Source of the DNA: a virus
Virus record (IMG/VR): IMGVR_UViG_3300036715_001290
Location: 64,001 to 128,000 of that record
Strand: one strand, 5' to 3'
Length of the DNA: 64,000 nt
Position numbers and translations under genes: made by a program. The notes beneath the pieces were generated by a model. The model worked only from the letters and a program-made list of their open reading frames with translations. It was not told where the DNA came from and did no database searches. Below are positions 1 to 64,000 of the stretch, piece after piece. How positions within the stretch are numbered: position 1 is the stretch's first letter; each line of letters begins with the position of its first letter.

Positions 1-2
1 CA

Positions 3-707
3 AGTATAGACCAAAATTCAGATTCAACTTCTTATGATGGAAATGCTCATGATATTTATGTAAAAATACAACGTATAGGTGACACAACAAAAGGTTCTGA
101 ATATTTAATAAAAGGTTCAGTTACTAGTTTAGGTGATTCATCATCTGGACATTGGTCAGAACGAAAATATTTAGGAAGACCATTAGCTGCACAACGATTT
201 ACAGGTTATTCAAGGGGTGTTAGTTTTGAATTAAAGTTATTTGCTGAAAATCATAGACATTTGGATAGAATAATAGAATTATTAAATATGTTACATTCAT
301 TACATATGCCTACATCAATTAAATCAAATATAGGATTAGGATCACCATTTTTTAGATTTAGTTTAGGTGATATGTTTAATACTAACAACATATACAAATT
401 AGATACATTAGATGTTAAAGTACCTGATAGTGCAATGTGGGATGTATTAAAAGATAGACAATATCCTTTAGTATATGAAGTACATATGTCATTAGGTTTA
501 GTATTTGATTTTGATTATACAACAAATGTTAAATTTATGGATACTTATAAAAAATTAGCACCATTAACATATGATTATATATCAGAAACCCAAGACAAAA
601 CTGATAATTCAGAAAGTCAAAATGATAATTCTGATATTGATGTTATAAATCAAAAAGCACAAGATAGTGAAGATGCACAATCATATTTACCTTCAAAAAT
701 GAGATAA
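3..707 (+). CDS. Contractile-tail tube-initiator/baseplate protein, 5'-truncated by window edge
   Basis: Frame 3 is open from base 3 (track start 261 is internal); WSERKYLGRP...FTGYSRGVSFELKL resembles tube-initiator proteins; precedes LysM wedge and hub genes. Confidence 0.55.
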   Translation, partial: SIDQNSDSTSYDGNAHDIYVKIQRIGDTTKGSEYLIKGSVTSLGDSSSGHWSERKYLGRPLAAQRFTGYSRGVSFELKLFAENHRHLDRIIELLNMLHSLHMPTSIKSNIGLGSPFFRFSLGDMFNTNNIYKLDTLDVKVPDSAMWDVLKDRQYPLVYEVHMSLGLVFDFDYTTNVKFMDTYKKLAPLTYDYISETQDKTDNSESQNDNSDIDVINQKAQDSEDAQSYLPSKMR

Positions 708-708
708 G

Positions 709-999
709 ATGAAAACATACAATAATATTAACATAATAAAGGATTCAAATAATAATTCATATTATGATGAACCTTTAATTCCAACAATACCAACAAATAG
801 TGATGATATATTTTATAAATCTATCCCAGGTGATAGATTAGATATTTTATCAAAAAAATTTTATAATGATATGACATTATATATGATTATAGGTAGAGCT
901 AATAATATTGTTGGAACTATATTTGTTGAAGTAGGAACTATATTAAGAATACCATCATTAAATTCAGTCAATTTATATTTACAAAATTTTAAGAAATAA
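709..999 (+). CDS. LysM-like baseplate wedge protein (gp53/tail-X-like)
   Basis: GDRLDILSKKFY...IIGRANNI...GTILRIP LysM pattern; baseplate context. Confidence 0.7.
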   Translation: MKTYNNINIIKDSNNNSYYDEPLIPTIPTNSDDIFYKSIPGDRLDILSKKFYNDMTLYMIIGRANNIVGTIFVEVGTILRIPSLNSVNLYLQNFKK

Positions 1000-1002
1000 A
1001 TA

Positions 1003-3882
1003 ATGAAACAACCAACATTTCCATACATATCAGGTATAGATTCTAATATTAGAAAAAGAATAAAGCAAATAATGATAGCTGATGTTCCAGATCTTAAACA
1101 TTGGTATCGTGTTACAAGTGGTATGTATAATAAAAATGGTCATAAACATTATCAATTAGCTCCATTATTAAATGATGATATAGCAAAAAATACACCAACT
1201 TCTTTTGCAAGTCAATATGATGCATTACAAGGTTTTGCTCCAATACCTGCATTGTTAAAAGTTACATCAAAATATATTGGTAAGTATGGTGGTTTAAGAG
1301 AAGTTAAATTAGATTGGATATGTTATACTAAATTACAATTTGATGAGTATATGACACCATTTGCAACACCTGGGCATATGCTATATGTAGATTGGGGTGA
1401 TGGTCCAGAATCATTATCAGTTAATCCACGTAATGTAGTAAAAGAAGCATTATCAAATCCAATAGATTTTCAATCAAAATTTTCAACGGTATGGGAAACT
1501 ATTAAAAAATATTCAACAACCTACAATCAAAAATATGATGGTTGTTTAGCTATAGTTACAAAATTTGAATGGTCATTACAAAGTGATATGTCATATTTAA
1601 TATCAGTTACAACAAAAACTATCGGTTCTTTAATGTCAGGTATTAGTGTATCAAATCAAAAAACATCGGATGTACCGAAAGAAGTAACTGGAATACGCGA
1701 TTTCTTTAAATCAATAAATGGTGATAGAGAAAAAGGATTAGAAAGTTTTTGTAATGACAATTATAAAAATAATGATAATATAAACGGCACTAATTTCAAA
1801 TTTGGAACACCATCAACTTCAACTACACCTGGGGGTGGTAATGTACAATCCAAAACAACAACAACACAAAATACTGATTTATGGATATGGGCTGGTAATG
1901 ATATTTTTATAAGTGAATTTTTATTAGAGTTAATTGTAAATAGGTATACGGCAGAATATAGAGGTGTATTATACTTAAATTCAACAACATCTAAATTGAG
2001 AAATTCTAAGTACTTATTATCGAGTGATTTATCAAAAGTATTAATACCAAATATTTGTATTACAAAAGAATTGGAAACATCCGATAGTAGAGTAACAAAT
2101 TATTCATATGTTAGAGAATTTACAAAAGATCCATTAGAAAATAATCCTGATTTGAAAAAATCATTATTAGGTGAACTAGGTGAAAATGCAGGTGATAATT
2201 CATATTCAGCAACAGATTCTGATAACGATCGTCTAAAGGCTATTAATAAGGATATGGCCGATTATGTTGCAAAAAATAATATAGCAACTGCAGGTTATGT
2301 TTCAAATTTTTATATTAACATGAATTTGGTTGTTAATGCATTTGATAATAAAGATAGTATTAATGATGCAATGACTGATATATTAAATAATATTAACAGT
2401 TGTTCTGGTAATATGTGGAATTTAGTTTATGTAAGTGATGAAGGTACATCAACTGCGCATATTATTGACTCAAATTTCTTTGATGTTGAAAATTTTAATA
2501 ACACAATATCAAATTTATATTTCTTTGACCCATATAATCCAAAATCAATAATACGTGAAATTTCATTAAGAGGTGATATTAATGATAGTATTGCATTAAC
2601 TAATTTTTATGGTGCTTTGGATGGGTCAGTTACTGTAAATTCACAATTCAGTCCAGCATTCAAATCATTATGGAATAATGAAGAATATGTTGATGAATTT
2701 ATGAAACAAATAAAAATAGATAAACCTAAAGATGCAAGTGTAAAACAACAAGATACAAATGATAAATCATGTCTTATAAATACATCAGAAAACTCATCAA
2801 TTGAAATTGGATTAAAATTAGCATTCTTACCAAGAATGTTATTAGAGAATGGTTCTATTAGTTTAATACCTGAAAAACAATTAAAATTAATTGCAGGTTG
2901 TGAAGTAAGTGGAATGAGAAGAATAATTAATTTTTATCAAGGTGGCGAAGCAGGTAATAATTCATTTTTAACACCTATTGAAATAGATGTTAAATTAGAA
3001 GGTATATCAGGATTTCAAATTGGTAATATATTTAGTACAACTGTATTACCAAATACTTATATTAAACGTGGCTATTTTCAAGTAACTGGAATTGATGATG
3101 ATGTTGATGAAAATGGTTGGGAGACAACATTAAAAGGTAGATATAGAATTGTTGGTGATAAATTTACAATACCTCCTCCACCAAAAGTAAATAATACATA
3201 TTCAAGTTCAACTACCAGTGATAGTTCAAATGATAAAATTGGAGCGTTACAAAATATAACACAAGCCGATATTGATGTTAGTCATGTTGATGAACTTAAA
3301 AAGGCATTGCTAAAAAATAATAAAGAAACCGCATTTGTTAAGACATATTATAAATATGCAAAAGATCTACAATCAAATTATAATATACCTATAGCATCAA
3401 TTTTAGCTATAGCTGCATATGAAAGTGCTTGGGGTGATTCATCATTAATGAAGAAATATAATAATATTGGTGGAATGCGTGCATCAAACAATACAACAAA
3501 AGGTAAAGTGTGGTTCGCCGCAACTAGACATAAGAATACACGGGATAATGCACCTGCGAGTGAATATAATGCAAGTTGGTGGCAAGTTAATAAAAATATA
3601 AAGGATGCCTTTAGTACAGTATACTCAACATTAAATAGTAGATTCAAAGATAATCCATTAGGTTTAGGTAATGATAAAATAGAATTGGCTAAAAAAGATC
3701 CTGTATATTTTTTAGATAATTTTATATTTCCAGATCCTGATTCACCAAAATTAAATAAGAGTAAACCATTATATGCTAAGATAAGTAGAAAATTAAATGG
3801 TAAAACATTTACAACTACACCATATTCTGATGTAGCTAAATCAATTTCAAAAATTATGAAAGATAATGGTTTGAGTGCATGA
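1003..3882 (+). CDS. Baseplate hub-like protein with C-terminal GH73 (FlgJ-like) glucosaminidase domain
   Basis: C-terminal YNIPIASILAIAAYESAWGDS...YNNIGGMR GH73 motif after a P/S-rich linker; hub-like GYFQVTGIDDDVDENGWETTLKG. Confidence 0.65.
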   Translation: MKQPTFPYISGIDSNIRKRIKQIMIADVPDLKHWYRVTSGMYNKNGHKHYQLAPLLNDDIAKNTPTSFASQYDALQGFAPIPALLKVTSKYIGKYGGLREVKLDWICYTKLQFDEYMTPFATPGHMLYVDWGDGPESLSVNPRNVVKEALSNPIDFQSKFSTVWETIKKYSTTYNQKYDGCLAIVTKFEWSLQSDMSYLISVTTKTIGSLMSGISVSNQKTSDVPKEVTGIRDFFKSINGDREKGLESFCNDNYKNNDNINGTNFKFGTPSTSTTPGGGNVQSKTTTTQNTDLWIWAGNDIFISEFLLELIVNRYTAEYRGVLYLNSTTSKLRNSKYLLSSDLSKVLIPNICITKELETSDSRVTNYSYVREFTKDPLENNPDLKKSLLGELGENAGDNSYSATDSDNDRLKAINKDMADYVAKNNIATAGYVSNFYINMNLVVNAFDNKDSINDAMTDILNNINSCSGNMWNLVYVSDEGTSTAHIIDSNFFDVENFNNTISNLYFFDPYNPKSIIREISLRGDINDSIALTNFYGALDGSVTVNSQFSPAFKSLWNNEEYVDEFMKQIKIDKPKDASVKQQDTNDKSCLINTSENSSIEIGLKLAFLPRMLLENGSISLIPEKQLKLIAGCEVSGMRRIINFYQGGEAGNNSFLTPIEIDVKLEGISGFQIGNIFSTTVLPNTYIKRGYFQVTGIDDDVDENGWETTLKGRYRIVGDKFTIPPPPKVNNTYSSSTTSDSSNDKIGALQNITQADIDVSHVDELKKALLKNNKETAFVKTYYKYAKDLQSNYNIPIASILAIAAYESAWGDSSLMKKYNNIGGMRASNNTTKGKVWFAATRHKNTRDNAPASEYNASWWQVNKNIKDAFSTVYSTLNSRFKDNPLGLGNDKIELAKKDPVYFLDNFIFPDPDSPKLNKSKPLYAKISRKLNGKTFTTTPYSDVAKSISKIMKDNGLSA

Positions 3883-4196
3883 AAGATCTAAATATAATTA
3901 CACTAACAAATGTACATCCTAATCCAACATCAGTTGATTATGATAATGGTTTTATGTATAGATATTTTTCAAAGTTAAATACTAAGACAAATAATTTAAT
4001 ATATGAGATAGATGAAAAGCAATATAAATCAGTATCAAATATTCCATATTATTATACTATAAAAGTAGTATGGTTAATAGTTGGATTAGTTGAATATGTT
4101 GCAACTAAGAATAATGATACTTTATTATATTATGATAATGAAATGCCCGGGTTGTATAAAAAATATGTAAAAACAGTTGTTGAATTTTTGAAATAA
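3879..4196 (+). CDS. Hypothetical protein
   Basis: 105-aa ORF with ATGA overlap to upstream gene. Confidence 0.6.
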   Translation: MKDLNIITLTNVHPNPTSVDYDNGFMYRYFSKLNTKTNNLIYEIDEKQYKSVSNIPYYYTIKVVWLIVGLVEYVATKNNDTLLYYDNEMPGLYKKYVKTVVEFLK

Positions 4197-4235
4197 CCTT
4201 TATATTTATTTTCAAAGGTTATATATTAAGCGGTT

Positions 4236-5567
4236 ATGATACTAAACACAATTGTCACAAATCACAATTTTACGGAAAAGTTAGAACAAATTAAAAACTC
4301 AAATCTTATATTTGTTCCAGTCTATAATAATGAACAATCTATTAGATATCTATGTAGACCAAATGTTATATTTATTTATATTATAGCTAATGGTGAAACA
4401 TTAACATTTCCATTTAACCATTCCGATTTAGATTCATTAGATTTATCAAACTTAGTTGTCTTAATAAAAGCACTAGAACAATCTACAAAAAATATAATAA
4501 CTATCAATAAAAAAGATCATGTAAAATGTTTGAATTTTACTAATTGTATTGATGTTAATATATTTGAATGGTCTTATGGTTTAGAGATAACTAATAATAA
4601 GAATCATTATACAAGTGCACATAATTATTTTAAGAATAATAATAAGCCATTTTTTGATTTTTCATTTTATGTACCTATAATTAAATTATATGAATACTAT
4701 ACATCAATACGAGATTATATTTTAGATTTTATAAAAAATCATAAACTTTATTTATCGGATAAAACATTCAAATTTATAAATGAAGAAATAAATGTTTTTA
4801 GTAAATTAGAATCTAATGGTTTATTTATTGACTATGATAAGTATAATAGAAAAGATACTTTATATGATAATCGTATATTTCCTGATTATTATTTATTTAA
4901 TAAATCATTTAGACCATCACCATCAAGTGGTTATGTTAATATGTCATCAATGAAAAAAGAATCAAATATCAGAGAATCTATAATTAGTAGATTTGAAGGT
5001 GGTAGATTAATTGAATTTGATTATAAAGCAGCCCATTTGTATTATTTAGGTAATGTAGTTGATTATGAATTTAAAGAGTACCCTTATCTTGAAGTTGCTA
5101 GAGATGTATTAAATACGAATGACGTATCGGCGGATGATATTGCAAAAATAAAAAAATTAACACAAACCGTATTATATGGTGATATAAAATTAGATTTACC
5201 ATTTTTCAATAAAGTTAATGAATTAAAAGCAGAATTAGTTGAAAGTAATGAAAGTAGTAAATTTATAGAATTACCAAAATCAGGTGTTAGAATATTTAAT
5301 GTAGATTCACGAAAAGTAATGTCATATTTTGTACATGGTATTGAAACCGAAACTAATACATATACAATGTCAAAAATACAATCATTTTTAGAAAAAAAAT
5401 CATATAAATCTAAGTTAATATTTTATATGTATGATTCATTTTTATTTGATATTCATCCTGATGAAAAAGATGTTATAAACGATTTAGAACGATTGATAAA
5501 TGGTAGAAGTATGCAAACTCATATTTCTGGCGGGTTAAATTGGTCAAAGCTAAGAAAAATAAAATAA
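4236..5567 (+). CDS. Family A DNA polymerase-like protein (compact)
   Basis: Motif A (LIEFDYKAAHL), motif B (KKLTQTVLYG), motif C (YMYDSFLFD). Confidence 0.7.
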   Translation: MILNTIVTNHNFTEKLEQIKNSNLIFVPVYNNEQSIRYLCRPNVIFIYIIANGETLTFPFNHSDLDSLDLSNLVVLIKALEQSTKNIITINKKDHVKCLNFTNCIDVNIFEWSYGLEITNNKNHYTSAHNYFKNNNKPFFDFSFYVPIIKLYEYYTSIRDYILDFIKNHKLYLSDKTFKFINEEINVFSKLESNGLFIDYDKYNRKDTLYDNRIFPDYYLFNKSFRPSPSSGYVNMSSMKKESNIRESIISRFEGGRLIEFDYKAAHLYYLGNVVDYEFKEYPYLEVARDVLNTNDVSADDIAKIKKLTQTVLYGDIKLDLPFFNKVNELKAELVESNESSKFIELPKSGVRIFNVDSRKVMSYFVHGIETETNTYTMSKIQSFLEKKSYKSKLIFYMYDSFLFDIHPDEKDVINDLERLINGRSMQTHISGGLNWSKLRKIK

Positions 5568-5606
5568 TGATATATTTATTTACATATAACATAATAAGGT
5601 TTACAA

Positions 5607-7808
5607 TTGAGTACATTAGATAAAATAAAACAAGCCGTATATGATTTTCTAAATGAATCTGACTACACCGATCTTCTTAATACAAGAATACGAAACCAAG
5701 AGACTGGTAGGGATATTAAAGTTAAGAGTGCATTAGGTTATGATCCTTCTCATCCTGTACATCAAGTAGCTGTAAATTTAATTAAAAAACGACAACCTAA
5801 ACAAGCAGCAAAAATTATAAATAAAGTTAAGTCAGATAATAAATCGGACAAAAACACTAATAAAACGGCCGATAATAAACCAACTGGTATTTCACATAAT
5901 TCACCACAAAAATCAAATTCATATAGCGATATTAAAATTGATGATGCAGGTAAGAAGCAAATATCTAATGCATTATCATTAGCTAAAAAGAATTTACAAA
6001 AATATTCTGATAAACCCGAAGTAAGAAATCAAATTAAAAGTTTTATAGAAGATTTTACTAAATGGTCAGAAAAACCTACAGCTGCAAATGCAAAGACTTT
6101 AGAAAAATATCAATTAACAAAAAGTAGGGATGCCGAAGCCGGTGAAAAATCTAAAATATATATAGGTTCTATTAAAGATAGGCAAGGTCGTAAAATATTT
6201 GGTGATAGTAATACCGCAACCGCAATTGCTGATATGTTTACACAAGCAGGTATTTTATCTAAAAATGCAAGAATTGAAAAAAAGCAATTAACACCAAATA
6301 AAGTATTTCCTAATTCCGTTAAACCTAAAGTAACTATATCTGAAAAACACGTTATGATAGGTAATACTAAAATAGCCAAACCACCTGTACATTCTAAAAA
6401 AGAATGGGAAGATTGGTATAGTACTAAAAAGAATAAAGATGGTAAAACATTTACAAAAGATGAAGTTAAAAGAAAAACTGAAGCTCGTTTAATTAAACAA
6501 AAACTTGATGAAGAACGATATAATAATTTTTTAGAAAATGTAAAAGATCCCGAGTTTAAGATTCTTGATGTAGGTGATGCATCAACTGATAAAGGTAGAC
6601 ATGAAGTTAAACAAAAAACATTAAATAGTCTTACATCTATAATAAATAATATATCTAAGAATGGTGACTTAACACCTGAGACTAAAAAACTAGTAAATCA
6701 AATTGATTCTATTAAAAAATTAAAACCAACTGATGTTGAAGAATTTAATAATCAAATGAACTCTTTGATTTTTAATATTGGAAATAATCCTCAAACTACA
6801 AAGTCAGTTGCTGATTTTGTTGAAATAGCTAGTTTTTTAAGACATATTAATATGGGTCATAATGTAATATTACCAGCATCATCTAATTTCAAATTAGCCG
6901 ATATGATTATTATTAATGATGGTAAGAAAAAAGGACCTACTCCATTAACAGTTGATTATATTAATGAAAAAGATAGTGATGGTTCATTAATTAGTAGCAC
7001 AAGTATTAAATATGGAGTTGGTGGTGCATCTGCTTCTAAATCTAAAATAGAATACTCAATATTCAAAAATGTTGGAAGTAATAATACACAATCGGATTTA
7101 TTAAAAATAAATGACCAATTTGTTAATTTATTTAATAAAGGTGAATATAAAGAATCTGATGCTTTAATTAAAAAACTATCAAATGATTATTCTGATATAT
7201 TAAAAAAGGATCCTGAATATAATAAAAGATTAAAGGATAATGACGGTTGGATAAAAAGAAATAATATTCCACCAAAATTAGTTGATGCATATAAACGATA
7301 TTTGATATTAGGATATATGATGCAATCAATTCATAATGAATTATTACAGGGACAATGTTTCAATAATGAAAAATTTACAGCAAATAAAAGTGGTGTAACT
7401 GTACATACTACTGATGGTGAACAAACTGTTAGTTATATGAAATTTAATCCTTCATTAAAACTACCAAATGGATATCCAACAAACACATTTCCAAGTAATA
7501 TGGTGAATGCACCTAATAAAAATTATCTTAAAGAATCTTTAAAGAAATTGAAAAAGATTTTAGAATCTAAAAATATAAAAGAATTAAAGGTTGGTGAACA
7601 CTATACATTATCCGATGATTTTATAATGGCCTTACGAGATGAACATCCTGAAATGGCGGTTGGTGCAAATTATGGTTGGTTAGTTTCTATTGATGGTGAT
7701 GATATGGTTACAATGAATATACCTAATAAAGGTATAGTGCCAGACCCAGATATAAAAGTACCAACTAAATATATAATTTATAAGGATAAACCAAACACTT
7801 TAATGTGA
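5607..7808 (+). CDS. Large Lys-rich hypothetical protein
   Basis: 733-aa ORF, TTG start after AAGGT and an ATATTTAT motif. Confidence 0.6.
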   Translation: MSTLDKIKQAVYDFLNESDYTDLLNTRIRNQETGRDIKVKSALGYDPSHPVHQVAVNLIKKRQPKQAAKIINKVKSDNKSDKNTNKTADNKPTGISHNSPQKSNSYSDIKIDDAGKKQISNALSLAKKNLQKYSDKPEVRNQIKSFIEDFTKWSEKPTAANAKTLEKYQLTKSRDAEAGEKSKIYIGSIKDRQGRKIFGDSNTATAIADMFTQAGILSKNARIEKKQLTPNKVFPNSVKPKVTISEKHVMIGNTKIAKPPVHSKKEWEDWYSTKKNKDGKTFTKDEVKRKTEARLIKQKLDEERYNNFLENVKDPEFKILDVGDASTDKGRHEVKQKTLNSLTSIINNISKNGDLTPETKKLVNQIDSIKKLKPTDVEEFNNQMNSLIFNIGNNPQTTKSVADFVEIASFLRHINMGHNVILPASSNFKLADMIIINDGKKKGPTPLTVDYINEKDSDGSLISSTSIKYGVGGASASKSKIEYSIFKNVGSNNTQSDLLKINDQFVNLFNKGEYKESDALIKKLSNDYSDILKKDPEYNKRLKDNDGWIKRNNIPPKLVDAYKRYLILGYMMQSIHNELLQGQCFNNEKFTANKSGVTVHTTDGEQTVSYMKFNPSLKLPNGYPTNTFPSNMVNAPNKNYLKESLKKLKKILESKNIKELKVGEHYTLSDDFIMALRDEHPEMAVGANYGWLVSIDGDDMVTMNIPNKGIVPDPDIKVPTKYIIYKDKPNTLM

Positions 7809-7818
7809 AAAGTAAAAA

Positions 7819-8226
7819 ATGAACATGCAGAATACTTACAAAACAAATAATACTTTACTATGTACAATATCTAGTGAAGATCAATATGAAACAATCAATA
7901 ATATTAATAGATATTATAATATTAGTAACAAGCGTATATTTATATTAACAATTGAAAAGAATGATGTTGAGTTTGTCTATACATATAATATAGATGGTGA
8001 AATTCAACATAACACTCATTTAGAAAATACATTTATGATTCATCGTAAAAAAGAATTTAATACTTTATTTACAATAAATGCTATAAATTTATTAGCAAAA
8101 GAAAAAGGTGTAGATTCTAAGGATTTCAAATTAGATTGGCAAAATTATAAAGATAGTTTAATAATATCAAAAGGTAATGTAATTATTTGTCTTAGAACAA
8201 AATTACATGACATTATAACATTATAG
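7819..8226 (+). CDS. Hypothetical protein
   Basis: 135-aa ORF in operon. Confidence 0.6.
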   Translation: MNMQNTYKTNNTLLCTISSEDQYETINNINRYYNISNKRIFILTIEKNDVEFVYTYNIDGEIQHNTHLENTFMIHRKKEFNTLFTINAINLLAKEKGVDSKDFKLDWQNYKDSLIISKGNVIICLRTKLHDIITL

Positions 8227-8234
8227 GAGATTAT

Positions 8235-8414
8235 ATGCCAGCAAAATCTAAAGCCCAAAAGAAATTTATGCAAATGGTTGCTGCTGTACAAAGTGGAAAT
8301 ATTCCAAAAAACAAAGTATCTAAAAAAATGCAAGATGTAGCTGCAGGAATGAAACACTCTGATGTAAAAAAATTTACTAAGACACCTGCTGATGATTTAC
8401 CAAATAAGACATAA
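8235..8414 (+). CDS. Small DUF3008-like protein (missed by ORF track)
   Basis: AGGAGA RBS; MPAKSKAQKKFMQMVAAVQSG...DVKKFTKTPADDLP matches DUF3008 pattern; 59 aa. Confidence 0.7.
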   Translation: MPAKSKAQKKFMQMVAAVQSGNIPKNKVSKKMQDVAAGMKHSDVKKFTKTPADDLPNKT

Positions 8415-8551
8415 AAAAATAAAGATATTAAACACATAATAAAATTAAATACACATATATATTTATACAAATAACAAAACAATATAACTGTAATAACACT
8501 TATATTATAAAACATACTCAATATACACAAACATACTCAAGGAGAACTAAC

Positions 8552-9334
8552 ATGGCTACATCGTTAGACAAAATACGCGCAATGATTAAGGGAAACAAAA
8601 ATACCAACAAATGGTCACCACTCCCTGGCAATCACACCATCCGAATCGTTCCAAGCAAATTGGACCCTGAAAATCCATTTACACTTTTAAAGTTGTATTA
8701 TGGTATTAACGGTAAAACACTTCTTTCACCAACAACAGTAGGCGATCCTGATCCAATTTACGAATTGGCAAGAAAACTTTATGATGCAAAGACTGAAGAA
8801 AGTGAAGCAGCCGCAAAGAAAATTACACCTAAGCCAAGATTCTTTCTTCCTATTATCGTAAGAGAAGAGGAAAATAAAGGAGTTATGCTTTGGGGTGTTA
8901 GTAAGACAATGAAAGATGATCTTGCTAAAATTATTGAACAAAATTTAATTGAAGATGATACCGATATTGTTGACCCAGTATCTGGTATTGATTTAATTGT
9001 TGAGGTACTTTCACCTAAAGATGCAGGTAACAAGTTTGGTAAGACAACTGTTCGTGCAAAAAAGAAAAGTACTGCGTTATCAACTGATAAAGAGTTGGTA
9101 GAGAAATGGTTAACAGACCAACCAGATCCTAATTCATTATATGAAATGCCTTCATATGATGACCTTAAAAAGGAATTGGAAAAATATCTTAATTCAGGTT
9201 CAGAAGTTGATACCGTAGGTGCAAAGGTTGAAGTTGATGATGAAGATGAAGTTAGTGAAACTAAAGTTCAAACCTTAAAGAAAACTGGTGATGCTAACGC
9301 AAAAATCGATGAACTTTTCGGTAAGGAAAACTAA
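8552..9334 (+). CDS. Single-stranded DNA-binding protein (T4 gp32-like)
   Basis: TIRIVP, DPIYE, GVMLWG, DPVSGIDL motifs, acidic C-terminus; upstream of UvsX; AGGAG RBS. Confidence 0.8.
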   Translation: MATSLDKIRAMIKGNKNTNKWSPLPGNHTIRIVPSKLDPENPFTLLKLYYGINGKTLLSPTTVGDPDPIYELARKLYDAKTEESEAAAKKITPKPRFFLPIIVREEENKGVMLWGVSKTMKDDLAKIIEQNLIEDDTDIVDPVSGIDLIVEVLSPKDAGNKFGKTTVRAKKKSTALSTDKELVEKWLTDQPDPNSLYEMPSYDDLKKELEKYLNSGSEVDTVGAKVEVDDEDEVSETKVQTLKKTGDANAKIDELFGKEN

Positions 9335-9339
9335 AACAT

Positions 9340-10479
9340 ATGGCTAAGAAAAAAGTAGAATCGAAAGTAGATAGAGAGGATTTAATTAATTCATTAGTTG
9401 AATCACTTAATAGCGAACATCGAGTTGCTTATTCCTTAATCAATGATGCCGAAATTAATCCAGCCACGATTAAAGGCTGGATTCCTACAGGTAATGAAAT
9501 AGTAGATTTAATGATTTCTAATACACGGCATGGTGGTTTACCATTAGGCCGTGTAACAGAAATTTCAGGTATGGAATCTTCAGGTAAATCTTTGTTTGTT
9601 GCTCATGCATTAGCAGAAGTACAAAAGCAAGGTGGTATTGCCGTTCTTATAGATACTGAATTTGCAATTTCAGCCGCATTCTTAGTTGCTATTGGTGTTG
9701 ACGTAGAAAAATTAATTTATATTCCTTGTAACATCCTTGAGGATGTACTTGGTCAAATTGAATTAATTATAAATAAATTACGTGAAGCTAAAAATGAAAA
9801 ACCTGCTCTTATTGTTGTTGACTCTATAATGGGTTCATCTACATCTATCGAAGCCGAAGGTGACTGGGGTAAGGATGGTTGGGCTACAGGTAAAGCTATC
9901 ATTTTATCAAAAGCAATGAGATTATTACCAGAAATGATTGCACAAGAAAACATCGCATTGGTTTTTACAAATCAATTGCGCGCAAATCTTGGTGCAATGT
10001 TTGGTGAGAAATGGACGACATCAGGTGGTAAAGCAATTCCATTTGCGGCATCATTACGTCTTAAGTTAAATAAATTAGCTAAGATTAAAAATGGTGCAGG
10101 GGCAGATGCCGATGTATTAGGTGTAAAAACTGGACTTGAGGTTTTCAAATCAAGATTAGGAAGTGCATTTCGTAAAATTGAATTTGACATTTATTTCGAT
10201 AGAGGAATGGATTCATCTTCATCATGGGTACAGGCTGCTGAGGAATCAGGTGCTATAGTAAAATCAAAAACAAAAACAACAATGTTTAGACTTTTTGATG
10301 ATGCTGACGAAAAGGTTATATTTAAGAAAACTGAATTTAGTGAAATATTAAAAGATCCTATTGTAAAAGAAAAGGTTTATAATATTATTGCTGATGCATT
10401 TATTATGACATACAAAGATAGGTCAACTATCGATGATATGGATAAATCAGGTTTCGTAGCAGACGAATCAGAAGATTAA
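9340..10479 (+). CDS. uvsX: RecA/UvsX recombinase
   Basis: GGLPLGRVTEISGMESSGKS, IDTE, VVDS, FTNQLR, TSGGKAIPF. Confidence 0.92.
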   Translation: MAKKKVESKVDREDLINSLVESLNSEHRVAYSLINDAEINPATIKGWIPTGNEIVDLMISNTRHGGLPLGRVTEISGMESSGKSLFVAHALAEVQKQGGIAVLIDTEFAISAAFLVAIGVDVEKLIYIPCNILEDVLGQIELIINKLREAKNEKPALIVVDSIMGSSTSIEAEGDWGKDGWATGKAIILSKAMRLLPEMIAQENIALVFTNQLRANLGAMFGEKWTTSGGKAIPFAASLRLKLNKLAKIKNGAGADADVLGVKTGLEVFKSRLGSAFRKIEFDIYFDRGMDSSSSWVQAAEESGAIVKSKTKTTMFRLFDDADEKVIFKKTEFSEILKDPIVKEKVYNIIADAFIMTYKDRSTIDDMDKSGFVADESED

Positions 10480-10500
10480 GTATAATCACTTAAAAATACG

Positions 10501-10530
10501 GAACGCGGTAATTGTACCGCGTTTCTATTT
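10501..10530 (+). terminator. Intrinsic terminator-like hairpin
   Basis: AACGCGGTA-attg-TACCGCGTT followed by TCTATTTT. Confidence 0.6.
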
Positions 10531-10610
10531 TAATGCATATCTACATCATCCATACCTCTCCAATGACATTTAATTGTCACAATACACATTATAAAAAGAC
10601 CAAAAATTAT

Positions 10611-11654
10611 ATGAACGAAAACATGAAAAAAATGCTCGAGTTAGTTGAAAAAGAGCATATTGAAAGATTAAGCTATAATCAAAATAGTAAAATATTAATT
10701 TTAGACGGATTAAACAACTATATTAGAAATTGGGTTACTTCGGTTGAAATGAATGCTGATGGAAAACATGTTGGTGGAATAACAGGATTTCTTAAATCAT
10801 TAGGTTTAGCCATTAGAATGTTAGAACCTACCCGTGTTATTATTATATTTGATGGTAATGGTGGTTCAAAAAGAAGAAGAAAAATATATCCAGAGTATAA
10901 GGCAACACGTGGGCATGGTGTTAAATTAAATAGAAAATATAATTGGTCATCTGATTCTGAAGAAGATGAACAAAAGATAGCACAATTAAAAAGATTAGTT
11001 GCATATCTAAAATTGTTACCAATCACTATTATGATATATGATAATATTGAAGCCGATGATGCAATCGGTGAAGTTGTAAAATTATGTGAAGATAAAAGTA
11101 AAATTTATATAATGTCAACTGATAAAGATTTTTATCAATTAATAACCGATAATGTTAACATATGGCATCCTATACATAAAAAGATGTTAGATAAAAAATG
11201 GATAATGGAAAAATATGGTGTAGATACGAAAAATGTATTAATACAAAAAGCACTTATTGGTGATACTGGAGATAATATCCCAGGCATAGATGGGTTTGGT
11301 ATTAAAACAATAAATAAACATTTTCCAATATTAGCTGAAGATAGAAAAATATCAATAGAAGAATTTAAAGAATATGTTAAAGAATTAAGTAATACAAAAA
11401 AACCACCAAAGGTTATATTAACACTATTAGAACAATGGGATAAGTTCTTATTAAATATTAGACTTATGACATTATCTGAAGCTAACGTCTCATATGGAAC
11501 AAAAGTATCAATTGAGGAGACTCTAAATACTAAGACAAAACGTTGTAGTGAATCAAAGCTTAATGATCTTTTTTTACTTGACAAGATAAATTCAATGAAT
11601 GGATATGATTATTTCAAAAATAATTTTGTATTTATAAATACATTTTGTAATTAA
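10611..11654 (+). CDS. 5'-3' exonuclease / RNase H (FEN-type)
   Basis: ILDGLN, IFDG, YKATR, EADD, STDKDF, GDTGDNIPGIDGFG; ATG 10611 preferred to track start. Confidence 0.9.
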   Translation: MNENMKKMLELVEKEHIERLSYNQNSKILILDGLNNYIRNWVTSVEMNADGKHVGGITGFLKSLGLAIRMLEPTRVIIIFDGNGGSKRRRKIYPEYKATRGHGVKLNRKYNWSSDSEEDEQKIAQLKRLVAYLKLLPITIMIYDNIEADDAIGEVVKLCEDKSKIYIMSTDKDFYQLITDNVNIWHPIHKKMLDKKWIMEKYGVDTKNVLIQKALIGDTGDNIPGIDGFGIKTINKHFPILAEDRKISIEEFKEYVKELSNTKKPPKVILTLLEQWDKFLLNIRLMTLSEANVSYGTKVSIEETLNTKTKRCSESKLNDLFLLDKINSMNGYDYFKNNFVFINTFCN

Positions 11655-11668
11655 GGTTCAAAAGGGTT

Positions 11669-13036
11669 ATGCAAGAAAATTTACAGTCATACGGAACTAG
11701 GTTCCAACAAAAAGTTATATATTTACTATTACATGATATAAAATTCATAACATCAATTTATGATTCATTATCAGAAGTATACTTCGAACTTGATACTCAT
11801 ATATTTTTAGTAAAAAAGATAATAGAATATTATGCTAAATATCATGATGTTCCTACACTCGATTTCTTTAAAGTTGAGTTTCAAGAATTAAATGTCAATT
11901 ATCAAAAAGAATTAGTTGATGAAATAAAAGAAATCTTTGCATTATCAGATAGCAAAGATTTTGAATATATTGATGCATCATTCGTTAAATTTTGTAAACA
12001 ACAAGCATTTAAGAATGCTTTATTAAAATCTATAGATCATGTTGAATCTGGTGATTTTTCTAATATTTTAGAAATAATTCGTAAAGCAAATAATGTTGGT
12101 GAAAATCGTGATATTGGTTTAAGCCTATTTGAAACTGATGTTAACATGGTACAAAATACTTTAGTACGACAAACAACAGGAACACCTTGGGATATTATCA
12201 ATAATATAACAAATGGTGGAATTGGTACTAAAGAATTATGGATTGTTGTAGCACCCGCAGGTGCAGGAAAAAGTTGGTTATTATGTTCATTAGGTACTGC
12301 ATTATTAAAAGCAGGTAAAAATGTATTACATTATACATTAGAACTTGAAGAAGGTTCAGTACTTCAAAGATATTATACACAATTAACTGATATTACAAGT
12401 GCAGATTTACAATTTAATATTGATAAAATTAAAGCACATATTGACCATATGAAAGATTCAGGTCATGGTAATTTATTAGTAAAAGAATATCCACCAAATA
12501 CAGTTACTATTGAAACATTAAATGCACATATTGAAAAGGTTACATCAAATCTATTTGTACCAGATGCAATCATAGTTGATTATGGTGATCTTTTAAGACC
12601 TTCACATAAATATACTGATAGACGTTTTGAATTATCAGGTATATTTACCGATCTTAGAGCATTATCATTTACAAAGAAAATTCCTGTTATAACTGCATCA
12701 CAAACAAACCGCTCTGGTTATTCAAGTGATATTGTTGGTGGTGACCAGATATCCGAAGATTTTGGTAAGGTTATGATTGGTGATTTTGTATTTTCAATGG
12801 CAAGAAAAATTGAAGATAAAATAAATAACACCGCTCGTATACATATTGTTAAAAATAGATTTGGTCCTGATGGTTTTGTATATCCTGCAAAATTTGACCC
12901 ATCTATCGGTGAGTTAAAAATATTTGATGCCGCATCTCCAGCAGGTCAAGTACTTAATAAGAGTATGTCATCAGAATCAAATGATAAGCTTACTAAAAAA
13001 ATATTAAAAGATACATATTTCAAAGGTAATAAATAG
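11669..13036 (+). CDS. Replicative DnaB-family helicase (gp41-like)
   Basis: APAGAGKS, YTLEL, IVDYGD, TASQTNR, KNRFG. Confidence 0.92.
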   Translation: MQENLQSYGTRFQQKVIYLLLHDIKFITSIYDSLSEVYFELDTHIFLVKKIIEYYAKYHDVPTLDFFKVEFQELNVNYQKELVDEIKEIFALSDSKDFEYIDASFVKFCKQQAFKNALLKSIDHVESGDFSNILEIIRKANNVGENRDIGLSLFETDVNMVQNTLVRQTTGTPWDIINNITNGGIGTKELWIVVAPAGAGKSWLLCSLGTALLKAGKNVLHYTLELEEGSVLQRYYTQLTDITSADLQFNIDKIKAHIDHMKDSGHGNLLVKEYPPNTVTIETLNAHIEKVTSNLFVPDAIIVDYGDLLRPSHKYTDRRFELSGIFTDLRALSFTKKIPVITASQTNRSGYSSDIVGGDQISEDFGKVMIGDFVFSMARKIEDKINNTARIHIVKNRFGPDGFVYPAKFDPSIGELKIFDAASPAGQVLNKSMSSESNDKLTKKILKDTYFKGNK

Positions 13037-13038
13037 TT

Positions 13039-13803
13039 ATGAAAAAGAAAAGGATAGTTTTTTGGAGCGGTGGATTGGATTCAACATATCTAATTCAAAA
13101 ATCTTTAGAAGAAGGATATCTTGTAACCGCATGTTATATTAATATTGAAAATAATACTAATAAAGTTGTACGAGAAAAAGAAGCAATTGAAAGATTATTA
13201 CCTCATTTTAATAAAAGTAAAAACTTTAATTATATTAATGAATTATTAAATGTTAATGTACATCCACAAGGTATAGTTTCATTTTATCAATTTCCAATAT
13301 TTATGCTAGGCATGATGTATTGTATGAATGAATATGATGAAATAGCATTGGCATATGTAATGAATGATGATTTTGTTTCATATCAAAATGAGGCAATAAA
13401 ATTGTTTAATGCTGCTAGGTTATTTTCAATAAGTGATCATAAATGTAAATTAGTATTTCCATTAATTAAAAAACATAAATTCAATATAATAGAATCATTA
13501 GATAATGATTTAATAAATTTAGTTACATTTTGTGAAAGTCAATATGCTAAGGATTTTTGTGGTACATGTACACCATGTAAAAAAATGAAAAGTGTTGATG
13601 AAAGATTATATAATACTTTACATGAAAAATATCATGATAACTTAGTTGTTAAAAATTTTACTGATAATGGTCATGGTGATGGTACTGAATGGGTTAATGA
13701 ACCAACGGAATCTGATGTTGAATTACTTAAAACTGTAATACATAAGAAAAATCACAGAAAAATCAAATCAAATAAAATGCCAACATCAAGTAAAAAAAGA
13801 TAG
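13039..13803 (+). CDS. QueC-like PP-loop ATPase
   Basis: WSGGLDST PP-loop; C-terminal C...CGTCTPC zinc site. Confidence 0.7.
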   Translation: MKKKRIVFWSGGLDSTYLIQKSLEEGYLVTACYINIENNTNKVVREKEAIERLLPHFNKSKNFNYINELLNVNVHPQGIVSFYQFPIFMLGMMYCMNEYDEIALAYVMNDDFVSYQNEAIKLFNAARLFSISDHKCKLVFPLIKKHKFNIIESLDNDLINLVTFCESQYAKDFCGTCTPCKKMKSVDERLYNTLHEKYHDNLVVKNFTDNGHGDGTEWVNEPTESDVELLKTVIHKKNHRKIKSNKMPTSSKKR

Positions 13804-13876
13804 CGATAATGACAATGAATTACTTACAACATATTAACTGTTTATATTTATATTTTTTACATTATAAGGAAATTAT

Positions 13877-16000
13877 ATGACAGTTCAACCTATTGACTAT
13901 TTACAGGAAATTTCAAATTTTATATTTACGAGTAAATATGCTCGTTATGTTGATGAAAAAAAACAAAGAGAAACTTGGGAACAAGCAATAGATCGTAGCA
14001 TGAATATGCATCTAAAAAAATATTCATTTCTACCAAAGGAAGATTTGGATGAAATAGTATGGGCATTTTTACAAATGAAAATGTATAAAGTATGTTCATC
14101 TATGAGATCATTACAATTTGGTGGTGCTGCAATTGAAGCACATAATGCTAGAATATATAATTGTGCAGTACGCCATATAGATTCATTAAGATCATTTTCA
14201 GAAGTATTTTATTTATTACTTTGTGGTTGTGGTGTTGGTTTAGGTTTATCTGATTTATTTCTAAAGAGGTTACCTAATCTTGCAGGATCTGAAGATAAGA
14301 CAGGAACGGTATCGGTATATACTATTGATGATAGTATTGAAGGATGGGCAAATTCTGTTGAAGCATTATTAATGAGTTACTTTAAAAATACACCATTCAC
14401 TGGTAAAAAAATAGTTTTCGATTATTCAAAAATTCGTAAAAAAGGTGCAAAGTTAAAAACTGGTGGTGGTAAAGCACCTGGGTATGCAGGTCTTAAGAAA
14501 GCACATATTAAAATTAAAAAGATTTTAGATTTTATTATTGAAGAACAAGGTCAATATAGAATTAATAGTGTTAACTGTTATGATATATTAATGCATTGTG
14601 CAGATGCTGTTTTAAGTGGTGGTATTCGTAGAGCTGCAACATCAGTTATGTTTGCATTTGATGATTCAGGAATGATGAATGCAAAAATAAATGTTAAGGT
14701 ACATAAATATGGTTTATTTGAATTAGATACTAAGACAGGTAAATATGAAGGAAATGTTCATGTTAAAGATGAAACATATTTCAAATCACAAAGATATGAA
14801 GTACATTTAACCGAATGGGAATTGGGTAATCTTAAGGAAAATAATGAAGTAGGTTGGCATCATATTTATCCACAACGTGCACGTAGTAATAACAGTGTAT
14901 TATTTTTACGAGATAAAGTAACAAAGGAACAATTTACAGCAGCGGTACTTAATACAAAACAATGGGGTGAACCTGGGTTTGTGTTTGGTGATTTCTTAGA
15001 TATACTTTATAATCCTTGTTATGAAGTTGGTTTTAGACCTGTATTATCAAGTGGTGTCTGCGGTGTACAGTTTTGCAATTTAACTACTAAAAATGGTGCA
15101 TTAATTAAAACAGTTGAAGATTATTACACTGCATCAAAAGCAAGTGCTATCATTGGTACATTACAAGCAGGATATACTAATTTTCCATTTTTAGGACCTG
15201 CATCAAAAGAATTAACTGAAGATGAAGCATTATTAGGTTGTTCAATGACAGGTGTTATGGATAATCCTGATATTTTACTTAATCCTGAATATCAAAGAAA
15301 TGCCGCAAAAATAATAAAAGATACTAATAAATTATGGGCTAAGAAAATTGGTATTAATCAAGCTGCACGTGTTACTGTTGAAAAACCTGAAGGTACTTCA
15401 TCAATAGTTGTTAAATCAGCTAGTGGTATGGGTCCACATGAATCTCATAAATATATTCGTAGAGTTCAAATGAATAAAATGGATAATGTTTATAATCATT
15501 TCAAAAAATCAAACCCACATATGACAGAAGAATCCGTTTGGTCGGCTAATAAAACTGATGATGTTATATCGTTTCCTATTGTAGTACCTAAAACATCAAT
15601 GGTTAAAGCCGATTTAACAGCATTAAAACATTTAGAATATATTAAATCAACACAAATAAATTACATACTTGAAGGTGCAACAAAAAGAAATGTTAAAAAA
15701 ATATCAAATAATGTTAGTTGTACTGTAATTGTCGCTGATGATGAATGGAATGATGTTATTGATTATTTATATGATAACCGTAAGTATTTTTCAGCAGTAT
15801 CATTATTACCTAAAATGGGAAGTAAAATGTATCGTCAAGCACCTATGGAATCAATTGAAACATTAGAAGATGAAAAGATGTGGGATAAAATAGTTAAAAA
15901 TTATAAACATGTTGATTATTCAACAATGATTGAAAATTCAGATGAAACCAATATGATGGCTGAGGCAAGTTGTTATGGTGGTGCATGTAATATTGTTTAA
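13877..16000 (+). CDS. nrdJ: Class II (adenosylcobalamin) ribonucleotide reductase
   Basis: GGIRRAA, RSNNS, GEPG, NPCYE, FCNL, KPEGT, C-terminal CYGGAC. Confidence 0.88.
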   Translation: MTVQPIDYLQEISNFIFTSKYARYVDEKKQRETWEQAIDRSMNMHLKKYSFLPKEDLDEIVWAFLQMKMYKVCSSMRSLQFGGAAIEAHNARIYNCAVRHIDSLRSFSEVFYLLLCGCGVGLGLSDLFLKRLPNLAGSEDKTGTVSVYTIDDSIEGWANSVEALLMSYFKNTPFTGKKIVFDYSKIRKKGAKLKTGGGKAPGYAGLKKAHIKIKKILDFIIEEQGQYRINSVNCYDILMHCADAVLSGGIRRAATSVMFAFDDSGMMNAKINVKVHKYGLFELDTKTGKYEGNVHVKDETYFKSQRYEVHLTEWELGNLKENNEVGWHHIYPQRARSNNSVLFLRDKVTKEQFTAAVLNTKQWGEPGFVFGDFLDILYNPCYEVGFRPVLSSGVCGVQFCNLTTKNGALIKTVEDYYTASKASAIIGTLQAGYTNFPFLGPASKELTEDEALLGCSMTGVMDNPDILLNPEYQRNAAKIIKDTNKLWAKKIGINQAARVTVEKPEGTSSIVVKSASGMGPHESHKYIRRVQMNKMDNVYNHFKKSNPHMTEESVWSANKTDDVISFPIVVPKTSMVKADLTALKHLEYIKSTQINYILEGATKRNVKKISNNVSCTVIVADDEWNDVIDYLYDNRKYFSAVSLLPKMGSKMYRQAPMESIETLEDEKMWDKIVKNYKHVDYSTMIENSDETNMMAEASCYGGACNIV

Positions 16001-16019
16001 TTTTAGGAAAAACTAATAT

Positions 16020-16541
16020 ATGAAATTAATATGTTTATTAAATGAAAAAGAATCATATTGGTATTTAGGTTCAAATCCAACAGCCGATGCGGCCGTATTT
16101 AAGAAAGTTAATAATAATATATTATTATTATTGATTAAACGTAAAGGTGAAATTGAACATGGAAAGTGGGCACTCCCAGGTGGTTTTGTAGATACGCTTT
16201 CTAAAAAAGGTGAACCGTGGAAACAAGACAAAGAAACACCAAAACAAGCAATTATACGAGAATTAATAGAAGAAACAGGATTAAATATCTCAAATATTGC
16301 CAACATGTTGAAAAAAATAGGTACATATAAAGGACATAAAAGAGATCCAAGGGATAATGATAAAGGTTGGTCATTATCTAATGCATATGCAATATTATTA
16401 CCTAATGATTTTAATACATCAAATATAAATGCAAAAGATGATGCTAGTGAATTAAAGTGGTTTGATATTAAAAGTTTACCAAATTTGGCATTTGATCATA
16501 GTATTATTATAAAACATGCAATATCAAGAATATTTAGATGA
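16020..16541 (+). CDS. NUDIX hydrolase
   Basis: WALPGGFV...RELIEETG, RDPR, LAFDH. Confidence 0.88.
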   Translation: MKLICLLNEKESYWYLGSNPTADAAVFKKVNNNILLLLIKRKGEIEHGKWALPGGFVDTLSKKGEPWKQDKETPKQAIIRELIEETGLNISNIANMLKKIGTYKGHKRDPRDNDKGWSLSNAYAILLPNDFNTSNINAKDDASELKWFDIKSLPNLAFDHSIIIKHAISRIFR

Positions 16542-16600
16542 AAATTATAATTACTTATATTTATTATTAAACACATTATTTCCCAAAAGAGGATATTATT

Positions 16601-17125
16601 ATGAAATTAAGTTCAGTTATAGCGGCTCCAGCCGTAATTCAAGAAGTCGCTAATGATTTTAAGAACATACCATTAAAAGGTAAAAAAACAAAAGTAGAAA
16701 TGTTTTGGGAATATAAATTATTACCTGCTACATTTGATATTGATTTTGGTTATAAAATTAATTTTGATAAAAAACAAGTAGATTATCATTTTGCATCAGC
16801 CGATGGTAAAATGGATACTGGTGGTATCTATTATGAAGTTGTTAAACCATATTTCTCAGAAAGAACCATTTTAACAAAAGCTAAAAATATTGGTATACCT
16901 GAATTTGTAGTTAAATATTGTAACTATGGTGGTGATAGTGATTTACATTCTATTAACATTAAACGTACATACGTATTTAACTTTTCACATACAATAACTT
17001 TTGAAGCAAAGGATTATAAAAAGACTTTTACAAAGGACCAAATAATGAAATTGGCTCAAGATTGGGTTAATAAAGCAGAGAATGTTTTATTTCCAGATAC
17101 CGATTTCTATAAAATAACAAAATAA
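16601..17125 (+). CDS. Hypothetical protein with MKL N-terminal motif
   Basis: GAGGA RBS, 174 aa. Confidence 0.6.
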   Translation: MKLSSVIAAPAVIQEVANDFKNIPLKGKKTKVEMFWEYKLLPATFDIDFGYKINFDKKQVDYHFASADGKMDTGGIYYEVVKPYFSERTILTKAKNIGIPEFVVKYCNYGGDSDLHSINIKRTYVFNFSHTITFEAKDYKKTFTKDQIMKLAQDWVNKAENVLFPDTDFYKITK

Positions 17126-17134
17126 GGAATCAAT

Positions 17135-17539
17135 ATGAAACTAAATAGCGTAATAAAAGAATATGGTATGAACAAAGATGTTCTTAAACCTGGGAAATCT
17201 TATAAAATAAAAACCGTAAAAAATGATTATGATTTATTTGTATTAGATGTAACGGTTGCTGGTCCTTGTTTGTACAAAGCAAATGAAGTTGCAGTTGTTG
17301 CTGATTTTTATGAAGTAACCGTAAGTGTATTTGATAAAGGTGGTCAAGAACAATTTTCACAAGAGACTGAGTTTGTAACACGAACAAAGTTAAAAGAAAC
17401 AAATGCAGGTGAAGTTGCAAAATTAATTGCAAATATAGCAGGTAATACTTTAAGTAAATTGGAAATGAATATTTCACGTACAGTTGATAATTTATTAACT
17501 ACAGATTTACCTAATAAAGCAAAGGCCGTTAAATTATGA
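17135..17539 (+). CDS. Hypothetical protein with MKLxxxxKE N-terminal motif
   Basis: AAGGA RBS, 134 aa. Confidence 0.6.
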   Translation: MKLNSVIKEYGMNKDVLKPGKSYKIKTVKNDYDLFVLDVTVAGPCLYKANEVAVVADFYEVTVSVFDKGGQEQFSQETEFVTRTKLKETNAGEVAKLIANIAGNTLSKLEMNISRTVDNLLTTDLPNKAKAVKL

Positions 17540-17937
17540 AGTTAAATACACTCTTAAAAGAAGCACCTGTTGGTAAATTAACACCTTATAAAGGTAGTCA
17601 AATAACTGGTAATGATACATCTATAATGAAAGTTAAATCAGAATTGTTTTACGTTGGTGTTAAATTAAGTGTACCTTATACTGATGAAGCCGGTGATATA
17701 TATTATATATACTATGTTGAAATTCAAGATAAAGCTAAAAGTAAAACTGGTTGGTATATGCAAGAACGTTTGGTTGTAAAAATAACAAAAAAATATAAAG
17801 ACCAAAATGCATTAACTAAAAGAATAATAGAAATTGTATATGCTGAAATTAGAAAGCTTGAAAAATCTATTATTCCATTAGGTACACAATGTACAGAAAC
17901 TATAAAAGAACGTGTTAGTTTAATTAGTAATTCATAA
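17536..17937 (+). CDS. Hypothetical protein with MKLxxLLKE N-terminal motif
   Basis: ATGA overlap, 133 aa. Confidence 0.6.
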   Translation: MKLNTLLKEAPVGKLTPYKGSQITGNDTSIMKVKSELFYVGVKLSVPYTDEAGDIYYIYYVEIQDKAKSKTGWYMQERLVVKITKKYKDQNALTKRIIEIVYAEIRKLEKSIIPLGTQCTETIKERVSLISNS

Positions 17938-17951
17938 TAACATTATTTTAT

Positions 17952-17995
17952 AAATCGCCTATAATAAAGACATTTGAAAGTATTATAGGCGATTT
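17952..17995. terminator. Long inverted repeat / terminator-like hairpin
   Basis: AAATCGCCTATAATA...TATTATAGGCGATTT 15-bp perfect stem. Confidence 0.6.
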
Positions 17996-18037
17996 GTAGT
18001 GTATATTTATAAACATATGATATAATAAAGGTTACAA

Positions 18038-19636
18038 ATGATTGACTGGAGACCATATTTTCCTTACGAATCTCCTCGTGAACAACAAATACAAGCATTA
18101 GATTTTATATTCAAATCATGGTTTGAAGATAAAAAGAAATTTGCTATACTTGATGCACCTACAGGTGTAGGTAAGTCGGCAATTGCAATGACTGTTGCTA
18201 ATTTTTTTAAAGATGATAGAAATAAAATTAATTCATCATTACGTGGTAGTTATGTAGTTACTACGGAAACAATTCTACAATCACAATATACAAATGAGTA
18301 CTCAGATAAACTTGCTAGCATTTGGTCTAAGAAAAGATATAAATGTGAAGGTAGAGGTGGTGTGACTTGTGATGTTGGTACTATTGTTAATAAGATGACA
18401 GGTGGTATATTTTGTAAATGTCAATATCTAAAAGATAAAGAAAGTTTTATTAAAAGTGATATATCACTAACCAATATGACATTTTTATTAAATCAATTTG
18501 AACATGGTAAAGCAAAGTTTGATACTATTAATCGTAATTGTATGATTATAGATGAAGCTCATAATGCAGAACGTATTATGACTGATTTTGCTACAATAGA
18601 ATTAAGTAAATATTATTTAGAATCTCATAATATAGCTTGGATAGTAAATAATAAACTTGATTATGATAAATTGATTGAATGGGCTCGTGATGTTGTATTT
18701 AAGAAATTAGCAATTAAAAAAGTTGCTATGAATGAACGTCTTGAGAGTTATGCAAAATTAAAAACAAATGTTGAAAATAATGCATCATATAAAAAACTTA
18801 TGGATGATTATATTAATATTGATAAGTTTGTATGTCATTTAGGAATGTTTTTCAAATTGTATGAAAAAAACAAATGGGTATTTTATACAAATGAAGACCA
18901 AACAAGTATATTCTTTAAACCATTATTTTCAAATGAGTTCATGAATATGCTTTATGATAAAGGTGAAAAAATATTATTAATGTCGGCAACTATTTTAGAT
19001 GATAAAATATTTACAAAAGCAAATGGTATTACTAATTATACATATATGACATTAACTTCACCATTTCCTAAAGAAAATAGACCTATACATCATTTAGATT
19101 GTGGTCAATTAAATATGAAGTCAATTTCTAAAACAATGCCTACAATAATTAGTACTATTGAATCATTATTAAGTTTACCTGAACATGCAAATCAAAAAGG
19201 TATTATTCATTGTAATTCATATTTAATATCAAAAGCAATTCAAGCAGGTGTTAAAAATAGACGTTTAATATTTCATAAAACTAGTGATAGAGCAGAAGCA
19301 TTAAAGAAACATCTATTAAGTGATGGTCCTACCGTTTTGGTATCACCATCATTAACCGAAGGTTTGGATTTGATTGATGATTTATCAAGATTTCAGATTA
19401 TAGTAAAAGTACCATTTCCATACTTAGGAGATCATTATATAAAAGCAAAAATGAATCTTATTGATGATTGGTACCAATGGCAAACTGTTAAATGTATAGT
19501 TCAATCTTCAGGACGTAGTGTAAGATCTGAAACTGATTATGCAACTACATATATTTTAGATGGTGATTTTAAGTGGTTTTATAAAAAAAATATTAGTATG
19601 TTCCCACTTTGGTGGAGAGAGGCATTAACAATTTAA
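18038..19636 (+). CDS. DinG/Rad3-family SF2 helicase
   Basis: APTGVGKS, DEAH, MSAT, EGLD, QSSGRSVR, Cys cluster. Confidence 0.88.
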   Translation: MIDWRPYFPYESPREQQIQALDFIFKSWFEDKKKFAILDAPTGVGKSAIAMTVANFFKDDRNKINSSLRGSYVVTTETILQSQYTNEYSDKLASIWSKKRYKCEGRGGVTCDVGTIVNKMTGGIFCKCQYLKDKESFIKSDISLTNMTFLLNQFEHGKAKFDTINRNCMIIDEAHNAERIMTDFATIELSKYYLESHNIAWIVNNKLDYDKLIEWARDVVFKKLAIKKVAMNERLESYAKLKTNVENNASYKKLMDDYINIDKFVCHLGMFFKLYEKNKWVFYTNEDQTSIFFKPLFSNEFMNMLYDKGEKILLMSATILDDKIFTKANGITNYTYMTLTSPFPKENRPIHHLDCGQLNMKSISKTMPTIISTIESLLSLPEHANQKGIIHCNSYLISKAIQAGVKNRRLIFHKTSDRAEALKKHLLSDGPTVLVSPSLTEGLDLIDDLSRFQIIVKVPFPYLGDHYIKAKMNLIDDWYQWQTVKCIVQSSGRSVRSETDYATTYILDGDFKWFYKKNISMFPLWWREALTI

Positions 19637-20814
19637 TGGAAAAAATATCATTCATTATAAGTAATTATAATACTGTTAATTATACTGCATTTTGTTATAA
19701 TAGCATTAGAGAAAATTTAGGATATGAACATGAAGTTGTATTAATTTCTGATGGTTCAACAGATGCTACTGAATTATATTTACAACAAATAAAAGAAGTA
19801 GACCCAAATGTTATAATTCATATAAATCAAAAAGAATCAATAGGTATAGCTCATTCATATAATATGGGTGTAAAATTAGCAACAAATGAAATTGTTTGTA
19901 TATTACATTCTGATATGTATGTTCCTAAAGGATTTGATGAAACTGTATTAAAATATTTAGGAACAAAATATGATTTCATTACTACGTATAGATGCGAACC
20001 ACCACTTTATGGTGAATCTATGGATAAGCATTTAGCATATTATGGTAATGATATTGAATCATTTATGAAAAATGATTATGATAAATGGAATGCAGATTTA
20101 TCAAAACGTGAAGGACAAACTCAAGCAAGAATGTGTTTTCCATTTATAACAACAAAAACTACATATTGGTCAGTTGGTGGTAATGATACATTATTTCTAA
20201 AATATATGGTTGATGATGATGATTTCTATTTAAGATTGGTTATGAATGAAGTAAGATATGCCCAAATAATGGATACTTCAGTTTATCATTTTTGTAGTAG
20301 GTCAACTAAATTCAAAGATGGTGTAAGTAATGAAGGTAGTTTAGAATGGAATACACAATATCAAAAATCAACACGTAATTTTATTAGAAAGTGGGGATAT
20401 TCCCAAGGATCCATTTATAATAATAAAATGGATATAGTTCCAATACCTACATATAATACTCATTTAATTTGTATGTCATTAACTTTAGAACAACTTGGTG
20501 CCGTTGAACCGTGGTTTAGATTTATTACATGTAATAAAGATATATATGATGAATATGTTAAATTGGAACAAAATAATACATTAATTAATTTAGATTCTAA
20601 ATTTACAACAGATGTATCAAATTCCGATGTATTAGTTGAGATTGAAAATCTAAATCCAGAAATGTTTAAGGTTTTTAATGTATTACAAAAAGTTATTTTC
20701 AATACCAAAATAGGTAAGCATAATATTAATGAGTTTGGTATTTTATTAACTATAAAAAATAAGATAGATCTTTCTGAGTCATTAATAGTCAATGATAGAT
20801 TATATCATTGTTGA
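19636..20814 (+). CDS. GT2-family glycosyltransferase
   Basis: ISFIISNYN, SDGSTD, ILHSD, DDDF; ATG overlaps upstream TAA. Confidence 0.8.
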   Translation: MEKISFIISNYNTVNYTAFCYNSIRENLGYEHEVVLISDGSTDATELYLQQIKEVDPNVIIHINQKESIGIAHSYNMGVKLATNEIVCILHSDMYVPKGFDETVLKYLGTKYDFITTYRCEPPLYGESMDKHLAYYGNDIESFMKNDYDKWNADLSKREGQTQARMCFPFITTKTTYWSVGGNDTLFLKYMVDDDDFYLRLVMNEVRYAQIMDTSVYHFCSRSTKFKDGVSNEGSLEWNTQYQKSTRNFIRKWGYSQGSIYNNKMDIVPIPTYNTHLICMSLTLEQLGAVEPWFRFITCNKDIYDEYVKLEQNNTLINLDSKFTTDVSNSDVLVEIENLNPEMFKVFNVLQKVIFNTKIGKHNINEFGILLTIKNKIDLSESLIVNDRLYHC

Positions 20815-20839
20815 CATTTCAAAAATAAATAGTTATATT
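20811..20839 (+). promoter_or_regulatory. Sigma70-type promoter upstream of DNA polymerase
   Basis: TTGACA-N17-TATATT. Confidence 0.65.
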
Positions 20840-20862
20840 ACTATATAAATTAAAGGTTATTC

Positions 20863-23412
20863 ATGTATCAAAATATATATTACGATTATAAAACTAATAC
20901 AATGCATTTGTGGGATGATGAACAAGGCTACAAATCATTTAGATATAATCGTAAAGCATACATCCCAACTGATGATATGGATTCAAAATACATATCTATG
21001 TATGGTGATAGGTTAGATGAAATAATATTAAAAAAAGGAACTCAAGGAAATGATGAAATTAAGTTATTTGGTTCTGACTTAAAACCAGAAAATCAAGTAC
21101 TTATTGATTTATATTTGGATTTAGATACAAATGTTTTAGCTAAACATAAAGTAGTTTGTTTTGATATTGAAGTAGATACTACTTATACATTTCCAAAACC
21201 AGAGGATGCAAATAATACAATTATATCAGTAGCAAAATTTGATTATGTTACTAATAAGCATACATGTTATGTATTAGATCCTACAGGAACCTTAAGTGAT
21301 GAAGATGGTTATCAAACATTAAATGATAAACAATATGCAGCATCTATTAGGATTTTTGATAATGAAGTAGATTTAATGGCTGCATTTATTAATGAATTAG
21401 ATGCTACAATATTAACAGGTTGGTTTATTGATGAGTTTGATATTCCATATATAATAAATCGGCTATATAAAATAGCTCCTGAATTAGTTCCTCTTTTATC
21501 GCCTATTAAAAAGGTTGAGTATAAAGAATATCAAAAGAAATATGTAATTGCAGGTATATCGGTACTTGATTATTTAAGTCTTTATAAAAAGTTTACATTC
21601 TCACAAGAACCATCATATAGATTAGATTATATTGCTAAAAAAGAATTAGGTGTTGGTAAAGTTGAATATGAAGGAAGATTATCTGATTTATATAGAACCG
21701 ATATTAAGAAATTCATTAAATATAACATTACAGATAATCAACGTGTAGTTGATATTGATAAAAAAGTAAAGTTTATAGATAATACAATAGCAATTGCTCA
21801 AAAAGGTAAAATTCCATATGAAGATATTCATTCATCATCAAGATATATTGATGGTGCAATCATATCTTATCTTAAAAAGAAAAATATTATAGTAACAAAT
21901 AAACCAGAAAAAGATTTTTCAGCATCAACTGATAAATTTGAAGGTGCTCTTGTAAAGATGCCTATGGTTGGTTTATTTGAATGGATTTATGATTTAGATT
22001 TAACATCTCTTTATCCTTCAATTATTATGACATTAAATATTTCACCTGAAACTAAATTAATGAAAATTGAAAATTGGGATCATGTTAAATATGCAAGTGG
22101 TGAATCTCATATATGGAATGTTTATCATTTTGTTAAACAAAAATCGGCTCTTATACCTAATAATACATTAAAGGAATTGTTTTTATCTAAAGGATATCAT
22201 ATTTCTACAAATGGTATTGTGTATGAAAATAAGAATGTACGAAAAGGTATTATACCTGAAATTTTGGAAGTTTGGTTTACCGAACGTATTAAGTATAAAA
22301 ACCTAATGAAGAAATTTGCAAAAGAAGGCAATGCTGAAATGTATGACTTCTATGATAAATTACAATATGTACAAAAAGTACTACTTAATACCGTGTATGG
22401 TGTTTTAGGTATGCGCGGATTTAGATTTTATGATTTGGATAATGCAGTTGCTGTTACTAAAACAGGTCAACATATTATTATGTGGTCCCAGTTAAAAGGT
22501 AATGAATATAAAAATATAAAATTGAAAACAATAGATAAAGATTATTGCATCTATTCTGATACTGATTCTGCATTTTTTACGGCAGCTGATTTTGTTAAGG
22601 GTTTATCTGAAGAAGAAGCATTACAAAAAGTAATGAAAGTTTCAGATGCAACTCAAAAATATATAAATGATTCTTATAATGAATTTTGTTTAGAGTATAT
22701 GAATACATCTACTCATAGAATAGAAATTAAAAAAGAACTTATATGTCGTAGAGGTTTCTGGGAAGGTACTAAAAAACGTTATGGTCTAAAGGTTATAATC
22801 AGGGAAGGTATACCTGAAGAAAAATATATCTTTAAAGGTATAGAAATTGTTAAGTCATCATTTCCACCTGCATTCAAAACTGCATTGGAATTAGCGGCAA
22901 GATCTATATTAGATGGTGTTGATAAAAAAGATGTTGATAAAATTATATTAGATTTGGAAGATGGTATTGAGGGTTATGAAGCTAAAACATTAGCAAAGGT
23001 AACATCAATTACAGATATAAAAAAATATTGTAAAAACCCAAATGCACGTAATATTTATTATAAATCAATTTTATCAAATATTAATAAAGGTACTCCTGCA
23101 CACGTAAGAGCATCTATCTATTATAATAATTTAATGGATCATTTTGGTATTACTAATATTCCACATATTGGTAATGATGAAAAAGTAAAGTGGGTTTATC
23201 TAAAGGATAATCCATTGAAGTTACAGAATTTAGCATTTCGTGGTTATGATGACCCTCAAGAAATATTAGACTTTATTGAAACATTTTGTGATAAACAAAG
23301 AATGTATGAATCAGAAATGAAAACAAAAGTTGTTTCTATTTATCATGCATTAGGTTGGCGGCTACCAAATAAAAATAGCGAACAATTAGAATCATTTTTC
23401 AAATTCGATTAA
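20863..23412 (+). CDS. Family B DNA polymerase (gp43-like)
   Basis: FDIE exo I, DLTSLYPS, KVLLNTVYG, YSDTDS, KKRY. Confidence 0.95.
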   Translation: MYQNIYYDYKTNTMHLWDDEQGYKSFRYNRKAYIPTDDMDSKYISMYGDRLDEIILKKGTQGNDEIKLFGSDLKPENQVLIDLYLDLDTNVLAKHKVVCFDIEVDTTYTFPKPEDANNTIISVAKFDYVTNKHTCYVLDPTGTLSDEDGYQTLNDKQYAASIRIFDNEVDLMAAFINELDATILTGWFIDEFDIPYIINRLYKIAPELVPLLSPIKKVEYKEYQKKYVIAGISVLDYLSLYKKFTFSQEPSYRLDYIAKKELGVGKVEYEGRLSDLYRTDIKKFIKYNITDNQRVVDIDKKVKFIDNTIAIAQKGKIPYEDIHSSSRYIDGAIISYLKKKNIIVTNKPEKDFSASTDKFEGALVKMPMVGLFEWIYDLDLTSLYPSIIMTLNISPETKLMKIENWDHVKYASGESHIWNVYHFVKQKSALIPNNTLKELFLSKGYHISTNGIVYENKNVRKGIIPEILEVWFTERIKYKNLMKKFAKEGNAEMYDFYDKLQYVQKVLLNTVYGVLGMRGFRFYDLDNAVAVTKTGQHIIMWSQLKGNEYKNIKLKTIDKDYCIYSDTDSAFFTAADFVKGLSEEEALQKVMKVSDATQKYINDSYNEFCLEYMNTSTHRIEIKKELICRRGFWEGTKKRYGLKVIIREGIPEEKYIFKGIEIVKSSFPPAFKTALELAARSILDGVDKKDVDKIILDLEDGIEGYEAKTLAKVTSITDIKKYCKNPNARNIYYKSILSNINKGTPAHVRASIYYNNLMDHFGITNIPHIGNDEKVKWVYLKDNPLKLQNLAFRGYDDPQEILDFIETFCDKQRMYESEMKTKVVSIYHALGWRLPNKNSEQLESFFKFD

Positions 23413-23431
23413 CATAATAAAAAGGTTATAT

Positions 23432-24217
23432 ATGAGTGATACTGCAGTAAAAACAGTAATAAGTAAAAAAGTTATTTCTTCATTTATGGAGAAATATAAT
23501 TTAATTAAAGAAGAAACCGATGCCGCAATTTGGTTGATTGAGAAGAACTCAATATCAACTAAATTTAGAACGGCCGCAGGAGATTTCTTTGGTCAAGTAA
23601 AATTTGATGATGTTGAGGATTTCGTTGATATTGAAGAATCAATTCAACTTCCAGTTTATGAATCATCGGAATTACAAAAATACATCAATGTATTAGGTGA
23701 TCATATTGATACGCAAATTATAACAAATGAAGATAATGTTGCATTCAAATTGAAAATGTCGGATGACAGTGGAAGTGTTGCATATACACTTGCTGACATG
23801 GCTGTTTTCACTAAAAAGACAATGAGTAAAGATGGTCAAATCAAATATGATTTTACATTTAACATTACACCTGAATTTAGAGCAAAGTTTCTAAATGCAT
23901 TAAATGCTATTGGTGAAACAAATCAACAAGGTTTGGCTAATAAATTTGTCATTAGCTCTAATGGTGATACTCGAGTATTAAAGTTTATCACAAATAATAA
24001 TGTTATATCTATTAACATTTTAGAAAATGATGTTGATGTTGATGGAACCGTTAATGCATATTTTAGAGCCGATTATCTTAAAAAGATTTTATCTGTTAAT
24101 AAAAACGCAACCGTTTTATTTTCAATTAAAGCTGGAAAATTTGCTGAAGTTGAATGTACCGATATTTTTGAAAATGTTACTATAACAAACAATTACTTTT
24201 TAACACAGGTAGTATAA
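23432..24217 (+). CDS. Putative sliding clamp (gp45-like)
   Basis: Size, beta-rich composition, position between polymerase and clamp loader. Confidence 0.6.
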   Translation: MSDTAVKTVISKKVISSFMEKYNLIKEETDAAIWLIEKNSISTKFRTAAGDFFGQVKFDDVEDFVDIEESIQLPVYESSELQKYINVLGDHIDTQIITNEDNVAFKLKMSDDSGSVAYTLADMAVFTKKTMSKDGQIKYDFTFNITPEFRAKFLNALNAIGETNQQGLANKFVISSNGDTRVLKFITNNNVISINILENDVDVDGTVNAYFRADYLKKILSVNKNATVLFSIKAGKFAEVECTDIFENVTITNNYFLTQVV

Positions 24218-24220
24218 TAA

Positions 24221-25153
24221 ATGGATGTACTTAACAAAGTATGGTTCGAGAAATATAGACCTAAGACATTAGATGAATTGATATTAAATGATGATATTCG
24301 TGAAAGACTTCAAAGTTTAATTGATAAGGATGAAATACAACATCTATTATTATTTGGTACTGCGGGAATAGGTAAAACTACTCTCGCAAAAATATTAGTT
24401 AATACGTTAAATTGTTCATATCTATATATTAATGCATCTGATGAAAATGGTGTAGATACTATTAGATATAAAATAAAATCATTTGTTTCAACCTATAGTG
24501 AAAATAAATTCAAAATAGTTATATTAGATGAAGCTGATTTTCTTACAATACAATTTCAAGCAATTTTACGTCCAGTAATGGAGGAATTTTCCGATGTTGC
24601 TAGATTTATTTTAACCTGTAATTATGAAGAAAGAATTATAGAACCTATTCGTTCAAGATGTACATCGATACAATTGAGTAGTTATTCTATTGTTGATGCC
24701 GCTAAATATATTATTAAAATACTTGATGCCGAAAATATTAAATATGATTTGAAAGACATTAAACCAATTATTACATCATATTTTCCAGATATGAGAAAGA
24801 TTGTTAATGAAATAGAATCACATTCTATTAATGGTGTATTTAAGTTACCTTCCGAAACGACAATGACATCTACATATGTAGAATCAATATTTGGTATACT
24901 TAAACGTAAAACAACAAATATAAATAAAGATTATGCAGAGATTAGAACTATTGTTGATGAAAATAAAATCAAAATATTTAATCCATTGTATACACAATTA
25001 TTCAAAAATATCAGTACATTATTTAACTCTGATATTGTACCTGATGCTATATTAGCAATTGCAGAATCACAATTTCAAGATACTTTAGTTTTTGATAAAG
25101 AGATTACTTTTATTGCATGTATAATAAAACTATTAACTATTAAAAAAGGATAA
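24221..25153 (+). CDS. Clamp loader large subunit (gp44/RFC-like)
   Basis: WFEKYRP, GTAGIGKT, NASD, DEAD, SRC. Confidence 0.92.
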   Translation: MDVLNKVWFEKYRPKTLDELILNDDIRERLQSLIDKDEIQHLLLFGTAGIGKTTLAKILVNTLNCSYLYINASDENGVDTIRYKIKSFVSTYSENKFKIVILDEADFLTIQFQAILRPVMEEFSDVARFILTCNYEERIIEPIRSRCTSIQLSSYSIVDAAKYIIKILDAENIKYDLKDIKPIITSYFPDMRKIVNEIESHSINGVFKLPSETTMTSTYVESIFGILKRKTTNINKDYAEIRTIVDENKIKIFNPLYTQLFKNISTLFNSDIVPDAILAIAESQFQDTLVFDKEITFIACIIKLLTIKKG

Positions 25154-25156
25154 GTC

Positions 25157-25432
25157 ATGGGCCAACCAACTAAAATAAACCAACCTAAAATAGATCTTAA
25201 TTCATTAGAAACAATGGAATGTGAAGCATGTGGAGGAAGACTTTGGTCTGAATTATCATATATGAAAATTGTACCTGCCTTATTATCTAATACTGGTAAA
25301 CCTGGGTTAGTTCCAATCCCAGTTGTTGCATGTGCAAATTGTCTTCATGTTAATGAAACATTTAATCCAATTAAAGTAATTACCGTTGAACATGAAATGC
25401 CTGCACCACAATCAAGCCTATTAGTAAAATAA
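25157..25432 (+). CDS. Small zinc-ribbon protein
   Basis: CEAC...CANC. Confidence 0.6.
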   Translation: MGQPTKINQPKIDLNSLETMECEACGGRLWSELSYMKIVPALLSNTGKPGLVPIPVVACANCLHVNETFNPIKVITVEHEMPAPQSSLLVK

Positions 25433-25433
25433 T

Positions 25434-25865
25434 ATGACAAATAAATCGGTTGATTTGTTTTGGTTCTTATCACAAATTCTTAAGGATAAGAACCAAAATA
25501 TTTTTGATGAATTATCGGATGTTGATAAAAATAAATGGTCTACATTTATGATAGATAAATATCTATCAATGGACCCAATGTATACTATATTAATTTCGGA
25601 TTTTTCAAGATACTCATTGTCATTACCACGTGAAATTGTATATAAGTTTTATTCAAATTTAATACCAAAAAGAACAAATACCTTTATTAGATATATAAAA
25701 GGCTCAAAGAAAACACAAACACATTCTCCTGAATTTATTGAGAAATTACAAGCTATGTATGAGTGTTCAAAAAAAGATGCTTTACAATATGCAAATCTTT
25801 TTAGTAAAGATGAAGAAGCCGCATATATGTTAAAATTTGGTATTATTAAAAAGAAAGAAAAATAA
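25434..25865 (+). CDS. Putative clamp loader small subunit (gp62-like)
   Basis: WSTFMIDKYLSM...IPKR...YIK pattern; position. Confidence 0.65.
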   Translation: MTNKSVDLFWFLSQILKDKNQNIFDELSDVDKNKWSTFMIDKYLSMDPMYTILISDFSRYSLSLPREIVYKFYSNLIPKRTNTFIRYIKGSKKTQTHSPEFIEKLQAMYECSKKDALQYANLFSKDEEAAYMLKFGIIKKKEK

Positions 25866-26092
25866 TGTTTGGTTCTTTTGCTAAAACCTTTGATGCATAT
25901 GTTGAATATTGTAAAGCCAATAATATACCATTACCTAAGGTTAAATTAGTTAAACAAGATGATGTAACACCACAAAAGTTATCACCACCTGTTTGTTTAG
26001 TATATTATTTAGATTTTAAGTATAAAGGTAAATCAATGACAATAAATAATGAACAAAAATTTGATGATGAAAATAGTATAAAACAAATGTAA
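25865..26092 (+). CDS. Hypothetical protein
   Basis: 75-aa ORF, TAATG overlap. Confidence 0.5.
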   Translation: MFGSFAKTFDAYVEYCKANNIPLPKVKLVKQDDVTPQKLSPPVCLVYYLDFKYKGKSMTINNEQKFDDENSIKQM

Positions 26093-26128
26093 GCACTATT
26101 TATACATAACAACATAAAGGAATTATAA

Positions 26129-27289
26129 ATGAAAACACAATTATGTATCGGCCCTATGAGTGACGAACTAATATTAGTTGCTGATAAACTTAGCAAAAAA
26201 TATGAAATTGATATTCCACTTATAGCAAGTAGAAATCAAGTTGATTATGATAATGGGTATGTATGTACTACATTAGAATTAAATGATAAATTAAACAAAT
26301 TAGATAATTCACATTTAAAGATGTGTAGAGATCATGCAGGTCCATTCTTAAAACAATCTGATAAAGGATTGAATATAATGGATGCAATGTCAGAAGTAAT
26401 GAAAACTATATTCAATGATATCATTAATGGTTTTACAACTATTCATATAGATCCTTCAGTAGGAACAAATATGTATGGAGAAGCAACATATGACCAATAT
26501 AATTTATTTAATGATGATAGTATTAATTATGGTTTAGAACCTAAACAAGCTGTTAATGTTATAATATCCAGAAGTAGATATCTTTTTGAATATGCTCAGA
26601 GTATTGCAAAATCATATAAAGTCGTATTAAATTATGAATTTGGTACTGAAGAACAAAATGGTAATTTACAAGATATTGAATTAATGAATTATTTTTTAAG
26701 TAAAATTAAAAATATATTTCGTGAAAATTTATCAGATTGGCCTGTTAATGATATTCATATAGTTTGTCAAACCGGAACATTAGTAAGTGGTGTTAGTAAT
26801 ATTGGTAAATATCCAACATTTACACAACATGAAAAGAGCGAATTACAGGATGTAATAAATTTAATTCATGCATACGGTTTTAAAGTAAAGGAACATAACT
26901 TAGATTATTTACCTGAGTATCTTTTACATGAACGTCATGAATTATGTATTGATGCAAGTAATGTTGCTCCAGAATTTGGTGTAACACAAACAAGAACATT
27001 ATTAAATTTATTTGGTAAGAATACTCAATTTATGGATTGTGTAACGGAATTAGTAAATAAAACAAACATGTGGAAAAAATGGTTACCTGCTGATGCAAAT
27101 GATATACAAAAGATTGAGGCTGCTTTACATTATGATTTTACAAATCCACAATTAAAATCATTATTAACAAAATTAAGTAAATCAACACCAAATTATTCTG
27201 AATATATTCAACATGATTTAGAAGTTGTTATGAACAAATATTTACATGCATTTAATCTAATTGAAAGCGATTTATGGAAAATAAAGTAA
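26129..27289 (+). CDS. GatZ/KbaZ-like (tagatose-6-phosphate epimerase family) protein
   Basis: IASRNQVD, RDHAGP, IHID, YEFGTEE, KEHNLDY, NVAPEFG. Confidence 0.75.
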   Translation: MKTQLCIGPMSDELILVADKLSKKYEIDIPLIASRNQVDYDNGYVCTTLELNDKLNKLDNSHLKMCRDHAGPFLKQSDKGLNIMDAMSEVMKTIFNDIINGFTTIHIDPSVGTNMYGEATYDQYNLFNDDSINYGLEPKQAVNVIISRSRYLFEYAQSIAKSYKVVLNYEFGTEEQNGNLQDIELMNYFLSKIKNIFRENLSDWPVNDIHIVCQTGTLVSGVSNIGKYPTFTQHEKSELQDVINLIHAYGFKVKEHNLDYLPEYLLHERHELCIDASNVAPEFGVTQTRTLLNLFGKNTQFMDCVTELVNKTNMWKKWLPADANDIQKIEAALHYDFTNPQLKSLLTKLSKSTPNYSEYIQHDLEVVMNKYLHAFNLIESDLWKIK

Positions 27290-27726
27290 TTGATAAACCT
27301 TGGGGTAGTGAAGAACTCTTATCATTAAATGATAAGTATTGTATGAAATTATTAAAGATGAATCCTGATGAAAGATGTTCATTACAATATCATCAACATA
27401 AACATGAAACTGTATATTGTATTAGTGGTATATTAATTGTATCACATGTACCTAACTTTGATGCAAATGATCTTAACAATACCATTACTATGTGGAATGA
27501 TGTTTTAAGTGGTAAGTTAAATAAAATTGTTGAATTATACCCAGGTGATTATATTGTTATTCCAGTTGGTATGATTCATCAAATGATAGTACCTGCTGAC
27601 CAACAACAAGCAACACAATATCTTGAAGCATCTACACCTGAGCTTGATGATGTAATTCGTTTGAAAGATGCTTATGGTAGAATTACTGATGATTTATTTA
27701 TTCCTTATTCAAATGAAAGAATTTAA
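27274..27726 (+). CDS. Cupin (mannose-6-phosphate isomerase C-terminal-like)
   Basis: KPWG, SLQYHQHKHET, IH, EASTP, RLKDAYGR. Confidence 0.8.
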   Translation: MENKVIDKPWGSEELLSLNDKYCMKLLKMNPDERCSLQYHQHKHETVYCISGILIVSHVPNFDANDLNNTITMWNDVLSGKLNKIVELYPGDYIVIPVGMIHQMIVPADQQQATQYLEASTPELDDVIRLKDAYGRITDDLFIPYSNERI

Positions 27727-27727
27727 T

Positions 27728-29470
27728 ATGAAATTTGAACACAAAGAACCTGTACGTTTGAATGTATTAATACCTTGTGCAGGTATAGGTAGTAGATTAT
27801 TAGATGAATCAAAAGCTATTAATAAAACATTAGTAACCGTTGGTTGTAAACCTGTATTATCACATATCATAGATACGTTAGAGTATACTCATACAAAAAT
27901 TACATATATTTTTGTGTTAGGATATAAAGGTGATTTAGTAAAACAATTTGTAGAAACTGTTTATCCAAATATTAATGCAAAGTTTGTATGGGTAAATAAA
28001 TATGAAGGAGAAGGTTCTGGATTAGGTGCATCAATTTTGGCAGCTAAATCAATATTACAAATACCATTAAATAATAGTAAAGGTGATGCAATATCACAAC
28101 CATTTTTATTTATTCCTAATGATGGTATATTTGATGAAAATGTTTTATCTTCAATAGTATCAAATGATCATTCATTTAGTTCACATGCGGTACTTGCATC
28201 ATATAATGTAATATTTACAGCGGCTGAACCTATCAATAATAAAAATAACCAATATAGAACAATTACCGATAAGCGTGGTTATGTTACAAATGTTGGACCA
28301 AAATCTGATACATTAGGAAAACCATATACCGGTATTTGTTATATTAAGGATGCATCTGTGTTTTGGTCATATATGGACAAATCAAAACAATGTATTGAAA
28401 CTGGTGAAGTTTATGCTATTAAAAAAATGATTAATGATTCAAACATAAAATTCTGTAAAAAGGAAATTGAATGGTATGACACTGGTAATCCTGAATCTTT
28501 ATTAAATGCAAGAGAGAAATTTGCAATTAAAGATGCAAATATATTACCTAAAGATGGTGAAGCAATTTGGTTTCCAGATCCTACACCGCTTGGTAAAGAA
28601 GAAGTTGTAAAATTTCATTTAGATACTGATTTTATTTCAAATAGAGTTAAGAGATCTAAATTGTTTGAAGATACTAATATGATACCAAAAATTAAAAGAT
28701 CTTCTGCTAATTTTTATGTATATGATAAAATAAAAGGTAAAGTATTTTCAGAAAAATTAAACTTATCAAATTTCAAAAAGTTAATATATAATTTAGATTC
28801 TTTTTGGAAAAATCCTTATGGGTTTACAATAAAATCTAAATGTAATGAAGCATTAAAAGATTTTTATAAAAATAAAACATATGATAGAGTTGACCAATTT
28901 TTCAATAGACATGAAATATTTGATGGTATTGATATTATTAATGGTGAAACTGTAGGTCCTATAAAAGAATTATTGGACAATGTTGATTGGAAATCATTTT
29001 ATGATAATAAAGTAATTGGAAATTTCCACGGAGATTTACATTTTGAAAATATTATTATGACTGAAGATAATGGATTTTATCTAATTGATATGAGACAAAA
29101 ATTCTCAGATATAACTGCTAATATCGATGTTACATCGGCAATGCTAGGTGATATCACATATGACTTAGCTAAGTTAAAACATGGTATGATTATAGGTCAT
29201 CATATGGTTGTTACTAATGGATTTGAAATAACAATTAATAAAAATACAGTCGACTTTTTTTACAAAAGAGACAGTCGATTAGTTGAAATTGAAAATGCAT
29301 TTGATAATTATATATTAAACAACTACGGTAAACAAATGTTAATTAATGTAAATATATTAACTGCATTAATATATCTTAACATTGCAACATTACACCACAA
29401 TCCTTATAGTTTATTCTTATTTTATTTAGGCAAATATATGCTGCATCAGTTGATGAATAATGCTTCTTGA
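27728..29470 (+). CDS. Sugar nucleotidyltransferase fused to APH/choline-kinase-like phosphotransferase
   Basis: N-term IPCAGIGSRL...NKTL, WYDTG; C-term HGDLHFENI, LIDMR, GDITYDLAKL. Confidence 0.8.
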   Translation: MKFEHKEPVRLNVLIPCAGIGSRLLDESKAINKTLVTVGCKPVLSHIIDTLEYTHTKITYIFVLGYKGDLVKQFVETVYPNINAKFVWVNKYEGEGSGLGASILAAKSILQIPLNNSKGDAISQPFLFIPNDGIFDENVLSSIVSNDHSFSSHAVLASYNVIFTAAEPINNKNNQYRTITDKRGYVTNVGPKSDTLGKPYTGICYIKDASVFWSYMDKSKQCIETGEVYAIKKMINDSNIKFCKKEIEWYDTGNPESLLNAREKFAIKDANILPKDGEAIWFPDPTPLGKEEVVKFHLDTDFISNRVKRSKLFEDTNMIPKIKRSSANFYVYDKIKGKVFSEKLNLSNFKKLIYNLDSFWKNPYGFTIKSKCNEALKDFYKNKTYDRVDQFFNRHEIFDGIDIINGETVGPIKELLDNVDWKSFYDNKVIGNFHGDLHFENIIMTEDNGFYLIDMRQKFSDITANIDVTSAMLGDITYDLAKLKHGMIIGHHMVVTNGFEITINKNTVDFFYKRDSRLVEIENAFDNYILNNYGKQMLINVNILTALIYLNIATLHHNPYSLFLFYLGKYMLHQLMNNAS

Positions 29471-30326
29471 TTATTGGAATTTAGGTCAAGGTTTAACCAA
29501 ACCAATAAAATTAGAAGATTTTAAGATGACGTCTTCTATAAGAAAAAGATATGCAACTACATTTATAAATAAAGATTATTTTGAATTAATAACAAAAGAA
29601 AGTATTGAAAAAATGACAGAACAAAAAAACAATGATAATATGAATGCAACTTCGGTTAATGCTAGCAATGTTGTATATGTTGATAATAAAAATTATGATA
29701 TGAAAGATAATATAAAAATAGATATAAAGGAAGTTGATTATAGATCGCGAGCTACATTTGATTTTTTCAAATGTCGTAAAGTTAAATCTCCATCAATAGG
29801 TACCCGTGGTTCAGCAGGTATTGATTTTTATGTACCTGAATTTACAGAAGATTTCAAACAATATGTAAAAGAACATAATACCGATAGGAATTATATTTTT
29901 CATGAAAAAGGTGATGGTGGTAATATTGTATTTTTTGAAGAAGGTGTTAATATGGATTTTAATGCAGAAGATGCAATATGTCTAAAACCACATTCTTCAA
30001 TTGTTATACCAACAGGTATTCATGTATTATTTCCAGAATCATTAGTTTTGGTTGCATTTAATAAAAGTGGTATTTCAACTAAAAAGAAATTAGTTACTGG
30101 TGCTTGTGTTTGTGATTCTGATTATCGCGGTGAAATTCATTTCAATATGATTAATACATCTAATACTTATCAGTTAATTAGACCTAATGAAAAATTGTTA
30201 CAATTTGTTTTATTGCAATATTTTGTTCCGGATTTTGCGGAAGCCAATTCATATGATGAATTATATTGTAATTTGAAACAAACTAGATTTGGTGGATTTG
30301 GTTCAACCAATGAGGAATCAAAATAA
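29460..30326 (+). CDS. dut: Trimeric dUTPase with N-terminal extension
   Basis: GSAGID, KSG, DSDYRGEI, RFGGFGST. Confidence 0.85.
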   Translation: MLLDYWNLGQGLTKPIKLEDFKMTSSIRKRYATTFINKDYFELITKESIEKMTEQKNNDNMNATSVNASNVVYVDNKNYDMKDNIKIDIKEVDYRSRATFDFFKCRKVKSPSIGTRGSAGIDFYVPEFTEDFKQYVKEHNTDRNYIFHEKGDGGNIVFFEEGVNMDFNAEDAICLKPHSSIVIPTGIHVLFPESLVLVAFNKSGISTKKKLVTGACVCDSDYRGEIHFNMINTSNTYQLIRPNEKLLQFVLLQYFVPDFAEANSYDELYCNLKQTRFGGFGSTNEESK

Positions 30327-30427
30327 AGCACTGACACTGCTATCAATATCATAAAAGATATGATATTATCAAAAACGGTAATTTTTAGTAAAAATAAAAT
30401 TGAAAAAATAGAAAGATATTGTGAATT

Positions 30428-31027
30428 ATGATAATCATTGTAGAAGGTCAAGACAGAGTGGGTAAGACGACCCAAATAGAATTACTACGAAATAGTTATG
30501 TACATTCATCACCTGTTGTAAAATATTCAAAAATAAAACCAAAATATAAACATAATCCTGAACATATATTTGAAAAATCAAAATTATTATATGAAGAAAT
30601 GTTTAATATGATATTTGATTCTGCTGCTGATGAAAGAGATCTTATATTAGATAGAGCTCATCTTGGTGAGTATGTATATTCAAAAAGATATCGTTCATAT
30701 TCAGGTAAATATGTTTTTGATTTAGAAAAACAATTTGTTAATGATGTTGATTTATGGGTAGATAATATATATCTTATAATATTAATTAATTCGGATCTTG
30801 AAGAATTGTATAAAAGAGATGATTGTCTTTCTCATAGTAATGCAATTGAGGCTATGGCAACTGATAAGATTAGATTTATGAAAGCATATAAAAAATCAAC
30901 AATTCCAAATAAATGTATTATTGATTGTAACGGATTAACATCTGATGTTGTACATAAAAAAATATTAGAGTTCTTAAAGCTTAAACCTATAGTTGAAGAA
31001 AAAATGTCAGATTATGAATACGAATAA
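30428..31027 (+). CDS. dNMP kinase (thymidylate kinase family)
   Basis: IIVEGQDRVGKTT, ILDR. Confidence 0.8.
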   Translation: MIIIVEGQDRVGKTTQIELLRNSYVHSSPVVKYSKIKPKYKHNPEHIFEKSKLLYEEMFNMIFDSAADERDLILDRAHLGEYVYSKRYRSYSGKYVFDLEKQFVNDVDLWVDNIYLIILINSDLEELYKRDDCLSHSNAIEAMATDKIRFMKAYKKSTIPNKCIIDCNGLTSDVVHKKILEFLKLKPIVEEKMSDYEYE

Positions 31028-31568
31028 TATAAAAACATTAGTATTAGATGTTGATGGTGTATTTACTGATGGTACATTTACATATTCAGCTGAAGGTAAA
31101 ATACAAAAAGTATTTGGACCTGATGATACCGATGCAATGAAAATAGCATCTAAGTTTTTTACTATACATATATTTTCTGCGGATCATCGTGGGTTTGATA
31201 TTACTAAGAAACGTTTTGATGATGTTGGATTTGGTAATTGTTTATTCAATGTACAAGGTGGAGCTAATAGAGCTAGATATTTAATAAAACATTATGGTGA
31301 TTTATCATCCGTTGCTTATGTAGGTGATTCATTCTCAGATTTACCTGCATTATCAGTTGTTGGATATCCATTTATGATGGACTGTCTAAAAAATGATATT
31401 AAGAGTTCCCTACATGATATAAAAGAAAATATGTCTTGGTTTTATAATGCTCCCTCATTATTTCCAAAAACATTAATTGGTGGACAAAGAGCAGTCTCAA
31501 AGATTATCAATGAAATATTGGTACATCAGTATGATACGTCACTATACGACGAAATAATGAATAATTAG
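31014..31568 (+). CDS. KdsC-like HAD sugar-phosphate phosphatase
   Basis: LDVDGVFTDG, YVGDSFSD, GG..AV. Confidence 0.8.
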   Translation: MNTNNIKTLVLDVDGVFTDGTFTYSAEGKIQKVFGPDDTDAMKIASKFFTIHIFSADHRGFDITKKRFDDVGFGNCLFNVQGGANRARYLIKHYGDLSSVAYVGDSFSDLPALSVVGYPFMMDCLKNDIKSSLHDIKENMSWFYNAPSLFPKTLIGGQRAVSKIINEILVHQYDTSLYDEIMNN

Positions 31569-31651
31569 AAGCCCGTGGAAGCGTTCTAATGACATCGAAT
31601 TAACGGACCGAACAAATATACGGTCCATTTATTACACAAAATATAACAAAA

Positions 31652-32965
31652 ATGAATATTGCAATAGGAAAAATAGGTAAAAGTATAATATTTGATTCCA
31701 CCAAGTGGGGTTTAATAGGTGGCGATGAAATGGCACCAATATTATATTCATTCTTAGCTGAGAAATATCCACAACATAAATTTTACATATTAGGTCAAAC
31801 TGATATAGATTATGTTAGACCAAAGGCAGCTTTAGGAAAACATCAAACATCAAGGGCTGGAAAAACATATACTTTTGAATATCCAAAATTACCTGATAAT
31901 TTAATTAGTGTAGAATCTATGATTGATAAAAGTGTATTACCAACTGCTAAAGAACGCGCCGCTGGAGATCCAACAAATGATCCTGCATTTCAACATAGAT
32001 TACAATATAGATTAATTGCCGATAAGTTAATGGAAATTCCTATTGATTTTGGTATTTTTGTAATGGGACCAACCGGTGCAGTTAATATTCCATGTAGGTC
32101 AAAAATTATTGGTTCAGAAAGAATTGCTATAACATTACAAATGTTTGCAAATTATGCAGGTCCTATATTTGAGTACTTAAACATGTCAGGTATACCTTGG
32201 TTTCATTTAAGTGAAGACCCAAGATATTTACCACCAACATGTAGAGATCTTTTTAATATTGAGAAATTTTCATTAAGTCAAATTAATGGTAAATTTCAAA
32301 CTAAAAGATATCAAGATTATGAACACCAAACAAAATTCATAACCAAAGATGTTGAATATATTTATTCAATGATAGAGACTATATTCTTAATTAAAGAAAA
32401 GAAAATTGACTTTAGGAATATGAATAAGACTGGTGGTTTTATCATGGGTATTAATGAAGGTGGTAAACGTGGTGAAATAATTGAACAATGGTTATTAAGA
32501 TATAATAAAGATATTCAAATTTTTGGTAAATGGGAAGAGTCTTGGCATAAGAAATATCCTAATAATTTTAAAGAAGTTCGTATTGCACCTGGGTATACTG
32601 ATAAATATGGTTTTAAGGAAAATGCATCTGATGAATTTTTGAATGCAAAGTATACATTAATCATAGGTATGAAAAATCCAAAATTTGTAACTCAAAAGTT
32701 TTGGAAAATGATTCATATGGGTATAATACCTTTCTTTCATCCTGACTATGATATAGATAGAATATTCAAAGTACCTACGTTTTTAAGAGTACGTACTCCA
32801 AAACAAATGTGGGAAAGAATTGCCGAATTAGAAAATAACGAAACACTTTATAGAGAAATTCTAAGTCAATTATATGATATGTTAGATGATTCTTTATTTA
32901 ATGGTGAACAAATAAACAAAGTAATAAATGAATCAGTTGTAAAATTGATTGGAAAGTCTTTATAA
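31652..32965 (+). CDS. T4 DNA beta-glucosyltransferase (BGT) homolog
   Basis: Collinear similarity to T4 BGT as I recall it: MNIAI; HLSEDPRYLP; IQIFGK; LIIGMKNPKFVTQKFW; PDYD; RIAELENNETLYREIL. Confidence 0.72.
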   Translation: MNIAIGKIGKSIIFDSTKWGLIGGDEMAPILYSFLAEKYPQHKFYILGQTDIDYVRPKAALGKHQTSRAGKTYTFEYPKLPDNLISVESMIDKSVLPTAKERAAGDPTNDPAFQHRLQYRLIADKLMEIPIDFGIFVMGPTGAVNIPCRSKIIGSERIAITLQMFANYAGPIFEYLNMSGIPWFHLSEDPRYLPPTCRDLFNIEKFSLSQINGKFQTKRYQDYEHQTKFITKDVEYIYSMIETIFLIKEKKIDFRNMNKTGGFIMGINEGGKRGEIIEQWLLRYNKDIQIFGKWEESWHKKYPNNFKEVRIAPGYTDKYGFKENASDEFLNAKYTLIIGMKNPKFVTQKFWKMIHMGIIPFFHPDYDIDRIFKVPTFLRVRTPKQMWERIAELENNETLYREILSQLYDMLDDSLFNGEQINKVINESVVKLIGKSL

Positions 32966-34164
32966 TGAATAAGAAAATAAAATTTGCAACTATCGTGCCT
33001 TTAATTGGTGGTATGACAATAGGTAATATTAAAGCAGTAGGACATAATCCAGAGTTTTTAATATCATGGGATGCATTCAGTAAAAATGATGGTCATCTTA
33101 AAAATTATTTACCAGATGTACCATTTTATATTATAGGTGAAAATGATAGTAATATAAAGACTAAGCACCCTAAAATTGATTTTGTATCTGCTGTATGTCC
33201 ATGTGCAGGTTTATCCATGTTAAATTCAAGTCGTGGTAAAAATGAAAAAAGTAGAGGTGCAGATGCTATACAAAATGAATGGCTTTATAAATCGGCTGAT
33301 TATGTTTTAGATAATATCAAACCTAAAGTATTTTTTGGTGAGAACGCACCTGCATTGTTTGATAGTAAAGCAGGTCTTGGAGTACAATCAAAATTAATTG
33401 AAATTGCAAAAAAATATAATTATAGTTTTTCTGTATATAAAACAAATACAGTATTACATGGAGTTCCACAAAGACGTCCTCGTGCATTTTATTTCTTCTG
33501 GGAAACTGGTATACCTGTATTTGAGTGGTTCAACGAACCAATATCAGATGTTGCAACATTCTTAAAGGATAATATTAATGAGAAATATACAAACGTATTT
33601 CCATTTGCACATGATGTAAAAGATACATATTTCTATCAATTCTTAAAACATTTACATGGTGATAATTTTAGACAAATTGTAAAGGATGTAATGAATGATA
33701 AAGAATCTATTACATTCTGGGAATATATAATTAAAATAAATAAAGTTGCGGACTTTATTGACTTTGTGAAAAAAAATGATTATTTTAATAAATCGGTTGT
33801 ATTAAAAAAATCCATCCGAGCAAAAGAAAAACTTGATAATGGTTTTGGTATTTGGACTGATAATATTATATTGATTAATAAATCAACCCCAGCTATGATT
33901 AGCAGAAATACAAACATGGTTCATCCTACTGAAGATAGATATTTTACAGTATCTGAATATATGGCTCTTATGGGTATGCCTCATGATTTTGAATTTTTTG
34001 AAGATAAAGTTAATATTCAAATACTTGGACAAAATGTTCCAGTAAAAACTGCATCTGATATGACATCTCAAGTTGTTAAATATATTAATGGTGAATTAAA
34101 ACCAACAAAGTATACTTATATGAGACAAAATAATTGTACACAAAAATTAACATTTGACAAATGA
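32965..34164 (+). CDS. C5-cytosine DNA methyltransferase-like protein with degenerate motif I
   Basis: PC (CPCAGLS), ENAP, GVPQRRPR, HPTEDR, LGQNVP present; FxGxG replaced by VPLIGG. Confidence 0.75.
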   Translation: MNKKIKFATIVPLIGGMTIGNIKAVGHNPEFLISWDAFSKNDGHLKNYLPDVPFYIIGENDSNIKTKHPKIDFVSAVCPCAGLSMLNSSRGKNEKSRGADAIQNEWLYKSADYVLDNIKPKVFFGENAPALFDSKAGLGVQSKLIEIAKKYNYSFSVYKTNTVLHGVPQRRPRAFYFFWETGIPVFEWFNEPISDVATFLKDNINEKYTNVFPFAHDVKDTYFYQFLKHLHGDNFRQIVKDVMNDKESITFWEYIIKINKVADFIDFVKKNDYFNKSVVLKKSIRAKEKLDNGFGIWTDNIILINKSTPAMISRNTNMVHPTEDRYFTVSEYMALMGMPHDFEFFEDKVNIQILGQNVPVKTASDMTSQVVKYINGELKPTKYTYMRQNNCTQKLTFDK

Positions 34165-34376
34165 AATTTGAATTAGTTAAAGCAGATATCTTGCATATGG
34201 TATTAGGTTGTGATCCTTCATTTATAGAGGATCACACTTATATGCAATATGGACATTACATTAGTGCACATGGTACTTTAATATGGTCATGGTATGAAGC
34301 ATTATTAACATTATTAACGGAAGAAGAATTGTTAGATTTATATAATAGATGTACAAAGGATAAAATTAAAAGATGA
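34161..34376 (+). CDS. Hypothetical protein
   Basis: 71-aa ORF with ATGA overlaps on both sides. Confidence 0.55.
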   Translation: MKFELVKADILHMVLGCDPSFIEDHTYMQYGHYISAHGTLIWSWYEALLTLLTEEELLDLYNRCTKDKIKR

Positions 34377-35122
34377 ATGTTTTTAAAGAAAATTGGTTAA
34401 AAGCAAATTCAAATGAACAAAGACTAATAGAAACAATTATAGACTTTAAATTAAAAATTGATACAAATGATATAGTTATTGATAAGTCAGGAGTAAAGAC
34501 AGTTGAGATATTAAATTATAATGTTGTTTTAAGTCCAAACCAACCTGAACTAAATTTCTTTGATATAAGAAAAACTCCAACTAAATATGTTAATGATGAA
34601 ATAGATTGGTATTTAACAAAGGATATGAAAGTACCTGATGTAATATTAAAGAAAGCTCCAGTTTGGAGAACTGTAATGTCTAAACAAGGTTTAGTAAATT
34701 CAAATTATGGATATCTGGTTTATTCTGATGGTAATTATAAACAATATGAACATGTACTTAATGAATTAAAAAATAATTCATTTTCTCGTAGAGCAATGTT
34801 AGTTTATATAAGACCATCTATTTGGGAAGAATATAATCAAGATGGTAAAAATGATTTTATTTGTACATTAGGTTCACAATATTTTATTAGAGATAATGAA
34901 TTTATTAGTATTGTTAATATGAGGTCAAATGATTTTATATTTGGTTTCTTTAATGATTTTGCTTGGCAATGTTTTGTTACTAAATGTTTATATGAAGATC
35001 TGTTAGTTACATATCCTAATCTTAAATTAGGAAAATTATATTGGAACGCGAATACTATGCACGTTTATGAACGTCATTTTGATATGATTAATAACATTTA
35101 TAATACATATTATCATGGATAA
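34373..35122 (+). CDS. dCMP hydroxymethylase (T4 gp42-like, thymidylate synthase family)
   Basis: DFICT catalytic Cys; MRSNDFIFGFFNDFAWQ carries Asp at the cytosine/uracil specificity position; HVYERHF. Confidence 0.85.
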   Translation: MNVFKENWLKANSNEQRLIETIIDFKLKIDTNDIVIDKSGVKTVEILNYNVVLSPNQPELNFFDIRKTPTKYVNDEIDWYLTKDMKVPDVILKKAPVWRTVMSKQGLVNSNYGYLVYSDGNYKQYEHVLNELKNNSFSRRAMLVYIRPSIWEEYNQDGKNDFICTLGSQYFIRDNEFISIVNMRSNDFIFGFFNDFAWQCFVTKCLYEDLLVTYPNLKLGKLYWNANTMHVYERHFDMINNIYNTYYHG

Positions 35123-35516
35123 GTTCGATAAATTATATTTGGATATTGCTAAAACATTAGCATGTATGTCACATTCTACACGAGCTAAAGTAGGTGCACT
35201 TATTGTAAAAGATAGGTGCATTATTGCTGAAGGTTGGAACGGCACACCAAGTGGTTGGAATAATACATGTGAAGATGAAAATAATGTTACATTACCTGAA
35301 GTTATTCATGCTGAGTGTAATGCAATTTTAAAGTGTGCAAGATTAGGTAATTCCGTTGAAGGTGCAACATTATATGTTACATTATCACCTTGTTTTGAAT
35401 GTTCAAAAATGATAGTACAATCAGGAATTAAGTCAGTATACTATTTTGAAGAATATAGAGATACAAAACCATTATTATTTTTAAGAAAAAATAATATTAG
35501 CGTTAATACAATATAA
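35115..35516 (+). CDS. dCMP deaminase
   Basis: VGALIV, GWNG, HAE, SPCFEC. Confidence 0.9.
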   Translation: MDKFDKLYLDIAKTLACMSHSTRAKVGALIVKDRCIIAEGWNGTPSGWNNTCEDENNVTLPEVIHAECNAILKCARLGNSVEGATLYVTLSPCFECSKMIVQSGIKSVYYFEEYRDTKPLLFLRKNNISVNTI

Positions 35517-35903
35517 TTATAATTCTTCTACTTTACCTGTTAATTCAATATTTTGGATTGGTTTCCAATTGGTTAGCATGTTACTCATTACTGGTTTTCC
35601 ACCATTAGATTTATTTACAGCAATTGTAATATGTTTAATTTGATTTTTGCTTGGAACATCAGTAACAACCTTTACAGCTATTACTTTGTTATTCGATGCA
35701 ATTTCGGTAGCGATTAATTTAACTATCTTTGATTTTAATTGTTTATACTTTAGGTTACCTAAATTAATAGTCATATGATGAGCATAAATTACCCAATCGT
35801 TAGGAATTTCAATACTTCTTAACAATTTATTATGAGATACCCTGTCTAAAACAACGGCACTGTATGATACATTATATTCTTTTAATAGTGTTATTAATTT
35901 CAT
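35517..35903 (-). CDS. 2H phosphoesterase with MKLITLLKE N-terminus
   Basis: Two HxT motifs (HMT, HIT); only convincing minus-strand gene. Confidence 0.75.
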   Translation of the reverse strand: MKLITLLKEYNVSYSAVVLDRVSHNKLLRSIEIPNDWVIYAHHMTINLGNLKYKQLKSKIVKLIATEIASNNKVIAVKVVTDVPSKNQIKHITIAVNKSNGGKPVMSNMLTNWKPIQNIELTGKVEEL

Positions 35904-35965
35904 GTTAATAAATATTATTAAATTGAATATTCACATTATATTTATAAATAAAACAAACTACAAAA

Positions 35966-36823
35966 ATGAACACAATAAGTTACAGTCAATACACAACATA
36001 CAAAAATTGTAAACATCAATGGAAATTGATATATAAAGATGGTATACGTCCACCAAATGGAAATATACATTCTTTATTTGGTACTGCTATGCACCAAACA
36101 TTACAGGAAATGTTAAATCAATATTATAATGTATCTAAAAGAGCATTTTATGATTTTGATTATGCCGATTTTTTATTTGAATCTATGAAAGCCGAATATG
36201 AAAAATCAAAAAGTGAAGGTCTAGTTTTTACCGATAAAATTGAATTTGCTGAATTTTATAACGATGGTTTAATTGGTATATCATATTTCGTTAAACATGT
36301 TGATGAATACTTTAAACATAGGGGATTCAAATTAGTTGGTGTTGAAACAAAGTTATCATATCCATTACGACCAAATTTAAGTTTTACAGGTTATATAGAT
36401 GTTATTATATATGATGTACAAAATGAATCATATAGAATTATAGATCTTAAAAAATCATATAGAGGTTGGGGAGATAATGATAAGTTAAATAAAAGAGCTC
36501 AGCTTCAATTATATAAACATTTTTATTCATTACAATTTAATGTACCCGCAAAAAATATTGATGTAGAATTTATTATCTTTAAACAAAAATTATTTGTTCC
36601 TAAAGATCCAATGTATAGGCCAAAAAATATCCAACGATTTGAACCACCAACTGGACCTGTAACATTAAAGAAAGTTGTTGGTGAGTTCAATGCATTTATT
36701 GAGGAAGCATATGATGTCGAAGGATTTCATAGAGAAGCCGAATATAAAGCATCACCAAGTAAAAAGGCATGTAATTTTTGCCCATTCAAAACAAAGAAAG
36801 ATTTATGTAAACATGGACGATAA
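35966..36823 (+). CDS. PD-(D/E)XK (RecB/Cas4-like) nuclease
   Basis: SYSQY..C, GTAMH, GYIDV, IIDLK, QLQLY, CNFCP...C. Confidence 0.85.
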   Translation: MNTISYSQYTTYKNCKHQWKLIYKDGIRPPNGNIHSLFGTAMHQTLQEMLNQYYNVSKRAFYDFDYADFLFESMKAEYEKSKSEGLVFTDKIEFAEFYNDGLIGISYFVKHVDEYFKHRGFKLVGVETKLSYPLRPNLSFTGYIDVIIYDVQNESYRIIDLKKSYRGWGDNDKLNKRAQLQLYKHFYSLQFNVPAKNIDVEFIIFKQKLFVPKDPMYRPKNIQRFEPPTGPVTLKKVVGEFNAFIEEAYDVEGFHREAEYKASPSKKACNFCPFKTKKDLCKHGR

Positions 36824-37235
36824 AATTAATTTATATTTTGATTCAAAAACACTAACGGAAGAAATGTTTGATGATTTTATCGAACTTTTAGTTATTTTAT
36901 CTAAAGATTTGAAATTACGATTTAATGTATATTATGGAACACAAACATATCATATTAAGACAATGTTTAATGGTAAGATAATTCAATTTAATTCAGATTA
37001 TGATATGAATAAGAAATATTCAATATACTTTAAAAATTCAACAGATCCTATAGATAATGATATTAAATATAGACATTTGTTAGAATATGATAATACCAAT
37101 ATTGATAAATTTATGATTGATGTGTTTGTATTAGTTAGTTTATTAAAAGGAATATCAAATGGGTTACAACAACAACGATACGCTTTTACTAGGAATAACG
37201 GGAAGTCCAAATTACACGGACAAAATAAAAATTAA
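36813..37235 (+). CDS. Hypothetical protein
   Basis: ATG 36813 preferred over overlapping track start. Confidence 0.45.
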   Translation: MDDKINLYFDSKTLTEEMFDDFIELLVILSKDLKLRFNVYYGTQTYHIKTMFNGKIIQFNSDYDMNKKYSIYFKNSTDPIDNDIKYRHLLEYDNTNIDKFMIDVFVLVSLLKGISNGLQQQRYAFTRNNGKSKLHGQNKN

Positions 37236-37578
37236 AAAATTTATATATGATTCATTATTAAAAAAGACTAAGAAATATAGAATCATTACATTAGGACAAA
37301 AATCAGGTGCTGATAGAATTGTAAAAGATATTTGCTTAGATGATTTTAATGTACCTTATGGAGAAATTCCACCTTTTTACAAAGAATATAATCAGTGGTG
37401 TATATTACCAGCATATAGATATAATAAAGAATATTCAAAAGCTTTACTTTTTTCATCATTAAATGAATACGTAAAAAGAATGAATATTATTATTTTATTC
37501 ACAAATGATAACAATGAAAATACCGATTATATTTATAATAAATCAAAAAAAACAAACAAAAATTTAATATTATTATAG
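37159..37578 (+). CDS. SLOG/YspA-like protein
   Basis: GITGS...IITLG..SGAD pattern. Confidence 0.5.
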   Translation: MGYNNNDTLLLGITGSPNYTDKIKIKKFIYDSLLKKTKKYRIITLGQKSGADRIVKDICLDDFNVPYGEIPPFYKEYNQWCILPAYRYNKEYSKALLFSSLNEYVKRMNIIILFTNDNNENTDYIYNKSKKTNKNLILL

Positions 37579-37587
37579 GTTATATAC

Positions 37588-39039
37588 ATGTTAAGAGAAT
37601 TTATAAATCTCGATGACTTTTTAGAGTTTGATAAATATAAAACTCCAATTCCTAAAGCCGAACGCAAAACATTATTAATGATATCTGATGATATGTTTAC
37701 ACCAAGCGGTGTTGCAAATGTATCAAAAAATATTATCTTGAAAACTGCACATCATTTTAATTGGGTGCAATTGGCATCAATGCAAAATCATCCAAAACAA
37801 GGAAATATTTTTAATCTTGATGAAGAGTTAAAAACTCAATTCGGTATAGAGGATGCATCGGTTACATTAATTCCAATAAGTGGTTTTGGTGATGAAAGAA
37901 CAATTAATCAAATATTAGAAATGTTTAATATTTCTGGAATATTATTCATAACAGATCCTAAATATTTTGTTTGGTTATTTGAGATAGAACATCAATTACG
38001 TACAAGAGTCCCTTTATTATATTATCATGTTTGGGATAATATACCTAATCCAAAATACAATAAATCATTTTATGAATCATGTGATTATATTGCATCAATT
38101 AGTAAATTAACTCACAGTATTATTAAAAATACAATTTCACCTGAATTATTACGTGATTTATATTTAACTTACATTCCACATGGTGTTGATGAAAAAGTAT
38201 TTTTTAAGATAGATGAAACCGATGAAGATTATAAAAAATTCAAATCAGACTTCTTAAAAACTGAAGATGAATTATTTACCGTATTATATAATAGTAGAAA
38301 CCAAAATAGAAAACGCACAACGGTTTTACTTGAAGCATTTGGTAAATTTTTAAAGATGCCGAATGTTGATGTAGATAAATGTAAATTAATTTTACATACT
38401 GATATGTTTCCTGCTAATCCTGATGGAACAAACTTATATGCATGCATAGAGGATGTATACACTGATATAAAAGGTAAATATATTGAAACTAATGGAATAA
38501 TGGACCAAAAGCTTATTAATTATTTATATAATATAGCTGATGTAACCGTTAGTACTTCTAATGCAGAGGGATTTGGTTTAGGTACATTAGAATCAATGAT
38601 GGCAGAAACTCCAATTATAGCAAATATAACAGGAGGTCTACAAGATCAGTTTAATTTTATAGATGAAAATGAAAATCCATTAACTGTTGACAAATACACA
38701 GAAACATTTCAAACAAACTCTATTAGAAAATATGAAAGACAATCTTCGGTAGTTGGTGTACCAGTATTTCCTAAATTAACATGGTCATTTGGAAGTATAC
38801 TTACACCATATATTAACAATGATGAAGTATCTTCAGATGATATTGCTGATGCAATATATTTAATGTATACTATCGGAAAACATGGTCGCGACCAAATGGG
38901 TAAAGATGGTAGAGAATCTGCTTTAGGTTTTATTAAAGGTATGTATGCTGATAATATGGCATATAGATTTATGAAAACAATTGATGAGTTTCTTACATTA
39001 TGGAAACCAAAATCAAAATTCAAAATTTTTAAGGGTTAA
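37588..39039 (+). CDS. GT-B (GT4-like) glycosyltransferase
   Basis: IPHGVD, RNQNRK, EGFGLGTLESM. Confidence 0.85.
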   Translation: MLREFINLDDFLEFDKYKTPIPKAERKTLLMISDDMFTPSGVANVSKNIILKTAHHFNWVQLASMQNHPKQGNIFNLDEELKTQFGIEDASVTLIPISGFGDERTINQILEMFNISGILFITDPKYFVWLFEIEHQLRTRVPLLYYHVWDNIPNPKYNKSFYESCDYIASISKLTHSIIKNTISPELLRDLYLTYIPHGVDEKVFFKIDETDEDYKKFKSDFLKTEDELFTVLYNSRNQNRKRTTVLLEAFGKFLKMPNVDVDKCKLILHTDMFPANPDGTNLYACIEDVYTDIKGKYIETNGIMDQKLINYLYNIADVTVSTSNAEGFGLGTLESMMAETPIIANITGGLQDQFNFIDENENPLTVDKYTETFQTNSIRKYERQSSVVGVPVFPKLTWSFGSILTPYINNDEVSSDDIADAIYLMYTIGKHGRDQMGKDGRESALGFIKGMYADNMAYRFMKTIDEFLTLWKPKSKFKIFKG

Positions 39040-39040
39040 T

Positions 39041-40321
39041 ATGAAACAAACTTTATTGTTCGCAGGTCCTGTTGCTACACGTTCTGGATATGGTGCACAC
39101 TCTCGAGATTTATTAAGATCATTAATATCAATGGATTTATTTGATATTTCAGTTTCACCTACAATTTGGGGTAACACCCCAATGGATGCATTAGATCCTG
39201 TAACTGATAATGATATCATTTCATTATTTATTAAATCACAACCACCTCAACCTGATGTTTTTGTACAAGTAACAATACCAAATGAATTTCAAAAATTTGG
39301 TAAATTTTTGAATATAGGTATTACCGCGGGTATAGAAACTGATTTAATTTCACCATCATGGGTTGAAGGTTGTAATAGAATGGATATGATAATAGTTCCA
39401 TCTCAGTTTGCAAAAGATACTTTCATTCGTTCAAAATGGAAAGTTGCTGGTGATAGAGAATTGGTTATAACTAAACCAATACATGTTTTATTTGAAGGAG
39501 TTGATACTGAAATTTATAAAGCAGTTAATGTAAGTAAAACAATGAGAGATTTGTTAAACTTTATACCTGAAAGTTTTGTATTTTTATTTACAGGACATTG
39601 GTTAAATGGAGATATTGGTGCTGATAGAAAGAATGTATCAACAATGTTATTAACATTCTTTCAAACATTCAGTAATGTTAAAAATCCACCTGCTTTATTA
39701 TTAAAGACCGGTAATAGATTTTCTAAAATAGAAGAACAATACATTAAAGCTCGTATTGATGCAGTTAAGAATTATGCAATAAATAATTTTAAGATAAAAA
39801 AACTACCTAATGTATATGTTTTATTTGGTGAATTAACCGATTCACAAATGAATGAATTATATAATCATTCTAAAATAAATGCTATGATATCATTTACACA
39901 TGGTGAAGGATATGGTAGACCTCTTGCGGAATTTGCAACTACAGGTAAGCCTATCATAGCATCAAATTGGAGTGGTTATTTAGATTTTCTAAATGATTCA
40001 AATTCAATATTAGTTAATGGTGAATTAGGTCAACCACACGAATCAGTACTTTGGAAAGATATAATTATACCAGAATCAAAATGGTTTAATATTAATGGTA
40101 CACAAGCAGCTATATCATTAAGTAATATTTTTAATAAATACCAATCACCTGAATATGTAAATATGGGTAGAGAATGTAGAGATAATATCAATACTAATTT
40201 TTCATTAGAATTAATGAAAACACAATTTAAAGAATTAATGTCTAAGTTAATAGATGATTTAGATGCACCACAAGAATTTCCATTTAATATAACGGAGGTA
40301 CAAAATGATAATAAAGGTTAA
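39041..40321 (+). CDS. GT-B (GT4-like) glycosyltransferase
   Basis: SGYG, VPS, EGVD, GEGYGRPLAEF. Confidence 0.85.
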   Translation: MKQTLLFAGPVATRSGYGAHSRDLLRSLISMDLFDISVSPTIWGNTPMDALDPVTDNDIISLFIKSQPPQPDVFVQVTIPNEFQKFGKFLNIGITAGIETDLISPSWVEGCNRMDMIIVPSQFAKDTFIRSKWKVAGDRELVITKPIHVLFEGVDTEIYKAVNVSKTMRDLLNFIPESFVFLFTGHWLNGDIGADRKNVSTMLLTFFQTFSNVKNPPALLLKTGNRFSKIEEQYIKARIDAVKNYAINNFKIKKLPNVYVLFGELTDSQMNELYNHSKINAMISFTHGEGYGRPLAEFATTGKPIIASNWSGYLDFLNDSNSILVNGELGQPHESVLWKDIIIPESKWFNINGTQAAISLSNIFNKYQSPEYVNMGRECRDNINTNFSLELMKTQFKELMSKLIDDLDAPQEFPFNITEVQNDNKG

Positions 40322-40520
40322 AGATAAAAACTCAAATGAGGTTTTTGAAGCAAAACGATATGCAGAAAATACTGTTGTATTATTAGAAACACAATCAATT
40401 AATGTTACACCTGATAATTGGGTGTTAGTAAATTCAACTGATAAATCAGTTGTTGCTGTATTAACCGAGAGTGAATTTAATGATAGATATACAAAGATTA
40501 ATCAATTGTTAATGGATTAA
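40305..40520 (+). CDS. Hypothetical protein
   Basis: GGAGG RBS, 71 aa. Confidence 0.55.
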   Translation: MIIKVKDKNSNEVFEAKRYAENTVVLLETQSINVTPDNWVLVNSTDKSVVAVLTESEFNDRYTKINQLLMD

Positions 40521-40522
40521 TA

Positions 40523-41155
40523 ATGGAAACTGTAATAAAACAATTACCGATATTTTATGATCCTATAACTTTTACACCAAAGTTTGTATTAAGAATAGAT
40601 ACACTATTAGAATATTCTGATATACATATTGAAGAAATAGAACAATATCTAAATCATTTAGGTGATGATACTGTTTTATCAGACAAACAACAATTAGCAT
40701 TAGTAACCAAAAATATTAATGATGGTAATTATAAAGTATATCCATATGATGTAAAAGTGGATGGTTTGGATATTAAAGAAGGTGAAAATCCTAAAGAAAT
40801 ACAAGAAAGATTTACTTCCAAATTTAGAACATGGTGTTTAGATCCTTCACATCCAGTTAAATCTAATTTAATATTAGTTACTCCAGAACGGTGGACTGAA
40901 ATGTTAAATAAAGAAGGAACTAGTAAAGCATTTACAACAAAAAAAATAACAGTGTTACCAATAACAATGTCATTAAATAGTATATTTACTGAAATTGATA
41001 AAGAATTATATTATAGACATGATAATAATAAAATTTATTTAGTTTCTTTAATGTTAACTCCAAATATATTTGCATTACAACCAAATACTAAATTTGAATA
41101 TATACCATCTATTGGTATATTAGCAAGGTATGCGGTGTTTAATAATGAGCAATAA
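40523..41155 (+). CDS. Hypothetical protein
   Basis: 210-aa ORF in operon. Confidence 0.55.
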   Translation: METVIKQLPIFYDPITFTPKFVLRIDTLLEYSDIHIEEIEQYLNHLGDDTVLSDKQQLALVTKNINDGNYKVYPYDVKVDGLDIKEGENPKEIQERFTSKFRTWCLDPSHPVKSNLILVTPERWTEMLNKEGTSKAFTTKKITVLPITMSLNSIFTEIDKELYYRHDNNKIYLVSLMLTPNIFALQPNTKFEYIPSIGILARYAVFNNEQ

Positions 41156-41534
41156 GTTTATAAAATATAATTGGGTATTTGCTAACTCAACTGCAACATC
41201 GGTTAATAACCTTAAAGCCGGTGATGTAGCAATGTTATCATATTCATTATCATTAGATAATAAAACACCAACTGTAATTATATTAAATCCAAGAGATGAA
41301 AATAATTTATTACATTGTTTAGTTTTAGATTATATGTCTCCAAATGAGTTCGAACAGTTAACAAAACAAATTGCCAATAAGATGTCATTAAGCGAACATA
41401 TTAGAAAAAACACAGGTAAAGGCAATTTTAATACATATTATAAATCAATTAAAAAATACATTACATCAACAAAGCAGGCATGTTATAGAACATATAAAAT
41501 ATCAACTATAACATCAGCAAAGTTGTTGTCATAA
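41145..41534 (+). CDS. Hypothetical protein
   Basis: ORF in operon; C-terminal CYRTY motif. Confidence 0.5.
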   Translation: MSNKFIKYNWVFANSTATSVNNLKAGDVAMLSYSLSLDNKTPTVIILNPRDENNLLHCLVLDYMSPNEFEQLTKQIANKMSLSEHIRKNTGKGNFNTYYKSIKKYITSTKQACYRTYKISTITSAKLLS

Positions 41535-41541
41535 GGAAACG

Positions 41542-42219
41542 ATGAACATATCATATGCAATAACGGTACATAATGAACATTTTGAATTTAAGAGATTAAC
41601 AAACTTACTTTTAAAGTATTTAGGTCCTAATGATGAAATTGTAATTTTACAAGATATTCAAAGTGATATAAATATAGAAGAAATGGATTTTGAAACTGTT
41701 GAAACATTAAAACATATAGCAGTTTTAACAAATGATCCAAATGTCTGTTTACGTATTAAATATAGAAAAATAAAATTTGATGGTGATTTTAGTAAATTAA
41801 AAAATACATTAATATCATTATGTAAAAATGAATATATTTTTCATTTTGATGCAGATGAATATCCAAATGAAAATTTATTAATAAATCTAAAAGAACAAAT
41901 TATACAGGCTAATCCATCATGTGAAATGTTTTGGGTACCTAGAATTAATACTGTTAAAGGTATAACAAAAAGACATATAGCAATGTGGGGTTGGAATGTT
42001 AATGATAAAGGTTGGATAAATTATCCTGATTATCAACAACGTCTTTGGAAAAATGTACCTAATATTCAATTTACAGGAAAGGTTCATGAAAGATTAATTG
42101 GTGCTAATACATTTATGATATTACCTGCCTTTGAAATTTATTCAATATATCATCCAAAAGATATTAAAAAACAAGAATCACAAAATAAATTATATAGTCA
42201 ATTACAGGAAACAAAATGA
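41542..42219 (+). CDS. GT2-family glycosyltransferase
   Basis: ISYAITVHNE, FDADE, PDYQ.R, VHE. Confidence 0.82.
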   Translation: MNISYAITVHNEHFEFKRLTNLLLKYLGPNDEIVILQDIQSDINIEEMDFETVETLKHIAVLTNDPNVCLRIKYRKIKFDGDFSKLKNTLISLCKNEYIFHFDADEYPNENLLINLKEQIIQANPSCEMFWVPRINTVKGITKRHIAMWGWNVNDKGWINYPDYQQRLWKNVPNIQFTGKVHERLIGANTFMILPAFEIYSIYHPKDIKKQESQNKLYSQLQETK

Positions 42220-43070
42220 TAATAGATTTAAAGTATAAAATATATGCAGCAATTGCTGTAGTAATAATAGCTGTGTTTACATACTTTGTGTATACAAATT
42301 ATGAATTAAAAAATGAGTTATATAAAACACAAACCGAATATAAAGTTAGTGCTCAGAATTTGGTTGCGACTCAAGACCAATTAAAATTAAAAACAGATAG
42401 TTTACAAAATGTAGCATTATTTGTTGATGACTTAAATCAAAAAAATTCAGATTTAATTTCAACAAATGCACAACTTAAAAATGCATATGTTTTAGTTAAA
42501 TCATCATATTCTATATTAAGAGATAGTTTTGTTGTTATCGGTAATGCGTATACTAAAATAATAGGTGATTCCGTTTATGTTACATTTCTTGGATATAAAA
42601 AAGGAATACATTATAATGGATTTACATTATATAATTTGGATAGTAAAAAATCAAATTATGAATTGTCATTGGTGTTAGATACATCAAAGATAAATTCAAT
42701 TATATTTATAGATTCAACAAAAACATTTATTAGAAATTTAGTTTATATTGATAATGAATTAATAACTGAAATAAAAACAACAATAGATAAAAAGCTATTT
42801 ATTAATATTATTAATGATGGCGGATTAAAAAGAGATACTACATCATTCTTAGATAATTTATCATTAAAATTAGGAATATTTGGTATTAGTGATTATAGTA
42901 AAGTTATAACTACTGATTATGGAATAGCAATGTCAGCATTTATAGATTATAAATCAACCGAATATAATGTATATGCAGGTTATGTATTATCAAATAGAGC
43001 AGAGTTCAATAAATTCCAACTTGGATTACAACATACATTAACATTCAAAAAGTTTTTATCTATATTTTAA
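42216..43070 (+). CDS. Membrane-anchored coiled-coil protein
   Basis: N-terminal hydrophobic helix then heptad-rich segment. Confidence 0.55.
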   Translation: MIIDLKYKIYAAIAVVIIAVFTYFVYTNYELKNELYKTQTEYKVSAQNLVATQDQLKLKTDSLQNVALFVDDLNQKNSDLISTNAQLKNAYVLVKSSYSILRDSFVVIGNAYTKIIGDSVYVTFLGYKKGIHYNGFTLYNLDSKKSNYELSLVLDTSKINSIIFIDSTKTFIRNLVYIDNELITEIKTTIDKKLFINIINDGGLKRDTTSFLDNLSLKLGIFGISDYSKVITTDYGIAMSAFIDYKSTEYNVYAGYVLSNRAEFNKFQLGLQHTLTFKKFLSIF

Positions 43071-43087
43071 TATGATAAGGTGTCATA

Positions 43088-44146
43088 ATGAATTTAGTTC
43101 CATTTTGGTTATCTAATTTATTAACAAAAGATAAAGGTTTACAAAGGAAAAAGATTATGAAGATATTAACTATATCTGATTTATATGGTAGAAAAGATTG
43201 GTTACAATTTGCAAAACGTATTAATGAATATGATAAAATAATATTCTTAGGAAATTATACAGATGGTCCATTTAAAGACCAAAATGATATGTTAGCTAAT
43301 TTAGGTAATAATCCTAAAAGAATAAATGCAGAATTTGGTGTAACATCCGATGAGATTATGTTGCATTTTGAATTAATGTTAAAATTCAAACATAAGTATC
43401 AAGATAAAATAGAATTATTATTAGGACCTAAAGATGTACAATATTTATATATGACGGATTCTGATTTAAGATCTATTACATTCAGACGTAATGTAGCATT
43501 AAAATTAAATGGGTATTTAACAAAATATCGTAAATATTTTAAAGTTGCATATCAACATCCAAATTTTCCATATCTTTGGACAAATGCAGGATTATCAAAT
43601 ATTGCTTTACGAGAAATATATAAAGATTATAATCCAACAAGTGGAATGAGACTTGATACTTATTTTAATGCATTATTTGATGCGGATGATAAAAGGTTAT
43701 TTATTTCAAATGATTTATTAATGACAAATGAAAAAATACCAAGATCTATTTTACATACTCATGCATTAGAATTAAAAAATGATATGGTTGTAGGATTGAA
43801 TCAAATAGTTGGTGGTGATTTTACTACAGGTGTAATGGATGTTAGAAATGAATATGATCCTGCTGATGAATTAGAACGCAAACTTAATAAAAGAGTAGAT
43901 GTTACTGATAATTATGCAAGTGTATTAGAACAGTCGGTAACAGCTGCACGAAATGCAATGTTTGCTGGTGATAAAGATTCTAATATTATTAATAACATTA
44001 ATGATATGGATATGTTACCAAGACCAGATCCTACAACTGGAATATTTTTTACAAATTGTACATTTAAAGTTAAAGAATTTTTAGTACTTAATATTAAAGA
44101 TGACGGTTCATATGTAATGTCTGTTGAAAAATATGAAGATAAATAG
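43088..44146 (+). CDS. Calcineurin-like metallophosphoesterase fold, catalytic residues degenerate
   Basis: ISDLYG, FLGNYTD, LLGPKD, TNAG, QIVGGD at the canonical motif positions; start may be 43157. Confidence 0.6.
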   Translation: MNLVPFWLSNLLTKDKGLQRKKIMKILTISDLYGRKDWLQFAKRINEYDKIIFLGNYTDGPFKDQNDMLANLGNNPKRINAEFGVTSDEIMLHFELMLKFKHKYQDKIELLLGPKDVQYLYMTDSDLRSITFRRNVALKLNGYLTKYRKYFKVAYQHPNFPYLWTNAGLSNIALREIYKDYNPTSGMRLDTYFNALFDADDKRLFISNDLLMTNEKIPRSILHTHALELKNDMVVGLNQIVGGDFTTGVMDVRNEYDPADELERKLNKRVDVTDNYASVLEQSVTAARNAMFAGDKDSNIINNINDMDMLPRPDPTTGIFFTNCTFKVKEFLVLNIKDDGSYVMSVEKYEDK

Positions 44147-44154
44147 GTAATATA

Positions 44155-44343
44155 ATGACTTACGATTATAAGTGTTGTAAATGTAAAACTGTAAAGGAAG
44201 TTACATTTAAGAATATTGCTGAAAAAGAAAAGTCCGTTGTTGTTTGTGAATGTGGTTATATAATGAAGCAAACTTTTAACAATGGACATGGTGGTTTTGT
44301 ATTATTAGGCGGTGGGTGGCCTGGGAAATCTATAAAAAAATAG
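44155..44343 (+). CDS. FmdB-family zinc ribbon protein
   Basis: MTYDYKCCKC...CECG...GGGW. Confidence 0.75.
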   Translation: MTYDYKCCKCKTVKEVTFKNIAEKEKSVVVCECGYIMKQTFNNGHGGFVLLGGGWPGKSIKK

Positions 44344-44529
44344 TATAACCTATTTTTATGTTATATTTATATTGAAAATTGATAAATACATTATAAAGAC
44401 TTATTTTGTATTTGACTGATTGTTTATATAGACTAACCATGTTAACACTTCTGGTGGGCATCTAATGGGTTAATTACCTATTTTATGATCACAATATACA
44501 TTATATTGTGATATTTTAATTAAAATTTG

Positions 44530-44565
44530 AACTCTATTGACATTTATCATTAAATTGGATATATT
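44530..44565 (+). promoter_or_regulatory. Early sigma70-type promoter
   Basis: AACTCTA-TTGACA-N17-TATATT(TG). Confidence 0.8.
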
Positions 44566-44570
44566 TGTAT

Positions 44571-44720
44571 ATGAAAAAATTCAAATACAACGATCATAAA
44601 ACAAATGATTATATAATTGTATATGCAACCGATATTTTGGCTGCTGATATAATTTATGAAAAAATAACTAAAATTAATCCAGTTAAGGCATCATATATTG
44701 GTTGTGAGACTTTAAAATAA
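44571..44720 (+). CDS. Small hypothetical protein, probably leaderless
   Basis: 49-aa ORF whose ATG lies 5 nt after the -10 box. Confidence 0.5.
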   Translation: MKKFKYNDHKTNDYIIVYATDILAADIIYEKITKINPVKASYIGCETLK

Positions 44721-44728
44721 AAATTTTA

Positions 44729-44764
44729 AACTCTATTGACATTGATGATAATCTTAGTTATATT
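44729..44764 (+). promoter_or_regulatory. Early sigma70-type promoter
   Basis: AACTCTA-TTGACA-N17-TATATT(TG). Confidence 0.8.
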
Positions 44765-44792
44765 TGATTATACAATTTTTGAAAGATAATAA

Positions 44793-45110
44793 ATGAAACG
44801 AGAAGATCCTAAACCCGAAGTTGGTATGGGAGCAACCTACCAAGTTGGTTCTGATAGATATGCAGGTACAATTACTGAAGTATCTGAGAATCTAAAAGAG
44901 GTTTGGTTTCAATATGATGATGCAATTCGTGTTGATGGTAATGGAATGAGCGAATCTCAAAAATATGAGTTCAAACCAAATAAGTTTGCATCAAAAGTTT
45001 TATTTACACTTAGAAAAAATGGAAAATATCTTAGACAAGGTACTCCATTAAATCGCGGTGTTGGTTTAGGAATTGGCAGAAGATCTCATTATTATGATTT
45101 TAGTTTTTAA
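44793..45110 (+). CDS. Hypothetical early protein
   Basis: 105-aa ORF behind its own promoter. Confidence 0.6.
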   Translation: MKREDPKPEVGMGATYQVGSDRYAGTITEVSENLKEVWFQYDDAIRVDGNGMSESQKYEFKPNKFASKVLFTLRKNGKYLRQGTPLNRGVGLGIGRRSHYYDFSF

Positions 45111-45122
45111 TATTTAATTTCA

Positions 45123-45158
45123 AACTCTATTGACAATCATATAAAAATTGATTAAATT
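45123..45158 (+). promoter_or_regulatory. Early sigma70-type promoter
   Basis: AACTCTA-TTGACA-N17-TAAATT(TG). Confidence 0.8.
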
Positions 45159-45187
45159 TGTATTATAAAAATTGAAATGGAAAAAAA

Positions 45188-45454
45188 TTGAAAAATATTG
45201 AAAACTGTACATCTCATGGTAGATTACCTAGACTCCCAGGACCAGGGAAAATAACTGCGAAAATTTCAAATATAGCTAATCAATTTAATGATAAGCTTGA
45301 TTGGTCAATTGTTGATGATAGTTGTAATTTTCATTATTATGAAATTGGTGCATCAGTACCAAACTCAACAAGCTTAACATTGGTTACTATTAATACATTA
45401 AGTACTGATAGGTTGATTACTCTTTTAAAGAAATTGTTAATTATTAAATATTAA
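45188..45454 (+). CDS. Hypothetical protein
   Basis: 88-aa ORF, TTG start. Confidence 0.4.
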   Translation: MKNIENCTSHGRLPRLPGPGKITAKISNIANQFNDKLDWSIVDDSCNFHYYEIGASVPNSTSLTLVTINTLSTDRLITLLKKLLIIKY

Positions 45455-45461
45455 TAATACA

Positions 45462-45575
45462 TCGGGAGTTGGTGTAATTGGGAACATGTTGGATGACGGT
45501 TAACTCGAAAGAGTATGAGTTGCAAATCATAGACTGAACTCTGAAGACGGTAGGTTCGAATCCTATACTCTCCGA
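45462..45575 (+). ncRNA. tRNA-like RNA with branched insertion replacing the anticodon arm
   Basis: Acceptor TCGGGAG/CTCCGA, D arm, GGTTCGAATCC T arm; ~60 nt branched middle. Confidence 0.55.
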
Positions 45576-45581
45576 CTAAAT

Positions 45582-45652
45582 GGTCCAGAAGTGTTACGGT
45601 AGCACACTCGCCTTTGACGCGAGTCGCGTAGGTTCGACTCCTGCTTGGACTA
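45582..45652 (+). tRNA. tRNA-Gln(UUG)
   Basis: CTCGC-ctTTGac-GCGAG, T arm GGTTCGACTCC. Confidence 0.8.
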
Positions 45653-45676
45653 CAAATAAAATAATAAAGGTTATAA

Positions 45677-46093
45677 ATGGCAAAGTTCACAAAATTTGAT
45701 AAAAGAGAATGCCAAGAAATTCGTGTTCTTATTAATAAAAAGTTAGCAGAATTATCGACATATGGTGTTGATATTAAACTGTTAAATATAAAATACAGTG
45801 AATTTGAATTTAAAGCTTCTATTGAAGCAAAGATTGTTGGTAAAGAAGAAGATAGCCAAGCACAAAAAACACAAGCTGCTATGTGGGGATATTCTGACAA
45901 TGAAAAAGCAATTCTCAATAGGAATTGGGGTAAAAAGTTTATTGAGCCCGGGACTAGTAAAACAATGATACTTGTTGGATTGGATCCTAAGAAACCTAAG
46001 AATTGTGTAATACTTAAAGGTATTGATGGTACATCTTACAGAGCAAGTAAAAAATATTTGGATTCTTTAATTGCAAAAAAAATTATTAAATAA
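45677..46093 (+). CDS. Hypothetical protein
   Basis: AAGGT RBS, 138 aa. Confidence 0.6.
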   Translation: MAKFTKFDKRECQEIRVLINKKLAELSTYGVDIKLLNIKYSEFEFKASIEAKIVGKEEDSQAQKTQAAMWGYSDNEKAILNRNWGKKFIEPGTSKTMILVGLDPKKPKNCVILKGIDGTSYRASKKYLDSLIAKKIIK

Positions 46094-46386
46094 TGAAACA
46101 TGAATTACAAAAAGTCGAATTTACATTAATACATCGTAATGATATTGAATCATTAGCAAGAAAACATTATGAATTAAAAAGTGGTAATTTTGATAATTAT
46201 TGTTTAGGTGGAGATTATTCATATATTCCATATCATTTGAAACATAATAAATTTTATAATGATGAATATGATGAAATTGTAAATCATAATGATGAATCAT
46301 GTATACAATTTCCTGTTATTATAACAGCATTAATTCATGATGGTTTTTTACCTGCTGAAAATTATTTAGTAGATTGTACTTGTTAG
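46093..46386 (+). CDS. Hypothetical protein
   Basis: TAATG overlap, 97 aa. Confidence 0.55.
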   Translation: MKHELQKVEFTLIHRNDIESLARKHYELKSGNFDNYCLGGDYSYIPYHLKHNKFYNDEYDEIVNHNDESCIQFPVIITALIHDGFLPAENYLVDCTC

Positions 46387-46392
46387 AAATTT

Positions 46393-46464
46393 GGTCGATT
46401 GGTGTAACGATAGCACACTCCCGTGTTGTGGGATGTGGTTGAGGTTTAATTCCTCAGTCGACCG
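46393..46464 (+). tRNA. Degenerate tRNA-like gene (loop GTGTTGT)
   Basis: Cloverleaf with non-canonical anticodon loop and T loop. Confidence 0.5.
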
Positions 46465-46745
46465 CTAAAGTTAATAAGGATTTTATATGACGTTTGAAAA
46501 CATTATAGGATATATATTTATACTTTTAATACTTTGTATTATACCATTTAGTTGGTATTTGGCCAAAAAAGAAGTTGCTTGGCAAAAAGAACAGGATAAA
46601 AACGTTCAAAATATATAAAAAAATATGGATGTTTAGGTTCAACTAAAACTTTAAAAATTGACCGTTCTAATAAATATAACAGTGATGATGACGATGGTCC
46701 ACTTAGTCCATCTGCATTAATATTAATGTGTACATAGGAGATATT

Positions 46746-46904
46746 ATGGTTAGTGAAGTAGGTAATTTTAGCAATTATAAAAAAGTTAAACATGATGAGT
46801 GGGGAGCACCTCACAGAAAAGGTAAAACTTTATTTTCTCGTAAACTTCGTAAAGTTATTAAAACACATGTTATTCATATTATGAAATATGATTTAGCGGA
46901 ATAG
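46746..46904 (+). CDS. Small basic hypothetical protein
   Basis: AGGAG RBS, 52 aa, missed by track. Confidence 0.45.
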   Translation: MVSEVGNFSNYKKVKHDEWGAPHRKGKTLFSRKLRKVIKTHVIHIMKYDLAE

Positions 46905-46966
46905 AGTGGATAAGAACTCGCTTCCCTAATAAGGAAGAGATCGCAGATACAAAACTGCTTCCGCCC
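46895..46966 (+). tRNA. tRNA-like gene with AAU anticodon on an initiator-like body
   Basis: CTTCC-ctAATaa-GGAAG; 1:72 mismatch; T loop degenerate. Confidence 0.5.
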
Positions 46967-46971
46967 CGTTT

Positions 46972-47066
46972 GATTTTCGTAAGAGTGATGTAATTGTGAG
47001 CTAGGCGTTAAGATCGCTACTTAATGGATTACACGGTGATAAAGAGTCTAGACACTTACGAAAATC
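46972..47066 (+). ncRNA. Orphan structured RNA
   Basis: 12-bp closing stem GATTTTCGTAAG/CTTACGAAAATC between tRNA genes. Confidence 0.45.
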
Positions 47067-47071
47067 CATAT

Positions 47072-47142
47072 CTTCCATTAGCTTAGTGGTAAAGCAGCCG
47101 TCTCTAAAACGGTGATCGTTTGTTCAATTCAAACATGGAGGA
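47072..47142 (+). tRNA. Amber suppressor tRNA (anticodon CUA)
   Basis: Full cloverleaf: CTTCCAT/ATGGAGG, GCTT/AAGC, GCCGT-ctCTAaa-ACGGT, GTTTG-TTCAATT-CAAAC. Confidence 0.82.
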
Positions 47143-47154
47143 CAACAAAATAGA

Positions 47155-47625
47155 ATGATTATGGAAAAACATATAGATACTACAAAATATGAGACATTGG
47201 CTCATATGAAAAGAGTTCAGGATTTAATGAACTTATTTGTTTATGAAATTCTTAAAAGAGGTTCTGTACATGATGCAAGTAAATTGCAATCACCTGAACT
47301 TGAAGGTTTTCATGAAAAAACTGCACAATTAAATGCAATAACTTATGATGGACCTGAATATAGACAATCCTTAAAGGATTTAGAACAAACTCTTTTACAT
47401 CATTATGGACATAATCGACATCATCCTGAACATTTCAGAAATGGTGTATCTGACATGACTTTGATAGATCTTATTGAAATGTTTTGCGATTGGAAAGCAT
47501 CTTCAGAAAGACAAAAGAACGGTAACATCAGGCAAAGTTTAGAAAAGAACACTGATAAATTTAATTTACCGCCATTATTGGTTAAAATATTAAATAATAC
47601 AATTGATATTTTTGATAAAGAATAA
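47155..47625 (+). CDS. DUF5662-like HD-type protein
   Basis: HDASKL, HHYGHNRHHPEH, EMFCDW. Confidence 0.65.
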   Translation: MIMEKHIDTTKYETLAHMKRVQDLMNLFVYEILKRGSVHDASKLQSPELEGFHEKTAQLNAITYDGPEYRQSLKDLEQTLLHHYGHNRHHPEHFRNGVSDMTLIDLIEMFCDWKASSERQKNGNIRQSLEKNTDKFNLPPLLVKILNNTIDIFDKE

Positions 47626-47759
47626 TTTTAATAATTCTGAATAGGAAAGGATGGACATCATGATTAAGCGTTGGTAGAACCAAGTACATGGTCCTTAAGT
47701 ATAACTTTTAAACATAGTTAACTAAAAAATAATTAATATTAAAAGAAAGAACAAGGATC

Positions 47760-48071
47760 ATGACTGGTAAAATGTTAGAACTAAAAAACTTAATTAAATT
47801 AAATTCTGAATATAATTCTATTTATAAATTGTATATCAGAAATAAAGCAACAGAAAAACAAGTTGCTAAAATGGATAAGCTAAACGAAATAGCTAATTCA
47901 ACCGAAGGTATGAAAATAATTTTTAACTTAAGATTATATCATATTGCATATGCTTTACTTAAAGGTAGAACATACGAACAAATTGAAAATACAGTTAAAT
48001 TGAATAATCAGTTAACTGCCGACAATTGGAAACGTATTCAAACTATTATAAGTGAGGTAATGAATGGATAA
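47760..48071 (+). CDS. Hypothetical protein
   Basis: AAGGA RBS; RLYHIAYALLKGRTYEQIE. Confidence 0.6.
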   Translation: MTGKMLELKNLIKLNSEYNSIYKLYIRNKATEKQVAKMDKLNEIANSTEGMKIIFNLRLYHIAYALLKGRTYEQIENTVKLNNQLTADNWKRIQTIISEVMNG

Positions 48072-48363
48072 AATGTATATTATTGTACGTAAAGATTTAG
48101 GACCAATCTATAAAATGGTTCAAGGTGCACATGCACTTGCCGCATTTTCATTGGAAAATACGTAGCTTTTTGAAAATTGGAATAATGAATATTTGATATT
48201 TTTAGATGTTAAAGATAAATATTCATTATTAAAAACAACTGAGATGTTATCTGATAAAGATATTAAGTTCACAATCTTTTATGAGCCTGATATTGATGAA
48301 GTAACGGCAATTGCTTGTTATACATCAGAAGATACATTCAAAAAATATCAAGTTGCAAAATAA
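48064..48363 (+). CDS. Peptidyl-tRNA hydrolase 2-like gene interrupted by in-frame TAG (48163-48165)
   Basis: MYIIVRKDL...VQGAHA...*LFENWNN...FYEPD...TAIA Pth2 pattern spans the TAG; readthrough gene or pseudogene. Confidence 0.7.
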
Positions 48364-48368
48364 ATACA

Positions 48369-48404
48369 AACTCTATTGACATTAGTATTTTAATTGGTTA
48401 AATT
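48369..48404 (+). promoter_or_regulatory. Early sigma70-type promoter
   Basis: AACTCTA-TTGACA-N17-TAAATT. Confidence 0.8.
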
Positions 48405-48460
48405 TATATTAACAAATTTATTTAATACACAATTAAAAACTTTGTAAAAAATTAATTTCA

Positions 48461-48496
48461 AACTCTATTGACATTAAAACAAATATTGGTTATATT
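48461..48496 (+). promoter_or_regulatory. Early sigma70-type promoter
   Basis: AACTCTA-TTGACA-N17-TATATT. Confidence 0.8.
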
Positions 48497-48530
48497 TATA
48501 TTATAAAATTGATTGATTAAATCAATTACA

Positions 48531-48628
48531 TCTCGTTGGTGTAAGATGAAGCACGTCTACGATTATGTAGAAGGTAGAGAATTTATTTTTAAAGTTTATA
48601 AAAATTTCTTCGATTCCCTTTGGCGAGG
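48531..48628 (+). ncRNA. tRNA-like element with AT-rich insertion before the T loop
   Basis: CTCGT/GCGAG ends, D arm, TCTAC/GTAGA arm, TTCGATTC remnant. Confidence 0.4.
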
Positions 48629-48726
48629 GTGGGAGTATATAATCCGAGTTATATATAGAAGCGGAAGACACGCTGAATGCATGAGCAGAAGTCAACTAGT
48701 TAAATGATCCTCGTTATTTTATTAAT

Positions 48727-48812
48727 GCCAGTACCGCAGAGATGGTGAATTGCGGCGGACTGTAAATCCGTTCATCCAAAAGATGTTGTAGGTTCGAATC
48801 CTTCTGCTGGCA
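48727..48812 (+). tRNA. tRNA-Tyr(GUA)
   Basis: GCGGA-ctGTAaa-TCCGT, long variable arm. Confidence 0.85.
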
Positions 48813-48826
48813 CAAACATATTTAAT

Positions 48827-48895
48827 GGCACCGACTCAGGGCAAGAGGACTGTCTGTAAAACAGGAACTTGAAGGTTCGAATCCTTCCGGTGCCA
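48827..48895 (+). tRNA. Compact tRNA with GUA anticodon and short variable loop
   Basis: GGCACCG/CGGTGCC, ctGTAaa loop, 69 nt. Confidence 0.65.
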
Positions 48896-48951
48896 CTCTT
48901 AATAAAGATAATGGTATAATGAAATATACATTATATTTATTGATATTACAT

Positions 48952-49025
48952 TGCGGGGTAGAGAAGAGGTCATCTCATTTGGCTCATAACCAAAAAATCG
49001 CAGGTTCGAATCCTGCTCATCGCAA
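48952..49025 (+). tRNA. tRNA-Met(CAU), initiator-like
   Basis: GCGGGGTAGAG 5' end, ctCATaa loop. Confidence 0.78.
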
Positions 49026-49030
49026 CAAAT

Positions 49031-49104
49031 GCTGCATTGTTTAGAAGTGGTTTCTATACGGTATCATAAACCGACAAAGATTGGTTCAATTCCAATATGC
49101 AGTA
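49031..49104 (+). tRNA. Divergent tRNA with CAU anticodon
   Basis: CGGT-atCATaa-ACCG; atypical D arm. Confidence 0.55.
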
Positions 49105-49170
49105 CAATGATTTTTCCACGTCAGAATGGAAACATGTTAATCAAGTCATGTATAAAAATTGATTAATTAT

Positions 49171-49246
49171 GGGCTTAGGAATTGCTAGGGGTGATTGTCT
49201 GATTTGCAATCAGAATATCAGTTGGGTTCGAATCCCAATAGGTCCA
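49171..49246 (+). tRNA. tRNA-Ala(UGC)
   Basis: ttTGCaa loop, G3:U70. Confidence 0.85.
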
Positions 49247-49252
49247 CAATAT

Positions 49253-49327
49253 GTGCTTAAGGTGTAACGTTTACATACCGTGCGTGGAGCGCGGAGATGG
49301 ATGGTTCAATTCCTCCTAAGCACACCA
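49253..49327 (+). ncRNA. tRNA-like RNA with aberrant anticodon loop (CGTGGAG), CCA encoded
   Basis: GTGCTTA/TAAGCAC-A-CCA; G at position 33. Confidence 0.55.
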
Positions 49328-49335
49328 ATTAAAAT

Positions 49336-49411
49336 GGTTCTATGGTATAACGGTTTATTACTCTACCCTGTCACGGTAGAGACCAGGGTTCGATTCCCCG
49401 TAGGACCGCCA
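49336..49411 (+). tRNA. tRNA-Asp(GUC)
   Basis: ctGTCac loop, G73, CCA. Confidence 0.85.
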
Positions 49412-49414
49412 TTT

Positions 49415-49488
49415 GGTTTCATAGCTCAATTGGTTAGAGCAATTGACTCATAATCAATAGGTTATAGGTTCAAGTCCTATTGGGACCA
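49415..49488 (+). tRNA. tRNA-Ile2/Met(CAU), elongator type
   Basis: Canonical cloverleaf, ctCATaa loop. Confidence 0.85.
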
Positions 49489-49501
49489 CTTAAAAATATA
49501 T

Positions 49502-49575
49502 GGGCACATGGTATAGTGGATTAACATTAGGTGGCTGTCAACCACCAGACACGGGTTCGATTCCCGTTGCGCCCG
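49502..49575 (+). tRNA. tRNA-Asp(GUC)
   Basis: GGTGG-ctGTCaa-CCACC, G73. Confidence 0.8.
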
Positions 49576-49589
49576 CTTTTAGAAATTAT

Positions 49590-49664
49590 GGGCCGTTAGT
49601 ATAACATAAGTATACCCTGCAAGGGCGGGGAGACTCCGGTGTAAAACTCCGGAACGGCCCTCCA
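49590..49664 (+). ncRNA. tRNA-like RNA with 4-nt anticodon loop, CCA encoded
   Basis: GGGCCGT/ACGGCCC-T-CCA; CCCTGC-aagg-GCGGGG. Confidence 0.5.
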
Positions 49665-49677
49665 ATTGATTAAATAT

Positions 49678-49749
49678 CGCGCGGATAGTTCAACGTAAGA
49701 ACACTGTTAGGTAATAGCAGTGACTTCGGTCAACTCCGAAACTGCGCGT
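49678..49749 (+). ncRNA. tRNA-like RNA with extended anticodon stem
   Basis: CGCGCGG/CTGCGCG; ACTGTTA-ggtaa-TAGCAGT; non-canonical T loop. Confidence 0.5.
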
Positions 49750-49760
49750 CAATTAATAAT

Positions 49761-49836
49761 CATGAAATAGGGTAATCCGGTTATCCCGCTGGGTCTGATT
49801 CCCAGAGATTGTGTGGTTCGAATCCCACTTTCATGA
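49761..49836 (+). tRNA. Atypical tRNA (loop TCTGATT, UGA anticodon on a short-variable-arm body)
   Basis: CATGAAA/TTTCATG, CTGGG/CCCAG, GGTTCGAATCC. Confidence 0.55.
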
Positions 49837-49847
49837 CAAAATTATAT

Positions 49848-49922
49848 CGCGAGATAGAGCAGTCTGGCAGCTCGCAGGGTTCATAACCCTGAGGTCGTGT
49901 GGTTCAAATCCCACTCTCGCTA
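49848..49922 (+). tRNA. tRNA-fMet(CAU)
   Basis: C1 mismatch, GGG/CCC anticodon stem. Confidence 0.88.
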
Positions 49923-50070
49923 CTAACAGGTAAATCATTCCTGTATAATAAATGATTCATTTTTTAATGTTTTTATAAAAACCATTATTATATGTATGTA
50001 ATGTTAACAAACAATATAATGGAAAAAAATGAAACAGTTCAAAAAATAGAAAGATGCTTATAAAGAACAA

Positions 50071-50445
50071 ATGGGAAAACATAACTATAACAATGGTATA
50101 TATTTTTCTGTTGAATCAGGAATATCTAATATAGATGATTTGCCTTTTGCTGTAGGTGAAAACTTATGGATAATTATGGCCGATGGTTTTTATTTGTATG
50201 ATTATGAAGAATCAGCTACTGAGTACGGTGTAACATCCGATGGTAGATGGGTTGCTTTATCTGATGGACATTGTTCTTGTTATGGTTGGGAAGCTTCGGA
50301 AGGAGATTGTACTTACTATAAAAATTTGTTAGAATTATTAAAATGTGATAATAATGCGAAAGTAATATTAAAACATAAAGATATTTTAATACAAGTTTAT
50401 CCGTTCTTGAAAAAGTACTTTACTAAAAAAGTATTAGCATGCTAA
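50071..50445 (+). CDS. Hypothetical protein
   Basis: 124 aa, GHCSCYG motif. Confidence 0.55.
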   Translation: MGKHNYNNGIYFSVESGISNIDDLPFAVGENLWIIMADGFYLYDYEESATEYGVTSDGRWVALSDGHCSCYGWEASEGDCTYYKNLLELLKCDNNAKVILKHKDILIQVYPFLKKYFTKKVLAC

Positions 50446-50456
50446 TACTTAAATAC

Positions 50457-50527
50457 GCAATCATAGTTTATTGGTAGAATCTCTGGCTCTCAACCAGAGG
50501 AGATGGGATCGTAACCCATTGGTTGCA
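50457..50527 (+). tRNA. tRNA-Glu(CUC)
   Basis: TCTGG-ctCTCaa-CCAGA. Confidence 0.72.
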
Positions 50528-50535
50528 CAAATCAT

Positions 50536-50609
50536 CAGGCTATAGTATATGTGGTGAGTACGCATGACTTTCAATCATGAGTGGTCGGGTTCGAGTCCCG
50601 CTAGCCTGA
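50536..50609 (+). tRNA. tRNA-Glu(UUC)
   Basis: CATGA-ctTTCaa-TCATG. Confidence 0.8.
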
Positions 50610-50747
50610 CAATATGATCATCAACTCGTTTAAGATGACAATCATACCGATAAGTTAACTCTGTCGCTGTATGCACGAGTAAAAGATCTATTATATAAAC
50701 AATTAATACTATCCGTAAACAGTCTGGATGTCTAATATTTTTAATAT

Positions 50748-50821
50748 GCCTGCAAAGTACTGAAGGTAAGTACGCCGCCTCTGTAACGCGGAACGAGTCA
50801 GTTCGATCCTGACTGTGGGCT
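50748..50821 (+). tRNA. tRNA-Thr(UGU), C33 variant
   Basis: tcTGTaa loop, U73. Confidence 0.65.
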
Positions 50822-50831
50822 CAAAATAAAT

Positions 50832-50906
50832 GCTAATGTAACTCAATTGGATTAGAGTACCGCACTTGTAATGCGGAGGTTAAGAGTTCGATTCTCTTCA
50901 TTAGCT
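50832..50906 (+). tRNA. tRNA-Thr(UGU)
   Basis: CCGCA-ctTGTaa-TGCGG. Confidence 0.85.
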
Positions 50907-50925
50907 CAAACATAAAAAGGTTAAA

Positions 50926-51222
50926 ATGAAATCGTTTGATAGAATTGAATTAAGTACTTTAATTGAAAGACATCAATTTCTTTTTAAGGATAAAAAACAT
51001 CATGAATTTTCATTAGGTTTAGCAAAAGATATAATGGATATCTTTAAAGATAATATTTATATTATTGAAAATTGGTTAGAAAATACAAATTTAAAGTATC
51101 ATCCAGAATTGGATATTTTTAAAGATAAATTTGGATATTTAACAACATCTAAAGGTATTGATAATATTCTAAAACATTATTTTTTAGAAACTACTGGTTT
51201 AACTATTGATGAGATGAAATAA
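50926..51222 (+). CDS. Hypothetical protein
   Basis: AAGGT RBS, 98 aa. Confidence 0.55.
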   Translation: MKSFDRIELSTLIERHQFLFKDKKHHEFSLGLAKDIMDIFKDNIYIIENWLENTNLKYHPELDIFKDKFGYLTTSKGIDNILKHYFLETTGLTIDEMK

Positions 51223-51228
51223 AAATAT

Positions 51229-51301
51229 ATCCGTGGAGCTCGACTGGTTGAGCAATTGTCTGATACGCAATAGGTTGTGAGTTCAAATCTCATCGCGGAT
51301 A
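51229..51301 (+). tRNA. tRNA-Ile(GAU)
   Basis: ATTGT-ctGATac-GCAAT. Confidence 0.8.
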
Positions 51302-51307
51302 CTAAAT

Positions 51308-51383
51308 GCCCATATAACCCCCTTCCCTGATATGGAAGATAAAGGTAATGTTGAAAATAAAGGTTCAAGTCCTTTTATGGGTA
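51308..51383 (+). ncRNA. Rearranged tRNA-like RNA lacking a D arm
   Basis: GCCCATA/TATGGGT; CTTCC-ctGATat-GGAAG placed where the D arm should be; T arm intact. Confidence 0.5.
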
Positions 51384-51389
51384 CTATAT

Positions 51390-51463
51390 GCTGGGGTAGC
51401 ATAATCGGTAAATGCATACGGCTTATATCCGTGAGACAGTGTGTTCGAACCACACCTCCAGTA
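51390..51463 (+). tRNA. tRNA-Ile(UAU)
   Basis: TACGG-ctTATat-CCGTG. Confidence 0.75.
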
Positions 51464-51492
51464 CAAAAAATAGTTATAAAATAAAGATTCTT

Positions 51493-51702
51493 ATGGAATA
51501 CACTCAAGAAAAAATTGATGAAATTATCAAAAATATTAACGAAATGAGTCAATATCAAATGGCTTATATATGGAGATTTGCTCCAAGTGGTAATATATAT
51601 TTTGATAGTAAGTTACCATTTTTTGAAGTTTTTAATAAACGATTTAATGAACTTGGTGGAATGACACCTGAAATTAGTAAAAGCTTAGGATGGAATAAAT
51701 GA
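51493..51702 (+). CDS. Hypothetical protein
   Basis: ATG 51493 (track start lies within tRNA); GGMTPEISKSLGW. Confidence 0.6.
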   Translation: MEYTQEKIDEIIKNINEMSQYQMAYIWRFAPSGNIYFDSKLPFFEVFNKRFNELGGMTPEISKSLGWNK

Positions 51703-51932
51703 GTGTAACTGTAATTAAACCATGTCCATTTTGTAATAGTACAAACTTACATATGGATTATGAAGGTAATAATTCTAGTGGATTTGATGAAATTCGATGT
51801 AAAGATTGCGGAGCAATTGTAACATTTGGAAAAAAAGGTGACTGTTTCAGAGGTATAGATATTATGCAATGGAATACACGTCCAATTCCAGTTGCTATTG
51901 AATTTGATTTTAATGAAATAATTAAATACTAA
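51699..51932 (+). CDS. Lar-family zinc-finger protein
   Basis: KPCPFC...CKDCGA...WNTR. Confidence 0.65.
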   Translation: MSVTVIKPCPFCNSTNLHMDYEGNNSSGFDEIRCKDCGAIVTFGKKGDCFRGIDIMQWNTRPIPVAIEFDFNEIIKY

Positions 51933-51941
51933 GATATTATT

Positions 51942-52271
51942 ATGACAACAAAATATTTAGTAAGAATGTTGGATTATACCAATAAAGAAAATATTGAAGT
52001 ATATTTAACACCAACAAAAGAAATACGATTTGATGTAATTGCTGTAACTTTTTATAAAAATGGTGCATATGATGCAAGACCTGCTGATTATGATTATCAT
52101 AATGGTTGGTATGATTATGAACCACCAATTGAGTTAACTGTTGAACAACTTGATTTGGCATTAAAAATTGCAGAATCGGAATTGTTAAAAGAAATTAAGA
52201 TAGATGTAAAAAAGAATATTGTTGATGATTTAGTAAAACTAAAAATTGATGATTTAATTTTTTATAAATGA
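51942..52271 (+). CDS. Hypothetical protein
   Basis: 109-aa ORF. Confidence 0.5.
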   Translation: MTTKYLVRMLDYTNKENIEVYLTPTKEIRFDVIAVTFYKNGAYDARPADYDYHNGWYDYEPPIELTVEQLDLALKIAESELLKEIKIDVKKNIVDDLVKLKIDDLIFYK

Positions 52272-52280
52272 TATTAAAAA

Positions 52281-52380
52281 CTGATAGTATGGCGGAATAG
52301 TAGACGCACTGATAGTATACTATAATAATAAGTAGAACTCGGTTTATTTTTATATAGGTTCATATCCTATTACTATTAAG
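52281..52380 (+). ncRNA. Degenerate tRNA-like element
   Basis: TGGCGGAAT..TAGACGC D arm, ATAGGTTCATATCCTAT T arm, no anticodon loop. Confidence 0.4.
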
Positions 52381-52389
52381 ATTAATGAT

Positions 52390-52469
52390 GCAAGTATGGC
52401 GAAATGGTATACGCGGTCCCATATGAGGACTGTCTTACGGCATGTAGGTTCGAGTCCTACTACTTTGCA
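52390..52469 (+). tRNA. Leu-type tRNA body with aberrant loop CATATGA
   Basis: TGGCGAAATGGTATACGC D arm, long variable arm, canonical T arm. Confidence 0.55.
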
Positions 52470-52474
52470 CAAAT

Positions 52475-52548
52475 GTTTATATGTTGTATCGGTAGCAAAC
52501 GGGCCGTAACTGGAGCCGGAGATCATGGTTCAATTCCTGATATAAACA
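52475..52548 (+). ncRNA. Degenerate tRNA-like element
   Basis: GTTTATA/TATAAAC acceptor, GGTTCAATTCC. Confidence 0.4.
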
Positions 52549-52549
52549 C

Positions 52550-52687
52550 TAAGTCCTTATGAACTTCGTAGGCTAAATGTCGATAGTTGAAATCAGCCTT
52601 AAGTTGGAGTTAACAACCAACATGAGCATGTTCAAGTGCATGCTTCCTGAATATAGACAGGACAAATAAATGTCGACTAAGGACTTA
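52550..52687 (+). ncRNA. Orphan structured RNA
   Basis: Closing stem TAAGTCCTTA/TAAGGACTTA, four internal hairpins. Confidence 0.5.
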
Positions 52688-52697
52688 ATTTTAATAT

Positions 52698-52770
52698 GTG
52701 GGTATGGTGTAATGGGTAAACATACTGGGCGTTAGCCCGTGAGACGTAGGTTCGAGTCCTGCTATCCTCT
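52698..52770 (+). ncRNA. tRNA-like RNA with 4-nt anticodon loop
   Basis: GGGC-gtta-GCCC, canonical D and T arms. Confidence 0.5.
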
Positions 52771-52863
52771 GCTTTTTATAAATAACGAGGCGACAGTACG
52801 CGCCTACAATACTAGAAATAGTAAGAGATAAAAAGGTACAAAACATATTTTTTATTTTAATTT

Positions 52864-52972
52864 AATTATATAGCATAAATGGTAAATGCACACAGTCTTA
52901 GCATTGTGTAGAGTGGTTCGAGTCCACTATTGTTAGGGATGGCCTGTGTAGGTTCGAGTCCTACTATAATTA
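52864..52972 (+). ncRNA. tRNA-like RNA with two tandem T arms
   Basis: AGTGG-TTCGAGT-CCACT and GTAGG-TTCGAGT-CCTAC inside one acceptor stem. Confidence 0.55.
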
Positions 52973-52983
52973 AATTATGATAT

Positions 52984-53094
52984 GACTACAACAACTGATG
53001 GGTAATACTAATATTAATTGGATCATTTTTGCGAATTAATATAATATGTATTTCAATTCAAGAGTAAGCAAATGTGAGGGTTGATGTTGTAGTT
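52984..53094 (+). ncRNA. Orphan structured RNA
   Basis: Closing stem GACTACAACA/TGTTGTAGTT. Confidence 0.4.
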
Positions 53095-53098
53095 GCTT

Positions 53099-53262
53099 TT
53101 TATGAATGATGATGAGTAACGGAAGAGGGTAGACTCCAATTACATCAATTTAAGTAGATACGCCGATAAACGCTCGTGAGTACGTTACGCAAGTCGAGCA
53201 AAGCCTTAGTCGCACGGATGTAAACCAGCGGTGTTGAAATATACATCTGCATCATTCATAAA
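53099..53262 (+). ncRNA. Orphan structured RNA
   Basis: 13-bp closing stem TTTATGAATGATG/CATCATTCATAAA around a GC-enriched core. Confidence 0.5.
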
Positions 53263-53272
53263 TAATTAAAAT

Positions 53273-53349
53273 ACGCGGGTCGTCTAAATTGGCAGTAGGA
53301 CATTGAACGTTTAGTTCAAAGATCTAAGTTGGATCCTTAGTCTGACGTA
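53273..53349 (+). ncRNA. tRNA-like RNA with aberrant loop
   Basis: D arm GTCTAAATTGGCAGTAGGAC; TTGAAC-gttta-GTTCAA; altered T loop. Confidence 0.45.
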
Positions 53350-53369
53350 CATTTTAATTATTAACTAAA

Positions 53370-53398
53370 TTGACATTTGATTTATAAATGGTTATATT
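53370..53398 (+). promoter_or_regulatory. Sigma70-type promoter
   Basis: TTGACA-N17-TATATT(TG). Confidence 0.75.
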
Positions 53399-53424
53399 TG
53401 TATATAAAAATTAATGGACAATCA

Positions 53425-53847
53425 ATGCAAACATTTCTTCCATATAAATCATTTAACGAATCTGCACAATGTTTAGATTATCGTAGGTTAGGTAAACAAC
53501 GTATAGAAGCTAAACAGTTATTACAAATTTTATTAAGTGAAACTGATAAGAAAGGTTGGAGAAATCATCCAGCTTTATTAATGTGGAAAGGATATGAAAA
53601 TTCTTTAGCATATTATGGAATGATAATTTGTGAAGAATGGATTCGTAGAGGATATAAAGATAATCAATTAGATTATTTTAAAGAAAGATCTAATATTGAT
53701 AATGTAATATTACCACATTGGTTAGATGACAATTTTACTAAAAGTCATCGCTCAAATTTATTAAGAAAAGATAAAGAATTTTATTCTAAATATGGTTGGG
53801 ATGTTCCTGATGATTTGGAATACATTTGGCCTACAAAAATAAAATAA
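53425..53847 (+). CDS. Pyrimidine-dimer glycosylase (DenV)/MSMEG_6728-family protein
   Basis: MQTFLPY...LDYRRLGKQRIE...HPALLMW...SHRSNLLRKD. Confidence 0.75.
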   Translation: MQTFLPYKSFNESAQCLDYRRLGKQRIEAKQLLQILLSETDKKGWRNHPALLMWKGYENSLAYYGMIICEEWIRRGYKDNQLDYFKERSNIDNVILPHWLDDNFTKSHRSNLLRKDKEFYSKYGWDVPDDLEYIWPTKIK

Positions 53848-53854
53848 GGTTACT

Positions 53855-54232
53855 ATGAAAAAGTTTCTATATGTAAAGGCAGATACCAATGATACCAATG
53901 ATGCCGATTATGTTACTAGTTTGAATGAAATAGCAGATGAAGATATAAAACTAATGCAGCCTTTATTTGAGGCAATTAAAAGATTTGAACTATATGTTGG
54001 AAATATAAGAAATTATTCACCCGGGAATCCTTGGACCCATTCTAATAACTTTCCAACAAATGAATGTTGCAGAAAAGATTTAGGTGAAAAATATGCATCT
54101 GAATTATATGCCGATTATAAGGAAGCATTTGAATTGTTTGATGAAGATTATGTTCCCAGTTCTGAATATGGTATACATACTATTGAAGAAATAAAAGTTT
54201 TTGAAGTTGAAAATGTAAGAATATTAGTATAA
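53855..54232 (+). CDS. Hypothetical protein
   Basis: AAGGT RBS; DTNDADY motif. Confidence 0.55.
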   Translation: MKKFLYVKADTNDTNDADYVTSLNEIADEDIKLMQPLFEAIKRFELYVGNIRNYSPGNPWTHSNNFPTNECCRKDLGEKYASELYADYKEAFELFDEDYVPSSEYGIHTIEEIKVFEVENVRILV

Positions 54233-54261
54233 CCTAATTCTTCGTTATATTTATATTAAAT

Positions 54262-54346
54262 GCTGATATGGTTGTAATGGTAAACACGGAGGACTTAAAA
54301 TCCTCTGGACTTAATGTCCGTAGGGGTTCGAGTCCCCTTATCAGTA
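54262..54346 (+). tRNA. tRNA-Leu(UAA)
   Basis: GAGGA-ctTAAaa-TCCTC, long variable arm. Confidence 0.85.
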
Positions 54347-54352
54347 CAAAAT

Positions 54353-54436
54353 GGGCGGGTGGCGTAATTGGCAGCCGCATCAGACTTAAGATCTGATATC
54401 CGTAAGGGTGTGAGGGTTCGAGTCCCTCCTCGTCTA
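54353..54436 (+). tRNA. tRNA-Leu(UAA)
   Basis: TCAGA-ctTAAga-TCTGA, long variable arm. Confidence 0.85.
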
Positions 54437-54440
54437 CTAA

Positions 54441-54524
54441 TATTGTTAGGTGTTACGATAAATAGCATAACTGTTGGCTCATAACATGAGGTGATGGTAG
54501 GAACGGTTCGACTCCGTAGCAATA
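54441..54524 (+). ncRNA. tRNA-like RNA with elongated anticodon arm
   Basis: TATTGTT/AGCAATA, ACGG-TTCGACT-CCGT. Confidence 0.45.
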
Positions 54525-54545
54525 TGAAATTAATAAAGGTTATGT

Positions 54546-54944
54546 ATGAAAACATTAGAACAACTTAAAGAAGAGTATACTAAAAGATTAATAGTTCCTA
54601 TTGAAGGGTCTACTAATATTCAATTAGTTACTAAAAGTGGTTTTCCATTTTGTCCTGCTGGTTATAATAGAATTGTAATTGGTGAACGTGGACCTTATGT
54701 TGAGTTTGAAGATGTTTATATGCATAGTGTACATATTCCTGAAGACCAAGAATATAGAACAAATTGTACCTTTAGTAAAGTTTATTATATTGAACATCGT
54801 ACTATTGATGAATCAAATGTAAAAATATATGAGCAATTAAGAACTGTAAATTATGCAGATTATTTAATTGGTAAATTTTACGTATCACCATTTGATTTGA
54901 AAATTATGGATGGGCCCAATCTTATTGAGTCTATTAAAAAATAA
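54546..54944 (+). CDS. Hypothetical protein
   Basis: 132 aa; GYNRIVIGERGPYVEF. Confidence 0.6.
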   Translation: MKTLEQLKEEYTKRLIVPIEGSTNIQLVTKSGFPFCPAGYNRIVIGERGPYVEFEDVYMHSVHIPEDQEYRTNCTFSKVYYIEHRTIDESNVKIYEQLRTVNYADYLIGKFYVSPFDLKIMDGPNLIESIKK

Positions 54945-55044
54945 TGTTAGATTATAATAAACTTGATGTTGAATTTTCAAAAGAATTAAATAAATGGAGT
55001 TATATAAAATTAACTTTATGGATTTTGTTCGATAAATTAAGAAT

Positions 55045-55117
55045 GCTAATGTAGTTGTAATTGGTAAAACGAGTCCTTGGTAAGGATTAGTAAACGGATC
55101 GTAACCGTTCTTTAGCT
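55045..55117 (+). tRNA. tRNA-Thr(GGU)
   Basis: AGTCC-ttGGTaa-GGATT. Confidence 0.72.
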
Positions 55118-55132
55118 CAAAAAAATACATAT

Positions 55133-55206
55133 GCCGAGGTAAGTTAATTGGATAGACGATTAGAATGTGAATCTAATCAGTATGCGTTCGAACCGCGTCC
55201 TCGGTA
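55133..55206 (+). tRNA. tRNA-His(GUG) lacking encoded G-1:C73
   Basis: TTAGA-atGTGaa-TCTAA; A73. Confidence 0.7.
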
Positions 55207-55215
55207 CTAAAACAT

Positions 55216-55287
55216 TACTCTATCGTATAATGGTTATTACGCCGTCCTTTGAAGTCGGTTATTATAGTTCGAATCTATATAGAGTAG
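55216..55287 (+). tRNA. tRNA-Gln(UUG)
   Basis: U1-A72, G73, ctTTGaa loop. Confidence 0.78.
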
Positions 55288-55293
55288 CAAAAT

Positions 55294-55377
55294 GCATCTA
55301 TGGTGTAATAGGTAAACACGATAGTCTAAGAAGCTATTGGGAGCAATCCCGTAAGAGTTCGAGTCTCTTTAGGTGTA
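55294..55377 (+). tRNA. tRNA-Leu(AAG)
   Basis: ATAGT-ctAAGaa-GCTAT, long variable arm, A73. Confidence 0.8.
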
Positions 55378-55378
55378 C

Positions 55379-55590
55379 TAAATATTTATATGACATGTCG
55401 CTGATAATATTTATCAGAGGAACTTTGGGCATATAAAGGATATGTAGGAGATATAGAATCGTTTGTACTACAAGACGTGTATGAAACATCAAATGATGAG
55501 TTAGCAATCCTTTAACATATCATCAGGTAAGATGGATTAGAAAAATGACATGTTGAAATAACGGAACTCTAAGTATAGTATAAATATTTA
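55379..55590 (+). ncRNA. rnpB: Minimal RNase P RNA (~212 nt)
   Basis: P1 TAAATATTTATA/TATAAATATTTA; P2 CATGTCG/TGACATG; P3; GAGGAACTTTGGG; TGAAAC; AGCAA; P15 with GGTAA loop; ACGGAACTCTAAGT completing P4. Confidence 0.82.
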
Positions 55591-55597
55591 ATCTTAG

Positions 55598-55626
55598 TTG
55601 ACATTTGATATAATAATGGTTATATT
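55598..55626 (+). promoter_or_regulatory. Sigma70-type promoter
   Basis: TTGACA-N17-TATATT(TG). Confidence 0.75.
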
Positions 55627-55645
55627 TGAATATCAATTATTTAAT

Positions 55646-55718
55646 GCGGTAGTAATTCAATTGGTAGAATACCACATTGCCAATGTGGAGGTTGTCGGTT
55701 CGAGACCGGTTTACCGCA
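55646..55718 (+). tRNA. tRNA-Gly(GCC)
   Basis: CCACA-ttGCCaa-TGTGG. Confidence 0.85.
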
Positions 55719-55804
55719 CAACATTAAAGGAAAATATTATGAAGAAACTTTTAGTAAAAGGTATATTTTTTCAGTAAGGTAAAACTAACTAAGGAAAAAT
55801 ATAT

Positions 55805-56242
55805 ATGAAGAAAATCAATAAAAAAAATCCAGTAACTGTATGTATTGAATCAAATAATACATACCCAAGATTAATTACTGCAAAATTCATTTCATATTCA
55901 GATGTTGTATCATTCTTTGTAAAAAGAGGTTATACAAAAGCAAATATTGAAAGATGGATTAAAGATTATAAAAATTCTCATAAATTTTATGAGTATAATA
56001 AATATGATAAACAAAGTTTTAATGAACAAGCTAAAGTTGTAATTAAAGCTAATTCTCAATGGTATGGTTACAATAGCATATTTATAGAAGATCCAATTAA
56101 AATTGTTGATTCATTTGGTACTAAGATTAATTTTTATTCAACAGTACTAAATGATATAACTAAAAGATCATCTATTGAAAAGGATACTCAACCTTTTTAT
56201 GACATGTATCGTGTTAGAGTACGATATTGTAAGAATCGTTAA
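55805..56242 (+). CDS. Hypothetical protein
   Basis: AAGGA RBS, 145 aa. Confidence 0.55.
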   Translation: MKKINKKNPVTVCIESNNTYPRLITAKFISYSDVVSFFVKRGYTKANIERWIKDYKNSHKFYEYNKYDKQSFNEQAKVVIKANSQWYGYNSIFIEDPIKIVDSFGTKINFYSTVLNDITKRSSIEKDTQPFYDMYRVRVRYCKNR

Positions 56243-56262
56243 TATTTATATTATGGATATTT

Positions 56263-56348
56263 GGAAGATCCCATGTGGTGCGGTACTCGGTCCTGAAAAC
56301 CGTTAGGACGTTAATAGCGTTGTAAGAGTTCGAATCTCTTATCTTCCT
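56263..56348 (+). tRNA. tRNA-Ser(UGA), C33 variant
   Basis: GGAAGAT/ATCTTCC, ccTGAaa loop, long variable arm. Confidence 0.7.
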
Positions 56349-56355
56349 CTAAAAT

Positions 56356-56440
56356 GCTGGTGTGGTTGTAATGGTAAACACATACGCCTTAGAAGCGTAG
56401 GGGTGATCTGCCCGTGAGAGTTCGAGTCTCTCCATCAGTA
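56356..56440 (+). tRNA. tRNA-Leu(UAG)
   Basis: TACGC-ctTAGaa-GCGTA. Confidence 0.85.
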
Positions 56441-56448
56441 CAAAATAT

Positions 56449-56520
56449 GTGCGTTAAGCTGAAGTGGATAGGTATAGGTCTGCAAAACCTATGTAGTTGG
56501 TTCGAGTCCAACAATGCACT
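56449..56520 (+). tRNA. tRNA-Cys(GCA)
   Basis: TAGGT-ctGCAaa-ACCTA, U73. Confidence 0.78.
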
Positions 56521-56528
56521 CAAAATAT

Positions 56529-56601
56529 GCCCGTGTAGTTCAATGGCTCAGAATGTTAGGTCTACACCCTAATGATAACAGTTCGACTCTGTTCGCGGGT
56601 A
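56529..56601 (+). tRNA. tRNA-Val(UAC), C33 variant
   Basis: TTAGG-tcTACac-CCTAA. Confidence 0.7.
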
Positions 56602-56607
56602 CTACAT

Positions 56608-56680
56608 CCCAGTATCGTATAACGGCTTATTATATTGCGCTTCCAACGCAAGGACGTGGTTTCGATTACCACTACTGGGT
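56608..56680 (+). tRNA. tRNA-Gly(UCC)
   Basis: TTGCG-ctTCCaa-CGCAA, U73. Confidence 0.78.
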
Positions 56681-56715
56681 CAAATAAATAGTTATTAAAT
56701 AAAACAAACTAACCT

Positions 56716-57276
56716 ATGAATAAAAGATTAATAATATCAAGATATAATGAAAATTTAGATTGGCTTGATAGAATTAATTTTGATTATCTTGTTTATAATA
56801 AAGGTGAAAATATAAATCTACCATATATTAGATTGGAAAATATAGGTAGAGAAACTGATACATATTTAAGATTTATTATAGAACATTACAATAACTTACC
56901 AAATTATTTAATATTATGTCAAGGAAATCCATTTACACATCATAGAGATTTTGTAAATGTTGTTAATGAATTTAGTCATAATGATAATTCCGTTGTTTAT
57001 TTAAGTGAACATATTGTTAATGATGAACCATATAATCATAATCCTGAAAATGGTGATATAAGATGTGATAAATTATTAGACATACTTAACATTCCATATT
57101 CTAAAAATAATCTTTTATTTCCAGCAGGAGCTCAATTTATAATACCTAAAGATAAAATAACAAATAAAACTATTGAATTTTGGAAAGAATGTTTAAGAGT
57201 ATGTAATACATATTCTATAATGCCTTGGGTATTTGAAAGAGTATTTCCTATAATATTTGAGTATAATAATGTTTGA
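56716..57276 (+). CDS. DUF3431-like protein
   Basis: SRYNE...GRETDTYLRFIIEHYNNLP...GAQF...ER. Confidence 0.65.
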   Translation: MNKRLIISRYNENLDWLDRINFDYLVYNKGENINLPYIRLENIGRETDTYLRFIIEHYNNLPNYLILCQGNPFTHHRDFVNVVNEFSHNDNSVVYLSEHIVNDEPYNHNPENGDIRCDKLLDILNIPYSKNNLLFPAGAQFIIPKDKITNKTIEFWKECLRVCNTYSIMPWVFERVFPIIFEYNNV

Positions 57277-58378
57277 ATATGATTATCTTATTGTAGGTGC
57301 AGGACTTTATGGTTCTGTATGTGCAAGAGAATTAACAAATCTAGGATATAAATGTTTAGTTATTGATAAACGTGATCATATTGGTGGCAATTGTTATACT
57401 TATAAATCAGATGATATTTATGTACATAAATATGGTCCACATATATTTCATACTAATGATATTAGTATTTGGAATTATGTAAATAGATTCATATCATTTA
57501 ACAATTTTACTTTAAGAACAAAGGTTAACTATAAGGATAGAATTTATTCATTTCCAATTAATTTAATGTCAATATATCAAATATATGGAATTAATAATCC
57601 ATCAGATGCTATTGAAAAAATTAATGAAGTAAAAATACATAATGATCATCCTGATAATTTAGAAGAATATATTTTATCTCAAGTTGGTAAAGATCTCTAT
57701 GAAATTTATATTAAAGGTTATAGTACAAAACAATGGGGAAGATCCCCTAAGGATTTACCTGCAAGTATAGTTAAAAGATTACCAATACGTTATAATTTTG
57801 ATGATAGATATTTTGATGACAAATATCAAGGTATACCAATTAATGGTTATACGGAATTGTTTGAATGTTTACTTAATGATATCAGAGTAATATTAAATGT
57901 AGATTATGATATAGAACATAATCATTTTGATTTATTAGCAAGAAATATAATCTACACTGGACCTATTGATAGATATTATAATTATTGTTATGGTGAATTA
58001 GAATATAGAACATTAAGATTTGAAAATGAATATCATAATGTTAATGATTATCAAGGTACGGCATTAATTAACTATACTGATGTAAATGTTCCATATACTA
58101 GGATAATAGAACATAAACATTTTATGTTGAATAAATCTATTCATCAAGAAAATCATACTATTATTACTAAAGAATATCCTAAGATTTTTGAAAAGGAAGA
58201 TATTCCTTATTATCCAATACCTGATAGTAAAAATAATAAATTATATAATATGTATTTATTAAAATCAAAAGGAAATTCAAATTTATCATTTGGTGGTAGA
58301 ATAGGTGAATATAAATATTATGATATGCATCAGGTTATTGCTTCAGCATTGTCATTCGTAAAGGATATTAGAAAATGA
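57269..58378 (+). CDS. glf: UDP-galactopyranose mutase
   Basis: VGAGLYG, HIGGN, HKYGPHIFHT, KQWG, YTRIIEHKHF, GR..EYKYYDMHQ. Confidence 0.92.
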   Translation: MFEYDYLIVGAGLYGSVCARELTNLGYKCLVIDKRDHIGGNCYTYKSDDIYVHKYGPHIFHTNDISIWNYVNRFISFNNFTLRTKVNYKDRIYSFPINLMSIYQIYGINNPSDAIEKINEVKIHNDHPDNLEEYILSQVGKDLYEIYIKGYSTKQWGRSPKDLPASIVKRLPIRYNFDDRYFDDKYQGIPINGYTELFECLLNDIRVILNVDYDIEHNHFDLLARNIIYTGPIDRYYNYCYGELEYRTLRFENEYHNVNDYQGTALINYTDVNVPYTRIIEHKHFMLNKSIHQENHTIITKEYPKIFEKEDIPYYPIPDSKNNKLYNMYLLKSKGNSNLSFGGRIGEYKYYDMHQVIASALSFVKDIRK

Positions 58379-58608
58379 ATATATTAGTTATAGGTGTTTT
58401 AAGTATACTAATTTATTTTATGATTAGAACAATATTTTGGATATTAATGGCAGTAATGATATCTTATAATTCTAAGGGTAGTAAAACTACAATTCAATTT
58501 TTATGGTATGATTTTTGGCGCGGTGCTTTCTTTGATAAAAATAACAAAATAATTTACATATGTCCAATTTCAACATGGGTCTTTAAAATAGAAATGGAAC
58601 CAAAATGA
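58375..58608 (+). CDS. Small membrane protein
   Basis: Hydrophobic N-terminus, WYDFW. Confidence 0.5.
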   Translation: MNILVIGVLSILIYFMIRTIFWILMAVMISYNSKGSKTTIQFLWYDFWRGAFFDKNNKIIYICPISTWVFKIEMEPK

Positions 58609-58745
58609 TAGATGGAATAGGTGATGCATTTGGTAATTTTATAGGTGGATTGGTTACTTTATGTATTATATTTGTACCATTAGGTATATGGAAATTTGTT
58701 GAAATAATTATATGGCTTTTTACTCATGTTAAAATTAGTTGGTAA
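58605..58745 (+). CDS. Small membrane protein (missed by track)
   Basis: 46 aa, VPLGIWKFVEIIIWL, ATGA overlap. Confidence 0.55.
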   Translation: MIDGIGDAFGNFIGGLVTLCIIFVPLGIWKFVEIIIWLFTHVKISW

Positions 58746-58748
58746 AAA

Positions 58749-58991
58749 ATGAAAAATCCAATAAGACCTGAAAAAGTAATACTAACATTTATAGTTAGGG
58801 ATATCTCTCCTTTATTATTTTTGAACGATCTTCCAGTAAAAAGAACAATTCAATTAGAATTAACCGAAGAACAATTAAAAAAATTAAATCTAAGATGGGT
58901 TGGTTTTGATGGTGGTAAAGATGTTTATGAATCACTTGCCGAAGTATTTATGGAAAATATTGAAATGAAATTTACCGAGGTAAATAAATGA
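58749..58991 (+). CDS. Hypothetical protein
   Basis: 80-aa ORF in operon. Confidence 0.5.
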   Translation: MKNPIRPEKVILTFIVRDISPLLFLNDLPVKRTIQLELTEEQLKKLNLRWVGFDGGKDVYESLAEVFMENIEMKFTEVNK

Positions 58992-59323
58992 AAGATGACA
59001 CTGTTGAATATCCACAAAATATACTTAAAGAAGAAAAAGCAATAGTGAATCAAATCTTTAAAGATGATACTGTTATTTATAATGAGTATGATCCAATAGT
59101 TTTAAGCGACAGCACGGCAATTCAAATAAAAATATTTACTAATAAATATAGAGTTGGTGATATAGAATTAATTGAAAATGATAGTGCCGATGAACTTAGA
59201 TTTAATCGTTGGGATTTAGCCGCTATTAGATTAATAGACCAACTTGATGGTAATTATAATAGATTATTTTTAACCGCTTTGAAACGAGAGATTCAAAAAA
59301 GATTGGATGATATGAATGGTTGA
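58988..59323 (+). CDS. Hypothetical protein
   Basis: 111-aa ORF in operon. Confidence 0.5.
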   Translation: MKDDTVEYPQNILKEEKAIVNQIFKDDTVIYNEYDPIVLSDSTAIQIKIFTNKYRVGDIELIENDSADELRFNRWDLAAIRLIDQLDGNYNRLFLTALKREIQKRLDDMNG

Positions 59324-59618
59324 ATTAATTAATAAACATACTAATGAACATATAGTTTTACCAACACCCGATAATAAAATATGTAAGATACTTATTAAAG
59401 ATAATACGGCTACACCTATTGATTGGAGTAGTGTAGAATTACCTAAAGTAAATTATACTAATAAATTAATATCCGATAATTTGGTATCATTACGACCCAT
59501 GACATATTATAAAGGTAAAGCTTTCCACTTGAATTATAAATATGGATTCTGGGGTAGGTTAAGATGGTTACTTAATAAAATTAAAATTATTTTTACAAAA
59601 AAGATTAACAAAAAGTAG
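59316..59618 (+). CDS. Hypothetical protein
   Basis: 100-aa ORF in operon. Confidence 0.5.
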   Translation: MVELINKHTNEHIVLPTPDNKICKILIKDNTATPIDWSSVELPKVNYTNKLISDNLVSLRPMTYYKGKAFHLNYKYGFWGRLRWLLNKIKIIFTKKINKK

Positions 59619-59649
59619 TATAAAACAAATACTTGATATATTTATAAAC

Positions 59650-59724
59650 ATGAAAACAAATAAATTCAATCCCAGTAATAAACGCAACTTTAGCAATCCA
59701 AGATGGAATCCTGCTGTGACGTAA
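59650..59724 (+). CDS. Putative attenuator leader peptide MKTNKFNPSNKRNFSNPRWNPAVT
   Basis: 24-codon ORF directly after ATATTTAT motif; 3' end complementary to downstream terminator. Confidence 0.6.
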   Translation: MKTNKFNPSNKRNFSNPRWNPAVT

Positions 59725-59749
59725 CTATGTACTTTCAATTTATTTGAAG

Positions 59750-59790
59750 AAGCTGCTAAATACGTCATGGAATTATTTAGCAGCTTTTTT
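59750..59790 (+). terminator. Intrinsic terminator (attenuator)
   Basis: 13-bp stem AAGCTGCTAAATA/TATTTAGCAGCTT followed by T run. Confidence 0.8.
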
Positions 59791-59926
59791 AGTTTTTGTT
59801 TTATGTTCTTTATAAATGCATCAATAATTGGTCTATGGTTTATATCAGTCTAATAGGTTAAACACTTGCTAGCATCATCTAAAGCATCAATTTTATGCAA
59901 ATAACACTTATTTTGGGTTATTTATT

Positions 59927-59962
59927 AACTCTATTGACATTTTGATTAAAATTGGTTATATT
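59927..59962 (+). promoter_or_regulatory. Early sigma70-type promoter
   Basis: AACTCTA-TTGACA-N17-TATATT. Confidence 0.8.
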
Positions 59963-60016
59963 TATATTATAAAATTTAACAATCAATTGGATTAAAAATA
60001 GATAAAATTATTTATT

Positions 60017-60052
60017 AACTCTATTGACATTTGAATAAAAAATAGTTAAATT
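60017..60052 (+). promoter_or_regulatory. Early sigma70-type promoter
   Basis: AACTCTA-TTGACA-N17-TAAATT(TG). Confidence 0.8.
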
Positions 60053-60077
60053 TGTATTATAAATTTTAATTGAGAAT

Positions 60078-60248
60078 ATGAAAAATAAAGAAGAATTAAT
60101 TGAATTGGCAAACACACCTGTTAAAAAATTAACAGAAGATGAAGCTAAAAAATTGTTAGTTTATTTATATGATAAATTAAATGATTTAGGAGATGATGAT
60201 TTTTTTGGTACTGAAGGTTGGAAACATTTTTTTGGATTAGAAAAATAA
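60078..60248 (+). CDS. Small hypothetical protein (missed by track)
   Basis: 56 aa, DDDFFGTEGW. Confidence 0.55.
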   Translation: MKNKEELIELANTPVKKLTEDEAKKLLVYLYDKLNDLGDDDFFGTEGWKHFFGLEK

Positions 60249-60255
60249 ATTTTAT

Positions 60256-60291
60256 AACTCTATTGACAATTAAATAAAAAATGGTTAAATT
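60256..60291 (+). promoter_or_regulatory. Early sigma70-type promoter
   Basis: AACTCTA-TTGACA-N17-TAAATT(TG). Confidence 0.8.
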
Positions 60292-60334
60292 TGTATTATA
60301 AATAATTGATAATGAAAACAAAATATTAAAATTT

Positions 60335-60431
60335 TACAAATATAAAAACGGCAGTCGGTAGGAAAGTCCATATTTAGTATGGTACGTACCGTGAGTGATA
60401 TGAGGATAGAAGGCGAGCCTCAATATTTGTA
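60335..60431 (+). ncRNA. Orphan structured RNA
   Basis: Closing stem TACAAATAT/ATATTTGTA around GC-enriched core, first element after promoter. Confidence 0.4.
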
Positions 60432-60436
60432 TATAT

Positions 60437-60509
60437 GCATCCACATGAACCAAGGCTGGCGATCTGGTCTCCAAAACCGGATGGAAGAGTTCGATTCTCT
60501 TTGGGTGTG
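60437..60509 (+). tRNA. tRNA-Trp(CCA)
   Basis: CTGGT-ctCCAaa-ACCGG, G73. Confidence 0.75.
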
Positions 60510-60526
60510 CTAATGATTAGATATAT

Positions 60527-60654
60527 GATTCTATAACTTTTTGAAAGATTGGAGGTTGGTCAAATATTTTAATTCATAATAAATCCGACAGGTTGATTCC
60601 CTGTAGTTGTCTGCTCATAATCAGACTGACCGACTCAAGAAAGGTTATAGGATT
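60527..60654 (+). ncRNA. Long-stem RNA carrying T-arm-like and anticodon-like hairpins
   Basis: ATTCTATAACTTT/AAGGTTATAGGAT; GGTTGGTCA/TGACCGACT; ACAGG-TTGATTC-CCTGT; GTCTG-ctcataat-CAGAC. Confidence 0.5.
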
Positions 60655-60710
60655 AAGAATTAATAGATATATTTGAAAAGAATTTAAGTAGCTAAAATTA
60701 TTTTTTATAT

Positions 60711-60785
60711 CGGTATGTGGGCCAATGGCTAGGCCACTCCGTTTGGGGCGGAGGCATCGTGTAGGTTCGAGTCCTATCATACCGA
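60711..60785 (+). tRNA. tRNA-Pro(UGG)
   Basis: CTCCG-ttTGGgg-CGGAG, C1-G72, A73. Confidence 0.85.
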
Positions 60786-60790
60786 CAACA

Positions 60791-60905
60791 TCACTGGTCA
60801 GATACATCTGAATAAAACGTGTAGGGACTATAAGCTATAAGTATGCATTGATGCTTATAAGAACAGCCTTGCTTTAGAGTTAAATGAAATATGTTAACCC
60901 AGTGG
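60791..60905 (+). ncRNA. Orphan structured RNA
   Basis: Closing stem CACTGG/CCAGTG with internal hairpins. Confidence 0.35.
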
Positions 60906-60916
60906 CCGTTTAATAT

Positions 60917-60987
60917 AACTCGGTAGCTTAATGTAAAGCTGCAGGTCGTCAAGAGCTGCGTTGTGAGGTCAAAACTTTCCCGGGTTG
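60917..60987 (+). ncRNA. tRNA-like RNA, GTCAAAA T-loop type
   Basis: AACTCGG/CCGGGTT; paralog of 61000 element. Confidence 0.5.
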
Positions 60988-60999
60988 CTAAATTTATAT

Positions 61000-61065
61000 G
61001 CCGCGGTAGCTCAATGTAGAGCGCCAGTCGACTGGTGGTTGTGAGGTCAAAACTCACCTGCGGCG
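61000..61065 (+). ncRNA. tRNA-like RNA with 4-nt anticodon loop, GTCAAAA T-loop type
   Basis: GCCGCGG/CTGCGGC; GCCAG-tcga-CTGGT; GTGAG-GTCAAAA-CTCAC. Confidence 0.55.
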
Positions 61066-61179
61066 CAAATTTTAATTGTATTAGTGGTAGAAGAATGCAA
61101 ACTCAGCGCTTCTAACGTTGATGTCGACTTAAGAGTAAAGTTTCATGTACATTGATAATACAATTAATTATTTTTACAT

Positions 61180-61254
61180 TCATTGGTAGCTCAATGGTAG
61201 AGCGCCGCGCTGTTAACGCGGATGTTGGGGGTTCGAGTCCCTCCCTCTGAGCCA
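61180..61254 (+). tRNA. tRNA-Asn(GUU)
   Basis: CCGCG-ctGTTaa-CGCGG, G73, CCA; two acceptor mismatches. Confidence 0.8.
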
Positions 61255-61257
61255 TAT

Positions 61258-61333
61258 TCCTGATTAGCAATCGTGGTGAATTGCGACAAGCTGTTAACTT
61301 GTATAGAGACTGGTTCGACTCCAGTATTAGGAG
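61258..61333 (+). tRNA. tRNA-Asn(GUU)
   Basis: ACAAG-ctGTTaa-CTTGT, G73. Confidence 0.8.
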
Positions 61334-61337
61334 CAAA

Positions 61338-61459
61338 GTAAATATAAAGTGGGATCTTTTGAAGATTCATTATGATACTTAACAGGTTCGAATCCTGTCT
61401 ATGAGGTTATGCCTCAGAGAGTGGCAAGCGGTGGAGAAATCGATGCTATTTATTTATAT
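61338..61459 (+). ncRNA. Circularly permuted tRNA-like RNA (YrlA-like order)
   Basis: T arm first, then loop-closed acceptor-like stem, then TGGCAAGCGGT D-loop sequence. Confidence 0.5.
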
Positions 61460-61497
61460 ATGTATATAATCCGGTTTTGTATACATATAGATATTAT

Positions 61498-61570
61498 CTG
61501 CGTATGGGCCAATTGGCAGGCTACCTGATTTGGATTCAGGGGTGTGGGGGTTCAAGTCCCTCTATGCAGA
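61498..61570 (+). tRNA. tRNA-Pro(UGG)
   Basis: CCTGA-ttTGGat-TCAGG, C1-G72. Confidence 0.8.
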
Positions 61571-61794
61571 CTAAGTTTCTATTCGGAGCAATGACAATAG
61601 TTTAACCCTATTGAGATTAAGTAGAAATCGTTCATTGTGAAGATATATTGATGTTAAGTACTCTGTTGCCGTATAATGAAATTTGCAAAAATCGTTATAC
61701 AATAAAGAAAGTATACCGTTGAGGAGAACATATTAGTATACGCTTAACAAATTTATGTTAATAAACTACAAATTAACTAGAAATATTTTTTTAT

Positions 61795-61869
61795 GGGTTC
61801 GTAGCAAAAATGGACAAATGCAGCTGGCTTTTAACCAGTAAAGTCCGAGTTCGACTCTCGGCGGGCCCA
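61795..61869 (+). tRNA. tRNA-Lys(UUU)
   Basis: GCTGG-ctTTTaa-CCAGT. Confidence 0.82.
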
Positions 61870-62024
61870 CTGCGGTTTTTTGGTGTAGATAAAAGGCATA
61901 CCAACGCTTATGTTGGAGGCAAAATCGCTTTGTTTTGATAATTAATATGTAGCTCTGAAACTTCGGGAAATCCTGCGCGTAGGACATTGTCTTGAGTACC
62001 GAGTATTAGTTATTGTTTTTATAT

Positions 62025-62097
62025 TGGCATGTACGAATCATGGTGAAACGGAGTGGCTGTTACCCACTTGAGGAAAGTTCGATCCTTTCCATGCCAG
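62025..62097 (+). tRNA. tRNA-Asn(GUU), divergent D arm
   Basis: AGTGG-ctGTTac-CCACT, G73. Confidence 0.68.
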
Positions 62098-62106
62098 CTT
62101 TGAAAT

Positions 62107-62175
62107 TTGTATGTAGTTTAACGGCAGAATACGGGCGGGAAGCCTGAGACCTGAGTTCGAATCTCAGCATACTAA
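62107..62175 (+). ncRNA. tRNA-like RNA with 5-nt anticodon loop GGGAA
   Basis: CGGGC-gggaa-GCCTG; canonical T arm. Confidence 0.5.
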
Positions 62176-62179
62176 TACT

Positions 62180-62408
62180 AGACCGAAGAATGTATTATAC
62201 CTTCAGAAAGTATAAATGCATTAAAGATTACTTTTCCTAACAGGCCTGAATAACCTGAGATGGTATGGATTATAAAGTTATGCCGGACATTGCAGCGTCG
62301 GTAAATAATATAATTCATCCGGAGGTTACCGTACAAAGGTGAGTAATTTAATTAAATAAAGACCCTGAATCTTTATTTCAGTAGTAAGTTGCAACTTACC
62401 TTCGGTTT
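62180..62408 (+). ncRNA. Orphan multibranched RNA (~230 nt)
   Basis: Closing stem AGACCGAAG/CTTCGGTTT; at least five internal helices. Confidence 0.5.
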
Positions 62409-62420
62409 ATGATTTTTAAT

Positions 62421-62506
62421 GGAAGATTGCTAGAGTGGTAATAGGCCAGTTTGCTAAACTGTGACGGCGGTGAAACGCTGCATCCGTTCAAATCGGATAT
62501 CTTCCT
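62421..62506 (+). tRNA. tRNA-Ser(GCU)
   Basis: CAGT-ttGCTaa-ACTG, long variable arm. Confidence 0.82.
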
Positions 62507-62531
62507 CAACTAATAATTTTATAAAAGACTA

Positions 62532-62795
62532 ATGAATACTATAAAATGTCAGATATGTAAATCGGATTATAGATTACTTTTTGATGATAGCATACAAGGT
62601 GACGATTGTGCATGCTTCTTTAATAAAGATATGATATATGGAGCTTTTGGTACATCACTATATGATTTTATGGAATTTAAAGTATTAGATTATAAGATAT
62701 TGAATAATTTAATAATCAATGCTCCTATATGTGATAATTGTATGACTTCATTATTAGAAAATAAACAAATTAAATGTACATATAAATTATACTGA
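62532..62795 (+). CDS. Cys-rich hypothetical protein
   Basis: CQIC...CDNC. Confidence 0.55.
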   Translation: MNTIKCQICKSDYRLLFDDSIQGDDCACFFNKDMIYGAFGTSLYDFMEFKVLDYKILNNLIINAPICDNCMTSLLENKQIKCTYKLY

Positions 62796-62806
62796 TAGGA
62801 TATTAT

Positions 62807-63040
62807 ATGTCAATGAGTGATTGCCCTGAATGTTGGGATAATATTTGTACATGTGGTCATAAATATCAACATATGGATGTTGATGAATTAAAAGATCTAA
62901 TAAAAGTATTACAAAAAATTGTTAAAAATAAAACAAAAAAGATTCCTTGGAATCCATTATTAACTCAAGATATAAATGAAATTATTTCAAAAAATAAAAA
63001 AATTACTTGGGTATACTTTAAGGATAAAAACAAATGGTAA
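62807..63040 (+). CDS. Hypothetical protein
   Basis: MSDCPECWDNICTCG, AGGA RBS. Confidence 0.55.
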   Translation: MSMSDCPECWDNICTCGHKYQHMDVDELKDLIKVLQKIVKNKTKKIPWNPLLTQDINEIISKNKKITWVYFKDKNKW

Positions 63041-63216
63041 ATCTTTCAGATTATGAATGGAATTATGAATGTCCAATTTGTAATTCAAAATTCAGGCCAT
63101 GTAAATGTGGTATGATGAAACCTGAAAAGGTTGATGAAGAAATACAAAAGTTTGCAGATGAATTAAAGAAACTTATAATAGATTCAAAATTTGAATGTTA
63201 TCATAAATTAAAATGA
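63034..63216 (+). CDS. Small zinc-finger-like protein
   Basis: CPIC...CKC. Confidence 0.45.
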   Translation: MVNLSDYEWNYECPICNSKFRPCKCGMMKPEKVDEEIQKFADELKKLIIDSKFECYHKLK

Positions 63217-63221
63217 AATTT

Positions 63222-63294
63222 GGGAAGTGAACTAGTGTGGTCATAGTGGTCGCCTGAAGAGCGAAGAAAATCAGTTCGATTCTGGTACTTCCCA
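63222..63294 (+). tRNA. tRNA-Phe(GAA)
   Basis: TCGC-ctGAAga-GCGA. Confidence 0.75.
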
Positions 63295-63299
63295 CAAAC

Positions 63300-63372
63300 G
63301 CATCGGTAGCTCAATGGTTAGAGTGCCGCACTCCTAAGGCGGGAGATATGAGTTCGACTCTCATTCGGTGTT
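63300..63372 (+). tRNA. tRNA-Arg(CCU)
   Basis: ctCCTaa loop, canonical D/T arms. Confidence 0.8.
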
Positions 63373-63379
63373 CAAATAT

Positions 63380-63453
63380 GGGCCCATAGCAAAATGGTCA
63401 AATGCAGCTCCCTCTTAAGGAGTATGGTGATGGTTCGACTCCATCTGGGCTCA
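63380..63453 (+). tRNA. tRNA-Lys(CUU)
   Basis: GCTCC-ctCTTaa-GGAGT. Confidence 0.82.
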
Positions 63454-63470
63454 CAAATAAAAGGTTATTT

Positions 63471-63680
63471 ATGGAAAATGCAGAATTGGTTTACATTCCA
63501 CAAAAAGTTTGGAATATAAAAAACAATAAAGTTTATGAAATTATAAATGAATTTGTTATTAATGCTACAAATTGTAGTACTAATCAAATTATGGTTTTAT
63601 ATAAAGATTCTGATAATAATCTTTTTGTTCGTGAAGTAAATGAATTTAAAGAAAAATTTGTATGGATGTTAACAAAATAA
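63471..63680 (+). CDS. DUF1653-like protein
   Basis: MVLYKD...FVREVNEFKEKF; ATG 63471 after AAGGT. Confidence 0.55.
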   Translation: MENAELVYIPQKVWNIKNNKVYEIINEFVINATNCSTNQIMVLYKDSDNNLFVREVNEFKEKFVWMLTK

Positions 63681-63880
63681 AAATTAAGTCATTAAAGAAA
63701 AGAATTGAAACAGGTCCTGTACAATTTAACGATGATTGGCCTGGGATTTTTATTAGAGGTGATGAATGTTTTGCATATTACTTAGCATTACGTGAAGTAC
63801 TTAAAGCTGACATTGATATGATTACAAAATCTGAAGTTGTATGTTTAATGAATTTATTAGATAGTTCAAGAGTAAGATAA
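63662..63880 (+). CDS. Hypothetical protein
   Basis: RIETGPVQFNDDWPGIFIRGD. Confidence 0.55.
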   Translation: MDVNKIKIKSLKKRIETGPVQFNDDWPGIFIRGDECFAYYLALREVLKADIDMITKSEVVCLMNLLDSSRVR

Positions 63881-64000
63881 TGGAAAATGGTTTATATATT
63901 GACCAAGATGAAGCAATGCTTCTTTTAGAACTTATAAGTTGTATGTATAGTCCAAGTTATGGTTTTGTTTATGATCCTGAATTTCCAGATGATGGTGATG
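63880..64000 (+). CDS. Hypothetical protein, 3'-truncated
   Basis: TAATG overlap, open to window end. Confidence 0.4.
   Translation, partial: MENGLYIDQDEAMLLLELISCMYSPSYGFVYDPEFPDDGD

Follow-up and report, generated by a model that had tools for sequence, protein, structure and literature searches.

The window, a 64-kb stretch of a phage genome record, carries a candidate RNase P RNA gene at positions 55379-55590 of its plus strand, exactly where the original prediction had placed it. The element is 212 nt long and starts one base past the 3' end, at 55378, of the tRNA-Leu(aag) gene that it abuts (55294-55378, plus strand; identified by ARAGORN and scoring 55.4 bits with the Rfam tRNA model). 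It lies inside an array of 38 tRNA genes as counted by ARAGORN, or 36 as counted by Rfam, and there is no credible open reading frame within 55379-55590. The genome has a single copy of the element; a search for a second one with the covariance model R1, described below, found none. The phage record is 140 kb long, has a GC content of 27%, is rated 70% complete and encodes a family B DNA polymerase, a DnaB-like helicase and a ribonucleotide reductase. A sigma-70-like promoter site with 11 of 12 matches, recognised by consensus match only, is situated at 55598-55626 (plus strand), between the RNA gene and a tRNA-Gly gene (55646-55719), suggesting that the RNase P RNA gene ends one transcription unit. 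The T4 late-promoter motif TATAAATA, which occurs in the 3' strand of helix P1, was dropped because it is not enriched in the window, where the plus strand has 14 occurrences against 20 expected.

The tRNA genes of the window include one with the anticodon CTA (47072-47143, plus strand), which ARAGORN labels 'Pyl' and which scores 60.1 bits with the Rfam tRNA model. A tRNA with this anticodon is of the amber-suppressor type, which hints that TAG is read through or recoded in some of the phage genes. Two tRNA-like genes on the plus strand, at 52282-52379 and 52862-52937, have irregular anticodon loops (given by ARAGORN as 'atac' and 'ta') and score 34 and 43 bits with Rfam, respectively. In almost every tRNA gene the discriminator base is followed by C and then by AA or TA, not by CCA (for example at 55378, 55207 and 55288). 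No gene for a CCA-adding enzyme (PF01743) was found in the 140-kb record, and thus the 3' ends of the phage tRNAs must be completed by host enzymes.

The secondary structure of the candidate was mapped with helix labels judged against an alignment of the family of phage RNAs described below. All elements of a type A catalytic domain are present: P1 to P7, P15 to P17, the P6 pseudoknot, the GGU of L15, and the joiners J18/2 and J2/4. The mapped helices, ten in number and including two pseudoknots, contain 64 base pairs, every one of which is standard (P17 is not in this count). MFE folding gave a z-score of only about -2 on both strands and is uninformative alone.

The RNA is closed by P1, a terminal helix in which 55379-55391 pairs with 55578-55590 through 13 standard base pairs out of 13, and which covaries in the family. 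The 5' strand of P2 follows at 55392-55399 and pairs with 55547-55554 (8 of 8 pairs); this helix crosses P4, is followed by a conserved CGC and is modelled by the covariance model R2. P3 is a hairpin of 7 bp with the loop UAU (55401-55417). Directly 3' of it comes GAGGAA, which together with the 5' strand of P4 (55422-55429) makes up the equivalent of CR-I at 55417-55429. The 3' strand of P4, at 55567-55574, forms seven pairs out of seven with 55422-55429, and U55425 occupies the bulged-U position. Neither GAGGAA nor the bulged U varies in the family, and the spacing of the two P4 strands from GAGGAA and the ACGGAA element is the usual one. P5 consists of the 5 bp CAUAU/GUAUG between 55430-55434 and 55479-55483. 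Pair counts thus confirm P1, P2, P3, P4 with its bulged U, and P5, all of which had been named in the original prediction, and CR-I and the 3' ACGGAA element do lie with them within about 212 nt.

In the middle of the molecule the labelling had to be revised. The pairing AAAGGA/UCCUUU, previously called P7, is the P6 pseudoknot, in which J5/7 (55435-55441) pairs with 55507-55513 in the P17 loop through the 7 bp AAAGGAU/AUCCUUU. The true P7 is the 5-bp helix UGUAG/CUACA formed by 55443-55447 with 55468-55472, so that the whole P7 element spans 55443-55472. No more than 20 nt, including a single 3-bp hairpin, lie inside it, and the separate helices P8 and P9 that had been proposed do not exist. 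These 20 nt are what is left of the specificity domain (P8 to P14, including the conserved regions for reading the elbow of the tRNA), which is almost wholly missing. The remnant carries the motif GGAG...UCGUUUG.AC at 55447-55468; the motif or a close variant is shared by several family members (set A2) whose selection took no account of it.

The presumed motif UGAAAC turned out to be composed of the end of P5, J5/15 and the first base of P15. J5/15 is AAA (55484-55486), where the family mostly has CAA, and L336 likewise has GAAAC there. The P15-P16-P17 arm extends over 55487-55534. P15 has 4 bp (CAUC/GAUG, 55487-55490 with 55531-55534) and P16 has 5 bp (55495-55499 with 55520-55524), both established by pair counts, and P17 has 3 bp (55500-55502 with 55514-55516), read from the sequence by eye, with a loop that carries the 3' strand of P6. 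The AGCAA previously taken for a conserved-region motif is part of this P17-loop sequence. Between P16 and P15 there is an internal loop whose 3' strand, AGGUAA (55525-55530), includes the family-invariant GGU of L15. The GGU had been recognised in the original prediction, which placed it in a hairpin loop of P15, and not in the 3' strand of the P16/P15 internal loop where it in fact sits. P16, P17 and P18 had all been thought absent; this is right for P18 and wrong for P16 and P17, which the candidate has. The 3' strand of P15 is followed by 3 nt and then by a J18/2-type joiner, UAGAAAAAUG (55538-55547), which leads into the 3' strand of P2; its AGA.AAAUG hardly varies across the family and also belongs to the RF00010 consensus. 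P18 itself is confined to a few members of the family. J2/4 (55555-55566) ends in ACGGAA, the equivalent of CR-V, which reads ACAGAA or ACAAAA in the family. The structure shows two of the features by which type A is defined, a P4 with bulged U that crosses P2, and a P15-L15-P16-P17 arm with GGU and P6, and lacks two others, the specificity domain and P18.

The Rfam models do not recognise the candidate. The RNase P models gave no match at their gathering thresholds and none at E<=10 in either a 321-nt slice around it or the 20-kb tRNA region, the 100-bit gathering score of RF00010 (RNaseP_bact_a) was not reached, and no archaeal RNase P RNA, including the minimal form of the Thermoproteaceae, produced an Rfam match to the candidate at E<=10. 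The original prediction had proposed an Rfam search as its check and had named a missing covariance-model match as one half of what would count against it; on that half the RNA would have been judged wrongly. This member is invisible to the Rfam models.

A covariance model, R1, was built from 18 mini RNase P RNAs of phages with the candidate left out. Applied to the window, R1 matched 55381-55588 over model positions 1-195 with a score of 62.4 bits (E 7.9e-17), and its only other match in the 64 kb was a single 5-bit fragment. Because some members of R1 had been found with motifs taken from the candidate, another model, R2, was built from 14 sequences picked by canonical RNase P motifs alone, again with the candidate left out. 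Its sole match in the window was 55381-55587, with 34.2 bits (E 2.5e-10). Likewise, GAGGAA...ACNGAA with the P4 pairing in register occurs at exactly one site on both strands of the 64 kb, which is the candidate. The R1 search of 41 related phage records yielded no match. The claim that this is an RNase P RNA is thus borne out by R1 (E 8e-17), by R2, and by the recognition of other family members by RF00010.

The candidate is the most AT-rich member of the family (30% GC) and has the lowest score, 62 bits against 88-188 bits for the other full-length members, and even the matches cut by contig ends (L348, L349 and L330) score higher. Its closest relative in the family is at most 57% identical. 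The covariance-model matches strongly support a real, though divergent and reduced, RNase P RNA descended from the bacterial type A, and, as far as sequence comparison can tell, there can be hardly any doubt about its homology, its fold and its membership of the family.

The family consists of about 60 short RNase P RNAs (183-250 nt) collected from phage tRNA arrays. Large phage contigs (12-340 kb) yielded 20 loci with a pattern of canonical motifs at short spacing. At least seven further members came from a pattern with a base other than A after GAGGAA, filtered for P4, P2 and P1, and 35 metagenome loci from a pattern describing the remnant inside P7. Among 32 million contigs of prokaryote genomes this last pattern found one only, L356 (CAYHBE010000019.1, 10.7 kb); the contig is binned with a Dehalococcoidales MAG and is probably a phage fragment in the bin. 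The pattern tried initially, GAGGAAAGTC...ACRGAA, was rejected as too loose, since P4 was present in only 2 of 120 stretches among the matches listed. The members L200, L205, L193, L235, L278 and L188 are flanked by tRNA genes.

Recognition of the family by Rfam falls off by degrees. Over positions 1-367 of RF00010, L200 scores 106.8 bits, which is above the 100-bit gathering threshold, followed by L205 (71.7 bits) and L193 (63.5 bits), and then by the weaker L225 (48.9 bits), L188 (46.4 bits) and L278 (44.2 bits). For L233 and L235 the best score is about 36 bits, with the RNaseP_arch model, which reflects the shared core only, and L198 and L201 have no Rfam match. The falling scores indicate a graded series that runs beyond the reach of Rfam. 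Aligned to RF00010, L200 has just 4 nt in place of 142 positions of the specificity domain, and its P18 has been lost. At this locus (L200:408-749, minus strand) tRNA genes flank the RNase P RNA on both sides with a spacing of 0-1 nt. With such tight spacing, the 3' end would be made by RNase P cleaving the next pre-tRNA, and hence the ribozyme could release itself.

The fold of the family is under selection, as seen from the pattern of sequence changes. In 35 distinct sequences, 93.7% of the cells of the alignment form standard pairs, compared with 30-43% when the partners are slid, and 40 of the 47 consensus pairs are changed on both sides across the family. P4 is 98.8% paired, with seven of its eight pairs covarying, seven of the eight pairs of the P2 pseudoknot are changed on both sides, all five pairs of P5 covary, and P1 and P15 to P17 covary too. 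The complementarity of the P6 strands has a mean of 6.1, against 3.8 in shuffles, and is achieved by many different sequences.

The candidate itself retains 44 of the 47 consensus pairs, of which 15 are identical to the commonest pair, 3 are changed on one side and 26 on both sides. The remaining three comprise two unpaired cells, due to an alignment slip in P15, and one gap, due to the missing base in P4. In columns that are at least 90% conserved the candidate keeps 51 of 60 bases, including GAGGAA, the bulged U, GGU, AGA.AAAUG and AC.GAA; since about 25 of these columns were fixed by the search pattern, the fair figure is 26 of 35.

One member may have a different history. BLAST aligns L196, in two pieces, with a bacterial gene annotated as 'RNA component of RNase P'. 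At L196:10595-10799 it keeps a P8-like hairpin and is 76-81% identical to gammaproteobacterial rnpB, the pieces bracketing the missing specificity domain. From this comparison, L196 seems to have been derived separately and recently from a host gene by deletion, so that the family may have arisen more than once. A BLAST search of five members against GenBank phages found no cultured carrier; L196 matched only bacterial records bearing rnpB.

The most conspicuous departure of the candidate from its family is in P4. The 5' strand of this helix is ACUUUGGG, compared with AAGUCCGG in the RF00010 consensus, and lacks one base relative to the rest of the family (a gap at alignment column 56), with the partner strand compensating the changes. 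The individual changes have precedents in members that look otherwise ordinary: C67/G359 and U68, which give C-G and U-A or U-G as the second and third pairs, occur in L275, L293 and L334, U70/A357, a U-A pair after the bulge, occurs in L328, and a strand shorter by one base occurs in L337. The G in ACGGAA and the A before GGU are unique to the candidate. Near-invariant core positions are altered by the replacement of C70 with U, which is compensated, of the third base of ACAGAA with G, and of the G preceding GGU with A. Any of these departures, or the short P4, could lower or abolish catalysis.

BLAST of the element against GenBank phages gave no match, no exact 20-mer of it was found in the viral contigs, and a synteny search by way of the two flanking ORFs uncovered no relatives in the viral contigs. 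Contigs that encode an identical flanking protein have an element that is 100% identical. As all other copies found are 100% identical, the candidate's own lineage provides no covariation. Homologues of the protein encoded by the upstream ORF exist, in contexts without tRNA genes. Among phages related through their DNA polymerase (36-44% identity), Rfam detects no RNase P RNA in the tRNA regions of G001 and G002, and R1 detects none in any of the 41 records. The relatives lacking the RNA include a complete genome of 172 kb with 24 tRNA genes (G002), which indicates that the RNA is dispensable for this kind of phage. In or near the tRNA regions of G002 and G001, the two nearest long relatives by DNA polymerase, there are tmRNA genes (L065:5036-5410 and L067:11665-12074), and the tRNA region of the window shows the reverse. 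RNA accessory genes are swapped between related phages. Another related phage contig contains a manA RNA motif (RF01745) at L066:17353-17554, with a score of 64.7 bits, above the gathering threshold.

The protein subunit would probably come from elsewhere. No rnpA gene (PF00825) was found in the 140-kb record, which is 70% complete, and PF00825 was likewise absent from 16 other records of carrier phages, 4 of them at least 90% complete. Since the phage is without rnpA, the host RnpA is proposed as the partner, which is consistent with the original prediction. Taken together, the candidate is probably a complete catalytic-domain RNase P RNA of the phage, active with host RnpA and transcribed and processed as set out below, with a probability of roughly 0.6. 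What we infer here is catalysis, the use of host RnpA and the scheme of transcription and processing; the homology, fold and family membership come directly from the comparisons above.

The RNA would probably be co-transcribed with the four tRNA genes upstream of it, and its 5' end would probably be freed by processing of the 3' end of tRNA-Leu. The sequencing runs listed as containing this DNA, from sediment or mat communities, are DNA runs with no RNA run among them. Once folded, it most likely joins host RnpA and most likely removes the 5' leaders from the 38 or so pre-tRNAs of the phage. Because the specificity domain is missing, recognition of substrates would depend chiefly on acceptor stem, leader and 3' end. 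The GGU of L15 could make its contact with CCA only after host enzymes have completed the 3' end, as the CCA is not encoded. With no module for reading the elbow, recognition would depend less on the shape of the tRNA body, and odd phage tRNAs should be tolerated. Activity without a specificity domain is plausible by analogy: the catalytic domain of a type A RNA alone is reported to cleave, at reduced efficiency (PMC5839562), and natural RNase P RNAs without most of the specificity domain occur in the Thermoproteaceae (PMC3579882).

The features that set the candidate apart within its family could also be read in other ways. It might be an RNase P-derived RNA that no longer cleaves and binds host RnpA or pre-tRNAs as a sponge, chaperone or regulator, for example by diverting RnpA from the host RNase P or by shielding the phage pre-tRNAs. 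Such a role would fit the active-site helix P4, which with three recoded positions and a length reduced by 1 nt is the most altered in the family, the change in the third base of ACAGAA, and the lowest covariance-model score, in combination with joiners facing the protein that have been kept. However, the parts that form the active site and dock the 3' end (the bulged U, the L15 GGU, P6 and J5/15) have been kept as well, and each of the P4 changes is compensated and is seen again in other, apparently canonical members. No decoy derived from RNase P RNA is known, and a loss of cleavage with retention of binding is considered unlikely, if worth keeping in mind. It is improbable, to a greater degree, that the gene is a decaying relic, once functional and now unused and drifting under AT pressure. 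The candidate is indeed an outlier in score and in GC content, 9 of the 60 near-invariant columns are changed, and related phages do without the RNA. Nevertheless, helices under neutral decay are broken without compensation, whereas here 64 of 64 mapped pairs are intact, 26 of the 47 consensus pairs of the family are changed on both sides and still pair, and only one base separates the gene from its tRNA neighbour to this day.

Cleavage might also take place without host RnpA, by the RNA alone or with a phage protein cofactor that has escaped recognition. The lack of PF00825 in the 17 carrier records and the many unannotated small ORFs in and around the array would accommodate such an arrangement. 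Bacterial RNase P RNAs need their protein in vivo, however, and J18/2, J2/4 and the P15 region, which in the structure of the Thermotoga holoenzyme reportedly face the bacterial protein, are among the best-kept parts of the candidate. Moreover, homologues of the two flanking ORFs are found in contexts without tRNA genes, so neither ORF is tied to the RNA in other genomes. Independence from RnpA therefore seems a slim prospect, slightly slimmer than decay. A chance resemblance, or an unrelated structured RNA, could be argued from the lack of an Rfam match and the MFE z-score of only -2.0, and is of negligible probability against the full-length matches to both R1 and R2, with no other significant match in the window and none in the 41 related phage records. 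The preferred reading thus remains an active catalytic-domain RNase P RNA that works with host RnpA. In its strongest version, a viral RNase P ribozyme that is fully active despite a rewritten P4 and essentially no specificity domain, the proposal is more tentative, and its odds, judged from the sequence, fall a little below even.

RNase P RNA is among the few ribozymes common to all cellular life. The candidate shares with the bacterial type A RNA (E. coli M1 RNA, the product of rnpB; RF00010) the order and topology of P1 to P7 and P15 to P17, the conserved GAGGAA before P4, AGA.AAUG before the 3' strand of P2 and AC.GAA before the 3' strand of P4, as well as the bulged U in P4, the GGU in the internal loop L15 and, as is typical of type A, the P6 pseudoknot. 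It differs in its length of 212 nt, compared with about 350-400 nt, in a specificity domain of 20 nt, in the absence of P18, in its recoded and short P4, in being encoded by a phage within a tRNA array, and in falling below every Rfam threshold.

The 'type T' RNA of Pyrobaculum (PMC3579882) is likewise natural and roughly 200 nt long, and has kept the catalytic domain while losing most of the specificity domain. Type T has an archaeal core and archaeal proteins, whereas the candidate has the bacterial type A module of P15 to P17 and P6, and the type T model, as far as Rfam release 15 holds it, does not match the candidate. With one core archaeal and the other bacterial, the loss of the specificity domain is convergent and not shared with type T. 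An engineered E. coli RNA reduced to the catalytic domain (PMC5839562) resembles the candidate in that both have a type A catalytic domain and no specificity domain. In contrast to that laboratory deletion construct, the candidate belongs to a gene family that is natural, is under selection and has a conserved motif of its own in the 20-nt remnant.

No published RNase P RNA encoded by a virus was found in the literature searched, including targeted look-ups in the main papers on huge phages. The closest published phage case is that of the theta ribozymes (PMC10879173), minimal HDV-like ribozymes which are also encoded by phages beside viral tRNA genes and have been proposed to act in tRNA maturation. 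These are small, self-cleaving RNAs acting in cis, whereas the candidate is a derivative of the trans-acting RNase P and would cut 5' leaders.

The family consists of natural deletion variants of about 200 nt, dozens of them covarying, and offers a ready experiment on the minimal functional catalytic domain. The candidate is its extreme case, with 30% GC, a recoded P4 and no visibility to Rfam, and indicates both how far the core can drift and what standard annotation misses. If the RNA is indeed fully active, the identity of the 'universal' bases of P4 would not be required for catalysis, as three of them have been swapped to compensating pairs and one has been deleted. The RNA would add a processing enzyme to the known translation toolkit of phages, so far made up of tRNAs, tmRNA and synthetases. 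Phages whose tRNA sets are large or odd may, as the RNA suggests, secure their own 5' maturation; large phages would then carry their own substrate-tolerant enzyme for processing tRNA 5' ends, using the protein subunit of the host.

Follow-up and report, generated by a model that had tools for sequence, protein, structure and literature searches.

A 24-codon reading frame that closes just ahead of an intrinsic terminator, and stands before the second tRNA block in the genome of an uncultured phage, is rather probably the leader of a ribosome-mediated attenuator which would gate readthrough into that tRNA unit. The initial annotation of this DNA had proposed attenuation of a tRNA operon at this site, and the interpretation gains support from other phages, in which the composition of comparable leaders covaries with the tRNA genes downstream of them. 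The window, by which we mean the whole stretch of 64,000 nt that was analysed, spans positions 64001-128000 of an IMG/VR phage contig that is 140,489 bp long and has a G+C content of 27%.

The leader and the tRNA genes that follow it

The leader unit sits where two + strand transcription units meet. The first tRNA block (45582-56681) lies 5' of a tightly packed operon of protein genes (56716-59618), and after the last stop codon of that operon come, all on the + strand, a promoter-like element (59616-59646), the leader ORF with its ATG start (59650-59724) and the intrinsic terminator (59745-59791, with arms at 59745-59762 and 59774-59791 and an 11-nt loop). The initial annotation was right that a ATATTTATA motif (59638-59646), a 24-codon ORF and a terminator follow one another here, and right too in placing three sigma-70 promoters between them and the tRNA genes. 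These form an early promoter region (59927-60291, + strand) with copies of AACTCTATTGACA at 59927, 60017 and 60256; the genome has eight copies of this promoter, all eight on the + strand. The gap from the terminator to the first tRNA gene is 645 nt and holds these three consensus-like promoters together with a 56-codon ORF (60078-60248, + strand) between the second and third of them. The second tRNA block, which the leader is taken to serve, lies downstream on the same strand as the leader, from 60437 to 64000 and onwards past the window.

The leader ORF opens with Met-Lys-Thr and closes with Ala-Val-Thr and a stop codon. As had been claimed, residues 4-21 are exclusively Asn, Lys, Phe, Pro, Ser (AGY codons), Arg or Trp, with a tally of 6 Asn, 3 Pro, 2 Lys, 2 Phe, 2 Ser-AGY, 2 Arg and 1 Trp, so that 18 consecutive codons (59659-59712, + strand) can all be decoded by the downstream tRNAs. 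This set of residues accounts for 0.333 of six-frame residues in the contig, and no other run of it in the six frames of the 140,489 bp is as long as these 18 residues, the runner-up being 12. In 2.2 Mb of other phage loci there was one non-repetitive run of 17 residues and one run of 18 made of a repeated four-residue unit, and no more. Over the ORF, the downstream tRNAs can decode 19 of 23 codons, where the background fraction is 0.33 (binomial tail 1.7e-6), and the match is frame-specific: an overlapping ORF in another frame at the same site has 2 of its 13 codons matched. The short ORF ending close 5' of an intrinsic terminator and the enrichment in cognate codons are both features of an attenuator, and both are found here. 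The last four matched codons (AGA, TGG, AAT, CCT) lie very near the candidate antiterminator, and a ribosome stalled on them would mask it, so these four are too close to signal.

Two other origins of the run were considered and rejected. Tandem Repeats Finder (TRF) returned nothing, though Asn does come back at every third codon, and local base composition does not suffice, as the base frequencies of the run itself, counted by hand, give this residue set at only ~0.34-0.38 per codon.

Within the window the second block contains genes for Trp, Pro (two), Asn (three), Lys(UUU), Lys(CUU), Ser(GCU), Phe and Arg(CCU), of which tRNA-Trp at 60437 is found only with a relaxed threshold. Extra tRNA-like elements are present at 60917, 61000 and 62107, and Arg and Leu genes lie past the window. 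There (L003:1273-1608) the block goes on with Arg(GCG), Leu(CAA), Arg(UCG) and Arg(UCU) and then ends in a terminator. The caveat that the CGC and AGA codons of the leader would go unread therefore falls, as both are served, by Arg(GCG) and Arg(UCU) respectively. The statement that no cognate tRNA has a canonical copy upstream is wrong for Asn: ARAGORN at default settings calls tRNA-Asn(GTT) at 46393-46465, and further upstream elements include a non-canonical Asn-like one at 52698 and a Pro-like one at 49253. Leu(CAA) is the sole downstream species without a codon in the leader. Overall, then, the parts described for this site are all there, and what had been said of upstream Asn and of the Arg codons has to be withdrawn.

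Several other features of these tRNA regions were observed. L003:1273-1650 corresponds to 64273-64650 in the numbering of the window, 3' of its end, and the Arg(TCG) and Arg(TCT) genes found in it are unusual Arg-like genes of 80 nt whose anticodon loops are misread by ARAGORN. The elements at 60917-60987, 61000-61065, 62107-62175, 49253 and 52698 are tRNA-shaped with good acceptor and T arms and abnormal anticodon arms; that at 61000 has a 4-nt loop and those at 49253 and 52698 are without U33. All are missed by ARAGORN defaults and some score 24-48 bits in Rfam. After the terminator of the second block comes an HNH/RNA-ligase ORF (PF09414, L003:1630-2685), and beyond it a tmRNA (L003:4721-5080).

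Between the third early promoter and tRNA-Trp is a stretch of ~100 nt (60340-60436) that is richer in G+C and holds GGAAAGTCC, a sequence reminiscent of CR-I, a conserved motif in RNase P RNA. A comparison of 59400-60436 with Rfam at E up to 1, T-box families and the RNase P RNA-like stretch included, gave zero matches. Ahead of the first block, ~200 nt 5' of tRNA-Gln (45582), a small ORF (45288-45377) has a Gln-rich end, with 5 Gln in 28 codons (tail 0.003); it is probably due to chance, as it overlaps with an 88-codon ORF in a different frame and is without a terminator.

Terminator, alternative pairing and promoter

The terminator is strong, with an energy of -20.8 to -21.6 kcal/mol, a T-run at 59785-59790 that further T residues follow, and its stem begins 20 nt past the stop codon of the leader. 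The fold z-score of the unit is about -3 (-3.05) and comes mostly from the terminator. The two complementarities on which the attenuation reading was first built hold up: TGACGTA (59717-59723) is complementary to TACGTCA (59761-59767), and CTGCTG (59711-59716) pairs with TAGCAG (59778-59783) with one G-U pair. When the 3' arm of the terminator is left out of the fold, 59714-59723 pairs with 59761-59770, the apex of the 5' arm and the loop, in 10 bp of which 2 are G-U, and 59726-59738 pairs with 59744-59758; in the same cut fold, enclosed by the 10-bp helix, 59722-59737 takes up 13 nt of the 18-nt 5' arm. The candidate 5' strand of an antiterminator is therefore placed at 59714-59738 (+ strand), made up of the last three codons, the stop codon and the next 14 nt. 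Within the leader ORF there is furthermore a 7-nt copy of part of the terminator 3' arm, TTTAGCA (59689-59695, + strand), which could form a helix of -3.1 kcal/mol on its own with TGCTAAA (59754-59760) in the 5' arm and is a second, weaker antiterminator candidate. A fold of the ~140-nt RNA also contains a 13-nt long-range helix between 59657-59669 and 59734-59746.

How far such pairing exceeds expectation was assessed against the genome itself. The complementarity of the whole leader to the terminator amounts to -19.6 kcal/mol, set against -14.6 +/- 3.8 in random genomic 94-mers, which falls short of significance (p = 0.10); for segments from the end of the ORF the corresponding values are p = 0.005-0.05. 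Chance is thus exceeded by a modest margin only, and structure alone is insufficient for accepting the attenuation reading. Folding with parts of the leader blocked, which had been suggested as a way of seeing the switch, went against it: the terminator keeps a pairing probability of ~0.99 with a 30-nt ribosome footprint at any position, and equilibrium folding gives no switch. As the terminator wins at equilibrium in all states, any switch must be kinetic, as it is in the trp attenuator. In attenuators of the trp and his type (trpL, hisL) a kinetic antiterminator competes with a more stable terminator and the position of the ribosome sets the outcome (see the modelling study PMC1183508). In the window, a ribosome at the stop codon would on this modelling cover the whole 5' strand of the antiterminator, and one held at codons 4-17 would leave that strand free.

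The promoter in front of the leader consists of a TAGTATAA box (59616-59623), a 14-nt spacer and ATATTTATA (59638-59646), and embedded in it is a -10-like TATATT (59637-59642) with the ATG 7 nt beyond the hexamer. The exact combination TAGTATAA-N14-ATATTTATA occurs at three sites in the window (44341, 54225, 59616), and with up to 2 mismatches at 8 sites where 0.55 are expected. By itself ATATTTATA occurs 40 times on the + strand and 9 times on the - strand, and it lies 6-10 nt before tRNA-Leu 54262, tRNA-Arg 64272 and the tmRNA; both this position and the strand bias suggest that it marks transcription starts. From its motifs, the leader has a promoter of its own, of a class distinct from the TTGACA-type early promoters. 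Given that the TATATT hexamer is only 7 nt before the ATG, the leader mRNA is predicted to have little or no untranslated 5' sequence, its 5' end falling on the ATG or a few bases from it. No Shine-Dalgarno sequence was found for the leader ORF, whilst about half of the genes of this phage have one; a leaderless start would explain its absence, and translation would then have to be leaderless.

This second class of promoters, with TAGTATAA plus ATATTTATA at 44341, 54225, 59616, 26074 and other sites, stands apart from the eight AACTCTATTGACA promoters and may be the middle or late promoter of the phage. A scan of IMG/VR with the promoter pattern returned 118 unrelated single matches. One of the three exact sites heads a twin unit (44341-44518) that lies before the first tRNA block, in which the same TAGTATAA-N14-ATATTTATA promoter is followed by a transcript of ~105 nt and a clean terminator (44487-44518), and then by three early promoters, at 44530, 44729 and 45123. 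Over its first 20 bases the transcript resembles that of the leader, with TTG where the leader has ATG. The twin was considered as a second leader and rejected, as it holds only an 8-codon ORF (44439-44465), all of whose codons are served by block 1, and nothing in it is complementary to the terminator (p = 0.77). It may represent an attenuator in decay or else a gene for a small RNA.

Leaders of the same design in other phages

Relatives of this particular leader were sought by sequence and were not found. A blastn comparison of 58900-60400 with 50,697 phage records gave zero matches; scans of IMG/VR with the neighbouring proteins of 100, 111 and 56 aa and with an exact 21-mer of the terminator gave nothing; and the 100-aa protein has no homologue except itself among 5.8 billion proteins. 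Relatives of the UDP-galactopyranose mutase have only 58-60% identity and no synteny. In the five listed places that carry the 100-aa neighbour the leader region is identical, one contig having a single mismatch elsewhere, and there is consequently no variation from which to judge the conservation of this copy. Samples that contain the phage are JGI 3300037010 and 3300035182 and the runs SRR11723144, SRR11723145 and SRR11727985. The suggestion that homologous leaders be looked for in related phages, and their composition compared with the downstream tRNA set, thus yielded nothing at the level of sequence and a positive answer at the level of design, to which we now turn.

The loci used for this had been fetched as neighbours of RNA ligase and UDP-galactopyranose mutase and not for leaders. 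A scan for small ORFs 5' of tRNA clusters gave strong matches in two of them, L036 and L017. Two further searches were blind to composition, one for ORFs of 12-45 codons with a Met-Lys-Thr start and a terminator, the other for any ATG ORF ending no more than 78 nt from a strong terminator that itself lies no more than 900 nt from a tRNA gene. Together these composition-blind searches recover the window leader and six units in five uncultured phages: one each in L028 (2878-2982), L004 (8111-8197), L061 (5540-5623) and L017 (3081-3167) and two in L036 (7572-7622 and 11197-11256). A further match, of four Lys codons before a tRNA-Lys in L006, was discarded as an artefact of frame, produced by a gene whose product has acidic residues at its end, and the regions around RNA ligase in three cultured phages contained no tRNA genes.

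Each leader fits its own downstream tRNAs and none fits the tRNAs upstream of it. In L028 residues 4-23 comprise only nine amino acids, those whose tRNAs come next, and in L017 there is a run of 15 residues of Gln, Asn, Tyr and Trp only, with genes for Tyr, Trp, Asn (two) and Gln (two) downstream. The two leaders of L036 are found in one phage and each fits its own block, the first preceding Trp, Arg, Asn, Phe and Ile, the second Lys, Tyr, Asp, Ser, Glu, Ile, Asn and His. In a permutation test the 7 leaders were set against the 7 tRNA sets of six phages (the window phage and the five uncultured ones) in all 5040 permutations. The true pairing gave the highest mean enrichment, 2.25, better than all the other 5039 permutations, a diagonal that is somewhat inflated because it was the match itself that first led to three of the seven leaders, although the composition-blind searches recover all of them. 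Mismatched pairings had a mean enrichment of 1.26 and a maximum of 1.68. The window leader was enriched 2.38-fold for its own tRNA set and 0.96-1.79-fold for the others. Leader composition and downstream tRNA set do covary across phages, as the initial annotation had asked to see.

The resemblance extends to the layout of the units. In the window leader and the other members of the class a matched run comes first and is followed by an unmatched C-terminal tail that pairs with the 5' arm of the terminator; indeed, when the 3' arm is left out, the 5' arm pairs with the 3' part of the ORF in six of the six units folded. In L061 there is an exact complement of 9 nt between the last ORF codons and the terminator 5' arm, and both L036 leaders have a shorter match; each of the latter comes after a TTGACA-type promoter and has an end of Gly codons which pairs with a C-rich terminator arm. 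The Met-Lys-Thr start is common to the window leader and those of L017, L028, L061 and L004. The first tRNA gene lies 6-70 nt past the terminator in L017, L028, L061 and L036, as against 645 nt in the window. In L017, L028 and L061 the tRNA genes come directly after the terminator with no promoter between; L004 has one sigma-70-type promoter between terminator and tRNAs, and the arrangement seen in the window is therefore not unique to it.

The composition-blind search, applied to the tRNA clusters of two cultured phages, brought up a unit of this kind in each. In the Ralstonia phage RsoM2USA an ORF on the minus strand (MG752970.1, 87361-87248) has 32 of 36 codons matched (tail 1.2e-8) and forms with its terminator a unit at 87361-87197 (minus strand), before a tRNA cluster. 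In the Caulobacter phage CcrBL9 (NC_048047.1) the ORF at 88798-88896 has 16 of 31 codons matched (tail 4.5e-4), and ORF and terminator together (88798-88954) again stand before a tRNA cluster, with a gap of ~175 nt from the terminator to the tRNA genes, tRNA-Val among them. The CcrBL9 ORF carries an exact 10-nt copy of the terminator 3' arm and is preceded by a TTGACA/TATAAG promoter that ends 7 nt 5' of the ATG, a geometry of -10 element, 7 nt and ATG that CcrBL9 shares with L017 and the window. Neither of the two leader ORFs is annotated in the public records.

Judged from these comparisons of sequence, the window leader belongs, by design and not by alignable sequence, to a recurrent class of leaders that stand before phage tRNA blocks. 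It differs from the other members in having no sequence homology to them past the first three codons, in having three early promoters and an ORF after the terminator, where L004 has one promoter, and in an antiterminator that engages the loop and apex of the terminator as opposed to an exact copy of the 3' arm.

Proposed mechanism, alternatives and known attenuators

The mechanism we propose would begin at the non-early promoter, whose TAGTATAA box and TATATT would start an mRNA on the ATG or no more than 1-3 nt away from it. A ribosome would then translate the 24-codon leader, in which codons 4-21 sample Asn, Lys, Phe, Pro, Ser-AGY, Arg and Trp. With fast decoding it would reach the stop codon and cover 59714-59738, the terminator (59745-59791) would form and a transcript of ~140 nt would be released. 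With slow decoding of any matched codon the ribosome would lag, 59714-59738 would pair with the 5' arm and loop of the terminator, the terminator could not close and RNA polymerase would continue into the tRNA genes. It is typical of this family, though not strictly defining, that the regulated genes are reached only via the attenuator; here three promoters intervene. They would provide an unconditional supply of tRNA at the start of infection, to which the attenuator would add a feedback-controlled supply that would be most relevant after the early promoters are shut off. Such a dual supply is the most likely working model. Points against this particular copy are the upstream Asn tRNA, the downstream Leu(CAA) that has no codon in the leader, and the twin unit, which is without a convincing leader or antiterminator.

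Other accounts of the unit need to be weighed against attenuation. One would keep a translated, codon-matched ORF and give it another readout, such as the stability or processing of the RNA, a peptide or ~140-nt RNA acting in trans, or the blocking of run-in from the upstream operon (56716-59618). The three downstream early promoters, which make control in cis partly redundant, the thermodynamic dominance of the terminator in every state and the resemblance of the unit to a small gene, complete with promoter and terminator, would all suit this, as would the twin unit, where promoter and terminator occur without a matched leader. We nevertheless think it unlikely, given that in L017, L028 and L061 the tRNA genes abut the terminator and readthrough is the only evident route to them, and that the end of the ORF pairs with the terminator 5' arm in every one of the six folded units. 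It would seem distinctly improbable that the site is merely the ordinary terminator of the upstream operon with a chance ORF in its 3' untranslated region, the codon match being a coincidence thrown up by a very large screen. Very many windows were indeed screened, ORFs of at least 20 codons are common in this DNA of 27% GC (90 in 7 kb), this one has no Shine-Dalgarno sequence, and the antiterminator is of marginal significance; yet the genome has no second run of 18 such residues and 2.2 Mb of other phage DNA has next to none, the match is frame-specific, and the design recurs, with covarying composition, in seven other phages where it was found without using composition.

A non-coding small RNA of ~140 nt, running from the promoter (59616-59646) to 59791 with an incidental reading frame, is very improbable. 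The predicted start at or inside the ATG would agree with it, as would the good folding of the RNA (z = -3.05, the 13-nt helix included) and the parallel promoter-to-terminator unit of about equal length at 44341-44518. Against this, no Rfam family matches, the fold score is mostly that of the terminator, and a frame-specific match of 18 codons to the neighbouring tRNAs would be left without a reason.

Attenuation by a translated leader thus remains the preferred reading, and it has both parallels and differences among known systems. In the enterobacterial multivalent attenuators the thr leader senses Thr and Ile and the ilvGMEDA leader senses Ile, Leu and Val. The unit in the window is like them in having a short ORF whose codons correspond to what the operon provides, a terminator just after it, an alternative helix that involves the end of the ORF, and several amino acids sensed by one leader. 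It is unlike them in that the targets are tRNA genes and not biosynthetic enzymes, so that the signal would be tRNA supply, and in that a clear 1:2 'protector' hairpin is missing, the mRNA is probably leaderless and strong promoters precede the target. The trpL and hisL leaders use consecutive codons of one amino acid, and without translation they terminate (superattenuation); the default predicted for the window leader without a ribosome is, by contrast, the antiterminator. In the pheST operon the pheM leader places an aminoacyl-tRNA synthetase under attenuation, which is likewise leader-peptide control of a gene of the translation apparatus, whereas its target is protein-coding, its amino acid a single one and its setting bacterial, where here there are phage tRNA genes. 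T-box riboswitches, too, are attenuators that read the state of a specific tRNA, although they bind the uncharged tRNA directly and need no ORF; both they and the window leader tie transcription attenuation to tRNA, and 59400-60436 has no match to a T-box covariance model at E up to 1.

In a full-text literature search no description was found of leader-peptide attenuation of tRNA genes, whether in phages or in cells, nor any paper in which one leader samples seven amino acids, a number that to our knowledge exceeds that of any known leader. The island in which the leader unit lies also holds the RNA ligase, the tmRNA and the odd tRNA-like elements. Natural triggers could be a mismatch of codon usage with the host, host shut-off or a tRNA-cleaving defence, and we find the last of these attractive because of the adjacent RNA ligase, tmRNA and tRNA-like elements. 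A broader idea, which is possible though we hold it only tentatively, is that large phages run a general surveillance of tRNA supply: each block would be switched on by ribosomes stalling in its own codon-matched leader, which would sense, one codon at a time, shortage of host tRNAs or attack by an anticodon nuclease and be answered with replacement tRNAs, and in this phage would do so from a dedicated non-early promoter and a leaderless mRNA, after the early promoters are shut off.

If the attenuator reading is true, it would explain the sorting of tRNA genes into blocks by amino acid in large phages, and phages would be able to sense directly how fast codons are decoded, which would matter where host tRNAs are depleted or where a defence cleaves tRNAs. 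It would also follow that small regulatory ORFs of an entire class escape gene callers and are missing from public records, as with the unannotated leaders of RsoM2USA and CcrBL9, two cultured phages that are tractable systems for tests of the mechanism; the host of CcrBL9, Caulobacter vibrioides CB15, is a strain in standard laboratory use. Finally, a unit in L037 (12158-12282) has an 18-codon ORF with a Met-Lys-Thr start and a strong GC-rich terminator followed by a protein gene and not by tRNAs; it may be the same leader design gating genes other than those for tRNA, or it may be chance.
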